The position numbers were made by a program, and so were the translations under genes. The notes below the pieces were generated by a model. The model did not search any database, was not told the origin of the DNA, and saw nothing but the letters and a program-made list of their open reading frames with translations. This document shows positions 1-64,000 of a stretch of DNA of 64,000 nucleotides, piece after piece. Each line of letters begins with the position of its first letter. Positions within the stretch are counted from its first letter, which is position 1. The stretch comes from an uncultured virus (IMG/VR IMGVR_UViG_3300009428_000005) (Duplodnaviria; Heunggongvirae; Uroviricota; Caudoviricetes), in IMG/VR virus record IMGVR_UViG_3300009428_000005. One strand, given 5' to 3'.

Positions 1-316
1 CGCGCGTATTGTCCGAACTACCCACCTAAAATAGAGGACCAATAAAGGACATAATCTACCATGGTCATGCTGAAGCATCACCTAACGGGTACTATCGTAC
101 CCTGTGTCTGAGAGTATAGATGACTTAGGCTAGTACTTGATATTAAACTAAATAGAACCTTCATAAGACATTGTAAGAGGTAGGGAGAACCTACTGCTAT
201 AGGGGTAGTATGGGTAGCATCTTACCAAGTCTATTAATAATACTAGAAGTATATTTAAAATATAGGAGAGAAAAGGCTATCCCTTGCCTGGTAAAACCAT
301 ATATAAACATATATAA

Positions 317-735
317 TCTAAAGACAACTAAAGATGATCTAAAGATCTAAAGAGAATGTAGGTAGAATAAGGATGGACTAATGTATAGAATAAAGTAAGA
401 AGGCGTATGGAAAGTAATAGAAGAAGTACAGGGGCATGTGTGTCGATGGTCGATCCATCCTATAGATTATAAAAATAAACAGCCTAATGCCTTGTCTATA
501 TGCTAAATTCTTCCATAGGCTATCTAAAGATTCATCTAAAGAAATCTAAAGATTGGGTAGGTTATATGCATATTAAATCGTATATTAAGGTATAAAGAGG
601 TATGGTAGAGAAGAAGATGATACAGATAGATAAAGAACTAGCCCTAAAGGTGAAGGGTATGTATCCAGACCTCTCATGGAATGCCATTGTAAGTAAACTA
701 GTATCTAAAGAGCTATCTAAAGATTCATCTAAAGA
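317..735. repeat. Three clusters of (T)CTAAAGA direct repeats, 10 copies
   Basis: Copies start at 317, 327 (ACTAAAGA), 338, 346; 523, 535, 545; 704, 716, 728. The 24-mer GCTATCTAAAGATTCATCTAAAGA is identical at 519-542 and 712-735. Confidence 0.9.
558..588 (+). promoter_or_regulatory. Early/host-sigma-type promoter (variant -33 box)
   Basis: TAG-N20-TATATTAA, preceded by TCG like the other copies; lies just upstream of ORF 602. Confidence 0.5.
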
Positions 736-838
736 CTCTGGTAGTACATACGCTACAGTAGATGATATAAAGGTACTGAAGGATAAGTTCTCTATGGTTA
801 TTACTCAATTGATCAAAGTAAATAAACTTAAACAATAG
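602..838 (+). CDS. Small protein, possible ribbon-helix-helix DNA-binding protein
   Basis: N-terminal pattern KMIQIDKELALKVK...DLSWNAIVSKLV resembles an RHH strand-helix-helix; promoter-like motif upstream. Confidence 0.5.
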   Translation: MVEKKMIQIDKELALKVKGMYPDLSWNAIVSKLVSKELSKDSSKDSGSTYATVDDIKVLKDKFSMVITQLIKVNKLKQ

Positions 839-869
839 TTGGTACCCTGCTATATTATTCGTATCTTTA
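839..869 (+). promoter_or_regulatory. Early/host-sigma-type promoter
   Basis: TTG(839-841)-N20-TATCTTTA(862-869); resembles the Bacteroidota -33 TTG / -7 TAnnTTTG consensus. Confidence 0.7.
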
Positions 870-893
870 TTATATATAAAGAGATAAAGCATT

Positions 894-1079
894 ATGGTTA
901 AAAGACTAAAGGAATGTATTGTGGGTGAGAGAGTCTTAGTAGACTGCTCAATGGTACAAGGATACAAAGGAGTGAATGAGGTGTTGGTACGTTCGATGGA
1001 TGCTGGAGAGATAGTAGTAGAGACATCTGATGGATCAAGAGTAGGCATGGATGGTTATGAGAAGGTCCAAACTCTCTAA
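894..1079 (+). CDS. Hypothetical protein, 61 aa
   Basis: ATG ORF directly after a promoter motif. Confidence 0.6.
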   Translation: MVKRLKECIVGERVLVDCSMVQGYKGVNEVLVRSMDAGEIVVETSDGSRVGMDGYEKVQTL

Positions 1080-1235
1080 ATCCTACCGCCCAATACGGTC
1101 AACCTGTGGTCATGGTGATCTAACGGTGATATAACACTGACGGTATAGTTCCCTAAGAGGTAGGTAGCCTGCGAGGCTGCGCCATACTAGGTCGTATATT
1201 TCTGATGATTTTTCGGTGTATAGGGTAATATATAT

Positions 1236-1451
1236 TTATATATTGCTAGATATCTCTTTAATGAGCCTGTCTATGTTCCTATTATATCTTGCATCTTCTA
1301 AAGCTCTATTCGAATCAAAGCTATTAGTTTTAAGATAAGGGTAGAAATGCTTAGTTTCCCAATGCAGTCTATATTCATACCCGCTTGGAAACTCTTCATA
1401 GCATTGAGAGCATCTAATTAAGTTTCTAATCTTCTTTATAGAATACTTCAA
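1236..1451 (-). CDS. C2H2 zinc-finger-like protein (start uncertain)
   Basis: CSQC-YEE-F-PSGYE-Y-RL-H-WETK-H matches classical C2H2 spacing. Confidence 0.6.
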   Translation of the reverse strand: MKYSIKKIRNLIRCSQCYEEFPSGYEYRLHWETKHFYPYLKTNSFDSNRALEDARYNRNIDRLIKEISSNI

Positions 1452-1512
1452 ATAACCCTATTATAAGCATTGCTATCATCAGAAGTCCTACTGCATAATC
1501 GTTCATCATCAT
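1426..1512 (-). CDS. Putative 28-aa membrane peptide
   Basis: Hand-translated MMMNDYAVGLLMIAMLIIGLFEVFYKED; ATGA overlap with the upstream ORF. Confidence 0.45.
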   Translation of the reverse strand: MMMNDYAVGLLMIAMLIIGLFEVFYKED

Positions 1513-1613
1513 TCTTTAACTTTATTACATCCGCCACATATTGTCCTATAAGCGGCATTTAAAGCTCCACATTCACAATTCCATGAATCGTCTACCAAAT
1601 TAAATTCTGCCAT
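1509..1613 (-). CDS. 34-aa zinc-ribbon peptide (RanBP2-like spacing)
   Basis: Hand-translated MAEFNLVDDSWNCECGALNAAYRTICGGCNKVKE, containing W-x-C-x-C-x3-N-x6-C-x2-C. Confidence 0.55.
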   Translation of the reverse strand: MAEFNLVDDSWNCECGALNAAYRTICGGCNKVKE

Positions 1614-1619
1614 AGTGCT

Positions 1620-1775
1620 TCAGTCTTTATAGGCTCTAAAAGTACAAGCATTACGTCCATTGATAAGAGGCATGCCATGTAAATCGTATGTTATAGAATT
1701 AACCTTTACCTTCTTATTCTTAAACCTACCTGTAAGTATATAGTCACCTGTCTTTATTCCTTGTAGCTTTATCAT
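1620..1775 (-). CDS. Hypothetical protein, 51 aa
   Basis: Hand-translated MIKLQGIKTGDYILTGRFKNKKVKVNSITYDLHGMPLINGRNACTFRAYKD; tightly packed in the leftward operon. Confidence 0.6.
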   Translation of the reverse strand: MIKLQGIKTGDYILTGRFKNKKVKVNSITYDLHGMPLINGRNACTFRAYKD

Positions 1776-1798
1776 TACTGAGTATTCTTTGATTCAAT

Positions 1799-1960
1799 TT
1801 AACTCTTCCATTGCATTAAAATATTGATAGAAATTAAAACATTGGTTACCACGGCTTGAATAATTAAAAGAGTTCTAATAAACGCGACCCTATCCGCTTC
1901 ATTTGTCTTTCCTTGCTTCTCACCTAATGCTTTAGCCCATAATCTCCATACCACTCTCAT
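1799..1960 (-). CDS. Small membrane protein, 53 aa
   Basis: Hand-translated MRVVWRLWAKALGEKQGKTNEADRVAFIRTLLIIQAVVTNVLISINILMQWKS; first gene after the leftward promoter; hydrophobic C-terminus. Confidence 0.65.
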   Translation of the reverse strand: MRVVWRLWAKALGEKQGKTNEADRVAFIRTLLIIQAVVTNVLISINILMQWKS

Positions 1961-1982
1961 TCTCTAACTTTACTACCTATTA

Positions 1983-2013
1983 TTAATATATGAACTTTTT
2001 GGTGGGTTTCCAA
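1983..2013 (-). promoter_or_regulatory. Leftward early/host-sigma-type promoter
   Basis: Minus strand reads TAGTTG-N20-TATATTAA. Confidence 0.7.
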
Positions 2014-2101
2014 CTAATAACAGAGAAATTTTTTGGCAAATTTTCCCCTATATACCCCTTTTTATATATACCTCAGTACTCCCATATGTGGATCCAGTAG
2101 C

Positions 2102-2245
2102 TTATGACTCAGTAGTATCTCTATTAGTAGCCTTCTTTTCTTTTTTGCCATCTAACATAGACATACTTGAATTGTTGCCATACTTAGATACTACTACCTC
2201 GAGGACTATAGCTAATATTATAACACATATTAAAAACGCTATCAT
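2102..2245 (-). CDS. Small membrane-anchored protein, 47 aa
   Basis: Hand-translated MIAFLICVIILAIVLEVVVSKYGNNSSMSMLDGKKEKKATNRDTTES; A-rich initiation region. Confidence 0.55.
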   Translation of the reverse strand: MIAFLICVIILAIVLEVVVSKYGNNSSMSMLDGKKEKKATNRDTTES

Positions 2246-2262
2246 ATCTTGTTTATTTAGTT

Positions 2263-2403
2263 ATGTAGGCAAGGAGGAAGGACTATAAAATTGCGGTGCA
2301 ACTCGTGCGCGTCTCGCGACGGCTTCGCCGTCTTGTTTATTTACCTATAGCCCTCACACCTCCACCAGCGAAGCGATCCTTTAACGGTTCCTGCTCTTCA
2401 CAT
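2263..2403 (-). ncRNA. Candidate structured RNA (sRNA or 5' leader), family unknown
   Basis: GC-rich island with nested complementary arms whose G-U pairs work only on the minus strand; promoter at the matching distance upstream. Confidence 0.6.
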
Positions 2404-2407
2404 ATAT

Positions 2408-2438
2408 ACAATATAAGAATATCATATCAGGATTCCAA
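2408..2438 (-). promoter_or_regulatory. Leftward early/host-sigma-type promoter
   Basis: Minus strand reads AGTTG-N20-TATATTGT; predicts a start site near 2403. Confidence 0.65.
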
Positions 2439-2475
2439 CTTGATTGGTAATTAACTTATCACTATATTTATCTAT

Positions 2476-2919
2476 ATGAAGCAGATTCAGAAAGATAATC
2501 TTTTCGCTATGTTTGAAGTAAGCGATGAAGAGGTGTACAAGGAGCATGGAGTAACGGGAGTTCTTAAAAATCCATATGTTCTAATGGGGATGGTAATTCG
2601 TGGTTTAGAGAATTACTATTTAATGGATGCACTATACTCTAAGAAATACCCAGAAGAGTATAAGAGACATACAAAGATGGTTAGGTATAAGTATTTTACT
2701 AACCTTATGGGTTATCTAGAGAGAATAGATTGGGAGGATATTAATGAGGCGTATAAGATATCAGATTCATTTGATTTTGCAAGTACTAATGAGGCTTTAG
2801 ATTTACTTAAAGATTATTTTGAGGGAATTGAATACTATGAAAAATGTAGTACCATTAAAAAAAGTCAAGATATACTCTATGAGGGTGCACTCAAGAATTT
2901 TGAGGTACCTAAAGTTTAA
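2476..2919 (+). CDS. Hypothetical protein with C-terminal UVR-like motif
   Basis: 147 aa; ends with YFEGIEYYEKCSTIK, resembling the UvrB/C coiled-coil motif. Confidence 0.6.
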   Translation: MKQIQKDNLFAMFEVSDEEVYKEHGVTGVLKNPYVLMGMVIRGLENYYLMDALYSKKYPEEYKRHTKMVRYKYFTNLMGYLERIDWEDINEAYKISDSFDFASTNEALDLLKDYFEGIEYYEKCSTIKKSQDILYEGALKNFEVPKV

Positions 2920-2936
2920 AAGAACCTGTTATTTAG

Positions 2937-2967
2937 TTGGCTACCCGAGTTATTATTCGTATATTTA
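2937..2967 (+). promoter_or_regulatory. Early/host-sigma-type promoter
   Basis: TAGTTG-N20-TATATTTA. Confidence 0.75.
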
Positions 2968-2992
2968 AGTATATATAAAAACAATAAAGGTT

Positions 2993-3433
2993 ATGGGAAT
3001 GATTCAAGAGTTAAAAGAGGAGATTGCAGAGATGCAGAATAGAAAAACTAGTTACCTAGCTATGGGTAATATTGGTTTATCAGAAGATTGTCAGTGGAGA
3101 TTAGATGGAATGAAAGAACGTTTAGAGGAGTATAGTTCTAAGTGGGGAGAGTATGTATATGTACTTTCTAATAAATCTATGCCTGGAATAGTAAAGGTTG
3201 GATTTACGACTACATCTCCTGAGCAGAGATTAAAGGAGATTAACTCAGCAACTGGTGTTATTGAAGAGTGGGAGACTGATTGGTATTTAGAGTGTGCAGA
3301 AGCACATGATTTAGAGCAAAAAACCCATGAATACCTTAAAGATTTCAGAGTACGTAAGAATAGAGAGGGTTTTAATGTTTCTTCTACTCAAGCTATTGCA
3401 GCAGTACAGAAGATAAATGAAGAAAGGTATTAA
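2993..3433 (+). CDS. GIY-YIG superfamily protein (T5orf172-like domain)
   Basis: YVYVLSNKSMPGIVKVGFTT..PEQRLKEINSATGV...LEQKTH...REGF. Confidence 0.8.
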   Translation: MGMIQELKEEIAEMQNRKTSYLAMGNIGLSEDCQWRLDGMKERLEEYSSKWGEYVYVLSNKSMPGIVKVGFTTTSPEQRLKEINSATGVIEEWETDWYLECAEAHDLEQKTHEYLKDFRVRKNREGFNVSSTQAIAAVQKINEERY

Positions 3434-3438
3434 ATTAG

Positions 3439-3469
3439 TTGCGTAACAAAGATATAGTTCGTATATTAA
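3439..3469 (+). promoter_or_regulatory. Early/host-sigma-type promoter
   Basis: TAGTTG-N20-TATATTAA. Confidence 0.75.
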
Positions 3470-3494
3470 GGTATAATAAAAAAAAATAAAGGTT

Positions 3495-4004
3495 ATGAGG
3501 TTAATTTCACTATTTTTACTGGGTTATTTCTTAAGTTCTTGTGAAAAGGAAGATATTCTTCCAGACTTATGTATAGGAGGGGATTGTAGCGTTGCATTTA
3601 AGGTAAATGCTCCACAAGATGCGAATGGTTACTACCATTTAAAGTTAAACTACGATGGGCAGTATGATCCTAGGTTTAGTATTGAGGTAATTGCTTCTAA
3701 AACAGATGAATTCTACCATTATAACAGTAAATCAGTAGTAACAGCAGGATTTTCCGGAGATATTTTCGTACAGGTACCACTTCAAACCGGAGAGTTAACA
3801 GAATTTATACCGTTAGTACAGGAGACTCGCTTATACTTACGCGATCACGGTAAAATACCTAATAAGATGTATACTAAACGGATAATAGGCCCAGTTTTAG
3901 AGGGTTTAAAGGGAGATACTTTAAATGTTAGTGGATATATTAATTGGGATGGAGGTAATAATTGGAAAGAAGAGGAAGTTTTTCTAAAGTTTATTATAGA
4001 ATAG
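3495..4004 (+). CDS. Lipoprotein
   Basis: Signal peptide MRLISLFLLGYFLSS-C (lipobox LSSC) followed by EKED. Confidence 0.75.
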   Translation: MRLISLFLLGYFLSSCEKEDILPDLCIGGDCSVAFKVNAPQDANGYYHLKLNYDGQYDPRFSIEVIASKTDEFYHYNSKSVVTAGFSGDIFVQVPLQTGELTEFIPLVQETRLYLRDHGKIPNKMYTKRIIGPVLEGLKGDTLNVSGYINWDGGNNWKEEEVFLKFIIE

Positions 4005-4035
4005 TTGCTATTCTGCCTTAGAAGTATTATCTTAA
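4005..4035 (+). promoter_or_regulatory. Early/host-sigma-type promoter
   Basis: TAGTTG-N20-TATCTTAA. Confidence 0.6.
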
Positions 4036-4150
4036 AAATATATTAATTAGTATATAAGATATAATAGTATAAATAGTAAACTTAATAAGTAATATAAATA
4101 TATAAATATATAAATATATATATAGTAATAATTAATCAAATAAATAACAT
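4036..4150. repeat. Extremely AT-rich tract with three tandem TATAAATA (4093-4116)
   Basis: Direct reading. Confidence 0.8.
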
Positions 4151-4885
4151 ATGTCTATAACAGCAGAAAAAATAGCCTCAAACTATGAAAAGCACTTAAA
4201 AATTGTAGAGACCTACATTACTAATCGTAAAGATCAAGTGCTAGCCTTACTTTCTTCGTTAGAAGATAATTATGTTATGGCTCCTGCTAGTGGAAAGACT
4301 TGGTATCATAATGCTTTTGCAGGAGGGTACGTAGATCATGTAAATAGAGTTGTAGAGTATGCGGTAAAGCAATCTAGACTCTATAAAGATATGGGAGGTA
4401 CTATAGATTATACAGAAGAAGAATTAGTATTCTCTGCTTTATTTCACGACCTAGGAAAAATAGGAGATGGAGTATCACCAAATTATATACCTCAGACTGA
4501 TAAATGGAGACAAGATAAACTCTCAGAGATGTATACTAATAATTCAGAATTGGATTTTATGCTAATCCCAGACCGCTCATTATATATTCTTCAAAACAAC
4601 GGAATTAAAGTAACACATAGGGAATTCCTAGCTATACGTTGCCATGATGGAGTTTTCGATAAAGCTAATGAAGCATATTTTTTTAGCCACCAGGAGGGTT
4701 CTAGACAGAAGACCTCTATTATATCAGTACTTCACTCAGCAGATTTCTTAGCTTCTAAAGTTGAATATGATATGTGGAAAAGAGATGGAGGTAGCTCTAA
4801 ACCTACTTCTAGGAAAGTTACTGCTTCAACTGGAAGACCAGTTAAAAGCTCAGAAGGATTATCTAACATATTAAAAAATATATAA
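4151..4885 (+). CDS. HD-domain phosphohydrolase (YhaM-like HD domain)
   Basis: APASG..YHNAFAGGYVDH, LFHDLGK, IRCHDG, LHSAD. Confidence 0.85.
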   Translation: MSITAEKIASNYEKHLKIVETYITNRKDQVLALLSSLEDNYVMAPASGKTWYHNAFAGGYVDHVNRVVEYAVKQSRLYKDMGGTIDYTEEELVFSALFHDLGKIGDGVSPNYIPQTDKWRQDKLSEMYTNNSELDFMLIPDRSLYILQNNGIKVTHREFLAIRCHDGVFDKANEAYFFSHQEGSRQKTSIISVLHSADFLASKVEYDMWKRDGGSSKPTSRKVTASTGRPVKSSEGLSNILKNI

Positions 4886-4886
4886 A

Positions 4887-5195
4887 ATGTTAACTTACCA
4901 AATAATAATTGCCATATTAGTTGCCGGCTTGATTTTTAGTTCTTATATTATTTATAACCTACTTAATGCAGTAGAAAAACATGAAGATATAATAGAAGAT
5001 CAAGTAAATTATTTACAGAATATATCTAATTCAATAACTCAAGGAAAACTACATCTTCAAAATCTCGATGAAAAGGGGGTATTTCAAAGCGACGATGAAG
5101 TAGGAACATTTTTCAAACAAATGCAAGCAGTACAAGAGGAATTGAATAGATACATGCTCCCAGAAAACTATGGCACGAAAGAAAGCGAAAGCTAA
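4887..5195 (+). CDS. Membrane-anchored hypothetical protein
   Basis: N-terminal hydrophobic helix followed by a coiled coil. Confidence 0.7.
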   Translation: MLTYQIIIAILVAGLIFSSYIIYNLLNAVEKHEDIIEDQVNYLQNISNSITQGKLHLQNLDEKGVFQSDDEVGTFFKQMQAVQEELNRYMLPENYGTKESES

Positions 5196-5871
5196 TTACT
5201 TTACTCAAGAAACAGAGTCCTACATAAAAGTATACAACAGATCATCAGATGTAGCTGAACGACAGAAGATCTTTACAGATCACATATACTTACCATTTTA
5301 CAAGCTTGCAGAGAACATTATACATACTTTTAAGTTCTACTATACGGATGTAAATAAAATTGAAGATCTCAAACACGAGATTGTTTCTGTTTTATTAGAA
5401 GAGAAGATTATGAAATTTGATCCCGATAATGGAGCAAAAGCATATTCGTATTTCGGAACAATAGTAAAAAGGTGGTTAATAAACTATAATAATAAGAACT
5501 ATAAAAAGCTAAAGCAGATTGGATCTTTTGATGAAATGTACGATTCATCTATTGAAGATAGAGGTATAGAGGAAGGTCATATTAATCTCTCTCAATTTAT
5601 AGACATGTGGGTTAAGGAAGTATATGAAGTACTTGACAATATGTTCGAAAAAGAATCAGATTTACAGATTGCTGATGCTGTTCTTACTCTATTTAAAACT
5701 CGTCAAGACTTAGATATTTTTAAAAAGAAAGCTCTTTACATCTATATAAGAGAGATGACTAACTGTGACACCCCCTACCTTACAAAGGTAATTAACGTGT
5801 TAAAAGAGGACTTTAAAAGGAAGTACCAAAAACTATACGACCAAGGATATCTTACAGATAAAACTTACTAG
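5170..5871 (+). CDS. Sigma-factor-like protein, probable late sigma (T4 gp55-like)
   Basis: Basic N-terminus with NYF, and region-2-like KFDPDNGAKAYSYFGTIVKRWL; lies just before the late structural operons. Confidence 0.65.
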   Translation: MARKKAKANYFTQETESYIKVYNRSSDVAERQKIFTDHIYLPFYKLAENIIHTFKFYYTDVNKIEDLKHEIVSVLLEEKIMKFDPDNGAKAYSYFGTIVKRWLINYNNKNYKKLKQIGSFDEMYDSSIEDRGIEEGHINLSQFIDMWVKEVYEVLDNMFEKESDLQIADAVLTLFKTRQDLDIFKKKALYIYIREMTNCDTPYLTKVINVLKEDFKRKYQKLYDQGYLTDKTY

Positions 5872-5895
5872 TCTATTTATTATAAATAAAACACC

Positions 5896-6273
5896 ATGAG
5901 TTTAGATAAAGAAATATTCAACGGCAAAACTCTTTCAGACCTATTCGGGGAGATACATGATAATTCTTCTACTACTAGGAACCAGGTAAAAAGTCTAATA
6001 AACGAATTAAAACCTCTTATAGAGAATATAGGGGATGCTACTTTAATTGTACCCATGATTAAAGAGTACATGGAAATTCAAGTAAAAAACGATGACGCTT
6101 TAATTAAACTGGCTACTATAGTACAGAGGATTGAAACAGCAAATGCAAATGGATCAGGAGATGAGATGTTTGACCTCTCAGAACTACAGGACTTATTAGA
6201 GGAGCAAGAAGCACTAGACAGTGAAACACAAGTAAAAATAGAAGAAAGTAAAGATGGCGAACAATCCGTATAG
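5896..6273 (+). CDS. Hypothetical helical protein
   Basis: 125 aa; TATTTATT late-promoter variant at 5874-5881. Confidence 0.7.
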   Translation: MSLDKEIFNGKTLSDLFGEIHDNSSTTRNQVKSLINELKPLIENIGDATLIVPMIKEYMEIQVKNDDALIKLATIVQRIETANANGSGDEMFDLSELQDLLEEQEALDSETQVKIEESKDGEQSV

Positions 6274-7444
6274 TCTAAATACCTTTTCAGGTGGAAGCCT
6301 TATGAGTAATGGTTCAACCGGCCAATCTTCATCCTCCGGCGGAATGTCCTTTGGGATAGTTTTAGATATACTGCTAAACGAAACCCATCCGGAATACGAA
6401 AACTATAATAAATCACAAGGTCTAAATGGGGTATTTTATACTCCTTATACAGACGGCGATGGTGATAATGAAACAGCTAACAGTTTTGCCTACTGCGATG
6501 CCTCTTTTCTTAAAAGGATACCAATACCTGGAGAGATAGTCGTAATAGAAAGACGCCCATCAGTATACACACTTACAAAAAATACCCCAAACGATAAGAC
6601 CAACATTAATAGATCCAAAGAAGGACTTTTAACATACTGGACAGGTATTGTTGCAGGCTGGAACCATCCTAATGCTAATGTAATGCCTAACGAAGACATT
6701 ACTGGATACATATACGGAGAGGACTTTGACCCAGAAAAAACAATAGCACCCCTTGGAGCTTTTCCCGGTGATACTATAATAGAGGGAAGGTTTGGGCAAT
6801 CTATTAGACTTAACGGAACTAAAGCAGAGTCTAATACAATTGTAGTAGAAGATAATAACGGTAAACCTACAATTCTAATAAGTAATGGACAGGCAGAGCC
6901 TGAAGACTCAATTAACCCGGTAAAAGAAGATATTAATAAAGATCCTTCTTCAATATACCTAACCTCGGACCATCAGGTAGAAATAGAACCTGCTAATGAT
7001 AAAAGAGAAGCATATATAGATCCTCCTATAACTCCTGAAGAATATAAAGGTTCGCAGGTTATAGTAAACGGAGGAAGATTATTTTTTAACGCTAAAGATG
7101 AAGGAGCGTTCATATCTGCTAAAGAAACTATCGGCCTAAATAGTAACATAGTAGCAGTAGACGGAGAACAATATGTAGCATTCGATGCTGATAAAATATA
7201 CTTAGGTGAAGCAGCTAAAAGGTTAGAAGACGAACCGGTACTACTAGGTAAGAGAACAGTAGACTTGTTAGAGGAAATAATAGATGAATTAGACGCTATA
7301 TATACTAATCTTGCTACTCTACCACCAGCTCCTCCAGCAGGAATTGCTAAACTAGTAGTATTAGGTAATATGCAAAAACCTTCAATACCCTTATTAAAGA
7401 ATAAACTTAGGAGAATAATGTCTGAAAAAGTATTTACAGAGTAA
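6254..7444 (+). CDS. Probable baseplate central spike/hub protein (gp5/VgrG-like)
   Basis: OB-fold-like N-terminus (RIPIPGEIV), GDTIIEGRFGQSIR, beta-rich C-terminus with IYLG...EPVLLG; upstream of gp25/gp6 homologues. Confidence 0.6.
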   Translation: MANNPYSLNTFSGGSLMSNGSTGQSSSSGGMSFGIVLDILLNETHPEYENYNKSQGLNGVFYTPYTDGDGDNETANSFAYCDASFLKRIPIPGEIVVIERRPSVYTLTKNTPNDKTNINRSKEGLLTYWTGIVAGWNHPNANVMPNEDITGYIYGEDFDPEKTIAPLGAFPGDTIIEGRFGQSIRLNGTKAESNTIVVEDNNGKPTILISNGQAEPEDSINPVKEDINKDPSSIYLTSDHQVEIEPANDKREAYIDPPITPEEYKGSQVIVNGGRLFFNAKDEGAFISAKETIGLNSNIVAVDGEQYVAFDADKIYLGEAAKRLEDEPVLLGKRTVDLLEEIIDELDAIYTNLATLPPAPPAGIAKLVVLGNMQKPSIPLLKNKLRRIMSEKVFTE

Positions 7445-8493
7445 TGCCATATATTAAATTTCCAAATAAACAAGAATTAGTAGCAGCCCTTGCCCCGCAA
7501 GTAGGTAAAACTCTTGGTATACTTAAACAAAAAGTCTTAAGTAAGCTATTTGAAGTGATAGACGACTTTAGAAGAGAAGGCTGTCCGCATCTACAAAAAC
7601 TAAATCAAGTTTCAAGGACAATCTCTCAAATGCAACGTACTATAAACAGTACTGCAAAAAAAACCAACAAGGTTAAGAGGATGGCTACTAAACTAGGCAT
7701 CCCATTAACAGGGTTAGAAATAGCAATTAATGTGATAGGTAACATACCTATTCCACAAGCAGTGCCCCCTGGTGTAGGTATACCCATATCTATCACTAAT
7801 AAATTTACAGAACAGCTAATACTTTTATTAGAAATGATTGCAGCTATAAAAGAAAATGTAAGCTCTATTGAAACTATGGTAGCACCGTCTATACTCTTTA
7901 TAGATAACATAAACAAGAAAGTACAATCAGCTAAACTACCAATTATAGCTTGCAAAATAGAAAATGCACTAAAAGAAGAAGTAACAAACGGCAAACTAAC
8001 AGAAGAACAGTTAATAGCTGCAGGATTACTAAATGATAAAGGAGAGTATATATTCACATCTCTTATACCTATATTCCTTGGTACTACTCAATTTAATACT
8101 GACGGAAGTACGTACTACCCTAATAACAACGAACAACAAGAACTAAGTGCTCAATCAGAAGCAGCAACTGTACTTAGCAGCGCTATAGAGCTACTTCCAT
8201 CTCTCGACGATTCAAATAGTTTAAAAGATTTAATAGATACATATCAAGCTACTTCCGATAGACAGACGAGTAACCTGTCAGATACACAGTACTCACATGT
8301 AGGACCAGACGGTACTGTATATAAGTTAAATGTAGAGTTAGATGTAGAAGGGTCTACTATAGCACCTCAAAGGTTCGCAGTAGCTAAAAACCTAAATAAT
8401 ATAGTAGTGCTAAGAGGTGCTAAATCCTACAGTTCTTCTGAAACTGTACTAATAGATGAAATTAAATTCAGAATAGATAATCAACTTGCATAA
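7444..8493 (+). CDS. Hypothetical baseplate-region protein
   Basis: 349 aa, coupled to the previous gene. Confidence 0.65.
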   Translation: MPYIKFPNKQELVAALAPQVGKTLGILKQKVLSKLFEVIDDFRREGCPHLQKLNQVSRTISQMQRTINSTAKKTNKVKRMATKLGIPLTGLEIAINVIGNIPIPQAVPPGVGIPISITNKFTEQLILLLEMIAAIKENVSSIETMVAPSILFIDNINKKVQSAKLPIIACKIENALKEEVTNGKLTEEQLIAAGLLNDKGEYIFTSLIPIFLGTTQFNTDGSTYYPNNNEQQELSAQSEAATVLSSAIELLPSLDDSNSLKDLIDTYQATSDRQTSNLSDTQYSHVGPDGTVYKLNVELDVEGSTIAPQRFAVAKNLNNIVVLRGAKSYSSSETVLIDEIKFRIDNQLA

Positions 8494-8499
8494 TACAAC

Positions 8500-8507
8500 T
8501 ATTTATA
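8500..8507 (+). promoter_or_regulatory. Putative late promoter TATTTATA
   Basis: Recurring intergenic octamer; only 3 nt before the ATG at 8511. Confidence 0.6.
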
Positions 8508-8510
8508 TAT

Positions 8511-8957
8511 ATGAAACTCGATCAATTAAGAAAAATCATACGAGAAGAGGTTAGATCTGCTATAAAGGCAGAGCTACAAGAAGTTATGAACGAGGCTGTT
8601 AAAGCAGCCAGTGCTCCAACAACTATGACTGCAGCCCCAGAAGCAGGTAATACAAGCTGGTCGGCACCGAAAAAAGAATTAAAAAAACAACAATGGACAT
8701 CAGGTAAGTCGTCCACGTTAGAAGAAATGTTAAATCAGACTGCTAACACCATGTCTAACGAGGAATATAAAAACATATCAGGAACCTCAGGTCCAATTGC
8801 ACCTAATTTTGCTTCAAGAGGAGCATCTCAAATGGGAATGACAGAAAATACAGGTCCTGCACCAGGTCTTGATTTATCCACACTTCCATTTTTAAAAAAT
8901 GCAGGCGCTATATATAAAGCCTCAATAGAAAAAGATAAAGAAAAAGGACGTAGATAA
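8511..8957 (+). CDS. Hypothetical protein with MKLDQLRKIIREE leader
   Basis: 148 aa ORF. Confidence 0.7.
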   Translation: MKLDQLRKIIREEVRSAIKAELQEVMNEAVKAASAPTTMTAAPEAGNTSWSAPKKELKKQQWTSGKSSTLEEMLNQTANTMSNEEYKNISGTSGPIAPNFASRGASQMGMTENTGPAPGLDLSTLPFLKNAGAIYKASIEKDKEKGRR

Positions 8958-9367
8958 TGGCATTTGAAGTAACAAGACTTAGCGTAATAGACACACAACC
9001 TAGTAAAGCAGTAGGGGTAGCCCTTCCGTTTTCTGGAAAAGCTGTTTTTAACTCTACCTACACGTCTAAAGATGCACTTAAAACCAATATAATCAATTAC
9101 TTCTTAACAGCCAAAGGAGAACGCTTTATGAATCCTAATTTTGGGAATAGACTACAAAACTTACTTTTTGATAATCTAACACAAGAAAAGGTCAGTCAAA
9201 TTCAATCAACTGTAGAAAGAGATATGGAAGTATTATTTCCTAGAGTAAATATAATCAACCTAACTACAGTAGGAGACCCAGACACACACACAGTTCAGTT
9301 TGCAATGTCGTACACTGTTCAAGATACTAACATAGAAGATGAAGTAATTATTAACTTCGAACAATAA
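8957..9367 (+). CDS. gp25: Baseplate wedge subunit, gp25/GPW family
   Basis: LKTNIINYFLTAKGERFMNPNFGNRLQNLLFD...FPRVNI. Confidence 0.9.
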   Translation: MAFEVTRLSVIDTQPSKAVGVALPFSGKAVFNSTYTSKDALKTNIINYFLTAKGERFMNPNFGNRLQNLLFDNLTQEKVSQIQSTVERDMEVLFPRVNIINLTTVGDPDTHTVQFAMSYTVQDTNIEDEVIINFEQ

Positions 9368-11184
9368 TGGCACAACAAGAAAGAGACATAAAGTACGTAA
9401 ATAAGGAGTTTGGAGACTTCAGACAAGGGCTGATAGAATTAGCTAAGAACTATTTCCCCGACGCCTATAACGACTTCTCACCCACATCACCTGGTATGAT
9501 GTTTATAGAAATGGCCTCATATCTAGGAGATGTACTATCCTTCTACCAAGATACACAACTTCAGGAAACCTTCTTACAACACGCGAAGAACCCATCTAAT
9601 CTATATTCTTTAGCCTACATGATGGGCTATAGGCCTAAAGTTTCAGCTGTATCTAGCACAGTATTAACAGTTACGCAGAGAGTAGCAGCACAAGGTTCAA
9701 CCTACACCCCTAACTATAATCAAGCATTAAAAATCACTGAAGGAGCCACAGTAACATCAACTGTATCAGGTTCAACCACTTTTACAACTTCTGAACCAAT
9801 TGACTTTAGTTTTTCTAGTTCCTACGATCCAACAGACGTAACTATCTTTTCACTAGATGGAGGACAACCTGCTGAATTTTTATTATCCAAAAAAGTACTA
9901 GTTACTTCAGGAGCACCAAAAGTTACAACCTCAACCTTTACAACAGCAGAGAAATTTGCCACTATAGAATTAGGAGACACTAATATAGTAAAAGTACAAA
10001 GTATAGTAGATAGTGATGGCAATGAGTGGAAAGAGGTTCCTTTTTTAGGACAAGATACCGTATTTCAAGAGGTAACAAATAGTGCAACAGATAGTAACTT
10101 AGTCCCCTCTACCCTTAATTTAGTTAAAGCACCAAGAAGGTTTGTCACTAGGTTTACATCAAAAGGAGTATTACAAATACAATTTGGGTCCGGTATAACT
10201 GGGACAGATAATGATTCTTTCCTTCCAAACCCAAATGAACAGATAACAGGAACTAAGCAAGACGTTAATAAATTAGACTATGCTTATGATCCTTCTAATT
10301 TTCTCTTTACAGGTGCATATGGTATATCACCTACAAATACTACATTAACTATAACCTATATAGTAGGAGGAGGAGTAGCATCAAATGCTCCAGCAAACTC
10401 TATTACAGCACTCGGAACAGTAACTACATCAGCAACAGACAGCTCTTATACCTCAACACTAGCATTTAATAACGTTGAAGCCGCTACAGGAGGAGGAGAC
10501 GGTGATTCAATTGATGAACTTAGACAAAACTCTCTCCGTTCATTTGCTGAGCAACAAAGAATGGTAACAGAAAACGACTTCACAGTAAGAGCATTATCAA
10601 TGCCTACTCAATTCGGATCTGTTGCTAAAGTATATGTAAGTAAGGGATTAGCTACTTTAAATAGTGAACAGCAAAATTCTGATGTTAATTCTTTAGCATT
10701 AAGCATGTATACGTTAGGGTACGATATTAATAAAAAATTAGTTAATACTAGTTCGTCTTTAAAAGCTAACCTTAAAAAATACCTTTCTCAATATATAATG
10801 CTTACTGATGCAATCAATCTTAAAGATGCATTCATAGTTAATATAAAAGTTAAGTTTGAGATAGTAGCTCTTCCAAATGTTTCTTCTAGAGACGTACTTC
10901 TTTCCTGTACAGGAGAACTTAAAGAGTATTTCAGTATAAGTAAATGGAACATTAACCAACCTATTAACTTATCTAGCATATATACACTATTAGATAAAGT
11001 AAAAGGAGTACAAACAGTAAAAACAGTAGAAGTAGATAATTTAACAGGCGGTAAATATTCAACATACGCATACGATGTGAAAGGAGCTACTAGAAATAAC
11101 ATAGTATACCCTTCATATGATCCATGTATATTTGAAATAAAATATCCAAATTCCGATATTGAAGGACGTGTAACAACATTATAA
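9367..11184 (+). CDS. gp6: Baseplate wedge protein, T4 gp6/J-like
   Basis: YNDFSPTSPGMMFIEMASYLGDVLSFY, SLAYMMGYRP, IQFGSG, ATGGGDGDSIDELR, QRMVTENDF. Confidence 0.85.
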   Translation: MAQQERDIKYVNKEFGDFRQGLIELAKNYFPDAYNDFSPTSPGMMFIEMASYLGDVLSFYQDTQLQETFLQHAKNPSNLYSLAYMMGYRPKVSAVSSTVLTVTQRVAAQGSTYTPNYNQALKITEGATVTSTVSGSTTFTTSEPIDFSFSSSYDPTDVTIFSLDGGQPAEFLLSKKVLVTSGAPKVTTSTFTTAEKFATIELGDTNIVKVQSIVDSDGNEWKEVPFLGQDTVFQEVTNSATDSNLVPSTLNLVKAPRRFVTRFTSKGVLQIQFGSGITGTDNDSFLPNPNEQITGTKQDVNKLDYAYDPSNFLFTGAYGISPTNTTLTITYIVGGGVASNAPANSITALGTVTTSATDSSYTSTLAFNNVEAATGGGDGDSIDELRQNSLRSFAEQQRMVTENDFTVRALSMPTQFGSVAKVYVSKGLATLNSEQQNSDVNSLALSMYTLGYDINKKLVNTSSSLKANLKKYLSQYIMLTDAINLKDAFIVNIKVKFEIVALPNVSSRDVLLSCTGELKEYFSISKWNINQPINLSSIYTLLDKVKGVQTVKTVEVDNLTGGKYSTYAYDVKGATRNNIVYPSYDPCIFEIKYPNSDIEGRVTTL

Positions 11185-11187
11185 ACA

Positions 11188-12243
11188 ATGGCAGTATATA
11201 GAATATATCCAGAAAAAGACACCTTCCTATTTAGCACACCAACTATTGCTGGTCTATATGGAAATGCTGGTCGTGATGAGATTTTAGAAATAGGTGGCTA
11301 TCCTGATCCTAGTTTTCCACTCACAGGAAGAACTAGTAGGACTCTAATACAATTTAAACAGTCAGACATAACTTCTGCTTTAACAGATAAAGTATCAGGA
11401 AATTATTCTGCAAGTATTAATCTAGCTCTAGCAACAGCTGGAGAAATACCAACATCTTTTACAGTCTTCGCTAATCCAGTTTCTTCCTCCTGGACAGAAG
11501 GGGTAGGTAAACAAGCAGATAATCCTGTAAATAGAACAGGAGCAACCTGGAAATATAAGGATGCAGCAACAACTCAATGGACTACTCTAGGAGGAGACTA
11601 TTTAGCAGTATCCCAAAGCTCGCAAGCTTTCGATAAGACATCTACTTATGATATTAATATGGACGTAACATCTGCTACTAAAGCATTTGCAAGCAGTTCT
11701 ATAGCTAATAATGGATGGTTATTAAGAATGGAATCTGCATACGAAGGGTACACTAGTGCAAGCATACACTTGAAGTACTTTGGATCTGATACGAATACTA
11801 TATTTCCACCTTACTTACAGTTTAAATGGGACGACTCTTCAACAGCTGGCTCTTTAACTGAACTTACAACAGACATAGCAACCATTAGTATAAAGAACGC
11901 TAAAGCAGAATACACAGACTCAGATAAAAGTAGATTTAGATTAGCGGCACGACCTAAATATCCACCGAGAACATTTGTAACAGCTTCTATCTACACGACA
12001 AACTACAGACTACCAGCTACTACATATTGGGGCATACGAGATGAATATAGTGAAGAAATGATTATTGATTTTGATACCAACTATACTAAGGTATCCTACG
12101 ATAGTAGCGGAAGTTTCTTCGATATATATATGGATACACTACAACCAGAAAGGTACTATAGGCTGTTAATAAAAACAACTCTGAACGGGAGTGACTTAGT
12201 AATTGATAATAAAAACATATTCAAAGTTGTAAGAAATGGCTAA
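11188..12243 (+). CDS. Virion structural protein (baseplate region)
   Basis: 351 aa beta-rich protein in the baseplate operon. Confidence 0.6.
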   Translation: MAVYRIYPEKDTFLFSTPTIAGLYGNAGRDEILEIGGYPDPSFPLTGRTSRTLIQFKQSDITSALTDKVSGNYSASINLALATAGEIPTSFTVFANPVSSSWTEGVGKQADNPVNRTGATWKYKDAATTQWTTLGGDYLAVSQSSQAFDKTSTYDINMDVTSATKAFASSSIANNGWLLRMESAYEGYTSASIHLKYFGSDTNTIFPPYLQFKWDDSSTAGSLTELTTDIATISIKNAKAEYTDSDKSRFRLAARPKYPPRTFVTASIYTTNYRLPATTYWGIRDEYSEEMIIDFDTNYTKVSYDSSGSFFDIYMDTLQPERYYRLLIKTTLNGSDLVIDNKNIFKVVRNG

Positions 12244-12586
12244 TGATATTAAGATTGAAAAAACTGTATACACAAAAGATGAATTTGACAAAGTAGTCGA
12301 TAGAGACTTTAAAACCTTTGCTCAACCTGCTCCTGCTGTAGTAGAATTAACTGTAGACGAGTTTTTCAACGAATACGAAAGACTCTATATGGATATAACA
12401 GTGAATGGACCTGAAGAATCTCATGAGTACTTAGTTAGAAGAAGTAATGAACTAGTAGGAATAGATAAAGAAACAGAAGATATACAGCCTCTATTAGATG
12501 AGATAGCTAATTTGAGAGAAAACATATTAAAGGATCAACAAGAGATTCTTGACCTAAATACAAAATTAGCAGATGCAAGAGGTTAA
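12236..12586 (+). CDS. Hypothetical protein
   Basis: 116 aa, overlaps both neighbours, coiled-coil C-terminus. Confidence 0.7.
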   Translation: MANDIKIEKTVYTKDEFDKVVDRDFKTFAQPAPAVVELTVDEFFNEYERLYMDITVNGPEESHEYLVRRSNELVGIDKETEDIQPLLDEIANLRENILKDQQEILDLNTKLADARG

Positions 12587-15481
12587 TTACATAGTGAACC
12601 CCACCTCAGCTTCAGAGATAAAAGAAGAGTTGGTAATAGATAAAAAAGTAACTGATATAGTTAGTGATTATTCTATTAACACGTTTTTTGAGTCTAGTAA
12701 GAATCAATTAAAACTTGAAATATACTCAATTCAGAACACTCTCTTACTCTCTAACTCAAATTACAAAAGATATAGTGAGCTCCTTAACGCTGTATCAGCA
12801 GGCCAATCAGGAGCTAGTCAGATTACTTTAAGTCCTATAGACGATATTATTGCAAATGGATATGAAGCAGGAGACGTTAACGTAGTATATAGCTTCCTAA
12901 ATAACCCCTACACGGATAATAGATCAGGAGGAAACTTCTATATAGACCAGATATCACCTGATAGAACAGAAATTAGACTGTTTGCATTAGGGTTAACTGA
13001 CGAACAGACTAAAACCTATACAGAAGCATTTACAAGTAAACTAGAACAAGAAGCATACTTTTCTGAGTTCTACGTAAACTTAAGTAATGATACATCCTCA
13101 GTAGGTATAAATATAACATCAGAAGAAGTACCTAAAGGTTACTCCGTGGTTATAAAACTGATGAAACCTCTTCCTAACACAGTTGTAAGTAAGGACCAAG
13201 TAACTATATCAGAGATTGTATCTAACACAATTGCTTTTAATATAGAAGCTGATTTTATAGAGGAAAAAGAATCTATTGAATACCTTAGAGGACCAAACTT
13301 TAGCATTCCCATATCAGAAACTTCAGATAGTCCAACAGAATACTTAGACTACAACGACTTATTTAGCTACCCAGTAACAGGTTCTAATTATGAGTTACAC
13401 TCTTTACTCAAGGAAAAAAGCGTAAACGTATCTATAAACCACTCGGACTATAGTAATTTTGTACACTTCTCTTCAGCAGAAGAAAGGTTAAGAAACTTTA
13501 AATACAAGTTAGACCTAGTAAATTCTTATAGAACTAGTTTAGATACAGCTACAGCAGGCACATATATAGGAACAGGAATATCTGGAAGTAAAGCATACTA
13601 TAACGGACTAATAGAGGGGATAGTAGATAATTTTGATCATTACGATAGACACCTATATTTTAGTAGTGGATCTTCTTCTTGGCCTAAATCTAATAGTATT
13701 AACCATATACTAATTACGCTAGTAATACTTCAGAAGCTGTAACCTGGTTTAATAGTCAAATAGCAGTTGCTAATAACTACGACTTTAGTAATTTTGATAT
13801 TTTAATAAACACTATTCCTAACTTTATAAGAGAAGATGCTAACAATACATCTTACTTAATGTTTGTGCATATGATCGCACATCATTTTGATAACTTATGG
13901 ATATACTCTAAAGCCGTTACAGATAAATACGACTCTGATAATAGGATAGACTTTGGTGTAAGTAAAGATATAGTAAGAGAAGTAGTACAGTCTTTTGGTA
14001 TTAACCTATACGATGGAAATGAAAATATAGATAATTTATTCTCTTCTTATGTAGGTGAAACATATCAGACTGGAAGTGAAGATATAAATTATATTAAAGT
14101 AATAACCTCTGGAAGTAACCTTGCTTACCAACAACCTATGGCTAAGCAAAGCTATAAACAAGAGGTATATAAACGAATATACCATAATCTACCCTTACTA
14201 ACAAAAGGAAAAGGAACTATAAGAGGGCTTAGGGCACTAACTGCATGCTTCGGTATACCTGATAGTATCCTCTCTATAGAATTAGGAGCAGGCGCTAAGA
14301 TAGGATCTGATGATTATTTTGGATACGAAGTAAACGTAACAGGCTCTTTAAATTCTATTAGAACTGACGCCACAGGAAGCTACCTTAGTGAAAGTGTAGT
14401 TTCTAACTATACATCTATAGAAAAACCAAGTAAAAAGTATTCTCAAGATACAAGTGAGATACACGTAGGATTCAATATAAATAACCAATACAACGATAAG
14501 TTAAGAAGTAGAACTACCGGTTCATTTAACATTGACCAGTATATAGGAGACCCTAGCTTAGAGCAGTCAGGAAGTTATGATGCTTTAAACACTCTAGCAA
14601 GTAGCTTAATGAACTTAACTGCCACTTGGGATGAAGCATCTGGTAAATGGAACGAAAACAACGCAATATGGAACTCAGAACAATACTGGGAAAAATCACC
14701 TAAAGCATTTATAAGACTATTAAAGTTTTTTGATAATTCTTTATTTAAGATGATTAAAAACTTTGTTCCAGCTAGGGCAACTGTAGCAACAGGCCTTATT
14801 ATTGAACCCCACTTGATGAATAGAAGTAAAGCTAAAGCCCCTAAAGCAACAGCCGAAAACACTATACATACAGCATCAATAGCAATTGTAACAGCCTCAG
14901 CAGGAGATGCAGGATCTTTTCCAGTTTCAGCAAGTACAGCGTATACAACAAACTATACCGGCACTATAAATACACCACTAGGATCAGCTCCAAGGAACGT
15001 TACAGATGAAGCTCCTAAGTATACAGGAGAATTTAAAGGTTCACTAACTATAGTTACGACTGGAGAACTGAATGCTAGTAATCCATATAAATCAGCTGCA
15101 CAGCCTCAAGTACTAATGGACCTTACTACTCTATTCTTATCTGATCCAATTCCTGCTTCATGTAATATTTCTTTACAGGTTACTTATGCAGGTGATTACT
15201 TTAGTATATTTGCTACAGGGTCAGCTGCAACAACAGGAAAAGTTGGATCCAGTTACCCAGTTGCTGTTACAGAAGCAGCCAGTATTAATATAGCTCAAAA
15301 TTATGATGACTATGAGTTCTTTACTTTAACTCAAACAGCCACATATCCAAGAACATTTAGGGGGTGGTATAAAGCACCTACCTCAAGCTCAGGTAACTTA
15401 ATTTCTACCGATACAACCTTAAGTGTATACGAAACATTCGAACCTGTATACGGTAATAACATATACGCAATATTTAATTAA
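12573..15481 (+). CDS. Large baseplate structural protein (~969 aa), split by a -1 frameshift near 13701 (probable sequencing error)
   Basis: ORFs 12573-13742 and 13859-15481 join if one A is added at ATT-AA-CCA, giving WPKSNSIKPYTNYASNTSEAVTW...SYLMFVHMIAHHFD. It carries KGKGTIRGLRALTACFG, seen in wedge/tail-I-like proteins. Confidence 0.7.
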
Positions 15482-15483
15482 AG

Positions 15484-16398
15484 ATGATAATAGATGAATT
15501 CATAGCGTTAAATCCTGCAGCATTTTCTAACTATACTGGAGGAGTAGGTAATATAAACTTACTTGTAAGCAGCAGTGTATCTGCTTCTATTAATATAGCT
15601 CCCTTTGTTATACAGGGTATGACTATACCTTTTAGATCACAAGATGGAACTTCTATTAGGTCTGCTTTAACTGAAATGAATAACGTATCCTATGCATACG
15701 GTGGCAAAGTATACACCTCAGATATAGTAGGTAGACAGCAGCAAAATACACACTACTACTTTAGGCTGAGAGATACGGTAGCAACAAGTTTACCAGTTGA
15801 TGATGATGCAGGTAATCCAAGAGAACTTCTTTCTCCATTAATATTTGAGCCTTATGTTGCTAAAGGATTTGAAAATAGTGAATTTTACCCTCTACAAGGA
15901 AATTCAACAGTAGAGAAGAAAAATACGGTTAGACAGCAGGTAGACAGAAATACAGGAATTGCTAATCCTTCTAACCTATCTGCAATTATTTCTCAATCAG
16001 CTGCATTTGCTCAAGTACAAGATAGCAACTATACTATAGCTGGAATAGTAAGAGCTAGGTATGAAGGAACTAAATTAAACAGCGGAAGCGTAGTAGGTAA
16101 TGATCCTGCTCTTGCACTAAGGTCTTTTGAAGGCAGTATATATAGTGAAGACGCTACCGTAGTGACTATAAAAGCACAGCTATATGCTGATAGAGAGATA
16201 GAAGAGATATTTTTTAATGCAAGAACAATAAAATCAGCCTCTATAATGTCAGTTCAAAATTTTCCAGCTTCTTCTAGTATAGTATTTACACCAGAAGGAA
16301 ATGTATTTAACAGAATAGTAACATCTCGAGTATATTCAATCGATACAGACGAGGTATACAACGTAGACTTAAATGGTATAGTAACTAGTATAGAGTAA
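15484..16398 (+). CDS. Hypothetical virion protein
   Basis: 304 aa in the structural operon. Confidence 0.65.
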   Translation: MIIDEFIALNPAAFSNYTGGVGNINLLVSSSVSASINIAPFVIQGMTIPFRSQDGTSIRSALTEMNNVSYAYGGKVYTSDIVGRQQQNTHYYFRLRDTVATSLPVDDDAGNPRELLSPLIFEPYVAKGFENSEFYPLQGNSTVEKKNTVRQQVDRNTGIANPSNLSAIISQSAAFAQVQDSNYTIAGIVRARYEGTKLNSGSVVGNDPALALRSFEGSIYSEDATVVTIKAQLYADREIEEIFFNARTIKSASIMSVQNFPASSSIVFTPEGNVFNRIVTSRVYSIDTDEVYNVDLNGIVTSIE

Positions 16399-16413
16399 AA
16401 TAAAATTTTCATA

Positions 16414-16421
16414 TATTTATA
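16414..16421 (+). promoter_or_regulatory. Putative late promoter TATTTATA
   Basis: Intergenic octamer upstream of 16440. Confidence 0.65.
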
Positions 16422-16439
16422 TAAAATAACAATAACAAA

Positions 16440-17096
16440 ATGGGATACTTAGATAATGCGATAGTAACAGTGGATGCTATCCTAACAAAAAAAGGAAGAG
16501 AGCTATTAGCCCGAGGAGATGGTTCTTTTAAAATAACACAATTTGCTTTAGGGGATGATGAGATCGATTATACATTATATAATCCTGCACATCCATCTGG
16601 ATCAGCATTATACGGAGAGGCTATAGAAAATATGCCTCTACTAGAAGCATTCCCAGACGAAAACCAAATCTTGAAGTATAAGTTAACTACTCTTCCTCGA
16701 GGTACTTCTAAACTTCCAGTACTAGATTTAGGATTTGCTACTATTACTCTTAAACAAGGAGCTTCATTAGCAATCACCCCTCAAACACTAAACTACTTAG
16801 GTGCTACTTCAATTTTCGAAGCAGGCGGGTATACTGCAACAATAGCAGATACAAGAGTACTTAATTCATTTACAGGAGTAGGAGTCAATACAGATGCTGC
16901 AGAAGCTTTAAATGCTAACACTACATTAGGTACAAATGTATCTAAGACGGTAATAGGTACATCTGTAAACTTAACCGCCACTACAGTTAATACTTTATTC
17001 GGCACAAATACACAGTTATCTACTACAGTAACAATAATAGGTAGAGACTCAGGTGCAAGGTTAACGATTCCAGTAACAATAATTAAAACTAACTAA
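16440..17096 (+). CDS. Virion structural protein (baseplate/fibre attachment)
   Basis: AILTKKGRELLARG...FKITQFALGD resembles the N-terminus of tail-collar/fibre-anchor domains. Confidence 0.65.
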   Translation: MGYLDNAIVTVDAILTKKGRELLARGDGSFKITQFALGDDEIDYTLYNPAHPSGSALYGEAIENMPLLEAFPDENQILKYKLTTLPRGTSKLPVLDLGFATITLKQGASLAITPQTLNYLGATSIFEAGGYTATIADTRVLNSFTGVGVNTDAAEALNANTTLGTNVSKTVIGTSVNLTATTVNTLFGTNTQLSTTVTIIGRDSGARLTIPVTIIKTN

Positions 17097-17097
17097 A

Positions 17098-18126
17098 ATG
17101 TCATATAAAAGATTTGATACCGAAGATGTAGTAGTTAGCGCTGAGTCGATAACTTCTCCAATATGGTCAGGTGATACAACAACACTTACTACTTTTTTTA
17201 CCTCCTCTACACAGACAGGAGCAACATCAGGAGAATATTATTATGATATTTACCAGACTGCTTCTAACTTAACAGGAGCGAAAGTACAATTTTCTATAGC
17301 ATATGCAGATGAAAAAGGAAGCGGATCAGTATTATTTAATGCTGGAGTAACAGGTAAGTCACCTTCTTCTACAATATACGGCCAATATAGAAACTTAATA
17401 CTAGGAGACGAAGAAGCTTCATTTAGCTTTGGAGGAGTAACCTCAGATAACTTCTATGTCATAAATGTAGATAGAGCAAGATATAAAGAAAAGCTTTTAC
17501 CTGGTACAATGGATTTAGCGTTGACTAAATCAGGAAGTGGACATGTAATACATTTAACTGATAACAGTATAACTGTTCCAACTACAACATTTGCAGATTC
17601 AGGTAGAGTATACGAACTGATCAGCGGTTCAAAAGGAGTTCTTTCATCAGGTAAAAAAGAATCGAACGGCTATACTACCAACTCAGGATCATATGGAAAA
17701 TTACTACCGGATATTGGAGTAATATTAATTAATGCTAATGCATTAAAAACACCTGTTAGTGCTGGAGGATTAAACTATACTAGCAGCCGAGGTAACAATG
17801 CTATTGGTGATAATAATAAAAAACAATTCTTTGAACTAATCAGATGGGGATCTAACTTTAGAATGCAAGGTGAAGAAACTATTTCTTCTAACTTCATATT
17901 CGTTAGAGCTCGTAACAGTGAATTTAACTATACTACAAATCCTTCTATAACAACAGGGTCAGGAGAGTTAATACATAACGTATTAATTGACTCACCACAG
18001 ACCTTTGTAACAGCAGTGGGACTATATAACGATAATAATGATCTACTAGCAGTAGCAAAACTATCAAGACCTCTTTTGAAAGATTTTACAAAAGAGTCTC
18101 TTATAAGAATTAAGTTAGACTATTAA
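17098..18126 (+). CDS. Virion structural protein (baseplate/fibre attachment)
   Basis: C-terminal FVTAVGLYNDNNDLLAVAKL; paralogous with the next gene. Confidence 0.65.
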   Translation: MSYKRFDTEDVVVSAESITSPIWSGDTTTLTTFFTSSTQTGATSGEYYYDIYQTASNLTGAKVQFSIAYADEKGSGSVLFNAGVTGKSPSSTIYGQYRNLILGDEEASFSFGGVTSDNFYVINVDRARYKEKLLPGTMDLALTKSGSGHVIHLTDNSITVPTTTFADSGRVYELISGSKGVLSSGKKESNGYTTNSGSYGKLLPDIGVILINANALKTPVSAGGLNYTSSRGNNAIGDNNKKQFFELIRWGSNFRMQGEETISSNFIFVRARNSEFNYTTNPSITTGSGELIHNVLIDSPQTFVTAVGLYNDNNDLLAVAKLSRPLLKDFTKESLIRIKLDY

Positions 18127-18129
18127 TGA

Positions 18130-19173
18130 ATGAGCGCTTGGAAAAAACTAAACCATCAGGATGTATTTGTTACAACCTACCCCGCCCGTAAATCATGGCA
18201 TGCCTCAGGTAGCCTAACTGGTAGTTATGGTCTAGAAACACTAAGAGGTTTTAGCGGATCTGTAACCGACAGACACTACCCGCATGATTTATATAAAGGG
18301 AGACATGAAGAACTGAACTTTAGAAGTGTCGACCAACTATACTATAGAGGCACTTCCGGTTCCTTAGGGTACAGTGGATCTATATATGAAAAATCAGGAT
18401 CTGCATACGACCTACACTACCAATCCACATTAACTTTATCTCGTTCACGAGACCTTAAAACCGAAGTAGGTATCATAAGTATACCAAGAAAGGTATACGG
18501 AACTAATATCGTTCCGCACTCTTTATTATTTTCTCCTGAATCAGCATCAAAAGATAAGTACCTAACAGACGGGTATATTATTGATAAGTTTGATGGAACG
18601 AACCAGTATACAGAAGATATAGGATACTGGTATGATAGTGAGCCTTTAAGTAATACACCTTATATTAGCTCTTCAGCTACGTATGTTACAGAATCAAATG
18701 GACTGTACGTAGATATTAATAGAAGTCAACAGAGTATACAAATCATTGATGATGGGGAAGGAAGATTAGTTACTGCTTACTCTAATTTAGATTATACAAA
18801 GCCTCTGAGAGTAGTAGGAGATATAATATATAATGAAGGAATGCTTATTATCACAGATACAGATGTAGCAAGATATTTAAGTACCTTTAGCAGACATAAT
18901 TTACGATGGAAATCAAACCAACCTATTTATACGTATAACGTATACTGTAGAATAAAAGATTCAGAGTTTAATTTCTCACAAAATCCATCAGCTACATCAG
19001 GTTCAAACGGGGTACTGAGGAATAATATCACAGGTAGTGATTTTAGCCCATATATAACCTCAATAGGATTATATAACGATGCAAATGAATTAATTGCAGT
19101 AGCAAAAACAAATAAACCAATTCCGAAACCGGAAGAAGTTGATACAACATTTATAGTAAAATTAGACATATAA
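18130..19173 (+). CDS. Virion structural protein, paralogue of the previous gene
   Basis: C-terminal SEFNFSQNPS...YITSIGLYNDANELIAVAK. Confidence 0.65.
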   Translation: MSAWKKLNHQDVFVTTYPARKSWHASGSLTGSYGLETLRGFSGSVTDRHYPHDLYKGRHEELNFRSVDQLYYRGTSGSLGYSGSIYEKSGSAYDLHYQSTLTLSRSRDLKTEVGIISIPRKVYGTNIVPHSLLFSPESASKDKYLTDGYIIDKFDGTNQYTEDIGYWYDSEPLSNTPYISSSATYVTESNGLYVDINRSQQSIQIIDDGEGRLVTAYSNLDYTKPLRVVGDIIYNEGMLIITDTDVARYLSTFSRHNLRWKSNQPIYTYNVYCRIKDSEFNFSQNPSATSGSNGVLRNNITGSDFSPYITSIGLYNDANELIAVAKTNKPIPKPEEVDTTFIVKLDI

Positions 19174-19174
19174 A

Positions 19175-19816
19175 ATGGCTATAACATTTAGAGCACAAAA
19201 AGGACAAGCATTATCGTATGCAGAAATGGATACCAACTTAGGTAGTTACATTTACTCAGCATCGACTTCTAACAATGGACAACAGCTAGACCTACACTAC
19301 ACAAGTAGTGCAGCAGCAAGTATGAATCAAGCAACTATTGCTGTACCATTAACAAAGGGTATCGGAACCGCAGGTTCTAATATGAGAATACCTTACTTTA
19401 CAAGTAGCGCAGCTCTTACAACAACCCCAGGATTTATCGTACACAGCGGTAAAGTTGGAATAGGATTAAACGAAACAGGTGATGTTCCTTTAACTTACGC
19501 ATTAGAAGTATCCGGTAGTATAAAAGCATCAGCTACAGTAATACAAGGATCAGATGAAAGGTTAAAAGAAAACATTGTTGATATAGAAGACGGTATAGAA
19601 AAAGTACTACACTTGAGAGGAGTTAATTTTGACTGGAAAGATTCAGGTGATACCAATCCAGGTGTAATTGCCCAAGAAATACAGAAAGTTATTCCGGAAG
19701 TTGTCTATGAAGATAAAAAAGGCTATCTTGGAGTTAACTATAGTGGTATAGTACCATACTTGATAGAAGCAATAAAGGACCTACAGGAACAAGTAGACGA
19801 GTTAAAAAATAAATAA
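19175..19816 (+). CDS. Short tail fibre with C-terminal intramolecular chaperone (peptidase S74)
   Basis: SDERLKENI...LRGVNFDWK...GVIAQE...VNYSGIVPYLIEAIKDLQ. Confidence 0.85.
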   Translation: MAITFRAQKGQALSYAEMDTNLGSYIYSASTSNNGQQLDLHYTSSAAASMNQATIAVPLTKGIGTAGSNMRIPYFTSSAALTTTPGFIVHSGKVGIGLNETGDVPLTYALEVSGSIKASATVIQGSDERLKENIVDIEDGIEKVLHLRGVNFDWKDSGDTNPGVIAQEIQKVIPEVVYEDKKGYLGVNYSGIVPYLIEAIKDLQEQVDELKNK

Positions 19817-19818
19817 CA

Positions 19819-22347
19819 ATGGCACTAACATTTAGAGACGGATTAGGAAGAGCTTTAACTCATACAGAGTTAGATACTAACTTTAGAGAACTATATTATT
19901 CAAGTTCTTATACCTCTCATTCTATAAGTTTATTTAAATCTAAATCTCTAAATGCAGAGACAATCCTTCCTGTTAACCAAGCAAGAGGATCTAAATACTC
20001 AATACAGGTTAAATCTGGATCCGAAGCATTAGGTACAGGATCTATTGCAACAGGGTCAAGCTACTTCTTATGGAACTATAACCAAAAGAAACTTATTGTA
20101 ACCGGATCAGGAAACATTACGGGAGACCTTACTGTAGGAGGAACAGTATTTGCACAAGAGTTTAAAACAGAACTAATTAGTTCGTCTATTATATTCGACT
20201 CAGGATCAACTAAGTTTGGAGACTCATTAGACGATTTTCACGATTTTACAGGTAGCGTAAGTACAACAGGAAGTGGAGCATTAATTGGAAATTATACTCA
20301 AACAGGAAACAATACAACAGTAGGTAAATTAGAACTTACTGGAAGTAACTTACACTTAGGTAATACTACTAGAATTGGAAATACTAACTTGACAGGAGTA
20401 CTACAATCAACAGGTAACACTATTCTTTCAGGATCTACTCACACAGTAACTGGTAATGTAACTCATGTTGGTAATGTAAATCAAACAGGAAACACTACTA
20501 TAAATGGAAGCATACTTCATACTGGAAGCCTTACACATTCAGGTTCAATATCTATAAACTCAACAGGTAATGTTACTCTAACAGGAGGAGTCACTCAAAC
20601 TGGACTACTTACAAGGACAGGTGAAACTCAACTTACAGGTAACCTTAAAGTTACCGGATCAGGAGTAGTAAGCAGTAACTTACAAGTTGCTGGTAACTTA
20701 CAAGTCAACGGTACAGGTTCATTTGGTTACGTTCAAACAATTACCGGGTCAGCTAAAATAATAGGAGATGCATTTCTTATACTTAATAATAATACTCCAA
20801 CTGCTAGGTATGCAGGGATAAAAGTAATAGACTCAGGATCGTCTAATGTAACAGCATCACTACAGTTTGATGGATCAACTAACGATTGGTTCCAAGAATA
20901 TGAAGGTGGAGCAGATGATCATAAGGTAGTAATATTTGGACCGTCTTACCCTACTAAAGGAACTCCGATATATCCTTTAGCAAATCAAATTCAAAAAGGA
21001 ACAGGTACCGGCCATTTAACAGGTAGTAATATAACAGACAACGGTTCGACAGTGACTGTAACTTCTGGAACATTTGCCATACCGGGTATTACTAATGTTT
21101 CTTCTTCAATATCAGCAGCAAGTGGCGGTTCAACAAATATAGTGGACGATAATGCTCCAAAACTAGGAGGAAATTTAGATATAAATTCTCGCATCATATC
21201 AGGCTCGGGTGGAATTAATATTAATGGTAACATAACAGGCCTTAAGATAACAGGAAGTAATGCAAAACTTGCAACATTAAATGTAAATACACCATCTGCA
21301 GGAACAACTAATGCTATACTTATTTCAAGAGATACACAAGGAGAAGCTGGAGTTATAAAACAAGTAACAGGAGGAATTGAAATTCATTCTCAAAAAAACC
21401 TAACATTAGGTGCTGATGAAGATGGCTCATATACAGGAGGAAGTTCAAATGTTATATTCAAAACAGATGGCACAGAAAAGGCACGTATAGATTCTGACGG
21501 TAACATTGGTATCGGGACTGATTCGCCTAACGCAAAATTAGACGTAAATGGAGTGGTTGTTATTGCTCCGAATACAGATGGTAAACAAACTTTTGAGTTT
21601 ACAACTAATGCCACTAATGATGCTCGTCTTTTAATGAAGTCAGATACTACTGTAAAAGTTGAAATTCAAGCAAACAATAATACTTACTTTAACGGTGGCA
21701 ACGTCGGTATAGGAACAACTACTCCTGATGCACTTTTAAATATAGAAAGTTCTAATGTTGATACAGCTAGAATTAGATTGGGATGCACAAAGGATGGAAC
21801 GTGGGCTGTAGGAAACACTATAGGTTCACTAGACTTTTTCTCAGCAGATACAACAGCACCAGGAGCAGTGCTTAGAGGTTCTGTGTCTATGAAAGCAGAG
21901 ATTGCAAGTGGTGCTGATACGGGTATGGCATTTGCTACTTACAACAATACCGAGCGCATGAGAATTGCAGCTAACGGTAATGTTGGTATAGGGACTAGTG
22001 CTCCTGCTGCAAAATTAGATGTAGCAGGGGATATAAGAGCTACAGGAGATATAACAGCATACTACTCTTCGGATGAAAGGTTAAAAGATAATGTTACTCC
22101 TATATCAAACCCGATAGAGAAATTAAAATCTATAGGGGGATATGAATTTGATTGGAATTCTAAATCAAACCATGAAGGACACGATGTTGGAGTTATTGCT
22201 CAAGAAATAGAAGCCATACTTCCAGAAATAGTAGTAGATAGAGATAACGGCTATAAAGCTGTACGTTATGAAAAAATTGTCGCGTTATTAATTGAAGCTA
22301 TAAAAGATCAGCAAGGTCAAATTGATGAGCTGAAATCTAAACTCTAG
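19819..22347 (+). CDS. Long tail fibre with C-terminal peptidase S74 chaperone
   Basis: Gly/Thr repeats, three GN(V/I)GIGT..P modules, SSDERLKDN...GVIAQE...VRYEKIVALLIEAIK. Confidence 0.85.
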   Translation: MALTFRDGLGRALTHTELDTNFRELYYSSSYTSHSISLFKSKSLNAETILPVNQARGSKYSIQVKSGSEALGTGSIATGSSYFLWNYNQKKLIVTGSGNITGDLTVGGTVFAQEFKTELISSSIIFDSGSTKFGDSLDDFHDFTGSVSTTGSGALIGNYTQTGNNTTVGKLELTGSNLHLGNTTRIGNTNLTGVLQSTGNTILSGSTHTVTGNVTHVGNVNQTGNTTINGSILHTGSLTHSGSISINSTGNVTLTGGVTQTGLLTRTGETQLTGNLKVTGSGVVSSNLQVAGNLQVNGTGSFGYVQTITGSAKIIGDAFLILNNNTPTARYAGIKVIDSGSSNVTASLQFDGSTNDWFQEYEGGADDHKVVIFGPSYPTKGTPIYPLANQIQKGTGTGHLTGSNITDNGSTVTVTSGTFAIPGITNVSSSISAASGGSTNIVDDNAPKLGGNLDINSRIISGSGGININGNITGLKITGSNAKLATLNVNTPSAGTTNAILISRDTQGEAGVIKQVTGGIEIHSQKNLTLGADEDGSYTGGSSNVIFKTDGTEKARIDSDGNIGIGTDSPNAKLDVNGVVVIAPNTDGKQTFEFTTNATNDARLLMKSDTTVKVEIQANNNTYFNGGNVGIGTTTPDALLNIESSNVDTARIRLGCTKDGTWAVGNTIGSLDFFSADTTAPGAVLRGSVSMKAEIASGADTGMAFATYNNTERMRIAANGNVGIGTSAPAAKLDVAGDIRATGDITAYYSSDERLKDNVTPISNPIEKLKSIGGYEFDWNSKSNHEGHDVGVIAQEIEAILPEIVVDRDNGYKAVRYEKIVALLIEAIKDQQGQIDELKSKL

Positions 22348-22362
22348 CGACCAGAACTAATC

Positions 22363-22857
22363 ATGAAAAACATGCCAACACAACCTACCTGGTCACACCA
22401 GGGGAGGTTAATTACTGACATTTCAGATATGCCAAAAGGTACCTATGGGTTTATATATGAAGTAATTCATAAACCAACTGATACTAGATACATAGGAAAA
22501 AAAGTTCTCTACTTTGAACGTAATAAAAGACTAGGTAAAAGAGCTTTAGAGGAATTAAGATTAGATAGAAAGGCAAAAGGAATAGGCGGTAGGACTCCAC
22601 TTAAGCAAAAAGTAGTAACAGAATCAGATTGGAAATCTTATTATGGTTCTCAAAAAGAAATATTAGCTATATCTAAAAAAGATAATGCTCAAGAGAATTG
22701 GGAAAAAAGAATCCTTGAATTTGTACCTAATAAAAAGCTGTTAACCTATTATGAGACTAAACACCTATTTATTAATAACGTATTAGAGGATGAATACAGT
22801 TCTCATATAAATGATAACGTACTCGGTAAATTTTACCGTAAAGACTTTAAAGTATGA
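22363..22857 (+). CDS. GIY-YIG nuclease family protein
   Basis: YGFIYEVIH...RYIGKK...ESDWKSYYGS. Confidence 0.75.
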   Translation: MKNMPTQPTWSHQGRLITDISDMPKGTYGFIYEVIHKPTDTRYIGKKVLYFERNKRLGKRALEELRLDRKAKGIGGRTPLKQKVVTESDWKSYYGSQKEILAISKKDNAQENWEKRILEFVPNKKLLTYYETKHLFINNVLEDEYSSHINDNVLGKFYRKDFKV

Positions 22858-23159
22858 AACTAGCAGATATAATTCTAAAAGAAGATAACAGGTACAACGA
22901 CGACGGTTACGACGAAGGAGATATCAAACTAATGGGTGATATGATTCTTCCTACTGATAAAATGGTTGTACTCCAAGCAGAGGAGGATACATATAATAGA
23001 GGATTACTAGTAACTAGCAATAAAGATAAAAGTTACGATGTAGCATACTGGGCAGACGATAAGACTAAGCCTTATCCTATAGGAATAGAGATAGACGGTG
23101 TAGAAGTATCTAAAGATGCAAAAATAATAAAATTTATGTTTCACCCAGAAATGAAATAA
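22854..23159 (+). CDS. Hypothetical protein with MKLADIILKE leader
   Basis: 101 aa; ATGA overlap. Confidence 0.75.
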   Translation: MKLADIILKEDNRYNDDGYDEGDIKLMGDMILPTDKMVVLQAEEDTYNRGLLVTSNKDKSYDVAYWADDKTKPYPIGIEIDGVEVSKDAKIIKFMFHPEMK

Positions 23160-23160
23160 T

Positions 23161-23946
23161 ATGATAAGAATAAAAGATATATTAGGATACCCATCTCTAG
23201 CTTACCATATAGACAATAAGCTCTCATTGCATGAGCATGTCTACCGTTATAACTCTAAAGCCTTTATACAATTGTTTAATGAAGCAAGAGAAGCTCTTAG
23301 AGACGAAGCTATTGAGTTAAACGAAACAGATAGAGAGCTCTTAGAAACAACTGACATAGGAGAATACGCAGATTATAATGGTATGAGGGTACCTTTAGAC
23401 TTACCAATGGTCTCTGCAAAATATAACCCACTATTTGAAATTGGCTGTCTAATTGACGATATGATTGAAAACGAGGACACAATCGACGAAGCCTCTACTA
23501 TCGAGCAAATGATAGATTTTGATTTAATAAAAGAGCTAGTAGAATCAATTGGAGCAAATATTAATATGGATAAATTTAGGAAAGCAGTTAGTATTCAAAA
23601 TGAATCATTTGACTATTCTGGATTTGACATGATAAAAGCCTCAGTCGGATATATGAATGAGCTAGAATATAAAGGTAAAAAAGTAAAACTTAACAAACCT
23701 AAACGTGGAGGCTCTAAAAAATTCTACGTATATGTTAAATCTAAAAAAGGTAATGTAAAAAAAGTATCTTTTGGAGATACTAACTTATCAGTTAAGTTTA
23801 AACAAAAAGGAGCAAGAGCATCTTTTGCAGCACGACATAAATGTGCTACTAAGAAAGACAAAACAAAAGCAGGGTACTGGTCCTGTAATATAGGTCGCTA
23901 TTGGAAATCATTAGGCGGCAGCGCTAACTTTTCAGGATATTGGTAG
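23161..23946 (+). CDS. Modular hypothetical protein (acidic N-part, very basic C-terminal domain)
   Basis: The basic domain EYKGKKVKLNKPKRGGSKKFYVYV...ARASFAARHKC...AGYWSC follows YMNE. Confidence 0.75.
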   Translation: MIRIKDILGYPSLAYHIDNKLSLHEHVYRYNSKAFIQLFNEAREALRDEAIELNETDRELLETTDIGEYADYNGMRVPLDLPMVSAKYNPLFEIGCLIDDMIENEDTIDEASTIEQMIDFDLIKELVESIGANINMDKFRKAVSIQNESFDYSGFDMIKASVGYMNELEYKGKKVKLNKPKRGGSKKFYVYVKSKKGNVKKVSFGDTNLSVKFKQKGARASFAARHKCATKKDKTKAGYWSCNIGRYWKSLGGSANFSGYW

Positions 23947-23949
23947 GAT

Positions 23950-24267
23950 ATGAAATTAATTAAACTTATATTAGAGGATACAAAAGAAACTTTCGATGAC
24001 TTTGCTGAAGGTAGAGAAAAAGGAGCAAGTAAAATTGCTTCATCTGCTAAAGAAAAAGGAGGTGATTCATTATTAACTTATGAACACTTTAACGTAAAGC
24101 TTTCTTATTATAAAAAAGCAGCTGACGGAAAATTTAATCTAGAAGCAGCTCAAAAAGAGTTTGAAGAGACTCACAAAAAAATTAGTTCTACTATGAGCCA
24201 GACGGCGTTTCAAAAAGAAATGGGGAGGTTAGAGGTTCTAGGAGAGTTAATTATTAAACACGGATAA
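23950..24267 (+). CDS. Hypothetical protein with MKLIKLILE leader
   Basis: 105 aa. Confidence 0.75.
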   Translation: MKLIKLILEDTKETFDDFAEGREKGASKIASSAKEKGGDSLLTYEHFNVKLSYYKKAADGKFNLEAAQKEFEETHKKISSTMSQTAFQKEMGRLEVLGELIIKHG

Positions 24268-24352
24268 TTATTTTAAATTTTCACCTTAATGAAAAAGTTA
24301 TTACTAATACCACTAAACGATTATCAAATCGCACCATCTGCTTGTTTACCAA

Positions 24353-24619
24353 GTGAATAATAAACCCTACAAAGAAACATTAGGTAAGGAGTATTCTGTG
24401 AGAGAGTTTTTACAGAGTACCTCATCACTTGAATATGTTTGGCATAGAGATAAAGAAGATAGGTACGTACAGCCTATTAATTATTCTGATTGGAAGCTAC
24501 AACTAGACAATACAGTACCTGTGGAGTTCGGTAATAGTAAACTATTTATACCTAAAGAGACTTACCACAGACTTATAAAAGGAACAGGTGATATAACTCT
24601 CAAAGTTTGGAAACTATAA
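24353..24619 (+). CDS. Small cupin-fold protein
   Basis: WHRDKEDR and FIPKETYHRLIKGTG match the two cupin motifs; GTG start. Confidence 0.65.
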   Translation: MNNKPYKETLGKEYSVREFLQSTSSLEYVWHRDKEDRYVQPINYSDWKLQLDNTVPVEFGNSKLFIPKETYHRLIKGTGDITLKVWKL

Positions 24620-24629
24620 AATAACTTAA

Positions 24630-24974
24630 ATGAAACTATCAGATATTATCTTAACAGAAGGACATGACTATGATAAATATAAGCATGTAGCTCTCGATAT
24701 AACAAAAGAGCTTACTGTTGGATACGGTGATTATAATCCAATGGTTAGTATGGGGCATTATGTTGAGGACGGACCTAATGCAGGGAAAGGATATGGATCA
24801 GTTGAATTTAAAGTTGAAGAAGCACTTCCAGATGACACATTTAGACAAGTAGTAGCGTTCCTTAAAACCAGAAAATATAATGTAACATCAGAAGCTAATT
24901 ACTATGATGATGATGGGGATAGATATTACTATCCTAGAATACAATTCGAGTTTTCACAAAGCGATGTAAAATGA
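24630..24974 (+). CDS. Hypothetical protein with MKLSDIILTE leader
   Basis: 114 aa. Confidence 0.75.
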   Translation: MKLSDIILTEGHDYDKYKHVALDITKELTVGYGDYNPMVSMGHYVEDGPNAGKGYGSVEFKVEEALPDDTFRQVVAFLKTRKYNVTSEANYYDDDGDRYYYPRIQFEFSQSDVK

Positions 24975-25165
24975 AACTATCCAAAATTATACTAGAAGAT
25001 AAAACTATTGTAGCAAGAACAGAAGTAGATATGTCTAATGATGATATCAATAAACTAACTGAATCTATAACAAATCAACTAGAAGAATTCCTAGACACAG
25101 GCAACAGAGACCTTATAAGGATTACAGTAGCAACTGCTATTAACGAACTGCTCCAAAACAAATAA
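24971..25165 (+). CDS. Hypothetical protein with MKLSKIILE leader
   Basis: 64 aa. Confidence 0.7.
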   Translation: MKLSKIILEDKTIVARTEVDMSNDDINKLTESITNQLEEFLDTGNRDLIRITVATAINELLQNK

Positions 25166-25173
25166 TATAAAAG

Positions 25174-25204
25174 TTTGCCGTCTGAATAAAAGTTCTTATC
25201 TTTA
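25174..25204 (+). promoter_or_regulatory. Early/host-sigma-type promoter for primase-exonuclease
   Basis: TTTG-N19-TATCTTTA. Confidence 0.7.
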
Positions 25205-25225
25205 CTATAAGATACGGACGGTTAT

Positions 25226-26149
25226 ATGGATTACGCTTTTCTTTTAGGAAGTATAGAGAATATACTAGGTAAGAGTCATAAGAGAGCTAGAGATAATTAT
25301 GCTTTCTCATGCCCTTTTTGCAATCACCGCAAACCTAAGTTAGAAATTAATATGTTTACTAACGAAGAAGGTAAGAACTACTGGGAATGTTGGGTTTGTC
25401 AAACTAGAGGGACTACGATTAGGTCCCTATTAAGACAGTTGCAAACACCTCGTGATCAAGCAGTAGATATTCTTAAGTTTGTACCGAAAGGGAATGAGGT
25501 GGAATACAAACACCTATCTATATTAGAACTACCAAAAGAGTTTCAATTGCTTCAAAATGCAACAACAACATCAGTTACAGCTAACTTAATTAAAAAATAC
25601 CTATATGCAAGAGGACTTAGCTCAACAGATTTTATTAAATATGGTATTGGATACGCAGCAAGTGGAGAGTATGGAGGAAGAGTTATTATTCCAAGTTATT
25701 CTAGATCCAATCAACTCAATTTCTTTGTTGCACGAAGTTACCAGGGGGATTACTTTAAATACAAGAACCCTGAAACTTCAAAAGATATAATATTCTTTGA
25801 GAACTTAATTAATTGGAATATGCCTATCATACTATGTGAAGGTGTATTTGATGCTATAGCTATAAAACGTAATGTCATACCCATACTAGGAAAGTCAATC
25901 TCTACAGCTCTATACAAAAAGATTCTTATAAGCCCTCTTGAAGATATATACATTGCATTAGATAATGATGCTAAAACAAAAGCATTACAAATATCAGAAC
26001 AATTCTTAAACCTCGGTAAAAGAGTATTCTTAATTGATATGAAAGAAAAAGACCCATCTAACATGGGCTTTAAGTCATTTACAGATTTAATTAAAACAGC
26101 AGAAGAATTAGACCTTAGCAGTCTAATGATGCATAAGCTAGATTTATGA
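25226..26149 (+). CDS. DNA primase (zinc finger + TOPRIM)
   Basis: CPFC...WECWVC, GRVIIP, KYKNP, LCEGVFDA, IALDNDA, KDP. Confidence 0.9.
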   Translation: MDYAFLLGSIENILGKSHKRARDNYAFSCPFCNHRKPKLEINMFTNEEGKNYWECWVCQTRGTTIRSLLRQLQTPRDQAVDILKFVPKGNEVEYKHLSILELPKEFQLLQNATTTSVTANLIKKYLYARGLSSTDFIKYGIGYAASGEYGGRVIIPSYSRSNQLNFFVARSYQGDYFKYKNPETSKDIIFFENLINWNMPIILCEGVFDAIAIKRNVIPILGKSISTALYKKILISPLEDIYIALDNDAKTKALQISEQFLNLGKRVFLIDMKEKDPSNMGFKSFTDLIKTAEELDLSSLMMHKLDL

Positions 26150-26928
26150 TAAAACAAGGTATGAACATTCTAGAACAGAATGAAAAAAAGAAATTAGACT
26201 TTAACCCTAAATTAAAGCAAATAAACTTTTTAGACCGTAGAGTCTATAAGAGAGGCGAAGGAGTATATTACCCGTCCGTAACTACAATACTCCAATATAT
26301 GCCCAAGAATAAGTTCTTCGAATCGTGGATGAAGGATGTTGGGCATAACGCTGATCTTATTATGCGTAGAGCAGGTAAAGAAGGTACACAAGTACATGAA
26401 GCTGCAGAACAGTTGATACTAGGAAATGAAGTAACATGGATGGATGATTACGGTAGAGCTAAATATAGCCAACTTGTATGGGAAATGATATTAAAGTTTC
26501 ATGACTTCTGGACAACTCATAAACCAGAACTTATTTCTGCAGAAGAATTTGTATGGTCAGATAAACATAAGTATGCAGGTACAGCAGACATTGTATGTAA
26601 AATGAATGGAGAAATATGGTTACTAGACATCAAAACATCCAACTCAGTACACAAGTCTTTTGATCTTCAGTTAGCTTCATATGCAAAAGCGTTAGAAGAA
26701 TCTAAAAACCAGAAAATTGATAGGACAGGTATCATTTGGCTTAAAGCTCAAAGTAGAGGACCCTCTAAACAGAAAAATGTAATACAGGGTAAAGGATGGA
26801 AAGTATTACAAATAGACAAAATTGAAGAGAACTTTGAACTATTTCAACTTATATATAGACTATACGGATTAGAACATCCCGTAGTTGAACCTATTTATAA
26901 TAGTTACCCTACTACACTTAAACTATAA
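26146..26928 (+). CDS. PD-(D/E)XK exonuclease
   Basis: YPSVTTIL, GTQVH, YAGTAD, LLDIKTS, QLASYA. Confidence 0.85.
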   Translation: MIKQGMNILEQNEKKKLDFNPKLKQINFLDRRVYKRGEGVYYPSVTTILQYMPKNKFFESWMKDVGHNADLIMRRAGKEGTQVHEAAEQLILGNEVTWMDDYGRAKYSQLVWEMILKFHDFWTTHKPELISAEEFVWSDKHKYAGTADIVCKMNGEIWLLDIKTSNSVHKSFDLQLASYAKALEESKNQKIDRTGIIWLKAQSRGPSKQKNVIQGKGWKVLQIDKIEENFELFQLIYRLYGLEHPVVEPIYNSYPTTLKL

Positions 26929-26931
26929 TAT

Positions 26932-27816
26932 ATGCGAAAATTACTACTTACCTTATCTATTCTTATTTTAATAGGCTGTTCTACTTTTAAACTCTCGACT
27001 CATAACTATGATCCTATATACGGACCAACAGGAGATGAAATTGAAGTAGGTGTAATTAATACTCAATGGGAATTAAATAGAAAGCTAAGAGACGATTTTC
27101 AATTTAGATATAATTTTGCTGAATATGCAATGAATCAGCCTTACAGCTGGTACTTTAATAACCGCACACTTAATAGGTATAACATGTGGAATCCATATAG
27201 TAGGTTCGATATGTACGCTAACAGTAATAACTTTTGGATGAATTGGGCATTTGATTACCCATTTAATAACTTTAATTATAACTGGAGAGACCCTTTTGGG
27301 TTTAATTCAATGTATGGAAGTAACGGTTATAATAATTGGGGATACGGTAATAGCTGGTATGATCCATATAACAGAAGGGGTAATCGATATACATGGAATA
27401 ACTTGTATTATAATCAACCTAAAAATAGAAACATATCTTACAATAGAGGTAGAAGAGGAAGTAGCAGTGTTAATCCAAGATCAGCAACAGCAGGTAATAC
27501 CCTAGTTAACCAACAACCCGCTTCTACAATCGACCGTATGGTTAATAAATTGAGAGAAAAAAATAAAGAAGTAAGAGTATACCTAAGTCCTAACAGTGTA
27601 CCTACTGTAATAAGACGTAGAAATAATAATATACAGCTGACTAGAACCAATAATAGACGTACTATTTATAATAATAATAATAGTAGGTCTAATCAAATAA
27701 GGAGACAAGAAGTTCAAAGAACCTCTACTCCTAGAAGAAGTAGTTCTAATAGTAGTAATACTCCTACTAGAAGTAATAATAAGTCTACATCTAATAACGG
27801 AAGAAAGCAACAATGA
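26932..27816 (+). CDS. Lipoprotein with Asn/Tyr/Trp-rich and Arg/Ser/Asn-rich low-complexity regions
   Basis: MRKLLLTLSILILIG-C lipobox; composition; TATTTATA at 26892-26899. Confidence 0.7.
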   Translation: MRKLLLTLSILILIGCSTFKLSTHNYDPIYGPTGDEIEVGVINTQWELNRKLRDDFQFRYNFAEYAMNQPYSWYFNNRTLNRYNMWNPYSRFDMYANSNNFWMNWAFDYPFNNFNYNWRDPFGFNSMYGSNGYNNWGYGNSWYDPYNRRGNRYTWNNLYYNQPKNRNISYNRGRRGSSSVNPRSATAGNTLVNQQPASTIDRMVNKLREKNKEVRVYLSPNSVPTVIRRRNNNIQLTRTNNRRTIYNNNNSRSNQIRRQEVQRTSTPRRSSSNSSNTPTRSNNKSTSNNGRKQQ

Positions 27817-28751
27817 TTAAATTAATGCACATATTAACCGAAGATAGTAATAAACCTAAAGCTGTAATAATGGCAGGAGGAGCAGGCTCTGGGAAAACAT
27901 ATCTACTTAACCAACTCGGTATAGAAGGACTAACTTCTTTTAATCCAGACAAATACGTTGAAGATCCAGATCATCCCTACCATAATAACCTAGGAGCTGC
28001 ATCAAACCAAATAAATAAAGACGTAAATGCCGCTGCAGATGATAAAATGAGTTTTTTATGGGATACAACAGCATCGGGAGTTAGATTTGATGAAACATTA
28101 AATAAGTTAATTTCATTAGGTTATGATATATATATGATACTAGTATATAGTCACCCTATGATTTCTTATATCTCTAACTTCTCTAGAGGTAGAAATATAC
28201 CTGCAGCATCAGTTTTCTCAACTTGGAGAAACGCTTATCAAAAAATTGGTGAGTTTCAAAAGAAGACTAAAGGTAATCTTTCAATATTTGTAAACGATCA
28301 CGGAGGTAAATTTACTAATGAAGTAGAGGCATTTAATACTGCTGCTAAAAACGGCATTAACGGTATTAAAGACTACTTAGCTGCATATAACGAAAAGACA
28401 GGAGCAGGGAAAAGCTCTTTCTTTAAACCAGTAGTAATGTCTCCAGAAGAGGAACAAGAATTTAATAAAGCTGTAGTAAACGTCGATTGGAATAAAGATA
28501 ACAGATCAGAAGATAAAGCTTTAAAAACAGCCTTCCTTAAGTCTTATCAAAAAATAGGTACTGGACCAGGTGAGGATAAACTTAAAGACACGGTAAAAAA
28601 ATATAAAGATAAAAGTGTTGGCGAAAAAGAAAAAAGCGATGCAGTACTAACCAGTATCGCTGACATGATATATTCACCTGAATTTCAAGAACTACTAAAA
28701 CATTCAACACCTAAAGAAATAGATACTAAAGTACAATCATTCTTAGCATGA
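27813..28751 (+). CDS. P-loop kinase (zeta-toxin/AAA_33-like) with MIKLMHILTE leader
   Basis: AVIMAGGAGSGKT, FNPD, FLWDTT, NFSRGRNIP. Confidence 0.8.
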   Translation: MIKLMHILTEDSNKPKAVIMAGGAGSGKTYLLNQLGIEGLTSFNPDKYVEDPDHPYHNNLGAASNQINKDVNAAADDKMSFLWDTTASGVRFDETLNKLISLGYDIYMILVYSHPMISYISNFSRGRNIPAASVFSTWRNAYQKIGEFQKKTKGNLSIFVNDHGGKFTNEVEAFNTAAKNGINGIKDYLAAYNEKTGAGKSSFFKPVVMSPEEEQEFNKAVVNVDWNKDNRSEDKALKTAFLKSYQKIGTGPGEDKLKDTVKKYKDKSVGEKEKSDAVLTSIADMIYSPEFQELLKHSTPKEIDTKVQSFLA

Positions 28752-30595
28752 TAGCATTATACCCAGGAGCATTTAAACCACCTCATAGAGGTCATTTTGA
28801 AGTCGTTAAGAGTCTACTTAACGGTTCCTTCACTGGAAAGCTATATGGCCTTGATGATTATAAAGAAGCAGGTATAAAGGCTTTAGAAGGAGAAGACTCT
28901 AAGGCAGAACCAATAAATAAAGTTGTTATATTCATAGGAGGAAAAGATCGTAATGGTTTAGGAGCAGATAAATCTAAGGCAATATGGGAAATATACGCTA
29001 AATATTTACCAGGAGAAGTAGTAATATACGATAGAGTTCCTAACCCTATGTTAAATGCTAAGGTATATGCTAAAGACAGACCAACAGAAAACTTTTATGC
29101 TGTTACAGGAATAAGAGGAGAAGAAGATTTAATTGATTTAAAACGTATATCAACATTTAAAAACCTAACTAATGTAGAGGGATTAGCTTTAGTACCTTCA
29201 GGAGAAAATCTTGCTATTAGAGCAACAAACTTTAGAAATAAGCTAATATCAGGAAACTTAGATGATACTTTAGATTTCTTTCCTAAAGAATTATCAAGAG
29301 AAGAAATGTTAAAAATTACTAACATGTTAAAAGACAGTATAATTGCAGAGCAAATGAACATAACCATTGAAGAGATCTTTAACGGTTTTGCTTCAAATGA
29401 AAAACCAAGAAGAAATCAACATACAATTAATACTCACGGAGTAATGAGATCAGAAGATAGAGCAGATCTTGTTAAAATATATAATAAACTCCGTACAGTA
29501 CTCAACACTGAATTAGTATTAGTAAATTTTAAACAAGATAGAATAGAAGTTAGCTTAAAGAATGACTCAGATAGAAGTTCATTTGACTATACTCCTCACA
29601 TGGCTTCCCTATTAGAGTATATGTTAAATGAGGGAATGAAAATTACTCCTTTACCTGAAATTAAACTTAAAAAAGATATTGATGAAGCTTCTAATTTCTT
29701 TGGAAAGACTGCTTACTATGATCCTAACATAAAAGAAGTTGTCTTATATACAGAAGGAAGACATCCAAAAGATGTAATGAGGTCCTTTACTCATGAAATG
29801 GTTCACCATATGCAAAATATGGAAAAAAGGCTTGGAGGTATATCTACTAGTAATACTAATGAAGATAATGACTTGCTAGAAATAGAAAAAGAAGCATACT
29901 TAAAGGGCAATATTACTTTTAGAAACTGGGAAGATTCAGTTAAAAACCCTAAAGAACAAGTTGCAGAAGGTAGTTACGATACACTTACGAATCGTATTTC
30001 TTCTACTATATTTGATTCATTTAAAGAAGCAATAGTAAAAGGAGAAGATGGAGAGTTTAATATTACTATCGGTCCACAGGAAGATGCAGATATAAAACAT
30101 AAAATGAGCTTTGACGTTCAAGCTATTATTAAAGTAACAGATGATATCTACTCTGTAGACGGAGGAGCAAATGCAGGGTATGATGACGATGGAGACGATA
30201 TAGACCCTTTTATCAATATAGTATTTCAAGTACCAACTAATATTGACCTAAAGGAGTTATCTTTTGATTTAAAAGACGTAATAAGACACGAAGTAGAACA
30301 CCTCACCCAAGATGGTGAAAACCTTAAACAAGGTAAATACATTCCAGATGATGGAGACTTAAGAGCTCTAATTGATGCTGGACTATTAGATAAAGATGAA
30401 TATTATAAACTTCCTAAAGAAGTAGATGCAATGATTCAAGGTATGTACTTTAAAGCTAAAAAATCTAAAACTCCATTTGTAGATGTAGTTGATGATTATT
30501 TTAACAAGGCTAAAGTAACACGAGAAGAAAGACCTATTATAAAAGCTCTTTGGAATCGACGTTTACCTGCTTTAGGAATAAAACAAAGGTTATGA
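28748..30595 (+). CDS. HxGH (cytidylyltransferase-like) nucleotidyltransferase fused to two HExxH domains
   Basis: ALYPGAFKPPHRGH, IRATNFR; then THEMVH...EKEAY and RHEVEH...EVDA. Confidence 0.75.
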   Translation: MIALYPGAFKPPHRGHFEVVKSLLNGSFTGKLYGLDDYKEAGIKALEGEDSKAEPINKVVIFIGGKDRNGLGADKSKAIWEIYAKYLPGEVVIYDRVPNPMLNAKVYAKDRPTENFYAVTGIRGEEDLIDLKRISTFKNLTNVEGLALVPSGENLAIRATNFRNKLISGNLDDTLDFFPKELSREEMLKITNMLKDSIIAEQMNITIEEIFNGFASNEKPRRNQHTINTHGVMRSEDRADLVKIYNKLRTVLNTELVLVNFKQDRIEVSLKNDSDRSSFDYTPHMASLLEYMLNEGMKITPLPEIKLKKDIDEASNFFGKTAYYDPNIKEVVLYTEGRHPKDVMRSFTHEMVHHMQNMEKRLGGISTSNTNEDNDLLEIEKEAYLKGNITFRNWEDSVKNPKEQVAEGSYDTLTNRISSTIFDSFKEAIVKGEDGEFNITIGPQEDADIKHKMSFDVQAIIKVTDDIYSVDGGANAGYDDDGDDIDPFINIVFQVPTNIDLKELSFDLKDVIRHEVEHLTQDGENLKQGKYIPDDGDLRALIDAGLLDKDEYYKLPKEVDAMIQGMYFKAKKSKTPFVDVVDDYFNKAKVTREERPIIKALWNRRLPALGIKQRL

Positions 30596-31140
30596 AACAA
30601 AAAATAAGTGAACTATTAGCAGAAGGATACCCTCTGCCAGAACAAAAAGAAGTACCACCGTATAAAATATACTGTGATATGGATGGAGTACTAACAGATT
30701 TCGAATCAAGATTTGAACACTATACAGGTAAACATCCTCAAGTATATGAAAAACAATATGGACTCCAGAAGTTTTGGAACTTAATAGATGTAGAGGTAGG
30801 AATAAAGTTTTGGATAGGTATGGGCTGGATGCCACAAGGTCAAGAATTATGGAATTTTATTAAACAATATCAACCAGACCTATTAACTTCTCCTTCTAGA
30901 GATAATAGTTCAAGACTAGGTAAACAGTTATGGGCTAAGAATAACTTAAGTCCGAAGCCAAAAGTAATACTTGCGTACTCTAAAGATAAACAGAGGTATG
31001 CAAATGAGAATAGTATATTAATAGACGATAAACCGTCTAATATAAATGAATGGGCAGCTAAAGGCGGAATTGCAATAAGATGTAAAGACGGAGATACTAA
31101 CCATGTTATAAATAAATTAAAAGAGTTAGGTTATGCGTGA
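30592..31140 (+). CDS. HAD-family 5'(3')-nucleotidase-like phosphatase
   Basis: IYCDMDGVLTDF, LLTSP, GKQLW, ILIDD. Start moved to ATG 30592 (ATGA overlap). Confidence 0.85.
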   Translation: MKQKISELLAEGYPLPEQKEVPPYKIYCDMDGVLTDFESRFEHYTGKHPQVYEKQYGLQKFWNLIDVEVGIKFWIGMGWMPQGQELWNFIKQYQPDLLTSPSRDNSSRLGKQLWAKNNLSPKPKVILAYSKDKQRYANENSILIDDKPSNINEWAAKGGIAIRCKDGDTNHVINKLKELGYA

Positions 31141-31714
31141 TGAAAAAGAATCGTTATTAAAAAAAGAATTCAAAGAAAGTGATTTACAAAGAGCAAGGAA
31201 CCTAGTAAATAAGGACTTTACAGGCTCTACTAAAACACAAACAGGATATCAAAAATCATACGTTAGACGTATTGAAGGAGACATATGGAATGAAGGAGGT
31301 AAGAGCTGGACGATTAAAAATGGTTTAAAGCAAAACATTACTAAATTAGATGCAGCAAAAAAAGCTATACGAATTCCATTAGCTTGTCCTCAATGCAAAG
31401 GAAAAATGACTCATTGGTTAGCAAAAAAAATGTATAAGATACACGGTGTGTGTTTTAACTGTACTGTAGAAAATGAACAAGCTTTAAAGAAAGCCGGATT
31501 ATACGATCAGTATGAAAAAAGAATGATGCAAGGTAATATGAGAGCATTTGCACAAGATATACAAGACTGGTCAGTTGACTTTGTTAACGAGAGTCAAGAT
31601 GTAGTAACAGAGGACGGAGTAATAGAAGACTGGAACTCTAATAGCAGTGCTAAAAAACAAGTTATAAAGAACGTAAAAGATTATTTAGATATTCTAAATA
31701 AACACATAGTATAG
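31133..31714 (+). CDS. Hypothetical zinc-finger protein
   Basis: CPQC...CFNC. Confidence 0.7.
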   Translation: MRDEKESLLKKEFKESDLQRARNLVNKDFTGSTKTQTGYQKSYVRRIEGDIWNEGGKSWTIKNGLKQNITKLDAAKKAIRIPLACPQCKGKMTHWLAKKMYKIHGVCFNCTVENEQALKKAGLYDQYEKRMMQGNMRAFAQDIQDWSVDFVNESQDVVTEDGVIEDWNSNSSAKKQVIKNVKDYLDILNKHIV

Positions 31715-31717
31715 TTA

Positions 31718-31725
31718 TATTTATA
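31718..31725 (+). promoter_or_regulatory. Putative late promoter TATTTATA
   Basis: Intergenic octamer. Confidence 0.65.
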
Positions 31726-31748
31726 ATATATAATTAATTAACGTTAGA

Positions 31749-32111
31749 ATGACTCAAAAAGAGACACTAGATTCGCTATTAAAAGAGATAAGGCATATTA
31801 AGACACATATGCCAAATGGTGAAATGAAAATTATCCAAGCGGACTTGCATGATTTAAAGGAGGATATATCGGATATGAAATATATGTTAATGAACCCAGA
31901 AGACGGTATCATTGTAAAAACTAATAAAAACTCAGACTTTCGACGTAAAATGGAAGAAGGTGAAGAAAAGTTTCAATACCATATGTCTGACATTAAAGAA
32001 TTAAAACAATGGAAATCAGCTACAACTAAAGCTTTGTGGATTATTTTCGGTGCATTAGCATCTATTATTATAAGAATGTTAATGATGCACTCAGATAAAA
32101 TAAATTTATAA
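31749..32111 (+). CDS. Coiled-coil protein with C-terminal TM helix (possibly holin-like)
   Basis: KALWIIFGALASIIIRML at the C-terminus; late promoter upstream. Confidence 0.55.
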   Translation: MTQKETLDSLLKEIRHIKTHMPNGEMKIIQADLHDLKEDISDMKYMLMNPEDGIIVKTNKNSDFRRKMEEGEEKFQYHMSDIKELKQWKSATTKALWIIFGALASIIIRMLMMHSDKINL

Positions 32112-33196
32112 TGAAAGAAACTAATAAAGATACTATAAGAGTAAGCACTTTATCTGCTAAATATCAAAAAAAGTTAGCAGATAGATATGGTGAAGTACAC
32201 CCTCAAGATTTTCTATCTGGAGATAAAAAGACTTATTTTAAATTTGACGGTGAAAATAAAACAACAGGTAGCGTAACCCATAGACCTATTAATATGCCTT
32301 CTTTTGAAAGTATGTACTTAATATACTCTAAATTGGTCGGGAGTGTTAAATATCTTGCAAAGAATCAAGAAATAGCAGGCGATAAAGATGCTAGACAGTT
32401 ATTCGATATAATAAAAACTACTTATAGACAACTACAAACATACCTCAGGAACGAAAGACCGGAGCAATACGAACTTATGAAAATGAGAAGGGTAATGGAA
32501 GAAAAGACTTATGAAGAAATTATAGAAGTATTAGCAGAAGGAAAACCAGGTCTTTGGGCTAACATAAGAGCTAAAAAGGCTAGAGGTGCAAAACCTGCCC
32601 ATAAAAATTCTAATGCACATAAAGATGCAGTTAAAGCTGGTGAGAAGATTAATAAATCTGAGACTAAAGGAGCACCATCAGGACATTACTTCACTAAATC
32701 TGGCAACCTTGTAAAAGGAACTATGTCTGCAGATGCTAAAGAAAGAGGAGCTCGTAAATCAGATCCAAAAGATAAGACAAGATCTAAAGTACCTAAAGCC
32801 ACACAGTATAACGAAGAAGACCTCGGTAAAGGGTATACATACGCTAGAGATATTATTGCTCATTTAAGAGAGAACGTTTATAGAAAATTAAATGATCAAG
32901 AATTAGAAGAGTTTAGAAGAGAGATGTATGAGCACTATAAAGATGTAGTAGCAGAAGATACGACCGAAGAAGGTCTTTGGGCTAATATTAATGCTAAGAA
33001 AAAAGCAGGTAAGAAATCTTCTCATGGTAATTCTAATGCACATAAAGATGCAGTCAAAGCAGGCAATAAACTAAAAGAAACAGAACATCAAGGTTCAAAT
33101 TACAAATGGCCTATGTCTAAAGCTACTAAAGATAGAAAAGATGCAGACGTAGCAGCTCAAAAAGCTAAAAGAAAAGCTGATAATAAATTAAAATGA
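32111..33196 (+). CDS. Modular basic protein with duplicated GLWANI...NSNAHKDAVKAG module
   Basis: Repeat at about 32549-32640 and 32972-33063. Confidence 0.75.
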   Translation: MKETNKDTIRVSTLSAKYQKKLADRYGEVHPQDFLSGDKKTYFKFDGENKTTGSVTHRPINMPSFESMYLIYSKLVGSVKYLAKNQEIAGDKDARQLFDIIKTTYRQLQTYLRNERPEQYELMKMRRVMEEKTYEEIIEVLAEGKPGLWANIRAKKARGAKPAHKNSNAHKDAVKAGEKINKSETKGAPSGHYFTKSGNLVKGTMSADAKERGARKSDPKDKTRSKVPKATQYNEEDLGKGYTYARDIIAHLRENVYRKLNDQELEEFRREMYEHYKDVVAEDTTEEGLWANINAKKKAGKKSSHGNSNAHKDAVKAGNKLKETEHQGSNYKWPMSKATKDRKDADVAAQKAKRKADNKLK

Positions 33197-33519
33197 AATT
33201 AACTCTAGCACAACTTATAGGAGAGATCATAACTGATAGTAAAATCATTTGTGAAAATTGCGGTTGGAGCTGGAACAAAGAAGACGGAGGTGATGATTTA
33301 TATATGTGTCATAAATGTGGACATAATAATACCCCTCATGCTTTAGAGAACTTTAAGGACGGTAAAAAGAAAGGTAAGTCAAAACCAGGTAGAGTAAAAA
33401 AATCTGGTGCTAGTTGTAATGGTTCTGTAACTGACCTTCGCAGAAAGGCTAAGAACGCTTCAGGCGAGAAAGCTAAAATGTACCATTGGTGTGCTAATAT
33501 GAAAGGCGGTAAAAAATGA
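33193..33519 (+). CDS. Zinc ribbon plus basic domain protein
   Basis: MKLTLAQLIGE leader, CENC...CHKC, then ALE/NFKDGKKKGK... basic module. Confidence 0.75.
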   Translation: MKLTLAQLIGEIITDSKIICENCGWSWNKEDGGDDLYMCHKCGHNNTPHALENFKDGKKKGKSKPGRVKKSGASCNGSVTDLRRKAKNASGEKAKMYHWCANMKGGKK

Positions 33520-34145
33520 AATTAAGCGATAGTAAACTAACTCCTCAAGGGTACTTTCTAGATGCTATAGAAGACCCGTCTATACTCAAAGACCCTAACT
33601 GTGTTGATTTATTCGATCAAAACGGCTACCACTTAACAAAAGCTGAACAAGCATACTTATCACGTAATGGATTTGAAGCTATAGAAAGACGTCATGAGGA
33701 CTGTCTTAGACACGACTGGATTACATGGGATAAGAAATCAGGAGCTCATATAAATCACTCAGACTTATTTGAAAGAAAAGGATTTAAAGATCAAGCATTA
33801 CAGCAATTAGAGATATTTGCAGAAGATTATAATCCAATGCTCTATAAACTTATTAAAATGAAACCAAAATGGGGTATAGATATCTCTATAGATTATGTAT
33901 CTCCAGATGCAGTATTTGAAGTATTTCACTACGAATGGGATTCTTTTGAGTACGATAAAGTACTTGAAAAAAAGTTGGAAATTGAGAGATTAGTTCTTAA
34001 CTTAGACTGGGATCATGCAGCAAAAGAATTGTGGGGAAGGAAAGATGAGTGGATTAATCTCGACTTTTTCGAACAGTCCCTTTGGCGAACAGAATTCTTT
34101 GGTACAGAACCTGAGAAGTTTAAGAATATTATTTGGGATAACTAA
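33516..34145 (+). CDS. Hypothetical protein
   Basis: 209 aa, globular composition. Confidence 0.75.
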   Translation: MKLSDSKLTPQGYFLDAIEDPSILKDPNCVDLFDQNGYHLTKAEQAYLSRNGFEAIERRHEDCLRHDWITWDKKSGAHINHSDLFERKGFKDQALQQLEIFAEDYNPMLYKLIKMKPKWGIDISIDYVSPDAVFEVFHYEWDSFEYDKVLEKKLEIERLVLNLDWDHAAKELWGRKDEWINLDFFEQSLWRTEFFGTEPEKFKNIIWDN

Positions 34146-34147
34146 TC

Positions 34148-34155
34148 TATTTATA
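34148..34155 (+). promoter_or_regulatory. Putative late promoter TATTTATA
   Basis: Intergenic octamer. Confidence 0.65.
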
Positions 34156-34185
34156 TAAGATACCTCCATAAAAAGTTAAATAAAG

Positions 34186-36366
34186 ATGACATATAAAGAA
34201 GTTAATGATAGGCTAACAAAAGTACAAACTGCTCTCAATAAATTGAAAAGCGGTAAAATAGACTTAGCCCCCGTCAAAACCCAAGCTCAACTTGAAATAA
34301 TTAAAGAGTCTCTACAGAAAAAACTCATTACCTTAAAAGAGCGAGAGCAGACTATGTTCGTTAAGACTAAAGGAGGAGATGACGAAGTTGTTACTTTAGA
34401 TAAAAAAGAAGCTGACAAACTTAAGAAAGATACAGATATTATAGGTATTAAAACAGCTAAAGGTGAAACTATAAAAGAAGAAGAAATCACAGTTGAACAG
34501 AATCAAGAAATTGCTAAAAAAGTAGGTAAAGCGTTAGCTAATTCTCTACGAAAAGTAGGCGATGAGTTAGATACTATGAAAGCTAGAAACTTTAACCCTA
34601 CTAATGATACTAATTACTTTGACATCTACGTAGAATATAAAGCATCAGATAAAAGTGATGATTTTAAGTTTGCTATTAAAGACGGTATTTTAAGTCTACA
34701 AGGCAAAGAGTTAGGAGCAGTAGGATTTCTTCCTTCTGGAGAAATACAAATACACACAGAAATAATAGAAGCAGCTTTAATAAAGCACTTTGAATCAGAT
34801 ATGAAAGAAGATATGAGATCAAAAGATAAAGAATTTGAAAAGAGCAGAGAAGCTGCCAGATTAGAAAAGCACCCAGAGAGTGATACCATCAAAAAGATAC
34901 AGGCCTTACTCGGAAAAGAAAAGAGCTTAGGAGAAACAGAAGATGAAGCTAACACTTCAGGAGCTGTAGGTGCATACCTTACTCCAAATGCTTTTGGAAA
35001 GAAGAAAAAGAAAGATAAATTATATGAAGATCCATCCTATATAGATATAATTGGTCAGTTTGCTGCCCTTATGGCTACAGGTTATACTGCATATCAAGCA
35101 GTAGAAAAACTAGGAGATGGAAACGGAGATATAAGTATAGACAGTATTAAGAAAGCTATACATAAATACTCAGCCCCTAAAAACGAAGACGCAGAAGAAG
35201 ATGCTAAAAATGATGCTGATTACGAAGCTGGATGGCATGACAATCCAAGAAAAGATGAAGATGTAGATGTAGGTCATCAAGACGATGAACCTAGCATGTT
35301 AGGAGCTTCAGCACTAGAGACAGCAGAATATGCAGCTAAATTATATAAGAAACTACAGAGATATGACCAACATGACGGAGAAGTAGATTTTCCTAACTGG
35401 TGGCAAAAGAAGCTAATCTTAGCTAGAGATTATATGTCAGCAGCGTACCATTATTTAGACTCAGAAGAGAAACAACCAGCCTTAGACCAATTAGCACTAG
35501 AAAGCGTTGTTAAAGAAGGCAGAGGCGATATGGAAAGAATTGTCGACCTTATTACTGATAAAGCAGCTGAATCAGGATTTACTGTACAAGAAGAGGCAAT
35601 GGAAGTAATGGAAGCTATCGGAGAATACTACGAGATAAACTTTGAATTTGGTAGATTAGGAGATAGTCTAGAAGAAGGAGAAGGTAATGAAAAAGCAATT
35701 AAAGGTCAAGAGTTAGTTGATTACATAATGGGTAACTGGAATTGGTCAGAAGAAAAAACACTACATTGGCTAGGAAATAACTTTGGTAAAAACAAAAAAC
35801 CTCAAACCCCTAAAGAAGAAGATCAAGACTATATAGACTACTTAAGAAGAAGTGGTAGAAATAAGTATGCAAAAGAACTAGTAGCCCGTAGCTCAGGTAA
35901 ACTAAAAGAAGAAACCTTACAAGAAGAACTAACAGGAGATCAAAGAGAAGCCCTAATGGACTTACAGAACGTATTAGATCAAGCAGCTAATTTAGGAGAC
36001 GAGGCTAGAGAGATAGTTAAAGATCATTTTCCTAGAGAATTGAGTGCAGGTGAAGCTTATGATGTATTTAGTTTTGGTTCAAGTTCTAATAGATACGATA
36101 AAACATTAGAATCTTTAATAGAAGATATTGAATTGGCTGCTGAAGATGATGATATGGATGATTTAGATGAAGGAGTTGCTAAAACTAAAAAAGCTCACGA
36201 CCAAGTTGTTACTATAATGAAAGACCTTGCTAAGAAATATAAGGCAGGTGATAAATCAGTAGTTGACCAACTTAAATCATTAACAGCTACTAAAAAGAAA
36301 TTAGAAGCAATGTTAGATAAAGATGTTGCAGGAACCGGAGTAGATCAAGAAGTAACTGAAATATAA
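34186..36366 (+). CDS. Large acidic modular protein, candidate internal head polyprotein
   Basis: 726 aa; many (L/I/V/M)-x-E linkers between short modules. Confidence 0.65.
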   Translation: MTYKEVNDRLTKVQTALNKLKSGKIDLAPVKTQAQLEIIKESLQKKLITLKEREQTMFVKTKGGDDEVVTLDKKEADKLKKDTDIIGIKTAKGETIKEEEITVEQNQEIAKKVGKALANSLRKVGDELDTMKARNFNPTNDTNYFDIYVEYKASDKSDDFKFAIKDGILSLQGKELGAVGFLPSGEIQIHTEIIEAALIKHFESDMKEDMRSKDKEFEKSREAARLEKHPESDTIKKIQALLGKEKSLGETEDEANTSGAVGAYLTPNAFGKKKKKDKLYEDPSYIDIIGQFAALMATGYTAYQAVEKLGDGNGDISIDSIKKAIHKYSAPKNEDAEEDAKNDADYEAGWHDNPRKDEDVDVGHQDDEPSMLGASALETAEYAAKLYKKLQRYDQHDGEVDFPNWWQKKLILARDYMSAAYHYLDSEEKQPALDQLALESVVKEGRGDMERIVDLITDKAAESGFTVQEEAMEVMEAIGEYYEINFEFGRLGDSLEEGEGNEKAIKGQELVDYIMGNWNWSEEKTLHWLGNNFGKNKKPQTPKEEDQDYIDYLRRSGRNKYAKELVARSSGKLKEETLQEELTGDQREALMDLQNVLDQAANLGDEAREIVKDHFPRELSAGEAYDVFSFGSSSNRYDKTLESLIEDIELAAEDDDMDDLDEGVAKTKKAHDQVVTIMKDLAKKYKAGDKSVVDQLKSLTATKKKLEAMLDKDVAGTGVDQEVTEI

Positions 36367-36370
36367 TAAT

Positions 36371-37591
36371 ATGAAAGGAAAAGACTTACGTAATTTAATT
36401 CTGGAATCATATAATGAAGTATTGGTAGAGCTTAATGAAGGTTATTTTGGAGATACTAGTGACGATGAAGACGAACCTACCTATGCTGATAAGCAAAGAG
36501 CTAATGTAATAGAAGCACCAGATGGTGTACATTATATTAGGGTAGAAAGAACTGAATTCATAGAAGCATTAGGTATTTTAGAAAATGCTTTTGAAGACAG
36601 TATAGTTAAGTTTGAATTAAACGATCCAGATACCATATACATTCATAATGCCGATAATGGTGATATGCATGATGCAGTAGAAGAATTACAGCAAAATGGT
36701 ATCATAATCGATGAAACTAGTATAGATGACGAACTTCAAGAAATGGATATGAACGATCCAGTTCTTATGAAAACGAGAGCAGCTAAAAATAGAGCAGCTC
36801 AAGCTAAACATCCTGACACTAAATTTGCTGTAGGTAAACAAAACAATATAGAAAGAGCTGCTAAAATAAAAGACCTTGAAAGAAAGAGAGATCAAGTAAT
36901 GAGAGATATGGAGCAGGAAGCTGAACCAGAAGGAGGTCCTATAGCAGATAAATATGGAACAGTATTAAATAAAATAGATCAAGTACTTCTAAAACTTAGA
37001 GGACCTAAGAATGTAAATTTACAAGAATCTCTTTTAGATGAAGTAGAAGATGAAGAACCAACACCAGAAGAGTTACCAGATACTGATGCTCCTAAAGAAA
37101 CAGTATTAGAAGATTCAACTGATACCATACTAGCTAAATTTCCAACTGTAAGAGCAGCGTTAGTTAAATTACAAACAGAAGATTTTAAACAATTTGTTAC
37201 TTCTATAGATTGGATATCACCTAGACCTTCTTCTTTTAGAATTAATCTAAAGAATGGTCAAGACTATCTCCTTAAATGGACAGGTAAAACATTTGAAGCA
37301 AATATACTAGGAAAAAGATATTATATAAATAATATTGCAGATTACCAGCAGGCCTTAGATAAATTAGCTATACTGTATAAAGAATCACCCATGAAAGGAG
37401 CAGGAGAAGAAGCAGCAGATGCTGACGGTGTAGATTCAGCAGATACCGGAGGAGGAGACTTTCCAGGAGAAGATGGTGGAGCTACCGGAGGTGACGCAGG
37501 AGCACCTGACGATGGAGGAGGAGATACAGGAGGAGCAGATTTAAGTGGAGAACCAATAGACTTCGAAGACGGAGAAGAACCAGAAGCATAA
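36371..37591 (+). CDS. Acidic modular protein, candidate internal head protein
   Basis: MKGKDLRNLILE leader; Gly/Asp-rich tail. Confidence 0.65.
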   Translation: MKGKDLRNLILESYNEVLVELNEGYFGDTSDDEDEPTYADKQRANVIEAPDGVHYIRVERTEFIEALGILENAFEDSIVKFELNDPDTIYIHNADNGDMHDAVEELQQNGIIIDETSIDDELQEMDMNDPVLMKTRAAKNRAAQAKHPDTKFAVGKQNNIERAAKIKDLERKRDQVMRDMEQEAEPEGGPIADKYGTVLNKIDQVLLKLRGPKNVNLQESLLDEVEDEEPTPEELPDTDAPKETVLEDSTDTILAKFPTVRAALVKLQTEDFKQFVTSIDWISPRPSSFRINLKNGQDYLLKWTGKTFEANILGKRYYINNIADYQQALDKLAILYKESPMKGAGEEAADADGVDSADTGGGDFPGEDGGATGGDAGAPDDGGGDTGGADLSGEPIDFEDGEEPEA

Positions 37592-37601
37592 TAATAATAA
37601 T

Positions 37602-37886
37602 ATGAAAAACAATTTTGACCTTAGAAATTTCTTAACAGAGAATAAACTTACTCCAAGTTCTAAAAATGAAGCATGGGGTTATGAATCCGACTTTGCTAAA
37701 CACATAGAAAAAGGAGGAGGAGTACCTACTGCAAAAGTAGATCCTAAAGTTCTTCAAGTTAGCATGGGTAAAAATGCAAAACAAGAGCAGAGAGTAATAG
37801 ATATTGCTAGAGCTGCAATCGCATTTATGGATGAACAACCGAAAACATCAGCAGAAGATGCTTTAAAAACAGTATTAGGTAATTAA
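37602..37886 (+). CDS. Hypothetical protein with NFDLRNFLTENK leader
   Basis: 94 aa. Confidence 0.7.
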   Translation: MKNNFDLRNFLTENKLTPSSKNEAWGYESDFAKHIEKGGGVPTAKVDPKVLQVSMGKNAKQEQRVIDIARAAIAFMDEQPKTSAEDALKTVLGN

Positions 37887-39416
37887 ATGAATCTTATAGA
37901 CAAAGTATTATTAGAATGGTCATATAAGACCACTAAAGGATATCCTGACATTAATAGTCAAGAGGATATGGCTTTGTTTGAATCTATGTTTGGTTTTAAT
38001 CCCTTATTGAATGAAAACGTAGACCTAGTAAATTTTATTTCAAGTAATATAGACGGTTACGGTGATATAACAAGTAAAGGTAGTACTTCACTTACTTTAA
38101 CTTTTTCCGATATACCTTCAACAGGAGGACAATCTACAGATTTACGTAAGAGTGTGTTTGATGAAATAGAAAATTTAGCTAGAGAAGAAAACGAAATAAC
38201 TTCCTATAAATACAGTAATGCTGGTAATTCATCAGTTGGTTTCTGTACTATTACTTTTAGAGGTAAAGAGTATAAGATTTCTCTTAAAGGAACTCCTACT
38301 GCAGATAAAGCAGATACTGATATTAAGGAAGCATTAGTTTCTTTATTCTATGTAAGTGACATTACTACACCATTTACTAAAGATAATATAGAGTCAAGAG
38401 CAAATAACTTACTAAGTTTAACTAAGAATGGCATCCCAGGAGAGAGTTCTGAAGCAAGTGCTAAGGTAGCAAGTTATTTAGAAAGTATTGGTAGTTCTAA
38501 TGCGTATATTAAATTTATCAACCAACCACTCTCAAGTGCATTGACACTGAAAGAAGGATACCCAGGAGCTAATTTAATTAGAACAGGTTTATTCGACGAT
38601 ATCAGAAAGAAAGCAATTAATCTTACTAGCTTACCAGCAGACAAATGGTGCCCAGGAGACGTATATATTCAGACAGGTGAAGTAAGTGGTTTAGAAAGTA
38701 TACAATCCGTGGAAAATCTCAACGGCCTATTTAATGAAGAATGGAGCAGTACAAAAAGACCTTTAACAGCTATATCTCTTAAACAGCAAAATGCTCAAGG
38801 AGGAAAAGCTAAGGCACTACTCAGTGCATTTTCTAAAGTCAAAGATGACTACAACCTAACTAGTGACGAAATAGATTACGACATTGTTAAATACCAAAAA
38901 GGTATTAAAAGACTACGTAAGAAAGTAGAAGGTTTAGTAGGAGGTAATCCTAACATAATATATAATGTAGATACCGGTGAACTACCTTCCGAACCTACTT
39001 CTCAAATAAAAGACCCATCAAAATGGTTAAGAGGTAAGTATGCAGCTTTAAAGTCTATTGAATTTTTATTTAGGAAGTTTGCAGACAGTAAAGTAGATGA
39101 TGCAATAGTAGCAATAGCTGGTTTTGCAATGTCATTAACTGGAGTTAATCCTGCATTCTTTAAAGTAGAAGGCCAATCATCAGGAGGTAAAGCTAAGTTA
39201 TCTGTTTTCGCAAGAGGAGAGGTTATAGATTTATACGGTGATAACGAAGACAAGAAAGACCCTATAGAAGTACAAGATAGTACTACCTTTGGAGGATTAA
39301 AGTTGTTTTTTAAAATTACCCAAGGAGGTGTTCCATATTCGGTTGCTGTTAATGCAAGGAGTAATGGGAATACACAAGGTACTATTGAGATACAGAATAT
39401 CTCTAAGATAGATTAA
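37887..39416 (+). CDS. Putative PD-(D/E)XK restriction-endonuclease-like protein
   Basis: DIKE...DKWCPGDVYI...LTAISLKQ resembles the E...PD...(S/D/E)xK core. Confidence 0.5.
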   Translation: MNLIDKVLLEWSYKTTKGYPDINSQEDMALFESMFGFNPLLNENVDLVNFISSNIDGYGDITSKGSTSLTLTFSDIPSTGGQSTDLRKSVFDEIENLAREENEITSYKYSNAGNSSVGFCTITFRGKEYKISLKGTPTADKADTDIKEALVSLFYVSDITTPFTKDNIESRANNLLSLTKNGIPGESSEASAKVASYLESIGSSNAYIKFINQPLSSALTLKEGYPGANLIRTGLFDDIRKKAINLTSLPADKWCPGDVYIQTGEVSGLESIQSVENLNGLFNEEWSSTKRPLTAISLKQQNAQGGKAKALLSAFSKVKDDYNLTSDEIDYDIVKYQKGIKRLRKKVEGLVGGNPNIIYNVDTGELPSEPTSQIKDPSKWLRGKYAALKSIEFLFRKFADSKVDDAIVAIAGFAMSLTGVNPAFFKVEGQSSGGKAKLSVFARGEVIDLYGDNEDKKDPIEVQDSTTFGGLKLFFKITQGGVPYSVAVNARSNGNTQGTIEIQNISKID

Positions 39417-39426
39417 TAAACAAGTT

Positions 39427-41001
39427 ATGGCACAAGACATAAAAAAGATAATAGCACAAGAATATATTAAGTGTGCTAAAGATCCGGCGTACTTTATGAA
39501 AAAGTACTGTTATATACAACACCCTACTCGTGGTCGTATCTTATTCTCTCTATATCCTTTTCAGGAAAAAGTACTACATTTATTTAGAGACAATCAATAC
39601 CTTATTACTCTTAAATCAAGACAGTTAGGTATATCAACATTAGCTTCAGCATACTCCTTATGGTTAATGACATTTCATAAAGATAAGAATGTTTTAGCTT
39701 TAGCTACAACTCAAGCAACCGCACGTAACCTAGTTACTAAGGTTATCTTTATGTACGATCAACTACCTAAATGGCTTAGATTACCGGCATTAGAGAAAAA
39801 CAAACTATCTCTTAGATTAAAGAACGGCTCTAAAGTACAAGCAAAATCATCTAATGCAGATGCAGCAAGATCAGAAGCAGTATCATTACTATTAATTGAT
39901 GAAGCAGCCTTTGTAGATAACATTGATGAAACCTTTGCTGCTGCACAACAGACACTTGCTACCGGTGGGCAATGTATGGCCTTATCTACTCCTAACGGCA
40001 TAGGTAATTGGTTCCATCAGACATGGGAGAAAGCAGAATCAGGAGAGAATTCATTTGTACCTATTAGACTACCCTGGACAGTACATCCTGAAAGAAACGA
40101 GGAATGGAGAGAACAACAGACTAAAGACTTAGGTCCTCGTATGGCAGGACAAGAATGTGACTGTGACTTCTTAGCTTCTGGTGAAACAGTATTTGAGCCA
40201 GATGATATGCTATTCATAGAACAGACTACTTTATCTGAACCAATGGAAAGAAGAGGAGCAGACGGTAACCTATGGGTTTGGGAGGCAGCTGATTACGGTA
40301 AATCGTATATGGTTGTAGCAGATGTAGCTCGAGGAGATGGACAGGATTATTCTGCATTTCATATATTTGATGTAGAAAATTGCGTACAGGTAGCAGAATA
40401 TAAAGGTAAACTATCACCTAAAGATTTCGGTAATGTACTAGTAGGAATAGCATCAGAATATAATGATGCACTATTAGTTATAGAGAATGCTAATATTGGG
40501 TGGGCTACTATAGAACAAGCACTAGAACGTCAATATAAGAACCTCTACTACAGTACTACTTCTAATATGGAGACAGTTGAATCTTATATGTCTAAGTATG
40601 AGAGAGATAAGCTAGTACCTGGCTTTACAATGTCTGTTCGTACTAGACCTCTTGTTATTGCTAAAGCAATAGAATATATAAGAGATAAATCAGCAACAAT
40701 ACAATCTAAACGTTTACTCGGAGAAATGAGAGTATTTGTTTGGAAGAACGGAAAACCTCAAGCACAAACAAGATATAATGATGATTTAGTTATTGCTTTC
40801 GCAACCGCACTCTACGTTAGAGATACTGCATTAAAGTTGAGACAACAAGGAATGGATCTAGCACGAGCATCCCTCTCTTCTTTTACTAATTTAAATTCAA
40901 AAAACAAAGCTATTATACAAAATGTTGGTAGTCAGCTAGATAATCCTTATCTTATGGATACTAACAACGGCGAGAAAGAAGATTTACGCTGGTTATTTTA
41001 G
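39427..41001 (+). CDS. gp17: Terminase large subunit (T4 gp17-like)
   Basis: LYPFQ, KSRQLGIST (Walker A), LLLIDEAAF (Walker B), STPNG, ADVARGDGQDYS, NDDLVIA. Confidence 0.95.
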   Translation: MAQDIKKIIAQEYIKCAKDPAYFMKKYCYIQHPTRGRILFSLYPFQEKVLHLFRDNQYLITLKSRQLGISTLASAYSLWLMTFHKDKNVLALATTQATARNLVTKVIFMYDQLPKWLRLPALEKNKLSLRLKNGSKVQAKSSNADAARSEAVSLLLIDEAAFVDNIDETFAAAQQTLATGGQCMALSTPNGIGNWFHQTWEKAESGENSFVPIRLPWTVHPERNEEWREQQTKDLGPRMAGQECDCDFLASGETVFEPDDMLFIEQTTLSEPMERRGADGNLWVWEAADYGKSYMVVADVARGDGQDYSAFHIFDVENCVQVAEYKGKLSPKDFGNVLVGIASEYNDALLVIENANIGWATIEQALERQYKNLYYSTTSNMETVESYMSKYERDKLVPGFTMSVRTRPLVIAKAIEYIRDKSATIQSKRLLGEMRVFVWKNGKPQAQTRYNDDLVIAFATALYVRDTALKLRQQGMDLARASLSSFTNLNSKNKAIIQNVGSQLDNPYLMDTNNGEKEDLRWLF

Positions 41002-41007
41002 TTTAAC

Positions 41008-41015
41008 TATTTATA
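41008..41015 (+). promoter_or_regulatory. Putative late promoter TATTTATA
   Basis: Between terminase and portal. Confidence 0.7.
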
Positions 41016-41033
41016 TAATACAAACACATTAAT

Positions 41034-42929
41034 ATGGCGAACCGCTCATTATTTAGTAGACTGTCAAGATTATTTTCATCCGATGTAATAGTAAGAAATA
41101 TCGGAGGGGATCAATTAAAGATAGTTGATACTAACAATATACAGAGTACTGGTAAATACCAGACTAACTCACTGATGGACAAATTTAGCCGTCTTTATAT
41201 ATACAACAATAAAAATATATTTAACCCTAATGTAAATTATCAGACATTAAGGATTCAACTCTATTCTGATTATGAGGCAATGGATACTGATCCTATCATA
41301 GCATCAGCTTTAGATATTCTAGCAGATGAAGCTACTGTAAAGAGTGATAAGAATGAAGTACTAGGAATTAAATCATCAGATGAGAATATACAAAGAGTAC
41401 TATATAATTTATTCTACGATGTACTTAACATAGAATTTAACTTATGGAGCTGGACACGTAATATGTGTAAGCACGGTGACTTTTTCTTAAAGTTAGAGAT
41501 AGCAGAGAAATTTGGTGTTTATAATGTTATTCCTTATACCGTATATAATATGGTAAGATTTGAAGGATTAGATCCTGAAAAACCTCAAGGTGTAACTTTT
41601 CAATTAGATCCTGATGGATTAGCTTCTTCTCAAGATCCTAATTATATACCTAAAAGAGATGCTAAAACAATACAATTTGATAACTACGAAATAGCACATT
41701 TTAGATTACTATCAGATACTAACTACCTACCTTACGGCCGTTCTTACTTAGAACCAGCAAGAAAGATATATAAACAAGTTACTCTTATGGAGGATGCGAT
41801 GTTAATACACCGTATAATGAGAGCTCCTGAGAAAAGAATGTTCTACGTTAATGTAGGTAATATACCTCCTAATGAAGTAGAGAACTTTATGCAGAAGACT
41901 ATTACACAGATGAAAAAGACTCCTTATGTAGGATCTGATGGTCAATATAACTTAAAGTTCAATATGCAGAATATGATGGAAGATTTCTATCTACCTGTTA
42001 GAGGAGGAGATACTTCTACTCGTATTGAGACTACTAAAGGATTAGAGTACGATGGAACAAACGATGTACAGTACTTACAAGCTAAGTTATTTGCTGCATT
42101 AAAGATACCTAAGGCATACTTTGGATATGAAGGTGATTTAAGCGGGAAAGCTACTCTAGCAGCAGAAGATATTAGATTTGCTCGTACAGTAGAGAGAATA
42201 CAAAGAATTATAGAATCAGAGTTAACTAAGATAGCTTTAGTACATTTATATACTCAAGGATTTACAGGTGAGAGTTTAACTAACTTTGAATTAAAGTTAA
42301 CTACTCCATCTATTATATTTGAACAAGAGAAAATAGCTCTATTAAAAGAGAAGGTAGATCTTGCAAACCAAATGAAAGACACTAAACTATTCTCTTCAGA
42401 CTACATATATGAAAATATATTCGATCTATCAGAAGATGCTTACATGGAAATGAGAGACTTAGTTAGAGAAGATAGTAAACGACTATTCAGAATAGCACAG
42501 ATAGAAGGTGAAGGAAACGATCCTGCTAAATCAGGTACTTCTTACGGTACACCACATGATCTTGCTTCTATGTACGGTAGACGTTCTACTTCAACACCGA
42601 AAGGCGGAGGACCAGATGATTTACCTCCTGGATATTCCGAAGTAGAAGAAACACCTGAATGGGGACAACCAGGCCCAGAAGGAGGAAGACCAACTGAGAA
42701 GGCATCTATATACGGTACTAATAAAGGCTTAGGAGGACGTGATCCTCTAGGGACACATGGCATGCATGGAGGCTTTCCTTCAGACAATGACAATGTTATG
42801 GAAGGCCTAACAACTAAAACAGTTTACCATAAAAATAAAGATATGCTCAAAGATATTGTCTTTAAGAAAGATACGGTGAAAGAATCAGAAATGTTAAAAG
42901 AGGATAACATTAGAGATTTAGGAAACTAA
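41034..42929 (+). CDS. gp20: Portal protein (T4 gp20-like)
   Basis: MEDAMLIHRIMRAPEKRMFYVNVGNIP, MMEDFYLPVRGG, LFAALKIP. Confidence 0.95.
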   Translation: MANRSLFSRLSRLFSSDVIVRNIGGDQLKIVDTNNIQSTGKYQTNSLMDKFSRLYIYNNKNIFNPNVNYQTLRIQLYSDYEAMDTDPIIASALDILADEATVKSDKNEVLGIKSSDENIQRVLYNLFYDVLNIEFNLWSWTRNMCKHGDFFLKLEIAEKFGVYNVIPYTVYNMVRFEGLDPEKPQGVTFQLDPDGLASSQDPNYIPKRDAKTIQFDNYEIAHFRLLSDTNYLPYGRSYLEPARKIYKQVTLMEDAMLIHRIMRAPEKRMFYVNVGNIPPNEVENFMQKTITQMKKTPYVGSDGQYNLKFNMQNMMEDFYLPVRGGDTSTRIETTKGLEYDGTNDVQYLQAKLFAALKIPKAYFGYEGDLSGKATLAAEDIRFARTVERIQRIIESELTKIALVHLYTQGFTGESLTNFELKLTTPSIIFEQEKIALLKEKVDLANQMKDTKLFSSDYIYENIFDLSEDAYMEMRDLVREDSKRLFRIAQIEGEGNDPAKSGTSYGTPHDLASMYGRRSTSTPKGGGPDDLPPGYSEVEETPEWGQPGPEGGRPTEKASIYGTNKGLGGRDPLGTHGMHGGFPSDNDNVMEGLTTKTVYHKNKDMLKDIVFKKDTVKESEMLKEDNIRDLGN

Positions 42930-42933
42930 CCCA

Positions 42934-42941
42934 TATTTATA
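42934..42941 (+). promoter_or_regulatory. Putative late promoter TATTTATA
   Basis: Intergenic octamer. Confidence 0.7.
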
Positions 42942-42957
42942 ATAGTAAACGTGTAGA

Positions 42958-43812
42958 ATGAAAATAAAACACTCAAAATTACGTAATACTGGTCTTATCT
43001 TCGAATTGTTAGTAAAGCAGATAGCTGCTGATACACTTAACAATAAGGATAGTAAGGCTGTAGGTATACTAAAGAACCACTTCGGAGGAAGAACATCGCT
43101 AGTAAGAGAATTCAAATTATATGAATTTATATTAAAGAATAGAGGAGTAGACAGGCACAAAGCTGAAACTATACTTTCTACTATAACTGAGGTATCTCGA
43201 AAACTAGATCAGTCGCAACTTAAAAAACAGAAGTATGCTCTTGTAGCTGAAATAAAGAAATCGTATAATATAGATGATTTTTTTGCTATTCAAGTTAGAG
43301 ACTATAAAGCACTTGCTTCCCTTTACTGTTTACTAGAAGGACAGAATGCTAAAACAATAGTATCTCCTTCAGATTTAGTAAATAATAAAACTACAATTTT
43401 AGAACACCTTACTTCCACTATACAGGATAAAGATGATGTTAAAGAAAGTTTAATCGAGGAGTATTCTAAATACGACAAAGATTTAAGATTATTAACATTT
43501 AAAATACTATTAGAAAAATTCAACGATAACTATAAAGAACTCCTTCCTGAACAGAAGAATATATTAAAACTCTTTATTACATCAGTTGAATCTACTTCTG
43601 CTTTACGTAAAATAGTTAATGAGGAACTTATTAAGATTAGCGATATAATCAATAAGTACGGAGCTAAAATTAAAGACGAAGTAGTAAAGATTAAATTAGA
43701 TGAAATTTCTAAATCTATCAAACCAGTAAGTGCTAAAGAGAAAATTAAAGATAGTCATTTAGTTAATCTTATGCAATATTATGATTTAGTTAATGAACTA
43801 AAAACATTCTAA
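42958..43812 (+). CDS. Head-module protein (probable prohead core component)
   Basis: Between portal and protease; helical. Confidence 0.6.
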   Translation: MKIKHSKLRNTGLIFELLVKQIAADTLNNKDSKAVGILKNHFGGRTSLVREFKLYEFILKNRGVDRHKAETILSTITEVSRKLDQSQLKKQKYALVAEIKKSYNIDDFFAIQVRDYKALASLYCLLEGQNAKTIVSPSDLVNNKTTILEHLTSTIQDKDDVKESLIEEYSKYDKDLRLLTFKILLEKFNDNYKELLPEQKNILKLFITSVESTSALRKIVNEELIKISDIINKYGAKIKDEVVKIKLDEISKSIKPVSAKEKIKDSHLVNLMQYYDLVNELKTF

Positions 43813-43813
43813 T

Positions 43814-44047
43814 ATGAAAAGATCTATTCTAATACAATTAGTAAGAGAAGTATTAACAGAAACTAGTACCACAAATACGGGAGGAGCTACAATGAAAGCA
43901 GGTCAAGGATCTGCTAAAGGACATGTAGGAGCATTCGGTACAGATGAAACAAAAAATAAAGCAACTAAATCATCAAAGAAAGACGGTTTAAAAGTAGTTA
44001 AGAGACCTAAAAGGCCCACAAGCACTAAACTTATAGATTATATATAA
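43814..44047 (+). CDS. Small head-module protein with LIQLVREVLTE leader and basic tail
   Basis: 77 aa. Confidence 0.7.
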   Translation: MKRSILIQLVREVLTETSTTNTGGATMKAGQGSAKGHVGAFGTDETKNKATKSSKKDGLKVVKRPKRPTSTKLIDYI

Positions 44048-45733
44048 ATGAGAACAGTAACAACAACAGAAAAATATAGAGCTGTAAACGAAGGAGCAAT
44101 GTCTCCTAAAGAATTTGTAAGACAAATGCGTTTAACTCACCCACAACATATCAGTCAATTTAATGGCTACGACGATACTGTTCAAATATTAAAGAATAGA
44201 GGTCTATTATTTGAAACTTCAACTGTCAAAGTAGAAGCTAAGAAAGCTAAGGTAGAAGTACTTGCAGAAGAGAATTATAGCAAAAAGGGAGAACAACCTA
44301 TTAACTACTCTTTAGATACTTTAGATAGAGGAATAAGAGTAGAATTAGAAACTGCAGGTGTAAATCTTCCTGTAGATCATATCACAGAAGATGACTATAA
44401 TGCAGCATATAAAAAAGCTAAAGCTAATTTAGACAAAAATTGTAATCACTACCTAGATCTAATATCAGGAAATTCCGATAAAGTAGACAAACATGATAAA
44501 GCAGTAGAAGTTACTACTAACAATCACGTTGATACTTTTAACGGACTTAAAAAAGCAACCTTAAAAGAAGGGTTTGGAGATGGAATAGATGTTACTGCTC
44601 ATATAGCAGATGATGAATCAGACAACGGAGTACCTAAGGATTTAAAATTAGAAAAGAAAAGACTTCCAAGAGGATTAAAACTAGTTAAAGAAAACTTGGA
44701 GAACATTATTAAACACATAAAAGACCATTATAAAGACGTATTTCCTGGTAATGAATTAAATGATATAATTCAAGAGTTTATTAAAATGCATCATAGTGAC
44801 TTAGCTAGAGGAGAAGATCCATTAGAGGAGTTTAATCAATTCATTGATGCTAATTACCAAATGAAAATACAAGAAAAGCAATCCACTATGGATACTGACT
44901 CAGACTCTACCACTCTAACACATGATTGTGCATCTCACGTACTTCATGAAAAGCTAGGACCCGGTATATGTCTACATGGACGTCATACTTTAGTAGAAAC
45001 AGCACCTGGAAAGGGAGAAGTTACTCATTATGATGTATTCTTTAAGAACAGTAATAAGATTGTTAAGAACCTTTCTGTTAATGAGCTGAACGTTGTATCA
45101 ATGGAAGAGCATCACCACAAAAACGAATCTGAAGAAGTAGCAGAAAAGAAAGGTAAAGATCACGACGGAGATGGAGACATCGATGGAGATGATTATATGC
45201 ATGCTAAAGATAAAGCTATTAAAAAAGCAATGGGTAAAGATGAGCAACTTAAAGAAGCTATTAAATCCATTATCAAGAAAACACTTATTAACGAAGCTGC
45301 TACAGCCAAACTATCAGACTGGGGAAAAGGCTACGATAATTTTCCAGGCGTTAAACCAGTAGTTAATGAATTAGAAAATATTGTAACAGAAATAGAGCAA
45401 TTTCATGATAAGATGGCAGAAAAAATTGCAGGTGCATTTGCTAAAACATCTGAATTTAGAAACGAAGAAGGTTTAAAGATAGGTGCATTTATTTCTCCAT
45501 CCTTAGAAGCTGCCTTTAAGCAGGATTTAAGACCGGTAATAAAAGGAGGATACACTTCTAAAGTATCTCTACCTAAAGTTAGAACAATCTCTAAAGCAGA
45601 AATTGATGCTCAACAAATGCAAGAAGCTCCTATAGAAGAAAAAGAATCTTTATTTGCTCCAACTGTAAACGGAACATTAAGAGAAAACAACACTAATTTC
45701 GACCTTAGAAAATTCTTAAAGGAAAATAAATAG
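44048..45733 (+). CDS. Probable prohead core/internal protein, modular
   Basis: Position before the protease; EF-hand-like DHDGDGDIDGDD; His-rich module; many L/I-x-E sites. Confidence 0.6.
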   Translation: MRTVTTTEKYRAVNEGAMSPKEFVRQMRLTHPQHISQFNGYDDTVQILKNRGLLFETSTVKVEAKKAKVEVLAEENYSKKGEQPINYSLDTLDRGIRVELETAGVNLPVDHITEDDYNAAYKKAKANLDKNCNHYLDLISGNSDKVDKHDKAVEVTTNNHVDTFNGLKKATLKEGFGDGIDVTAHIADDESDNGVPKDLKLEKKRLPRGLKLVKENLENIIKHIKDHYKDVFPGNELNDIIQEFIKMHHSDLARGEDPLEEFNQFIDANYQMKIQEKQSTMDTDSDSTTLTHDCASHVLHEKLGPGICLHGRHTLVETAPGKGEVTHYDVFFKNSNKIVKNLSVNELNVVSMEEHHHKNESEEVAEKKGKDHDGDGDIDGDDYMHAKDKAIKKAMGKDEQLKEAIKSIIKKTLINEAATAKLSDWGKGYDNFPGVKPVVNELENIVTEIEQFHDKMAEKIAGAFAKTSEFRNEEGLKIGAFISPSLEAAFKQDLRPVIKGGYTSKVSLPKVRTISKAEIDAQQMQEAPIEEKESLFAPTVNGTLRENNTNFDLRKFLKENK

Positions 45734-45739
45734 AACCAC

Positions 45740-46318
45740 ATGACACAATTACTAGTAGATGTTACGCCATTTAAGTCCGTACTAAAAGAAGCGAAAGGGA
45801 GACCTGGAGTTTATGAAGTAGAGGGTGTTATGCAAAGAGCTAAAGCAGAAAATCAAAACGGTAGAGTTTACAAAAAAGAGATTCTCATGAGAGAAGCTAA
45901 GAAGTATGTAGATGAATTCGTTAAAAGAGGAAATGCTTTTGGAGAACTAGATCACCCAGAATCTCCAATCGTATCTTTAAAAAATGCTTCCCACGTAGTT
46001 AAAGACTTATGGTGGAAAGGAGATGATCTTATGGGTAAAGTAGAACTACTTAATACTCCATCAGGTAATATTGTTAAGGAGATTATAAAAGCAGGTCATA
46101 CTATTGGTATCTCTTCTAGAGGAACAGGCTCAGTTAATCAAACTAATGAAGGACATTTAGAAGTACAACCAGACTTTGAATTAGTATGTTGGGACTTTGT
46201 ATCTAATCCTTCTACTCATGGAGCATTTATGAATCCTATAACACTACAAGAAGGTAAATCTCAAGTATCTCCTTACTTAAATCTAGATTCAATACTCAAC
46301 GATATACTAAGAGCGTAA
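45740..46318 (+). CDS. gp21: Prohead maturation protease (T4 gp21-like)
   Basis: NQNGRVY, AFGELDHP, SHVV, GISSRGTGS, DFVSNPS. Confidence 0.95.
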   Translation: MTQLLVDVTPFKSVLKEAKGRPGVYEVEGVMQRAKAENQNGRVYKKEILMREAKKYVDEFVKRGNAFGELDHPESPIVSLKNASHVVKDLWWKGDDLMGKVELLNTPSGNIVKEIIKAGHTIGISSRGTGSVNQTNEGHLEVQPDFELVCWDFVSNPSTHGAFMNPITLQEGKSQVSPYLNLDSILNDILRA

Positions 46319-46418
46319 TTTAGTGGAACTTACTCCTTACTTACAGGGACTATTCTATTTAGTATGTCTGTTAATATGCTGGCAACTATATAAAATTAAT
46401 AATAAATAATAGGTCTTA

Positions 46419-47153
46419 ATGTCAAATCTTTTTATATACGGTTGCAGCCATAGTGCTCATAACCATTTAGAAGACTATGTTAATAAGATCACAGACACCC
46501 CACAGGACTATAGTAACCCTTGGTTCCCTACAGATATTGATGTTGATAACCCTGGAGTAGCTGCATCTTGGTATAATAGGATTTATAACGAACTCAATTT
46601 TAATAAGTTTAAATGTTATGCACTGTCTGGTACAAGTAACAACCTTATATTGCAGCAGATATTAGCGACAGCTAATGAATGGGAATCTAGAGATACTATC
46701 ATTATACAAAGAACAGATGGTCTAAGACAATTAAATAGCGCAACCCTATTAAATAAAACTAATCCTAGAAAACTTAAAGAATATAAAGATAGATTTAATC
46801 ATCAGTTAATAACCATTCATACACAGGAAATACAGACTATGGTTAAAAGATCAGGTGATTCTCTTAACTCTGCAAATTGTTTCTTAGATTACCATGAAGA
46901 ATTTATAATTCCTTTTAAAAAAGACTTTGATTTATACTGGAATAATATCTTTTTAGACCTCATAAGAACCTTAAACAAAGCTAACCCACATACTAAAATA
47001 TACTACTGGGTAGATGGAATTAGAGATAAGTTTGAAACTATATGGGAAGCTAGCAAAGGTGAATATCCAGATGGACATTGGTCACCAAAAGGAAATAGAG
47101 ACTTTGCTGATTATGCAATAGATTGTATGAAAAATAATAAAATGTACTTTTAG
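46419..47153 (+). CDS. SGNH/GDSL-like hydrolase
   Basis: FIYGCSHS (block I), ALSGTSN (block II), DGHWSPKGNRDFA (DxH). Confidence 0.7.
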   Translation: MSNLFIYGCSHSAHNHLEDYVNKITDTPQDYSNPWFPTDIDVDNPGVAASWYNRIYNELNFNKFKCYALSGTSNNLILQQILATANEWESRDTIIIQRTDGLRQLNSATLLNKTNPRKLKEYKDRFNHQLITIHTQEIQTMVKRSGDSLNSANCFLDYHEEFIIPFKKDFDLYWNNIFLDLIRTLNKANPHTKIYYWVDGIRDKFETIWEASKGEYPDGHWSPKGNRDFADYAIDCMKNNKMYF

Positions 47154-47176
47154 TACTTGTTTTTATAAACCGTATA

Positions 47177-47253
47177 TATTTATATAAAGAATATGCAATC
47201 CTTATATTGCATCAATATACAATAATTTCATATTACGATTCTAAATAATCGTA
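47177..47253 (+). promoter_or_regulatory. Late promoter plus two-hairpin 5' leader of the scaffold/capsid mRNA
   Basis: TATTTATA 47177-47184; hairpins ATGCAAT-N6-ATTGCAT (47193-47212) and TACGATT-N6-AATCGTA (47234-47253). Confidence 0.65.
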
Positions 47254-47275
47254 GAAACCCACAAATTTTTTAAAA

Positions 47276-48355
47276 ATGGCAAACAAAGATTTATTCAAGC
47301 AAGCTATTGCTGAAGCTAAGTCTGTACGTGAAGCCGCTATTGCTAACGCTAAGGAAGCTTTAGAAGAGTCATTGACTCCTCATTTAAAAGACATGTTAGC
47401 TGCTAAACTTCAAGAGATGGAAGATTCATCGACTGAAGAAGAAGTAGTAAACGAAGTCGAAGAGGAAGTTGAAGAAGCTCATCATAAAGACGACAAAGAC
47501 GAAGCACATGCTAAAGACGACACAGATGAAGGTTTAGTAGAAGTTGACGAAGCCGAGGATGACGCAGAAGAAACTGCTGACGACGCTGAAGAAATTACAG
47601 ACGACGAAATCGACGCTGAGGCTCACGATGATGAGGCTCACGAAGAAGAAGTTGATGGAGATGCAGATTTATCTGACCTCTCTGTTGACCAATTTAAGGA
47701 CATGATTAGAGACATTATCTCACAAGAAGTTGGAGCTGGAGAAGCTGGCGACGATCTTGGAGCTGAATTAGACGCTGGAGATATTGAAGGACTTGGTGAT
47801 GAACCAGACACTGAAATTGACGCAATGGATGATTTAGAAGGAGATGCTGACGAGATTGACCTTGATGAATTACTTAAAGAACTTGACTCATTATCAGAAG
47901 CTCCTAAAGAGGACGAAGATATGGATGAAGCTCCTAAAAAGGATAAAGAGGAAGACACAATGGAAGAAGTAGCAGATACTAAAACCAAAAATGTTAACCA
48001 TACTTTAAAAGAAGCTTTAGAAACTATCGAAACTCTTAAATCAGAACTTAACGAAGTTAATATTCTTAACGCAAAATTACTTTACGTTAATAAGATCTTT
48101 AAGGCAAACGATTTATCTGAGTCTCAAAAAGTAAACGTTATTGCTGCTTTTGATAAAGCAGAAACAGTTAAAGAAGTAAAATTAGTCTTCGAAACTGTAA
48201 GTGAAAACGTTATAGTAAAAAGTAAAAAGGCTAGCATTAAAGAATCATTCGGAAGCGCTTCAAAAACTACTGGAAGTACTAAACAAAGTACTGAAGTAAT
48301 TAATGAGGTATCTGATGCAGTTCGTAGAATGCAGAAATTAGCCGGTATAATTTAA
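47276..48355 (+). CDS. Prohead scaffolding protein (gp22-like)
   Basis: Very acidic coiled coil directly before the capsid gene; ends RMQKLAGII. Confidence 0.8.
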   Translation: MANKDLFKQAIAEAKSVREAAIANAKEALEESLTPHLKDMLAAKLQEMEDSSTEEEVVNEVEEEVEEAHHKDDKDEAHAKDDTDEGLVEVDEAEDDAEETADDAEEITDDEIDAEAHDDEAHEEEVDGDADLSDLSVDQFKDMIRDIISQEVGAGEAGDDLGAELDAGDIEGLGDEPDTEIDAMDDLEGDADEIDLDELLKELDSLSEAPKEDEDMDEAPKKDKEEDTMEEVADTKTKNVNHTLKEALETIETLKSELNEVNILNAKLLYVNKIFKANDLSESQKVNVIAAFDKAETVKEVKLVFETVSENVIVKSKKASIKESFGSASKTTGSTKQSTEVINEVSDAVRRMQKLAGII

Positions 48356-48376
48356 TTTAAAAATTCATAAACAAAA

Positions 48377-49981
48377 ATGGAAATTAACAACCTATTAGAA
48401 AGCTCGAACGGGTATAAAAACGTTCAAGCAGACGCCGTTAAATTAGCGGACAAATGGCAAGCTTCTGGTTTGTTAGAAGGTTTAGGAGAAAAAGAGGCTA
48501 CTAACATGGCAATGATTCTTGAAAACCAAGCTAAACAAATCGTAGCTGAAGGAAACAGTACTAACTCAGGTGGTGCAACATTTACAGCTGGTCAAGGTGA
48601 GCAGTGGGCAGGTGTAGCTTTACCACTAGTACGTAAAGTATTTGCTCAAATCGTAGCAAAAGACTTCGTTTCAGTACAACCAATGAATCTTCCTTCTGGT
48701 CTAGTATTTTATCTAGATTTCAAATACGGAACTTCAACAGGTGGACGTGCTGCAGGAGATAACATGTACGGTAACGTATCTACAGCTGGTTCAAAAATTG
48801 GAAAAGATGTTGATCCTTCTGGAGGTCTTTACGGCGCTGGAAAATTCGGATACTCTATTAACACTGCATCTGTAGCTGCACAAGCAGTACCAGGAGCAGC
48901 AACTAGTGCTTCTATTGCATACCAAACTGATGCACCTCCAACTGACTTCTTTACTTTCGCTCATACATTCGCATCTGGTGATGCAATTGACGTAGAAGCA
49001 GTAAGAGCATTTAGAATTTATTCTGGAGCAGTAGACGTAACATCTCACCCAGCATTAACTACAGTAGACGCTAACGCAAGTACTCCAACAGTAACTTTCG
49101 TAATATCTAAATCAGTATCAGCTGGACTACCTGCTAACATGACAGGTTCTATCAAGACAGTAAAAGCACCAGTAGACAACGACAGAGGAGACTTTGAAGC
49201 TGATTCAACTGTAGCTGTTGATACTTCTATCAAGATTCCTGAAGTAGACGTAAAATTAAGCTCTGAGGCAATTGTTGCTAAAACAAGAAAACTTAAAGCT
49301 CAATGGACTCCAGAATTTGCACAAGATTTAAATGCTTACCATTCAATCGATGCTGAAGCTGAATTGACTTCACTTTTAAGTGAATACATTTCAATGGAAA
49401 TCGATCTTGAATTGTTAGACATGCTTATCTTAGATGCTGCAACTACTGAAAAATGGTCTGCTGAAAACAACAAAGTAATGAGCGCTGCAGGAAACTGGAT
49501 CACTTCTACTTCTGATTTTTACAATACTCAAGGACAATGGTTCCAAACATTAGGAACTAAAATCCAAAAAGTATCTAACAAGATTCACCAGAAAACATTA
49601 AGAGGTGGTGCAAACTTCCTAGTATGTTCTCCAACTGTAGCTACAATCCTAGAATCTATTCCTGGATATGCAGCTTCAACTGATGGTGATCAGCAAGAAT
49701 TCTCAATGGGTGTACAGAAAGTTGGAAACTTAGCTAACCGCTTTAAAGTTTACAAAAATCCTTACATGACTGAGAATATAATCCTAACTGGATATAGAGG
49801 ATCTCAATTCTTGGAAACAGGTGCAGTATATGCTCCTTACGTTCCATTATTGATGACTCCATTAGTATACGATCCTGAAACCTTCACTCCAAGAAAAGGT
49901 TTAATGACTCGTTATGCTAAGAAAATGATTCGCCCAGAATTTTACGGGAAGATCTTTATCGCTGACTTAAACCAAATCTAA
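48377..49981 (+). CDS. gp23: Major capsid protein (T4 gp23-like)
   Basis: GLLEG, LPLVR, VSVQPMNLPSGLVF, AKTRKLKAQWTPEFAQDL, AEAEL, YAPYVPL, DPETFTPRKGLMTRYA. Confidence 0.97.
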   Translation: MEINNLLESSNGYKNVQADAVKLADKWQASGLLEGLGEKEATNMAMILENQAKQIVAEGNSTNSGGATFTAGQGEQWAGVALPLVRKVFAQIVAKDFVSVQPMNLPSGLVFYLDFKYGTSTGGRAAGDNMYGNVSTAGSKIGKDVDPSGGLYGAGKFGYSINTASVAAQAVPGAATSASIAYQTDAPPTDFFTFAHTFASGDAIDVEAVRAFRIYSGAVDVTSHPALTTVDANASTPTVTFVISKSVSAGLPANMTGSIKTVKAPVDNDRGDFEADSTVAVDTSIKIPEVDVKLSSEAIVAKTRKLKAQWTPEFAQDLNAYHSIDAEAELTSLLSEYISMEIDLELLDMLILDAATTEKWSAENNKVMSAAGNWITSTSDFYNTQGQWFQTLGTKIQKVSNKIHQKTLRGGANFLVCSPTVATILESIPGYAASTDGDQQEFSMGVQKVGNLANRFKVYKNPYMTENIILTGYRGSQFLETGAVYAPYVPLLMTPLVYDPETFTPRKGLMTRYAKKMIRPEFYGKIFIADLNQI

Positions 49982-50012
49982 TTGATTTAATTTAATTAAG
50001 TAGTAAATTAAG

Positions 50013-50038
50013 AGAGCCCTTCGGGGCTCTTTTTTTTT
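50013..50038 (+). terminator. Rho-independent terminator
   Basis: AGAGCCC-TTCG-GGGCTCT followed by a T8 tract. Confidence 0.92.
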
Positions 50039-50072
50039 GTTTATATGTAGGATCTAAAGTATATAGTTCGGA

Positions 50073-50080
50073 TATTTATA
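50073..50080 (+). promoter_or_regulatory. Putative late promoter TATTTATA
   Basis: Immediately after the capsid terminator, upstream of phoH. Confidence 0.7.
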
Positions 50081-50105
50081 ATAACAAACTAAAACGTTAT
50101 TATAC

Positions 50106-50792
50106 ATGCCTTCAAAACACCATACGGACGATGTATTCGTTCAAAAGAAGAGACCTAAAAGACCTATTAAGTTTAACGTTCAATTAAATGACGAACAAAA
50201 AGAAGCTAAAGCAAAGATACTTCAATATCCTATAACAGTCCTAAAAGGAATGGCAGGTTCAGGTAAAACTTTAGTTGCAACACAGGTAGCATTAGACCTA
50301 TTATTTACTAAACAGATAGATAAGGTTGTTATCACAAGACCTACGGTGTCTAAAGAAGATATAGGGTTCTTACCAGGAAACATTAAGGAGAAGATGGACC
50401 CTTGGTTAGCACCAATTTATCACAATTTATTTATGTTGTACAGTAAAGAAAAAGTACAGAAGCTATTAGACGATGAAACAATCGAAATAGTTCCATTTGC
50501 TTTCTTAAGAGGTAGAACATTTTTAAACTCTCTTGTAATAGTAGATGAAGCTCAAAATGTTACCCATAACCAAATGGAAACAGTAATAGGACGTCTAGGA
50601 AAAAATTCTAAAATGGTTATATGTGGAGATATGGCTCAAATAGATCTAAAAGATAAGAGGGAAACAGGATTTTCTTTTTTAGCTAGGATAGAAGAACAAG
50701 TAGAAGGTTTTGCTACCCATAGTCTACAGTTAAACCATAGACATACTATAGTTTCACCTATTCTACAAGTATATCAAACCTTCAGAGATTAA
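50106..50792 (+). CDS. phoH: PhoH-family ATPase
   Basis: GMAGSGKT, ITRP, IGFLPG, FLRGRTF, VDEAQN, GRLG, GDMAQID, NHRH. Confidence 0.95.
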   Translation: MPSKHHTDDVFVQKKRPKRPIKFNVQLNDEQKEAKAKILQYPITVLKGMAGSGKTLVATQVALDLLFTKQIDKVVITRPTVSKEDIGFLPGNIKEKMDPWLAPIYHNLFMLYSKEKVQKLLDDETIEIVPFAFLRGRTFLNSLVIVDEAQNVTHNQMETVIGRLGKNSKMVICGDMAQIDLKDKRETGFSFLARIEEQVEGFATHSLQLNHRHTIVSPILQVYQTFRD

Positions 50793-50796
50793 TCAC

Positions 50797-50804
50797 TATT
50801 TATA
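50797..50804 (+). promoter_or_regulatory. Putative late promoter TATTTATA
   Basis: Intergenic octamer. Confidence 0.7.
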
Positions 50805-50818
50805 ATAAACTTTATTAA

Positions 50819-51961
50819 ATGGCTAATGTATCAATATGGGACGGTAGTGCAACATTTGCAGTTGGAATGACTCCATTTGGATTCTACGATGCAGATACAG
50901 ATTTTCAATCTGATGCAGTTAAAGTATCTAAATTTTGTGGAACCAGATTAGGATTTCCTCTAATGGATGTCGAACTACAATCAGGATCTTTTTTTGCATG
51001 CTTTGAAGAAGCAGTAACTACTTACGGAAATGAAGTATTTCAATATAAAATTAGAGAGAACTACTTAAGTCTTGAAGGAAGCACTACAGGCAGTGCATTA
51101 AATAATCAATTAGTTGAACCAACACTTGAAAGAGTAGTAGGTATAGGCGATTCTTACGGGGTAGAAGCAGAAGTAGGAGGTAATGTAACAATGTATACAG
51201 GATCTCTAAAAGTATCAGCCTCTGTACAAGAGTACAATATGGATGCTTGGGCAACCTCAGCAGGAATTACAGGTAGTATTGAAGTAAGAAGAGTTTTTTA
51301 TGAAGCTCCACCAGCTATCATGCGCTACTTCGATCCTTATGCAGGAACAGGTACAGGAGTACAGTCATTAATGGATGCTTTTGATTTTGGATCATTTAGT
51401 CCAGGAGTTAACTTCTTATTAATGCCGGCTTCATATGATATACTTAAAGTACAAGCAATTGAATTTAATGATCAAATAAGAAGATCAGCCTATTCATTTA
51501 AATTAATTAATAACAACCTTACATTATTCCCAGTCCCTACTTTAGCTCATAATTTAAGATTTGAGTACTATAGGGTAGATGATAAAAGGAATGTCACCCC
51601 AAATACAGCTAGAGACCTAATTACTAATGTAGGAGAAGTACCATATACCAATCCTGTATACTCACAATTTAATAGTGTCGGTAGACAATGGGTATTCAAG
51701 TATAGTTTAGCATTAGCAAAAGAGTTATTAGCATATGTAAGAGGAAAATATCAAACCATACCAGTTCCTGGGTCTGAAGCTACATTAAACCAGAGTGATT
51801 TACTTGCAGATGCAAGGTCAGAAAAAGATGCATTGGTAGAGAATTTAAGAGAGATGTTAGAACAAACTTCTAGACAATCTCAACTAGAAAGAAGAGCTAG
51901 CGAGTCAGATAACTTAAGGACTATCCAAAACGATATACCTAATGTAATTTATATAGGGTAA
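50819..51961 (+). CDS. Neck/head-tail adaptor protein (T4 gp13-like)
   Basis: RLGFPLMDVEL, WVFKYSLALAKELLAYVRGKY...ATLN, C-terminal IYIG. Confidence 0.85.
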   Translation: MANVSIWDGSATFAVGMTPFGFYDADTDFQSDAVKVSKFCGTRLGFPLMDVELQSGSFFACFEEAVTTYGNEVFQYKIRENYLSLEGSTTGSALNNQLVEPTLERVVGIGDSYGVEAEVGGNVTMYTGSLKVSASVQEYNMDAWATSAGITGSIEVRRVFYEAPPAIMRYFDPYAGTGTGVQSLMDAFDFGSFSPGVNFLLMPASYDILKVQAIEFNDQIRRSAYSFKLINNNLTLFPVPTLAHNLRFEYYRVDDKRNVTPNTARDLITNVGEVPYTNPVYSQFNSVGRQWVFKYSLALAKELLAYVRGKYQTIPVPGSEATLNQSDLLADARSEKDALVENLREMLEQTSRQSQLERRASESDNLRTIQNDIPNVIYIG

Positions 51962-52260
51962 TGAAGTTAACACAAATACTATCAGAAGTAGAATTCATGA
52001 CATACGAAGGTATGGTACAAATCGTTTATGAAGATAGCGATGCCAATGAAATAGGAGATCTAATAAGAGCATTACCAGGTGTTACTACAGTTACAATAGC
52101 AAGTACAGATGAAGAAACTAGTAAAGTTACTCTTAAGGTAAAGTTAATTACTCAAAAACAAGGTCAAGAAGCTTTTCAAGCACTAAAACAAAATGCAATA
52201 AGTAAATACCCACCAGTCAAAGATGTAGAGATAGGTGATAACACAATAGAAGAAAAATAA
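51961..52260 (+). CDS. Hypothetical protein with MKLTQILSE leader
   Basis: 99 aa; IRALPGVTTV. Confidence 0.75.
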   Translation: MKLTQILSEVEFMTYEGMVQIVYEDSDANEIGDLIRALPGVTTVTIASTDEETSKVTLKVKLITQKQGQEAFQALKQNAISKYPPVKDVEIGDNTIEEK

Positions 52261-52745
52261 TGCTATTTGGATCCAACAGAGATTTCGATTTACTAGTCAA
52301 CATCAATAGAGAAGTACTAGCTGATATTATAGAACAAGAAATTCTGTACTATAAGTTATCTTTAGAAGATACTCAAGCTAATATATACGGAGAAGCACTT
52401 GAAAAATTTTATAACAATGCAGTTAAACTTAATTGTTTAATTACTAGAGGTGATCAAGTAGTAGATATCCAAGAGTTCGGCCCTGATTTAGGGAGAGAAG
52501 CATCTTTTGCTTTTTTAAGACCTGATTTAACAGACTCTATAGTAGTACCGGAGATAGGCGATATTATTGCTTGGCACAATGACTATTATGAAGTAGATAC
52601 AGTTAGAGAGAACCAGTTATTCTTAGGAAGAGACAGTAGTTATAACCTAACTAACAGTACTAGTGGATTCGGATCTTCATTATCTATTATAGCTGATTGT
52701 CATTTAACAAGAGGAGATAGATTAGGAATAGATGAAATTAGATAA
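52260..52745 (+). CDS. Head closure/neck protein (gp14-like)
   Basis: NIYGEA, PEIGDII...YYEV; position after gp13-like gene. Confidence 0.75.
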   Translation: MLFGSNRDFDLLVNINREVLADIIEQEILYYKLSLEDTQANIYGEALEKFYNNAVKLNCLITRGDQVVDIQEFGPDLGREASFAFLRPDLTDSIVVPEIGDIIAWHNDYYEVDTVRENQLFLGRDSSYNLTNSTSGFGSSLSIIADCHLTRGDRLGIDEIR

Positions 52746-52747
52746 TT

Positions 52748-53604
52748 ATGGCTGGAAATAAACCAACACCTAAATCACAAGAACAGTTATCCCAAGATCT
52801 TATATCAAACTATAAGAACCCAGATACTGATTCTCCTATTCAAGATAAAGCTCCTTTAAGTACAGCTAAGAATAGAGAGAATCAAATAAGAAGAGATAAC
52901 GATAAGGTTAGAAACTTTACTATAGGCGTAAAAGATATAGATGAAGCTATCCACTACTACTTTAACGAAGTAATTAGACCTTCAGTAGTTCAAAACGGTA
53001 AAACTTTAAATGTACCACTAGTGTACGGATCACCAGAAGATGGGCTTCAGTACAAAAAGACGGTTTCTATAGAGATAAAAATGGTAAGATGCAAGCACCT
53101 ATCATTATGTTTAAGAGAGACAGTATAGAAAAAAATAGATCACTCGGTAATAAGCTAGACGGTAACAGTCCACATAACTACGGTATCTTTGAAAAGAAAT
53201 TTAGTAAAAAAAACGTATATGATAAGTTTGACATACTAAATAATAGAGTACCAGAAAAAGAATACTATGCAGTATCTATACCTGATTATGTTAATATTAC
53301 ATACTCTTGTATTATATTTACAGACTACTTAGAACAAAACAATAAAATAATAGAATCAGTCAACTATGCCTCAGATGCATATTGGGGAGAACCTAATAGA
53401 TTTAGTTTTAGAGCAATGATCGATTCGTATAATACAGTTACAGAAGTTTCTCAAGGAAACGAACGTATTAATAAGACAGATTTCCAGATAAACCTTTTAG
53501 GACACCTAGTTCCTGATAGTATTAATGCACAGACATTTAATGCAAGTAAATTTTTCTCTAAATCTTCAGTAAAATTTGGTTTAGAAACAGAAGGTAAACT
53601 ATAA
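52748..53604 (+). CDS. Tail terminator/completion protein (gp15-like, ~285 aa), split by a -1 frameshift near 53038 (probable sequencing error)
   Basis: Adding one A at CCA-GAA-GA gives VPLVYGSPERWASVQKDGFYRDKNGKMQAPIIMFKR; then PDYVNITYS. Confidence 0.75.
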
Positions 53605-53610
53605 AAGTGA

Positions 53611-53618
53611 TATTTATA
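53611..53618 (+). promoter_or_regulatory. Putative late promoter TATTTATA
   Basis: Intergenic octamer. Confidence 0.7.
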
Positions 53619-53662
53619 TAAGAGAGTTACACAAAGGTTATGCTTAAAATAAAAGAGCATAC

Positions 53663-56600
53663 ATGTCACAACAGTTTATAACCGAATTATCCGGTTCATT
53701 AATATTTAGAAGCGGTTCCAATGAATCGAGTATTAGACCAAGCGGAACAGGAGTATCTGTATCCGGTTCATTTAATATAACCGGTTCACAACTTACGTTT
53801 AACGGTACTGATGTTATGGCCCGTATTGGCTCATTAGAAGCCGGTGTAAATACTTCTGCATCCTTAGGTCCTTTAAATACACATTCAGGATCCCTCAATA
53901 CATTTACAGGTTCAATACAAACTCAAGTTAATGCTTTACAAGCAGCAACAAGTTCGTACTTGACAACAACACCAGCAGGTACAGTTTCTTCATCTGCTCA
54001 ACTACCTAGCGGGATAGTATCATCATCGATACAACTACCTTCTGGTATATTATCATCATCCACACAAGTAACTAGTTTAGGATTTATAACAGACGTAGCA
54101 GCCGGTACAATTTCATCTTCAGCCCAAATCTCGACATTAGGGTATGTAACCTCTTCAACGGCTGCTGTTTCTGATCTTAATGCTAAGACAGGGTCATATG
54201 CTACTACAGGATCTAATCACTTTAGTGGAAATCAATTCATAACAGGCCATATACTTCCTCAATCTGATGGAAGTAATAACGGTACATATGATTTAGGATC
54301 AGCAAGTGATCCATTTAGAGACCTATACATAACAACAGCATCATTAAACTTCGTTAAAGACGGAGTAGTAATCTCTAAGCTGACAAGTGTTAATAACGGT
54401 ATTAAAATAGGTAATCTGGTAATAGGTACATCCTCTATAGACTTCATTGACTCTACAGGATCAATAGTTTCCACAGTAGCATCAGCAACGATTGACGGAT
54501 CTGGGAATGCAATAAATATAAATTCTTCAACGGCAGGTACTGTATCATCATCCGCTCAAATATCCACCTTAGGGTACTTAACTTCTGCTTCAGCAGCAGC
54601 AACCGGCTTCGGTAGTGGTGGAGGGAGCTATACTTTAACTAATGCTAGGGTAGCAGCTCTAGAGGCAGGAATAATCTCCTCATCAGCACAATTACCAAGT
54701 AACATAGTATCTTCTTCAACTCAAATAACAAGTTTAGGGTACTTAACAAGCACACCTGCAGGTACTATCTCCTCATCGGCACAATTGCCATCAGGACTTG
54801 TAAGTAGCTCAACACAACTCCCTGCTGGGATATTATCATCATCTACACAAGTATCAACAGCAGGATTTCTAACATCAGCTTCTGCAGCTTCTGCTGGATT
54901 TGGTTCAGGAGTAGCAGTAGCTTATAATGGTAATAGAATTGTTAGTCAAACTAACCTACCAGGTCTATTTAGTGCTTCATTTAATGCAGGAACTAGTGGA
55001 AGTATAACAGAATTTTTAGATAAAGTATTTTTCCCTAACACTACACCTTCTATATCTACAGGTAATCAAGTTCAGGAAGAATTTACGGCATCAGGATCAA
55101 GTATAGTAACTGTAGCAGCAACAGATGCTGAAGGACAAGCACTTACTTTCGGTGTAGGAGCAGGATATACGGATAATTTTGTTAAAGTAGCATCTAATGG
55201 TGCAATGACTTGGAATGCTTTAGCTACTGCATCAATGAATACTACAGATAGGGGAGATGGAAATGATGCTCATCCCGTTATTGTTACTGCAACAGATACA
55301 TTCGCAGCAGTAGCATCAAAAACAATATACATAACTGTTACCCCAAACGCAGCTCCTAAGTTTAGAGAGACTTCTGTATCAGGTAACATTATAACTTCTT
55401 ATGCAGCTAATGTAAGTGAAAGCAATGGTGCAGGAGAAATAACCAAAATATACTTCTCGGATGCAGAAAGTGATACTATTACCATAACATCACAATCTCA
55501 TGCATCAGGAGACTTTAATATAGTAAAGTATTCTACTTATGTAGCAGTAAACCAAGTAACTTCTTCATTAAACTATGAAGGTACTCAAACTTATAACTTT
55601 TCTGTATCAGCTTCTGATGAACATTACGGGAATGGAGATGTAGATTCTATTGTTAGAATGCCTATTACTATAAATGTAGTAGATAACCCAGGACCTGTAC
55701 TTAATAATCAAAGTATTTCTGGTGTAAATGAAAATAGCAGTGACGGAACATCAGCAGGATCAGTATCAGCAACAGATGTTAACGGAGATACTATAACATT
55801 CACCTCTTTTACTTTAGGAGGACTTAAAATAGATGGCAGTAGTGTTTCTACAGGTACCTATACCGGTGGCTCACAGCTGACTAACCCACATGAAGATCCA
55901 TTTCAAATGTCTTCAACAGGAGTAGTTACTAGAAAAGCAGGAGTATTCCTTAATAGTGACCTAATTAACTCTTATATATACTCAGCTTCAGTAAATGATG
56001 CATATAACGTTAAGACTTCAGCAACTGTTACAATTCCAGTAGCAGATGATACTCCAGCCACACTATCTAACAACGCAACCTTCTATATTATTGAATCAGC
56101 ACTATCTGGCTCATCAGTAACTACAGCTACATCAGGAATAGCAGGAACAGTAGCCGATTATAACGCTAATCAATCAGTTACCTTTAATGTTAACCCAACT
56201 AATAGATTCTCTATCAGTTCAGCAGGTAATATTACGGTAAATAGTAATATATCAGGATCAGCAGTAGGAGGAACAAGCATAACCGGTTCAGTAACAGCAT
56301 CTAATGCATTTGCAACAAAGACTCATGATGCCTTTACGGTATCAATAACAAATAATAGCGGACCTACTATATCTGCTACACCAACTACTGCGAATCTTAA
56401 CACAAACGGTGCTAGACCAAGTAATAACCTATATGTACTAACGTTTTCTGATCCAGAAGGAGATAATGTAGACCTAAATCAATTTACTTTTAGTGGAACT
56501 AACCTTTCATCATCTAAAGCAGGCGGTCAAGTATCAGTTTCACCTACTTCTAATCTAACAGCAGGAACTTATAACTTTACAGCATCTATAACTGATGTAG

Positions 56601-59110
56601 GAGGCTTTGATACGGTAACTAATACAACAGAATTCAGTATAACACAAGCACCAACAGGTTCTTTAACAGGATCTGGTGCGTTTTATATAATAGAATCAGC
56701 AGTAACAACTAATAACATAGTTAATAACGTAAATGGACGTACAGGTAATCAAGCTTCTGCTAGTATTACTTACTCTCCACAATTTAATAGTGCAGGAGCA
56801 ACAGCATTCACATCTTCCAACTCAGCAATAGCAATAACTAATGCTGGATTACTTAGTATTAATGTAAATTTAAGCGGATCAGCAACTTCTTCAGGAGCAA
56901 CTATAGCTTCTACTATATCTTACCAAGATCAGTATAATAACATAGGGTCAGAGAATATATCTGTTGCAGTTACTACTAATCATGTACCTACTGCATCATT
57001 TACTAATCAAACATCGATATACAATACTAATCAAGCTGTATCTAATGCTAATTTAGTATCAGTAGCTATAACCGATATAGAAAGTGATAGTCCTTATGCG
57101 ATAACACTGTCAGGAGCTAATGCAGCATCAATGTCTGCAGTACCAACTAACGGAATATCAAGTTCTTGGGAGATAAGAGCAGTAAATAACTTACCAGCAG
57201 CAACTTATACGTATAATGTAACAGTAACTGATAACTTTAATAAGAGTAATTCATATAATGGTAGATCATTTACTATAGCACAAGCAGATGACGGTACTTT
57301 ATCTAATAACGGTACCTACTATATAATAGAATCAGCAACTTCATCATCTAATGTAGTTACTAGTGCTAATGGACGTACAGGAACACAAGGAGCAGTAAGT
57401 GTTGCCTACTCTCCTAACTATGCTTCACAGGTTGCTACTAGTTTTAGTTCTAGCAATGCTTTAATCAACGTACATCCTACATCTGGGGTACTTACAGCTG
57501 CACAAAATATATCAGGATCATCAAATGTTAGTGGATCAACAATAGCTTCTACTATATCTTGGACAGATCAATACAGTAATACAGATTCTACAGCAATAGC
57601 AGTAAACGTAACTAAAAATAACCCACCAGACATAGTATTTAGCGATACTACAGCTAATCATAATACTAATGGTGCAAGACCGGGTAATAATTTAACAACT
57701 CTATCCTTTACTGATACAGAAGACGACAGTATAGACTATACTTCTATAACATTAGCATATGGAGGAGCTAATTTGACAGCAGTAACAGCAGGAACTACTA
57801 GAATAATAAGACCAACAGCTAATCTAACAGCTAATACATATGTTGTTACTGCTAGTATATCGAATAACTTTCATACTAATACAGAACATCATTCAATTGC
57901 AGTTACAGGCTCTAATGCAGGTACTTTAGGCACAAACGGAACCTTTTATGTAATAGAATCAGCTACAAATTATCAACCTGTAGTAACAAACAGCAATGGA
58001 CGTACAGGAACAACAGGTAGTTTATCAGTTTCTTATAATCCACAGTTTAATAGTGCTGCAGTTCAGAACTATACATCATCTAATTCAGCTATATCAATTG
58101 GTACTACAGGAGATATAACATTAAACCTTAACTTAAGCGGTTCAGCTACTGGTTCTGGAGCAACTATATCGTCTAATATTACTTTTCAAGACCAATACAA
58201 TACTATTGGATCAGGAAGCATATCAATAGCAGTAACAGCTAATACAGCACCTACAGTAGTATCATTTACCGACGTACCGTCTAACTTTACAGCTTCTGTA
58301 TCCGCAGGAACTAACTTAGTTAGTATGAGTATTCAAGATACAGAAAGCAATACACCTTTTAGTGCTAGCTTATCTGGTACAGATGCAGCAAAATTAAAGT
58401 TTAGTTACAACAATGCAGATTCATCATCAGCATTTATACAGGCAGCAAGTACTTTAGGAGCTGAAGTAATAGACTATAACGTAACAGTACATGATTCATT
58501 TGGTAAAAATACAAGTTACACAGGTAGGTCACTAACTTTGGTAGCAGCACAGCCTAAAACATTTGCATATGGACTCTCATGGGCAGCTAATCCATCATCA
58601 GAAGCACAGTTTATAGCAACAGCAGGAGATGCCGGTGCAGATGAAACAGCAGTAGTATCAGGATCAGTAGTTTCACACTTCCAATCAGGAGGTATAGGTT
58701 CTACATTCGGGACTTCTTACGGAGCACCTGCTACTTTAACATTAATTAGGACAGCATCCTTAACAGATCTATCAGATTCTAGTAATACGGGTACATCTCA
58801 ATTAGGATACTTTAACTTTAGCGGAGGAGCTCAGCATGTAATAATTATATTTGCTAGTTCTAGTTTAGTTAAAGGTAAACCGAGAAGTATGTACGATGGA
58901 GTTCCTCCTGATAGTACAGGTACAGCAAAAGAATATTATACTTACGCTAAAAACGCATCAATTCCTGGAACTATGGGATCAGGAGTATATTATTTTGATA
59001 CAACAGACGCAATAGATGGAGTATCAAGATGGGGAATGGTTTTTGGAGAAGGAAAAAATACAAATAATTCAAAATATTACCTGATGCCAGATTCAGCATC
59101 AGCACCATAA
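53663..59110 (+). CDS. Giant fibre/adhesin-like virion protein with cadherin/Ig-like repeats
   Basis: 1815 aa; G(T/I)(V/I)SSS(A/T)Q repeats; ATDAEG, FSDAESD, ATDVNGD, FSDPEGD cadherin-like motifs; repeated (F/Y)Y(I/V)IESA modules. Confidence 0.75.
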   Translation: MSQQFITELSGSLIFRSGSNESSIRPSGTGVSVSGSFNITGSQLTFNGTDVMARIGSLEAGVNTSASLGPLNTHSGSLNTFTGSIQTQVNALQAATSSYLTTTPAGTVSSSAQLPSGIVSSSIQLPSGILSSSTQVTSLGFITDVAAGTISSSAQISTLGYVTSSTAAVSDLNAKTGSYATTGSNHFSGNQFITGHILPQSDGSNNGTYDLGSASDPFRDLYITTASLNFVKDGVVISKLTSVNNGIKIGNLVIGTSSIDFIDSTGSIVSTVASATIDGSGNAININSSTAGTVSSSAQISTLGYLTSASAAATGFGSGGGSYTLTNARVAALEAGIISSSAQLPSNIVSSSTQITSLGYLTSTPAGTISSSAQLPSGLVSSSTQLPAGILSSSTQVSTAGFLTSASAASAGFGSGVAVAYNGNRIVSQTNLPGLFSASFNAGTSGSITEFLDKVFFPNTTPSISTGNQVQEEFTASGSSIVTVAATDAEGQALTFGVGAGYTDNFVKVASNGAMTWNALATASMNTTDRGDGNDAHPVIVTATDTFAAVASKTIYITVTPNAAPKFRETSVSGNIITSYAANVSESNGAGEITKIYFSDAESDTITITSQSHASGDFNIVKYSTYVAVNQVTSSLNYEGTQTYNFSVSASDEHYGNGDVDSIVRMPITINVVDNPGPVLNNQSISGVNENSSDGTSAGSVSATDVNGDTITFTSFTLGGLKIDGSSVSTGTYTGGSQLTNPHEDPFQMSSTGVVTRKAGVFLNSDLINSYIYSASVNDAYNVKTSATVTIPVADDTPATLSNNATFYIIESALSGSSVTTATSGIAGTVADYNANQSVTFNVNPTNRFSISSAGNITVNSNISGSAVGGTSITGSVTASNAFATKTHDAFTVSITNNSGPTISATPTTANLNTNGARPSNNLYVLTFSDPEGDNVDLNQFTFSGTNLSSSKAGGQVSVSPTSNLTAGTYNFTASITDVGGFDTVTNTTEFSITQAPTGSLTGSGAFYIIESAVTTNNIVNNVNGRTGNQASASITYSPQFNSAGATAFTSSNSAIAITNAGLLSINVNLSGSATSSGATIASTISYQDQYNNIGSENISVAVTTNHVPTASFTNQTSIYNTNQAVSNANLVSVAITDIESDSPYAITLSGANAASMSAVPTNGISSSWEIRAVNNLPAATYTYNVTVTDNFNKSNSYNGRSFTIAQADDGTLSNNGTYYIIESATSSSNVVTSANGRTGTQGAVSVAYSPNYASQVATSFSSSNALINVHPTSGVLTAAQNISGSSNVSGSTIASTISWTDQYSNTDSTAIAVNVTKNNPPDIVFSDTTANHNTNGARPGNNLTTLSFTDTEDDSIDYTSITLAYGGANLTAVTAGTTRIIRPTANLTANTYVVTASISNNFHTNTEHHSIAVTGSNAGTLGTNGTFYVIESATNYQPVVTNSNGRTGTTGSLSVSYNPQFNSAAVQNYTSSNSAISIGTTGDITLNLNLSGSATGSGATISSNITFQDQYNTIGSGSISIAVTANTAPTVVSFTDVPSNFTASVSAGTNLVSMSIQDTESNTPFSASLSGTDAAKLKFSYNNADSSSAFIQAASTLGAEVIDYNVTVHDSFGKNTSYTGRSLTLVAAQPKTFAYGLSWAANPSSEAQFIATAGDAGADETAVVSGSVVSHFQSGGIGSTFGTSYGAPATLTLIRTASLTDLSDSSNTGTSQLGYFNFSGGAQHVIIIFASSSLVKGKPRSMYDGVPPDSTGTAKEYYTYAKNASIPGTMGSGVYYFDTTDAIDGVSRWGMVFGEGKNTNNSKYYLMPDSASAP

Positions 59111-59121
59111 TAAGATAAGGC

Positions 59122-59916
59122 ATGGCAACAACAGCAGGAGACATATATGTAAGGTCAGGAACCACAGGAGCATTTACAGCCGTAGAGTACGTACAGGGTG
59201 GATGGATATCTGTGCCTTCTGCTTCCAATATGCTTGCATTAAACGAATCAAGAGTAAAAGACGGTCAAGTAGTGTATGTCCAACACACAAATAAGACATA
59301 TGTTACTAGTAAGTTTGAAGCATTCAGTACTCCAGGATATTCAGGGTTTACTAACTCAGCCTCTTTTGACGAATTTTATTTTCCCTCTGCATCTTCAGGA
59401 ACAGTACCAGCAGGTACAGTATCATCTTCTACTCAAATAGCAGGATCAGGATTCTTGACATCAGCATCTGCAGCAGCAGCAGGCTTTGGTTCTGGAGGAG
59501 GCGGTGGAGGATCTGGTGATATAACAGCAGTTTTTGCTGGAGACGGAATGGCCGGAGGTGGATCTAACGGTAACGTAACATTAAACGTTGATGCAGGCAA
59601 TGGAATAGGAGTATCCGGTGGTGTTAATATACAGACTTCATCTAACCATTTTATTAACGGTGTAGTAGATTTAAGTATTTTCCAAACAACAGGATCTTAT
59701 AAATCTACAACAAACAATATACAAGTAACAGGTTCTCTAACAATAAATCTAGAGGGAAGTACAAATACTTTTGATGTTCTATCAGGTTCAAAATCCCTAT
59801 TTAAAATAGATAATGAAGGCACAGTCCAATTTGTGACTCAATCAGCAATTCCAACAGCTAGAGTTGGAGGAATGTATGTTGATACTTCTGGATCTTTTTT
59901 CATTGGAAGTTTATAA
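59122..59916 (+). CDS. Fibre-associated virion protein
   Basis: Shares GTVSSSTQI..GFLTSASAAAAGFGSG with the previous gene; GDITAV.AG.G motif. Confidence 0.7.
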   Translation: MATTAGDIYVRSGTTGAFTAVEYVQGGWISVPSASNMLALNESRVKDGQVVYVQHTNKTYVTSKFEAFSTPGYSGFTNSASFDEFYFPSASSGTVPAGTVSSSTQIAGSGFLTSASAAAAGFGSGGGGGGSGDITAVFAGDGMAGGGSNGNVTLNVDAGNGIGVSGGVNIQTSSNHFINGVVDLSIFQTTGSYKSTTNNIQVTGSLTINLEGSTNTFDVLSGSKSLFKIDNEGTVQFVTQSAIPTARVGGMYVDTSGSFFIGSL

Positions 59917-59933
59917 TAATGAATAATCTAGCA

Positions 59934-59941
59934 TATTTATA
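59934..59941 (+). promoter_or_regulatory. Putative late promoter TATTTATA
   Basis: Intergenic octamer. Confidence 0.65.
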
Positions 59942-59988
59942 TGAAAGACTTTAATAACAATAATATAACAACTAAACTCGATTAAATT

Positions 59989-61548
59989 ATGGCAACATGG
60001 AAAAAAGTGATCGTATCCGGATCAACTGCCGAATTAGCTAATGTAAAAGTTACAGGTTTATCATCAGGCGTAGTAACAGGAGCTTCAGGCAACCTTACCA
60101 CAACTGCTATAAACGGTACTGGAAATATATTAGGTACTTCAGGAGCAACTGGTGTAAAGTTCAACTCAGGACAATTCACTGGTTCTTTCAAAGGTGACGG
60201 AGCAGGAATCACAGGCATTGGCGCAGATACTGTAGCTAATGCATTAACAGACGGTAATGGTATAAATGACTTTACCTTTAACGGTTCAGGAGCAGTAGCA
60301 ATATCCGTTGACACAGATGGCTCTACTCTAACAGTAGGAGGATCAGGTATAAAAATTGCTGATGACGGTGTTACTAACACACAATTAGCAAATATAACTA
60401 GAGGTAGTATAAAAGTAGGTGGTAGCGCAGATGCTCCAACAGACTTAGTTGCTAAAGCTTCTGGACAAATTTTAGTAGGAAACGGAACAGATGTTGCTTC
60501 AGTAGCAGTTTCAGGAGACGTTACACTAGGAGCAGATGGAGCAGTTACGATAGCAAATGATGCAGTAACAAATGCTAAATTAGCAAATATAACTAGAGGT
60601 AGTATAAAAGTAGGTGGTAACAGTAACGCACCAACAGACTTAGATGCTAAAGCTTCTGGACAAATTTTAGTAGGATCCGGAACAGACATAGCATCAGTTG
60701 CTATATCAGGTGACGCTACACTAGCTTCAAATGGAGTACTTTCTATCGCATCAAGCGTAATAGGAGCAACAGAACTTGATCAAGTATTTACAGACGGTAA
60801 TGGAGTAGCAGGTACATTTGGTACAACTACTTCTATCCCAGCATTAACTATTGATGCTCAAGGTCGTATTACTTCAGCTTCTTTACAAGCTATATCAACT
60901 TCATTTACAATTGCAGGTGATAGTGGAACAGCTAATGCCATAGATGGCGGTGAAACACTTACCATTGAAGGAGACAATTCAATTTCTACAGTAGTATCAG
61001 CTAATAAAGTAACAATTAGTATAGCTAACGGAGTAGTATCTGGATCGTCTATTGCTAAAACAGCTCAAGGTACAGCACAGTTAACAACTAACGGAGTAGC
61101 TGCATCGGCAGTAGGTTTAGGGACAGCAACAGGTGATAAACCTCAATTCGCTGGTGTAACTTTAACATCTCCATCACAAGGAACAGATTTAACACTTTCT
61201 GGTAACTTAGTAGTAAATGGTGATACAACAACTATCAATACTGCTAACTTAAATGTAGAAGATTCATTTATCTTACTTAACTCTGGATCATCTTCAGCAG
61301 CTGATGCAGGATTTGTATTCGCATCTGGATCTAGCGGAAACTCAGGAGCAGCATTCTTCTTTGATTCAACATCAAATAGACTTTCTTATGCTAAGTCAGC
61401 AGCATGGAATGCTACAGCATTAACTCCATCAGCTTATGCTTCTTTAGTTATTGACTCAGGAGCAGGACAAGCCACAGATGATGTTTTAACAGCTAAGAGA
61501 GGAAATATACAAGTAGACGGTAGTGATAATATTTTCATTTACGTTTAA
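59989..61548 (+). CDS. Fibre-like virion protein (WKK.IVSGS family, copy 1)
   Basis: 519 aa Gly/Ser/Thr-rich; internal 65-aa duplication. Confidence 0.75.
   Translation: MATWKKVIVSGSTAELANVKVTGLSSGVVTGASGNLTTTAINGTGNILGTSGATGVKFNSGQFTGSFKGDGAGITGIGADTVANALTDGNGINDFTFNGSGAVAISVDTDGSTLTVGGSGIKIADDGVTNTQLANITRGSIKVGGSADAPTDLVAKASGQILVGNGTDVASVAVSGDVTLGADGAVTIANDAVTNAKLANITRGSIKVGGNSNAPTDLDAKASGQILVGSGTDIASVAISGDATLASNGVLSIASSVIGATELDQVFTDGNGVAGTFGTTTSIPALTIDAQGRITSASLQAISTSFTIAGDSGTANAIDGGETLTIEGDNSISTVVSANKVTISIANGVVSGSSIAKTAQGTAQLTTNGVAASAVGLGTATGDKPQFAGVTLTSPSQGTDLTLSGNLVVNGDTTTINTANLNVEDSFILLNSGSSSAADAGFVFASGSSGNSGAAFFFDSTSNRLSYAKSAAWNATALTPSAYASLVIDSGAGQATDDVLTAKRGNIQVDGSDNIFIYV
60383..60723 (+). 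repeat. In-frame tandem duplication with 195-bp period
   Basis: AATTAGCAAATATAACTAGAGGTAGTATAAAAGTAGGTGGTA is identical at 60383 and 60578, with further near-identity downstream. Confidence 0.9.
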
Positions 61549-61578
61549 TAGGTAACAAGCTAAATTAATCGAGAATAT

Positions 61579-61610
61579 AGTATAAGGGGTCTTAACTGGC
61601 CCCAAATACT
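61579..61610 (+). other. Intergenic hairpin without U-tract
   Basis: AGTAT-AA-GGGGTC-N6-GGCCCC-AA-ATACT. Confidence 0.5.
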
Positions 61611-61638
61611 TACTCAAATAAAAATTAAAATATAAACC

Positions 61639-63132
61639 ATGGCCTGGAAAAAGATAATAGTAAGCGGCTCCTCTGCAGAATTAGGCGCTTTAACAACCAC
61701 AGGACACATTACCAGTTCAGCAAACATAAAGGGAGCTAACTTTATAGGTAATGGTGATTCTTTAACATTTGCATCGAAGACAGTAGTCTCTGGCTCAGGA
61801 CAAATTGATATCCACAATACTACCGGATATGTAGCAAATGAAAATATAGACCACTCATCAGTAACAGTAACTGCAGGTACAGGATTAACTGGAGGTGGAA
61901 CAATAGCAGCAACTAGAACATTAAATGTAGAATCAGCCAACAACGGTATTGTTGCAAATGCTGATAATATTGAATTAGCAACTGCATCTTCAACATTTAC
62001 AGGAGGTGTAACAGCAGTTAACCATGCAGCAAATATAATTTCTGGTGCAGCACAAATATCAGCATTAGGCTTTCTTGATGGAGCTGGAGACGGAATTATC
62101 TCTGGATCTACTCAGGTAGTAGCAAGCTTACTTAATCAAGCAACAAACTTCGGTAATAAACCCGTATCAGCTTCTGCTTTTAAAGGAGACGGTTCAGGGT
62201 TAACTGGCTTAACTGTTGCTCAAGCAGCTACTGTGATAACTGACTTTACAAGTCAAACATCGGTTGCCACTACTCACAACTTCGGTACGAAGAATGTAAT
62301 GGCTACAGTATACGATAATAACGATGCCCAAATCATACCTGCTTCTGTTGTAACCACTAATACTAATGTTGTAACAGTAACTTTTGATTCAAGTACAACT
62401 GGTAGAGTAATTATAGGAAAAGGTGGACATGTAGTATCAGGATCAATTCCTTATGCTAACTTATTAGCCATTCCTGCTAATATTATATCTTCTTCAGCTC
62501 AAACTAAGACGTTTTTGCCAGCAGGTGTAGTATCATCATCCATCCAACTACCTTCAGGTATTGTATCATCTTCAACTCAACTGCCAAGTGGAATTCTTTC
62601 CTCTTCAGCACAAGTTCAAGCAATTGGTACCTTTGTTTCCTCATCAGTTCTCTCTTCACCTTCACAGGGTGTTATCAGAGTAGTTTCTAACGGAGTAACA
62701 ACTAATGCTAATACTGGATTACAAGCAGCAGACGGACCATCATTCGCTGGTTTAACCTTAACAGGAGCAGCAGCAGGTACAAGTTTAACCTTATCAGGAG
62801 ATTTAGTAGTAAATGGGGATACAACAACAGTAAACTCTACTAACTTAATGATCAAAGATAAGTACATATTACTTTCCTCAGGATCAACATCAGCTGGACC
62901 AGGTGGTCTTGTAATAGATGAAGGTTCAAGAAAAGGACATGCATTTGTCTATAATAACTCTTCAGTAAGATTTGGATTTACAAGTTCATTAGCACACAAT
63001 GCAACATCAGCTACACCAGATGCTTTTGCTTCAGCAGTAGTAGATGTAGATGCAGGACATACAGATGTCCCTCAATATCAGAAAAATGGAAACATTAAAA
63101 CCGATAGCGGTGTAATATGGATATATTCATAA
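61639..63132 (+). CDS. Fibre-like virion protein (WKK.IVSGS family, copy 2)
   Basis: Shares N-terminus and the C-terminal LTLSG.LVVNGDTTT...GNI..D..IWIY block with 59989. Confidence 0.75.
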   Translation: MAWKKIIVSGSSAELGALTTTGHITSSANIKGANFIGNGDSLTFASKTVVSGSGQIDIHNTTGYVANENIDHSSVTVTAGTGLTGGGTIAATRTLNVESANNGIVANADNIELATASSTFTGGVTAVNHAANIISGAAQISALGFLDGAGDGIISGSTQVVASLLNQATNFGNKPVSASAFKGDGSGLTGLTVAQAATVITDFTSQTSVATTHNFGTKNVMATVYDNNDAQIIPASVVTTNTNVVTVTFDSSTTGRVIIGKGGHVVSGSIPYANLLAIPANIISSSAQTKTFLPAGVVSSSIQLPSGIVSSSTQLPSGILSSSAQVQAIGTFVSSSVLSSPSQGVIRVVSNGVTTNANTGLQAADGPSFAGLTLTGAAAGTSLTLSGDLVVNGDTTTVNSTNLMIKDKYILLSSGSTSAGPGGLVIDEGSRKGHAFVYNNSSVRFGFTSSLAHNATSATPDAFASAVVDVDAGHTDVPQYQKNGNIKTDSGVIWIYS

Positions 63133-63146
63133 AATTTCTTACTAGA

Positions 63147-63392
63147 ATGGGTCTTATAACTAATGGTAAACGAATAGTAAAAGAGAGAACTGCTCCAAAA
63201 GGAGCAGAACTCAAATCGGATAATAAGGTTGTGGCAGAGCAACTAGCTAAAGCTTCGAAAGATATAGGTAAAGATCATCTCACTGCAGATGAAATAGATT
63301 TTTGTCTAGTTAAACTCCGAGAAGCTACTTATAGCGGTCATGAATTTGAAACTTTTTATAAAGTCTTTGTAAAGTTAACCAAATTAAAATAA
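63147..63392 (+). CDS. Small hypothetical protein (possible fibre chaperone)
   Basis: The ATG at 63147 avoids overlap with the previous gene (the ORF track starts at 63117); followed by a terminator. Confidence 0.55.
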   Translation: MGLITNGKRIVKERTAPKGAELKSDNKVVAEQLAKASKDIGKDHLTADEIDFCLVKLREATYSGHEFETFYKVFVKLTKLK

Positions 63393-63394
63393 TT

Positions 63395-63417
63395 AAAGGC
63401 CTTCGGGCCTTTTTTTT
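63395..63417 (+). terminator. Rho-independent terminator
   Basis: AAAGGCC-TTCG-GGCCTTT plus T tract. Confidence 0.9.
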
Positions 63418-63451
63418 ATTTAAAGTTGTTAAGTTAAAGATATTTTCGTAA

Positions 63452-63459
63452 TATTTATA
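63452..63459 (+). promoter_or_regulatory. Putative late promoter TATTTATA
   Basis: Follows the terminator and precedes the next fibre gene. Confidence 0.7.
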
Positions 63460-63466
63460 TTAAAGC

Positions 63467-63518
63467 TATTATCGGCCTCGTAAGAGGAAGTGGGCTCATT
63501 GAGTAACCAACCATAATA
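63467..63518 (+). ncRNA. Candidate cis-acting three-way-junction RNA in a 5' UTR
   Basis: P1 TATTAT(C)GG/CCATAATA, P2 CCTC-GTAA-GAGG, P3 TGG-GCTC-ATT-GAGT-AA-CCA. Confidence 0.5.
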
Positions 63519-63527
63519 ATAAGTAAA

Positions 63528-64000
63528 ATGCCTAATTGGAAAAAATTAATTACTAGCGGCTCTGCAGCCACTCTAAGTAATCTTAATGTCACTAATGCCG
63601 TAACTGCATCTGCCTACTTAGGAGATGGATCAGCATTAACAGGTATAACCGTAGCTCAGACTGCTACATTATCACAGACATTTTCAAACCAAACATCAGT
63701 AGCAGTAGACCATAACTTCAATACAAGGAATGTTATTATACAAACCTTCGATGATAACAATGCACAGGTAATCCCTGCATCTGTTACATTAACTTCTGTT
63801 ACTAGAGCAACCATAACATTCGACTCTTCTACATCGGGTAGAGTAGTAGTGGCAAAGGGAGGACATATAGTATCTGGTGTAAACGTAGCTCAAACTGCTA
63901 CAATAACGGATACTTTCTCAAGCCAAACATCAGTAGCAACGTCTCATAATTTTGATACTAAAAATGTACTAGTTACCGTTTATGATTCTAATGATGCACA
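63528..64000 (+). CDS. Fibre-like virion protein (WKK family, copy 3), truncated by the window end
   Basis: Hand-translated MPNWKKLITSGSAATL...; open to the end; tandem VAQTAT...QTSVA..HNF.T.NV modules also present in 61639. Confidence 0.8.
   Translation, partial: MPNWKKLITSGSAATLSNLNVTNAVTASAYLGDGSALTGITVAQTATLSQTFSNQTSVAVDHNFNTRNVIIQTFDDNNAQVIPASVTLTSVTRATITFDSSTSGRVVVAKGGHIVSGVNVAQTATITDTFSSQTSVATSHNFDTKNVLVTVYDSNDA

What the first reader, a model, noticed from the sequence alone, without database searches (positions are those of the whole stretch)
2263..2438. ~140-nt structured RNA on the minus strand with its own promoter and paired 5'/3' ends
Seen: a GC-rich non-coding island in an AT-rich genome. 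On the minus strand, 5' AUGUG..GCAG can pair with 3' UUGC.UACAU, GGAGG with CCUCC, and GAGGGCUAUA with UAUAGUCCUU. Several of these pairs are G-U and would be A-C mismatches on the plus strand, which fixes the orientation. The stem closes a multiloop holding GACGGC-GAA-GCCGUC and UUGC-ACC-GCAA hairpins. A TTG-N20-TATATTGT promoter (2438-2408) predicts a start near 2403, where the pairing begins. I do not recognise it as a tRNA, SRP RNA, known ribozyme or riboswitch. Inference: an undescribed early phage sRNA (for example an RNA polymerase or protein decoy) or a regulatory leader for the 47-aa membrane ORF 2245-2102.
Basis: partly seen in the sequence, partly recalled or inferred. Interest (0 to 1): 0.75.

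Follow-up and report, generated by a model that had tools for sequence, protein, structure and literature searches.

The report
Displaced phage CG-hairpin module, not sRNA
The GC-rich island is this phage's single, displaced and frame-broken copy of a short CG-hairpin sequence that related marine phages keep, in the sense direction of their genes, right after a stop codon and usually at the start of a secreted lipoprotein gene, so it is probably not a new small RNA gene on the opposite strand.

Summary
The island is real: it is the strongest GC peak of the window, lies in a divergent intergenic region, and has no Rfam, tRNA or tmRNA match. The proposed minus-strand fold is only marginally better than shuffles (z -1.7 to -2.0). 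Its closing helices are made of flanks that have no homologues.

The core (2287-2338, homology to about 2382) is a conserved element found once per genome in 70 of 74 syntenic phage loci and in at least 120 IMG/VR contigs. It always lies in the sense orientation of the genes, which is the plus strand here. It sits 10-42 nt after the stop of the preceding gene.

In most relatives it is overprinted by the N-terminus of a secreted protein (..LRAFRAA..). The codons are fixed as CGC GCG TTT CGC GCG GCG in a genome where such codons make up about 2.5%. The constraint is therefore on nucleotides. G.U wobbles favour a plus-strand hairpin.

The window copy is displaced to 5' of the 147-aa gene, broken in all frames, and among the lowest-scoring. 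A credible minus-strand promoter (2438-2410) probably transcribes its antisense as the roughly 155-nt leader of the 47-aa ORF. Nothing shows that this structure is selected.

Verdict: this is not an independent sRNA. It is a displaced copy of an undescribed plus-sense cis element whose function is unresolved.

The parts
2287..2338 (+). Conserved core of the element: a 5' flank AAAAUUGCGGUGCAACUC, the weakened HP1 (CGCG-UCU-CGCG, 2308-2318), and HP2.
   Evidence: CM R1 hit of 43.1 bits, E 1e-9, the only significant hit in the window. nhmmer E 4e-15. Aligned with 31 relatives.
2286..2288 (+). TAA directly 5' of the element, 12 nt before the ACTC/ACTT reference point. This is the modal spacing of the upstream gene's stop codon in relatives. 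It ends the plus-strand open frame 2088-2288.
   Evidence: 116 of 136 distinct loci have an upstream ORF stop 10-42 nt before the reference, with the mode at 11-12. ORF listed. Codon LLR of that ORF is -3.9, which is shadow-like.
2318..2342 (+). HP2 (GACGGC-UUC-GCCGUC) followed by UUGUUUAUUU. This is terminator-like on the plus strand.
   Evidence: It is the only terminator-like site in 1500-3200 and the site with most G-C pairs among the 8 in 1-20000, which is not enriched against 9.8 expected. z -3.2 against mononucleotide shuffles.
2339..2382 (+). Degenerate remnant of the signal-peptide, lipobox and early mature coding region that follows the element in relatives. No single frame is intact.
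   Evidence: blastn homology reaches window 2357-2382. Three-frame translations: f1 KLRCNSCASRDGFAVLFIYL*, f0 KIAVQLVRVSRRLRRLVYLPIALTPPP.., f2 ..ATASPSCLF..
2410..2438 (-). Promoter-like TTG-N20-TATATT for minus-strand transcription. It would make the antisense of the element a leader of about 155 nt.
   Evidence: Motif scan. Window 2402-2440 is 82% identical over 39 nt to L032 746-784, where the cassette precedes a 68-aa membrane ORF by about 20 nt.
2440..2468 (+). Promoter-like TTG-N20-TATATT in front of the 147-aa gene (start 2476).
   Evidence: It is one of five equally spaced, correctly oriented copies clustered at 1985-3467.
2102..2245 (-). 47-aa ORF with an N-terminal hydrophobic helix. 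It is the first ORF downstream of the minus-strand promoter.
   Evidence: Homologues occur only in the near-identical records L001-L003. Codon LLR of real against shadow frame is +1.6, which is weak.
2247..2264 (+). Direct repeat of 2331-2348 (16 of 18 nt). It is a possible recombination scar at the left edge of the module.
   Evidence: family D1.
2993..3433 (+). T5orf172-domain gene. In relatives the element usually follows its stop codon.
   Evidence: Pfam PF10544, E 2.8e-17. PHROG matches named endonuclease and homing endonuclease. Synteny.
3434..3494 (+). The canonical junction for the element. Here it is empty and holds only a promoter cassette and AAAGGTTATG.
   Evidence: Sequence. No CM or nhmmer hit.
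3495..4004 (+). Lipoprotein orthologue with its own short signal peptide (MRLISLFLLGYFLSSC|EKED). It lacks the element-encoded N-terminal extension.
   Evidence: tblastn finds it in 45 loci. N-termini of relatives.

Best explanation
The island is the window's only copy of a conserved plus-sense cis element of about 40-55 nt: a 5' flank AAAWYKCGNGGCAACUU, a CG hairpin such as CGCGCG-UUU-CGCGCG, and often a second GC hairpin. Related marine Bacteroidota-type myophages carry it once per genome, just after the stop codon of an early gene (a T5orf172-like gene or the 147-aa gene).

In most relatives the next ORF starts upstream of the element and reads through it. The element then encodes the Arg/Ala-rich n-region (..LRAFRAA..) of a secreted lipoprotein or another secreted protein. 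In other relatives it is non-coding and is followed by an early-type promoter.

Shown: the homology, the sense orientation, single copy per genome, the spacing from the stop codon, the extreme fixation of synonymous codons, and wobble changes that keep the hairpin on the plus strand.

In this phage a rearrangement placed the module 5' of the 147-aa gene, inside a block of about 380 nt that relatives lack. Its coding frames are broken and its core is degraded.

Inferred: the multi-helix minus-strand fold is the reverse complement of these sense hairpins plus unconserved flanking complementarity. It is probably transcribed from the 2438 promoter as an incidental long leader of the 47-aa ORF.

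Inferred and weaker: in the family, the element works as an RNA hairpin in the sense transcript that marks the boundary behind the upstream gene. It could be a barrier or 3' stabiliser, or a protein-bound site. It also acts as a conserved linker at which flanking genes are exchanged.
For: Homology and orientation.
- blastn and nhmmer find the core in relatives fetched through the neighbouring 147-aa gene, always on that gene's strand.
- CM R1 hits 50 of 74 loci at E<=0.01, all on the plus strand.
- A variant form is present in 21 of 21 loci of the distant clade.
- The union is 70 of 74 loci.
- There is one significant copy per complete genome in G001, G002 and G003; G003 has a further hit at E 0.27.
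- A pattern scan returns at least 120 further contigs with one match each.

Context.
- 92 of 120 loci have an ORF reading through the element. 79 are the lipoprotein homologue and 13 are a different secreted protein. 27 are non-coding.
- An upstream ORF stop lies 10-42 nt before the element in 116 of 136 distinct loci.

Nucleotide-level constraint.
- GCG is 33 of 1341 Ala codons and CGC is 14 of 572 Arg codons in 46 long window ORFs.
- Inside the motif, 62 of 62 Ala codons are GCG and 27 of 29 Arg codons are CGC.
- The 5' flank GGCAACTT is read in two different frames, GNL and WQL.

Strand.
- For HP1, 98.2% of cells pair on the plus strand, 12 of them G.U wobbles. On the minus strand 90.8% pair, with 16 A-C type mismatches.
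- In the distant clade, three G.U pairs account for 40 of 42 cells on the plus strand.
- The roughly 70-nt core is more stable on the plus strand in 23 of 32 sequences.

Window copy.
- It scores 43.1 bits, lower than 45 of the 50 hits.
- All three frames are broken.
- The canonical junction 3434-3494 is empty.
- A block of about 380 nt lies between the conserved upstream region and the 147-aa gene.
Against: - In the window itself the minus strand folds better than the plus strand: -47.2 against -38.2 kcal/mol, z -1.97 against -0.62.
- The small hairpin UUGC-ACC-GCAA has 30 of 124 U.G cells on the minus strand that would be mismatches on the plus strand. However, its central pair is broken in 14 of 31 sequences, and 500 of 500 shuffles reach its paired percentage.
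- No compensatory double changes were found in any helix, so hairpin selection cannot be separated from selection for two CpG tracts.
- Core folding energies are not better than dinucleotide shuffles.
- The terminator reading is weak. Only 3 of 16 non-coding loci have a hairpin plus T-run on the plus strand. The 18 of 22 in coding loci may simply reflect T-rich hydrophobic codons.
- The window copy keeps the TAA spacing, a strong HP2 with a U-run, and a downstream promoter, as in non-coding relatives. It may therefore still be functional rather than a relic.
- Plus-strand transcription across it is not shown.
- Only near-identical records share the window arrangement, so conservation of this copy cannot be judged.
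Confidence: 0.58

Rival explanations
1. One reading: an independent, structured minus-strand sRNA of about 140 nt with its own promoter, acting in trans, for example as a protein decoy.
For: A credible promoter motif lies at 2438-2410 and is homologous to a real promoter cassette. The minus-strand fold has z of -1.7 to -2.0 and is more stable than the plus strand in the window. There is no Rfam match.
Against: No terminator-like site follows on the minus strand, and the 47-aa ORF begins 18 nt after the proposed 3' end. The closing helices lie in sequence without homologues. The conserved core is sense-oriented and mostly coding in relatives, where the minus-strand upstream sequence is a lipoprotein ORF without a conserved promoter. 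There is no covariation.
Confidence: 0.05
2. A functional structured 5' leader. The antisense copy of the module has been co-opted to control stability or translation of the 47-aa membrane-protein mRNA transcribed from the 2438 promoter.
For: The order promoter, leader of about 155 nt, then ORF is clear. Neighbouring genes with the same promoter type have leaders of about 20-25 nt, so the long leader stands out. The 47-aa ORF is weakly more gene-like than its plus-strand shadow, LLR +1.6 against -3.9. The leader folds stably.
Against: There is no evolutionary test, because the arrangement exists only in records that are 99-100% identical. The fold is barely better than shuffles. The ORF has no homologues elsewhere. 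Metatranscriptome contigs gave no cover here, so nothing can be said either way.
Confidence: 0.15
3. The window copy is still a working plus-sense unit of the 'stem-loop then promoter' kind. It would sit behind a plus-strand transcript that starts at the conserved upstream region (about 2040-2090), with the hairpins and U-run ending or insulating that transcript before the 147-aa promoter. Alternatively, the conserved 40 nt are a sequence-specific protein-binding site in RNA (nut-like or a translational operator) or in DNA, whose position within the early region is flexible.
For: The element is nearly universal (70 of 74 loci) and is retained here despite relocation. TAA lies at the modal 12-nt spacing. 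HP2 with its U-run is the clearest terminator-like site of the region. A promoter follows, as in non-coding relatives. The strict conservation of the linear 5' flank across both clades is unlike ordinary terminators.
Against: The core is degraded: HP1 is reduced to 4 bp, and only 5 of the 50 hits (L009, L025, L047, L048, L051) score lower. The plus ORF in front is shadow-like. Plus-strand transcription here is not shown. The element is dispensable in some relatives: L013, L019 and L037 have no hit, and the closest isolate, Flavobacterium phage immuto, has only a degenerate remnant.
Confidence: 0.2

Closest known systems
PeSL (promoter-early stem-loop) composite terminator/promoter cassettes of T4-like phages (PMC4122927: abstract and passages read; PMC2839356: search listing and start of abstract only)
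   Same: It is a short conserved stem-loop placed behind one ORF and in front of an early-type promoter of the next, within a region of small variable genes. Different genes are found on either side in different phages, and the window shows a local rearrangement. The promoter part (TTG-N20-TATATT..AAAGGTTATG) is repeated five times within 1.5 kb.
   Different: The stem-loop part is single-copy per genome, whereas PeSLs are multi-copy. It has a strictly conserved linear 5' flank. In most genomes it is translated as part of a signal peptide. Recombination at the element is inferred, not shown.
Intrinsic (Rho-independent) terminator
   Same: On the plus strand the window has a 6-bp GC stem with a triloop followed by UUGUUUAUUU. 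In relatives the element lies right after a stop codon.
   Different: The best-conserved hairpin, HP1, is followed by GCGG rather than a U-run. Only 3 of 16 non-coding loci meet a hairpin plus T-run criterion. In most genomes the element lies inside an ORF that must be transcribed through. Sequence conservation is far higher than is usual for terminators (recalled).
Functional RNA or DNA elements embedded in coding sequence, detected as synonymous-site constraint (general concept, recalled)
   Same: There is near-absolute fixation of rare codons (CGC, GCG) over about 7 codons, while the neighbouring protein sequence and the reading frame of the flank vary.
   Different: The function here is unknown. 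The same element also exists outside ORFs (27 of 120 loci and the distant clade). This suggests the ORF overprinted a pre-existing non-coding element.
Lambda-type nut site (boxA linear element plus boxB hairpin just behind a stop codon; recalled, not tested)
   Same: The architecture is similar: a conserved linear segment of about 17 nt immediately followed by a short conserved hairpin, located just after the stop codon of an early gene, once per genome and at the head of a long co-oriented gene block.
   Different: There is no sequence similarity, no known N-like protein, and no terminators identified downstream. Translation through the element in most genomes would be expected to disturb such a complex.

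Membership tests
Any Rfam 15 family | Covariance-model score at or above the family's gathering score | tested here: not met
   There were 0 gathering hits in the whole window. With E<=10 over 2000-2700 there were two chance-level hits outside the island. There were 0 hits at E<=1 in 8 related loci.
tRNA / tmRNA | ARAGORN-recognisable cloverleaf or tmRNA | tested here: not met
   0 genes in the window.
Independent phage sRNA gene (minus strand) | Own promoter upstream on the same strand | tested here: inconclusive
   TTG-N20-TATATT is present at 2438-2410 and is homologous to a gene-proximal cassette in L032. This is motif and homology evidence only. No transcript data exist (one search gave no cover).
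Independent phage sRNA gene (minus strand) | Own 3' end or terminator before the next ORF | tested here: not met
   No minus-strand terminator-like site lies in 1500-3200 or next to the element. The 47-aa ORF start follows directly.
Independent phage sRNA gene (minus strand) | Structure kept by covariation in homologues on that strand | tested here: not met
   RNAalifold finds only 4 invariant pairs. HP1 has 16 mismatches and no wobble on the minus strand. Hairpin 3 shows no signal above shuffles. The closing helices have no homologues.
Intrinsic terminator (plus strand) | GC-rich hairpin directly followed by a U-run | tested here: met
   Window 2318-2332 plus TTGTTTATTT.
Intrinsic terminator (plus strand) | Feature retained across homologues where the element is non-coding | tested here: not met
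   3 of 16 non-coding loci on the plus strand and 3 of 16 on the minus strand, against 18 of 22 coding loci. Background is 17 of 760.
PeSL-type terminator/promoter cassette | Stem-loop behind an ORF followed by an early promoter of the next ORF | tested here: met
   Seen in the window (element, then promoter 2440-2468), in non-coding relatives and in the distant clade.
PeSL-type terminator/promoter cassette | Several near-identical copies per genome flanking variable ORFs | tested here: not met
   The stem-loop part is single-copy in G001, G002, G003 and G005. Only the promoter part is repeated.
Bacteroidota lipoprotein signal peptide (coding sequence) | One open frame with a start codon, basic n-region, hydrophobic h-region and lipobox Cys, continuing into a mature protein | tested here: not met
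   In the window copy, all three frames are interrupted or lack an h-region and lipobox in register. The feature is met in relatives and by the window's own gene 3495-4004.
Solitary CRISPR-repeat-like unit (RNA anti-CRISPR) | Matching repeat arrays in host genomes | tested here: not met
   The pattern scan of 185,579 species genomes gave 22 loci with one match each, in high-GC or unclassified taxa. None is titled Bacteroidota and none is an array. The scan uses an exact pattern, so diverged repeats would be missed.
Lambda-type nut site | Binding by an N-like antiterminator and read-through of downstream terminators | not testable with these tools
   Only the architecture (linear box plus hairpin behind a stop codon) could be compared.

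The most novel reading that the evidence does not exclude
The family-wide element is a new kind of cis-acting sense-strand signal: a sequence-specific linear box plus CG hairpin placed 10-42 nt behind the stop codon of an early gene, once per genome. It would be bound by a phage or host factor, as a nut-like antitermination site, a translational operator or a processing site. It would gate expression of the surface lipoprotein and the conserved block behind it (HD phosphohydrolase, 102-aa gene, sigma-like gene). It is so constrained that signal peptides were overprinted on it without a single synonymous change. In this phage it was moved to the head of the plus-strand block.
Probability: 0.25. 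Interest if true: 0.65.

Novelty: new variant of a known kind. Interest (0 to 1): 0.4.

Why it matters
For the finding as stated, the result is deflationary. The 'structured sRNA' is the reverse complement of a sense-strand module plus chance flanking complementarity.

What remains of interest is the module itself. It is a sequence of about 40 nt kept almost letter for letter across phages whose neighbouring proteins are only 38-54% identical. It occurs once per 110-190-kb genome. It is read as a signal-peptide n-region in two thirds or more of genomes, using codons that are otherwise about 2.5% of their class, and it is non-coding in the rest.

This is a clean natural example of an ORF overprinting a nucleotide-level signal. 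It also gives a defined, testable target for working out early-gene regulation in uncultured marine Bacteroidota phages, for example by recoding synonymously, by compensating the hairpin, or by pulling down binders.

Tried and rejected
- **RNA evidence.** Four metatranscriptome runs (X15-X18, Logan contigs) were laid on 1500-4200. Contigs cover only 1500-1894, 2497-2831, 3059-3350 and 3458-3498. Nothing covers 1955-2409. Contigs show no strand or ends, so there is no evidence either way.
- **Earlier scan notes.** None exist for this genome.
- **Replication-origin idea.** The cumulative GC-skew minimum of the window falls at 2471. Over the whole G001 and G002 genomes the genes are co-oriented and the skew is monotonic, so there is no support.
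- **CRISPR-repeat or host-sequence idea.** There were 22 loci with one match each, in high-GC or unclassified taxa; none is titled Bacteroidota and none is an array.
- **Second hairpin HP2 as a conserved feature of the main clade.** Mean z is -0.6, and the plus strand is more stable in 19 of 32. It is not robust. It is clear only in the window, a subset of sequences, and the distant clade.
- **Terminator as the conserved function.** This was weakened.
- **Model R2.** It was built on the distant clade and was too narrow to align both clades: 17 hits in 92 sources. No joint structural alignment was obtained.
- **Mixed-clade RNAalifold.** It failed because of the CG register shift.
- **Intergenic comparison.** Aligning the window's intergenic region with those of L053 and L049 gave no useful homology.
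- **T5orf172 remnant.** A remnant of the 3' end of a T5orf172-like gene left of the element could not be shown. Only one blastn hit reaches 2271.
- **Link to the 'E' element.** Relation to the second GC-rich repeat family was tested with nhmmer and not found.
- **Closest isolate.** Flavobacterium phage immuto has only a degenerate remnant at the junction and is CM-negative.
- **DNA search of cultured phages.** A search with a relative's element gave only a chance-level hit to an Enterobacter phage.
- **Not used.** Protein structure prediction, complex prediction and the large protein searches were not used, because they do not bear on the question.
Full report
**1. What is at 2263-2438**

The region lies in the gap between minus-strand small ORFs (1236-2245) and the plus-strand ORF that starts at 2476.
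- GC reaches 0.55 at 2301-2400, against a window mean of 0.347. 2289-2337 is one of only three 40-nt windows with GC of at least 0.65, and the only non-coding one.
- Rfam gives nothing at gathering thresholds over the window. At E<=10 it gives nothing over the island.
- ARAGORN finds no tRNA or tmRNA.
- The minus strand of 2255-2410 folds to -47.2 kcal/mol, with z -1.97 and 7 of 200 dinucleotide shuffles as good. The plus strand folds to -38.2 kcal/mol, z -0.62.
It does not contain the claimed pairing of the extreme 5' and 3' ends.

The description is therefore largely accurate, but the fold is only marginally better than chance.

**2. Relatives, and where the sequence sits in them**

The window is 97% word-identical to a complete 177-kb IMG/VR phage record, G001. 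The closest isolate is Flavobacterium phage immuto, at 58.8% amino-acid identity in the HD phosphohydrolase.

Using the neighbouring 147-aa protein I fetched 75 related loci.
- blastn and nhmmer with the island found its GC-rich core in most of them. It was always on the same strand as the 147-aa gene, which is the plus strand of the window. There it lies downstream of that gene, not upstream.
- The usual gene order is: 147-aa gene, T5orf172-like gene, element, lipoprotein, HD phosphohydrolase, 102-aa gene, sigma-like 233-aa gene.
- A covariance model of the core (R1) hits 50 of 74 loci at E<=0.01, all on the plus strand.
- The more distant clade carries a variant: AAAAUUUUCGGGUCRAAAU, GCGCGC-GAU-GCGCGU, GGGGCC-UUC-GGCCUU. 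It was found in 21 of 21 loci tested, 16 of them distinct.
- Together that is 70 of 74 loci. L013, L019 and L037 lack the element, and L035 ends too early.
- Complete genomes have one significant copy each: G001, G002, G003, and the 68%-complete G005. G004 has none, because its contig ends at the locus.
These were not de-duplicated against the first set.

**3. What it is in relatives**

- Translating around the element shows an ORF that starts at an ATG overlapping the upstream stop and reads through the element in 92 of 120 pattern-derived loci.
- The product begins M..K[IF][SA][WGV]QL[RC]AF[RC]AA or ..KSRCNLRAFRAA. A hydrophobic stretch and a lipobox follow (for example ALTSC|EKE).
- 79 of these are homologues of window ORF 3495-4004.
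- 13 are a different secreted protein with an SPase-I-like site (..LQAQ|S..).
- 27 loci, and all of the distant clade, are non-coding. There the element follows a stop codon, and 40-100 nt later comes a TTG-N20-TAT(A/C)TT promoter and the next gene, which has its own ordinary signal peptide.
- The gene in front of the element varies: T5orf172-like in 50 loci, the 147-aa gene in 13, and neither detected within the flank in 57.
- In L105 the order is 147-aa gene, element, T5orf172-like gene.
- In 116 of 136 distinct loci, an ORF of at least 50 codons ends 10-42 nt before the ACTT reference point. The mode is 11-12 nt.

**4. The constraint is on nucleotides, not on the peptide**

- In 46 long ORFs of the window, GCG is 33 of 1341 Ala codons and CGC is 14 of 572 Arg codons.
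- In the same lipoprotein genes outside the N-terminus, GCG is 8.2% of 134 Ala codons and CGC is 1.9% of 104 Arg codons.
- Inside the motif of 21 synteny-derived genes, 62 of 62 Ala codons are GCG and 27 of 29 Arg codons are CGC.
- The flank GGCAACTT is conserved although it is read as GNL in some genomes and as WQL in others.
- Arg to Cys changes (CGC to TGC) are tolerated. They cost charge but keep a G.U pair.
- A CG-repeat hairpin translates to Arg/Ala in any frame, which suits a signal-peptide n-region.

I therefore infer that ORFs overprinted a pre-existing non-coding element.

**5. Which strand**

- For the CG hairpin HP1, 98.2% of 168 cells pair on the plus strand, 12 of them G.U or U.G. 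On the minus strand 90.8% of 173 cells pair, with 16 mismatches and no wobble.
- In the distant clade, three G.U pairs (14, 12 and 14 of 14 sequences) exist only on the plus strand.
- Cores of about 70 nt are more stable on the plus strand in 23 of 32 sequences, by a mean of 1.7 kcal/mol.
But its central pair is broken in 14 of 31 sequences, and shuffles reach its paired percentage 500 of 500 times.
- No helix shows compensatory double changes. The apparent flip from CGCGCG to GCGCGC between clades can be a one-base register slip.
- 46-nt cores fold no better than dinucleotide shuffles.

The orientation of the genes and the wobbles favour a plus-sense RNA. This is a tilt, not proof, and a DNA-level role is not excluded.

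**6. The window copy**

- It scores 43.1 bits, lower than 45 of the 50 hits in relatives.
- HP1 is reduced to CGCG-UCU-CGCG.
- HP2 (GACGGC-UUC-GCCGUC plus UUGUUUAUUU) is the strongest of all. It is the only terminator-like site in 1500-3200.
- Homology extends to about 2357-2382, into the former signal-peptide and lipobox region. The three frames read KLRCNSCASRDGFAVLFIYL*, KIAVQLVRVSRRLRRLVYLPIALTPPP.. and ..ATASPSCLF.., so no signal peptide is encoded.
- The canonical junction 3434-3494 holds only a promoter cassette. The window's lipoprotein has its own short signal peptide.
- Window 1975-2090 is homologous to the sequence that lies directly 5' of the 147-aa gene in L053, L010, L005, L018, L021 and L059. 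A block of about 380 nt (about 2095-2475) is therefore extra here. It holds the 47-aa ORF, the element and a divergent promoter pair.
- An 18-nt direct repeat (2247-2264 and 2331-2348, 16 of 18 identical) may mark a recombination junction.
- Only records that are 99-100% identical share this arrangement, so conservation of the copy cannot be tested.

**7. Transcription in the window**

- TTG-N20-TATATT is not enriched over the whole window: 14 copies against 8.8 +/- 3.1 in shuffles.
- However, five copies with identical spacing cluster at 1985-3467. Each is correctly oriented in front of an ORF (2013-, 2438-, 2440+, 2937+, 3439+), usually with a leader of about 25 nt.
- The 2438 minus-strand copy is 82% identical over 39 nt to a cassette in L032 that precedes a 68-aa membrane ORF by about 20 nt.
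I infer that the antisense of the module is transcribed as a leader of about 155 nt for the 47-aa ORF.
- Codon statistics weakly favour that ORF (LLR +1.6) over the overlapping plus ORF 2088-2288 (LLR -3.9). Known small ORFs score 0.3-38.
- Whether the plus strand is transcribed here is unknown.

**8. Mechanism**

- Shown: the identity, orientation, copy number, position behind a stop codon, and nucleotide-level constraint of the family element, and the displaced, frame-broken state of the window copy.
- Inferred, at about 0.55-0.6 for the identity claim as a whole: the minus-strand fold is a by-product and not a selected sRNA.
- For the family function I commit, with low confidence, to a sense-strand RNA hairpin that marks the boundary behind the upstream gene. 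It would be a barrier or 3' stabiliser, or a protein-bound site. It would also be a conserved linker at which flanking genes are exchanged.
- A plain intrinsic terminator is unlikely. HP1 is followed by GCGG. Only 3 of 16 non-coding loci show a hairpin plus T-run. The 18 of 22 in coding loci can be explained by T-rich hydrophobic codons. Background is 17 of 760.

**9. Comparison with known systems**

- The nearest described analogue is the PeSL composite terminator/promoter cassette of T4-like phages, which mediates modular shuffling (PMC4122927: abstract and passages read; PMC2839356: listing only). It shares the order stem-loop, promoter, ORF and the variable neighbours. It differs in that the stem-loop here is single-copy, has a strictly conserved flank, and is mostly translated.
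- The architecture also recalls a lambda nut site (recalled, untested).
- It is not a member of any Rfam family.
- It is not a CRISPR-like repeat of sequenced hosts: 22 loci with one match each, in high-GC or unclassified taxa; none titled Bacteroidota and none an array.
- I searched the paper library only for PeSL and for the lipoprotein export signal. I did not search for prior description of this element, so 'undescribed' rests on Rfam alone.

**10. Verdict**

The sRNA interpretation is not supported. The 'leader of the 47-aa ORF' alternative is physically plausible but untested. The real object is a displaced copy of an undescribed, strongly constrained sense-strand element. Interest is moderate (0.4), and it comes from the family-level element rather than from the window locus.

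Noticed in passing
window 1-24 (3' end of a copy); G001 15706-15763, 17086-17157, 145725-145786; G002 5167-5241, 40948-41018, 42362-42422: A second, multi-copy GC-rich intergenic element lies on the plus strand. It has a purine/pyrimidine hairpin GAGGGG-CGUUUU-CUCUCUC, sometimes a GAA-triloop hairpin, and then CCACGCGCGAAUUUAA shortly before the next start codon. nhmmer does not link it to the element studied here.
   Followed up: partly
window 1985-3467: Five near-identical promoter-plus-leader cassettes (TTG-N20-TATATT ... AAAGGTTATG) each sit in front of a small ORF: 2013-, 2438-, 2440+, 2937+, 3439+. The same type is seen in relatives and in Flavobacterium phage immuto (L203, about 6030-6090). 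It looks like a mobile early-promoter cassette.
   Followed up: partly
window 3495-4004: The lipoprotein has the lipobox LSSC followed by EKED. This fits the Bacteroidota surface-lipoprotein export signal C-X-K-(D/E)2 (PMC5080379, passages read). Relatives have CEKE, CSKDD, CTPDD and similar, plus conserved Cys motifs (PCETGYC, CxGGDC). It may be a surface-exposed, superinfection-related protein.
   Followed up: no
loci L080, L087, L125, L147, L155, L156, L159, L164, L170, L178, L181, L194, L197: The same element-encoded N-terminus (..NLRAFRAAA..) is fused to a different, non-lipoprotein secreted protein (..LQAQ|SIFITEQRVEADVKVYV..) that sits in front of the HD phosphohydrolase gene. One 5' module thus serves two unrelated mature proteins.
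   Followed up: partly
window 2993-3433 and related loci: The T5orf172-domain gene has weak PHROG matches named endonuclease and homing endonuclease. It is present in only part of the loci and can lie on either side of the element (L105: 147-aa gene, element, T5orf172). This is as expected of a free-standing mobile nuclease gene.
   Followed up: partly
window 1236-2245; G001 and G002 whole records: Nearly all ORFs of at least 120 aa in these genomes of about 170 kb are on one strand, and the cumulative GC skew is monotonic. The minus-strand cluster of small ORFs at 1236-2245 is a local exception. The homologue of ORF 1799-1960 is on the other strand in L005, which suggests a local inversion.
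   Followed up: partly
G001 and G002 whole records: CpG is strongly depleted, with observed/expected of 0.58-0.60. CGCG occurs 22 times against about 139-141 expected from base composition. GpC is not depleted (1.02-1.03).
   Followed up: no
window 2247-2264 and 2331-2348; 2202-2210 and 2279-2287: Short direct repeats bracket or lie beside the module: TCTTGTTTATTTAGTTAT and TCTTGTTTATTTACCTAT, and AGGACTATA twice. They are possible scars of the rearrangement.
   Followed up: no
window 5170-5871: A 233-aa protein is highly conserved across relatives (68-76% identity in the listed hits). It has no Pfam or PHROG match. I called it sigma-like only from its position and my reading of the sequence, and this label is not tested.
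   Followed up: no
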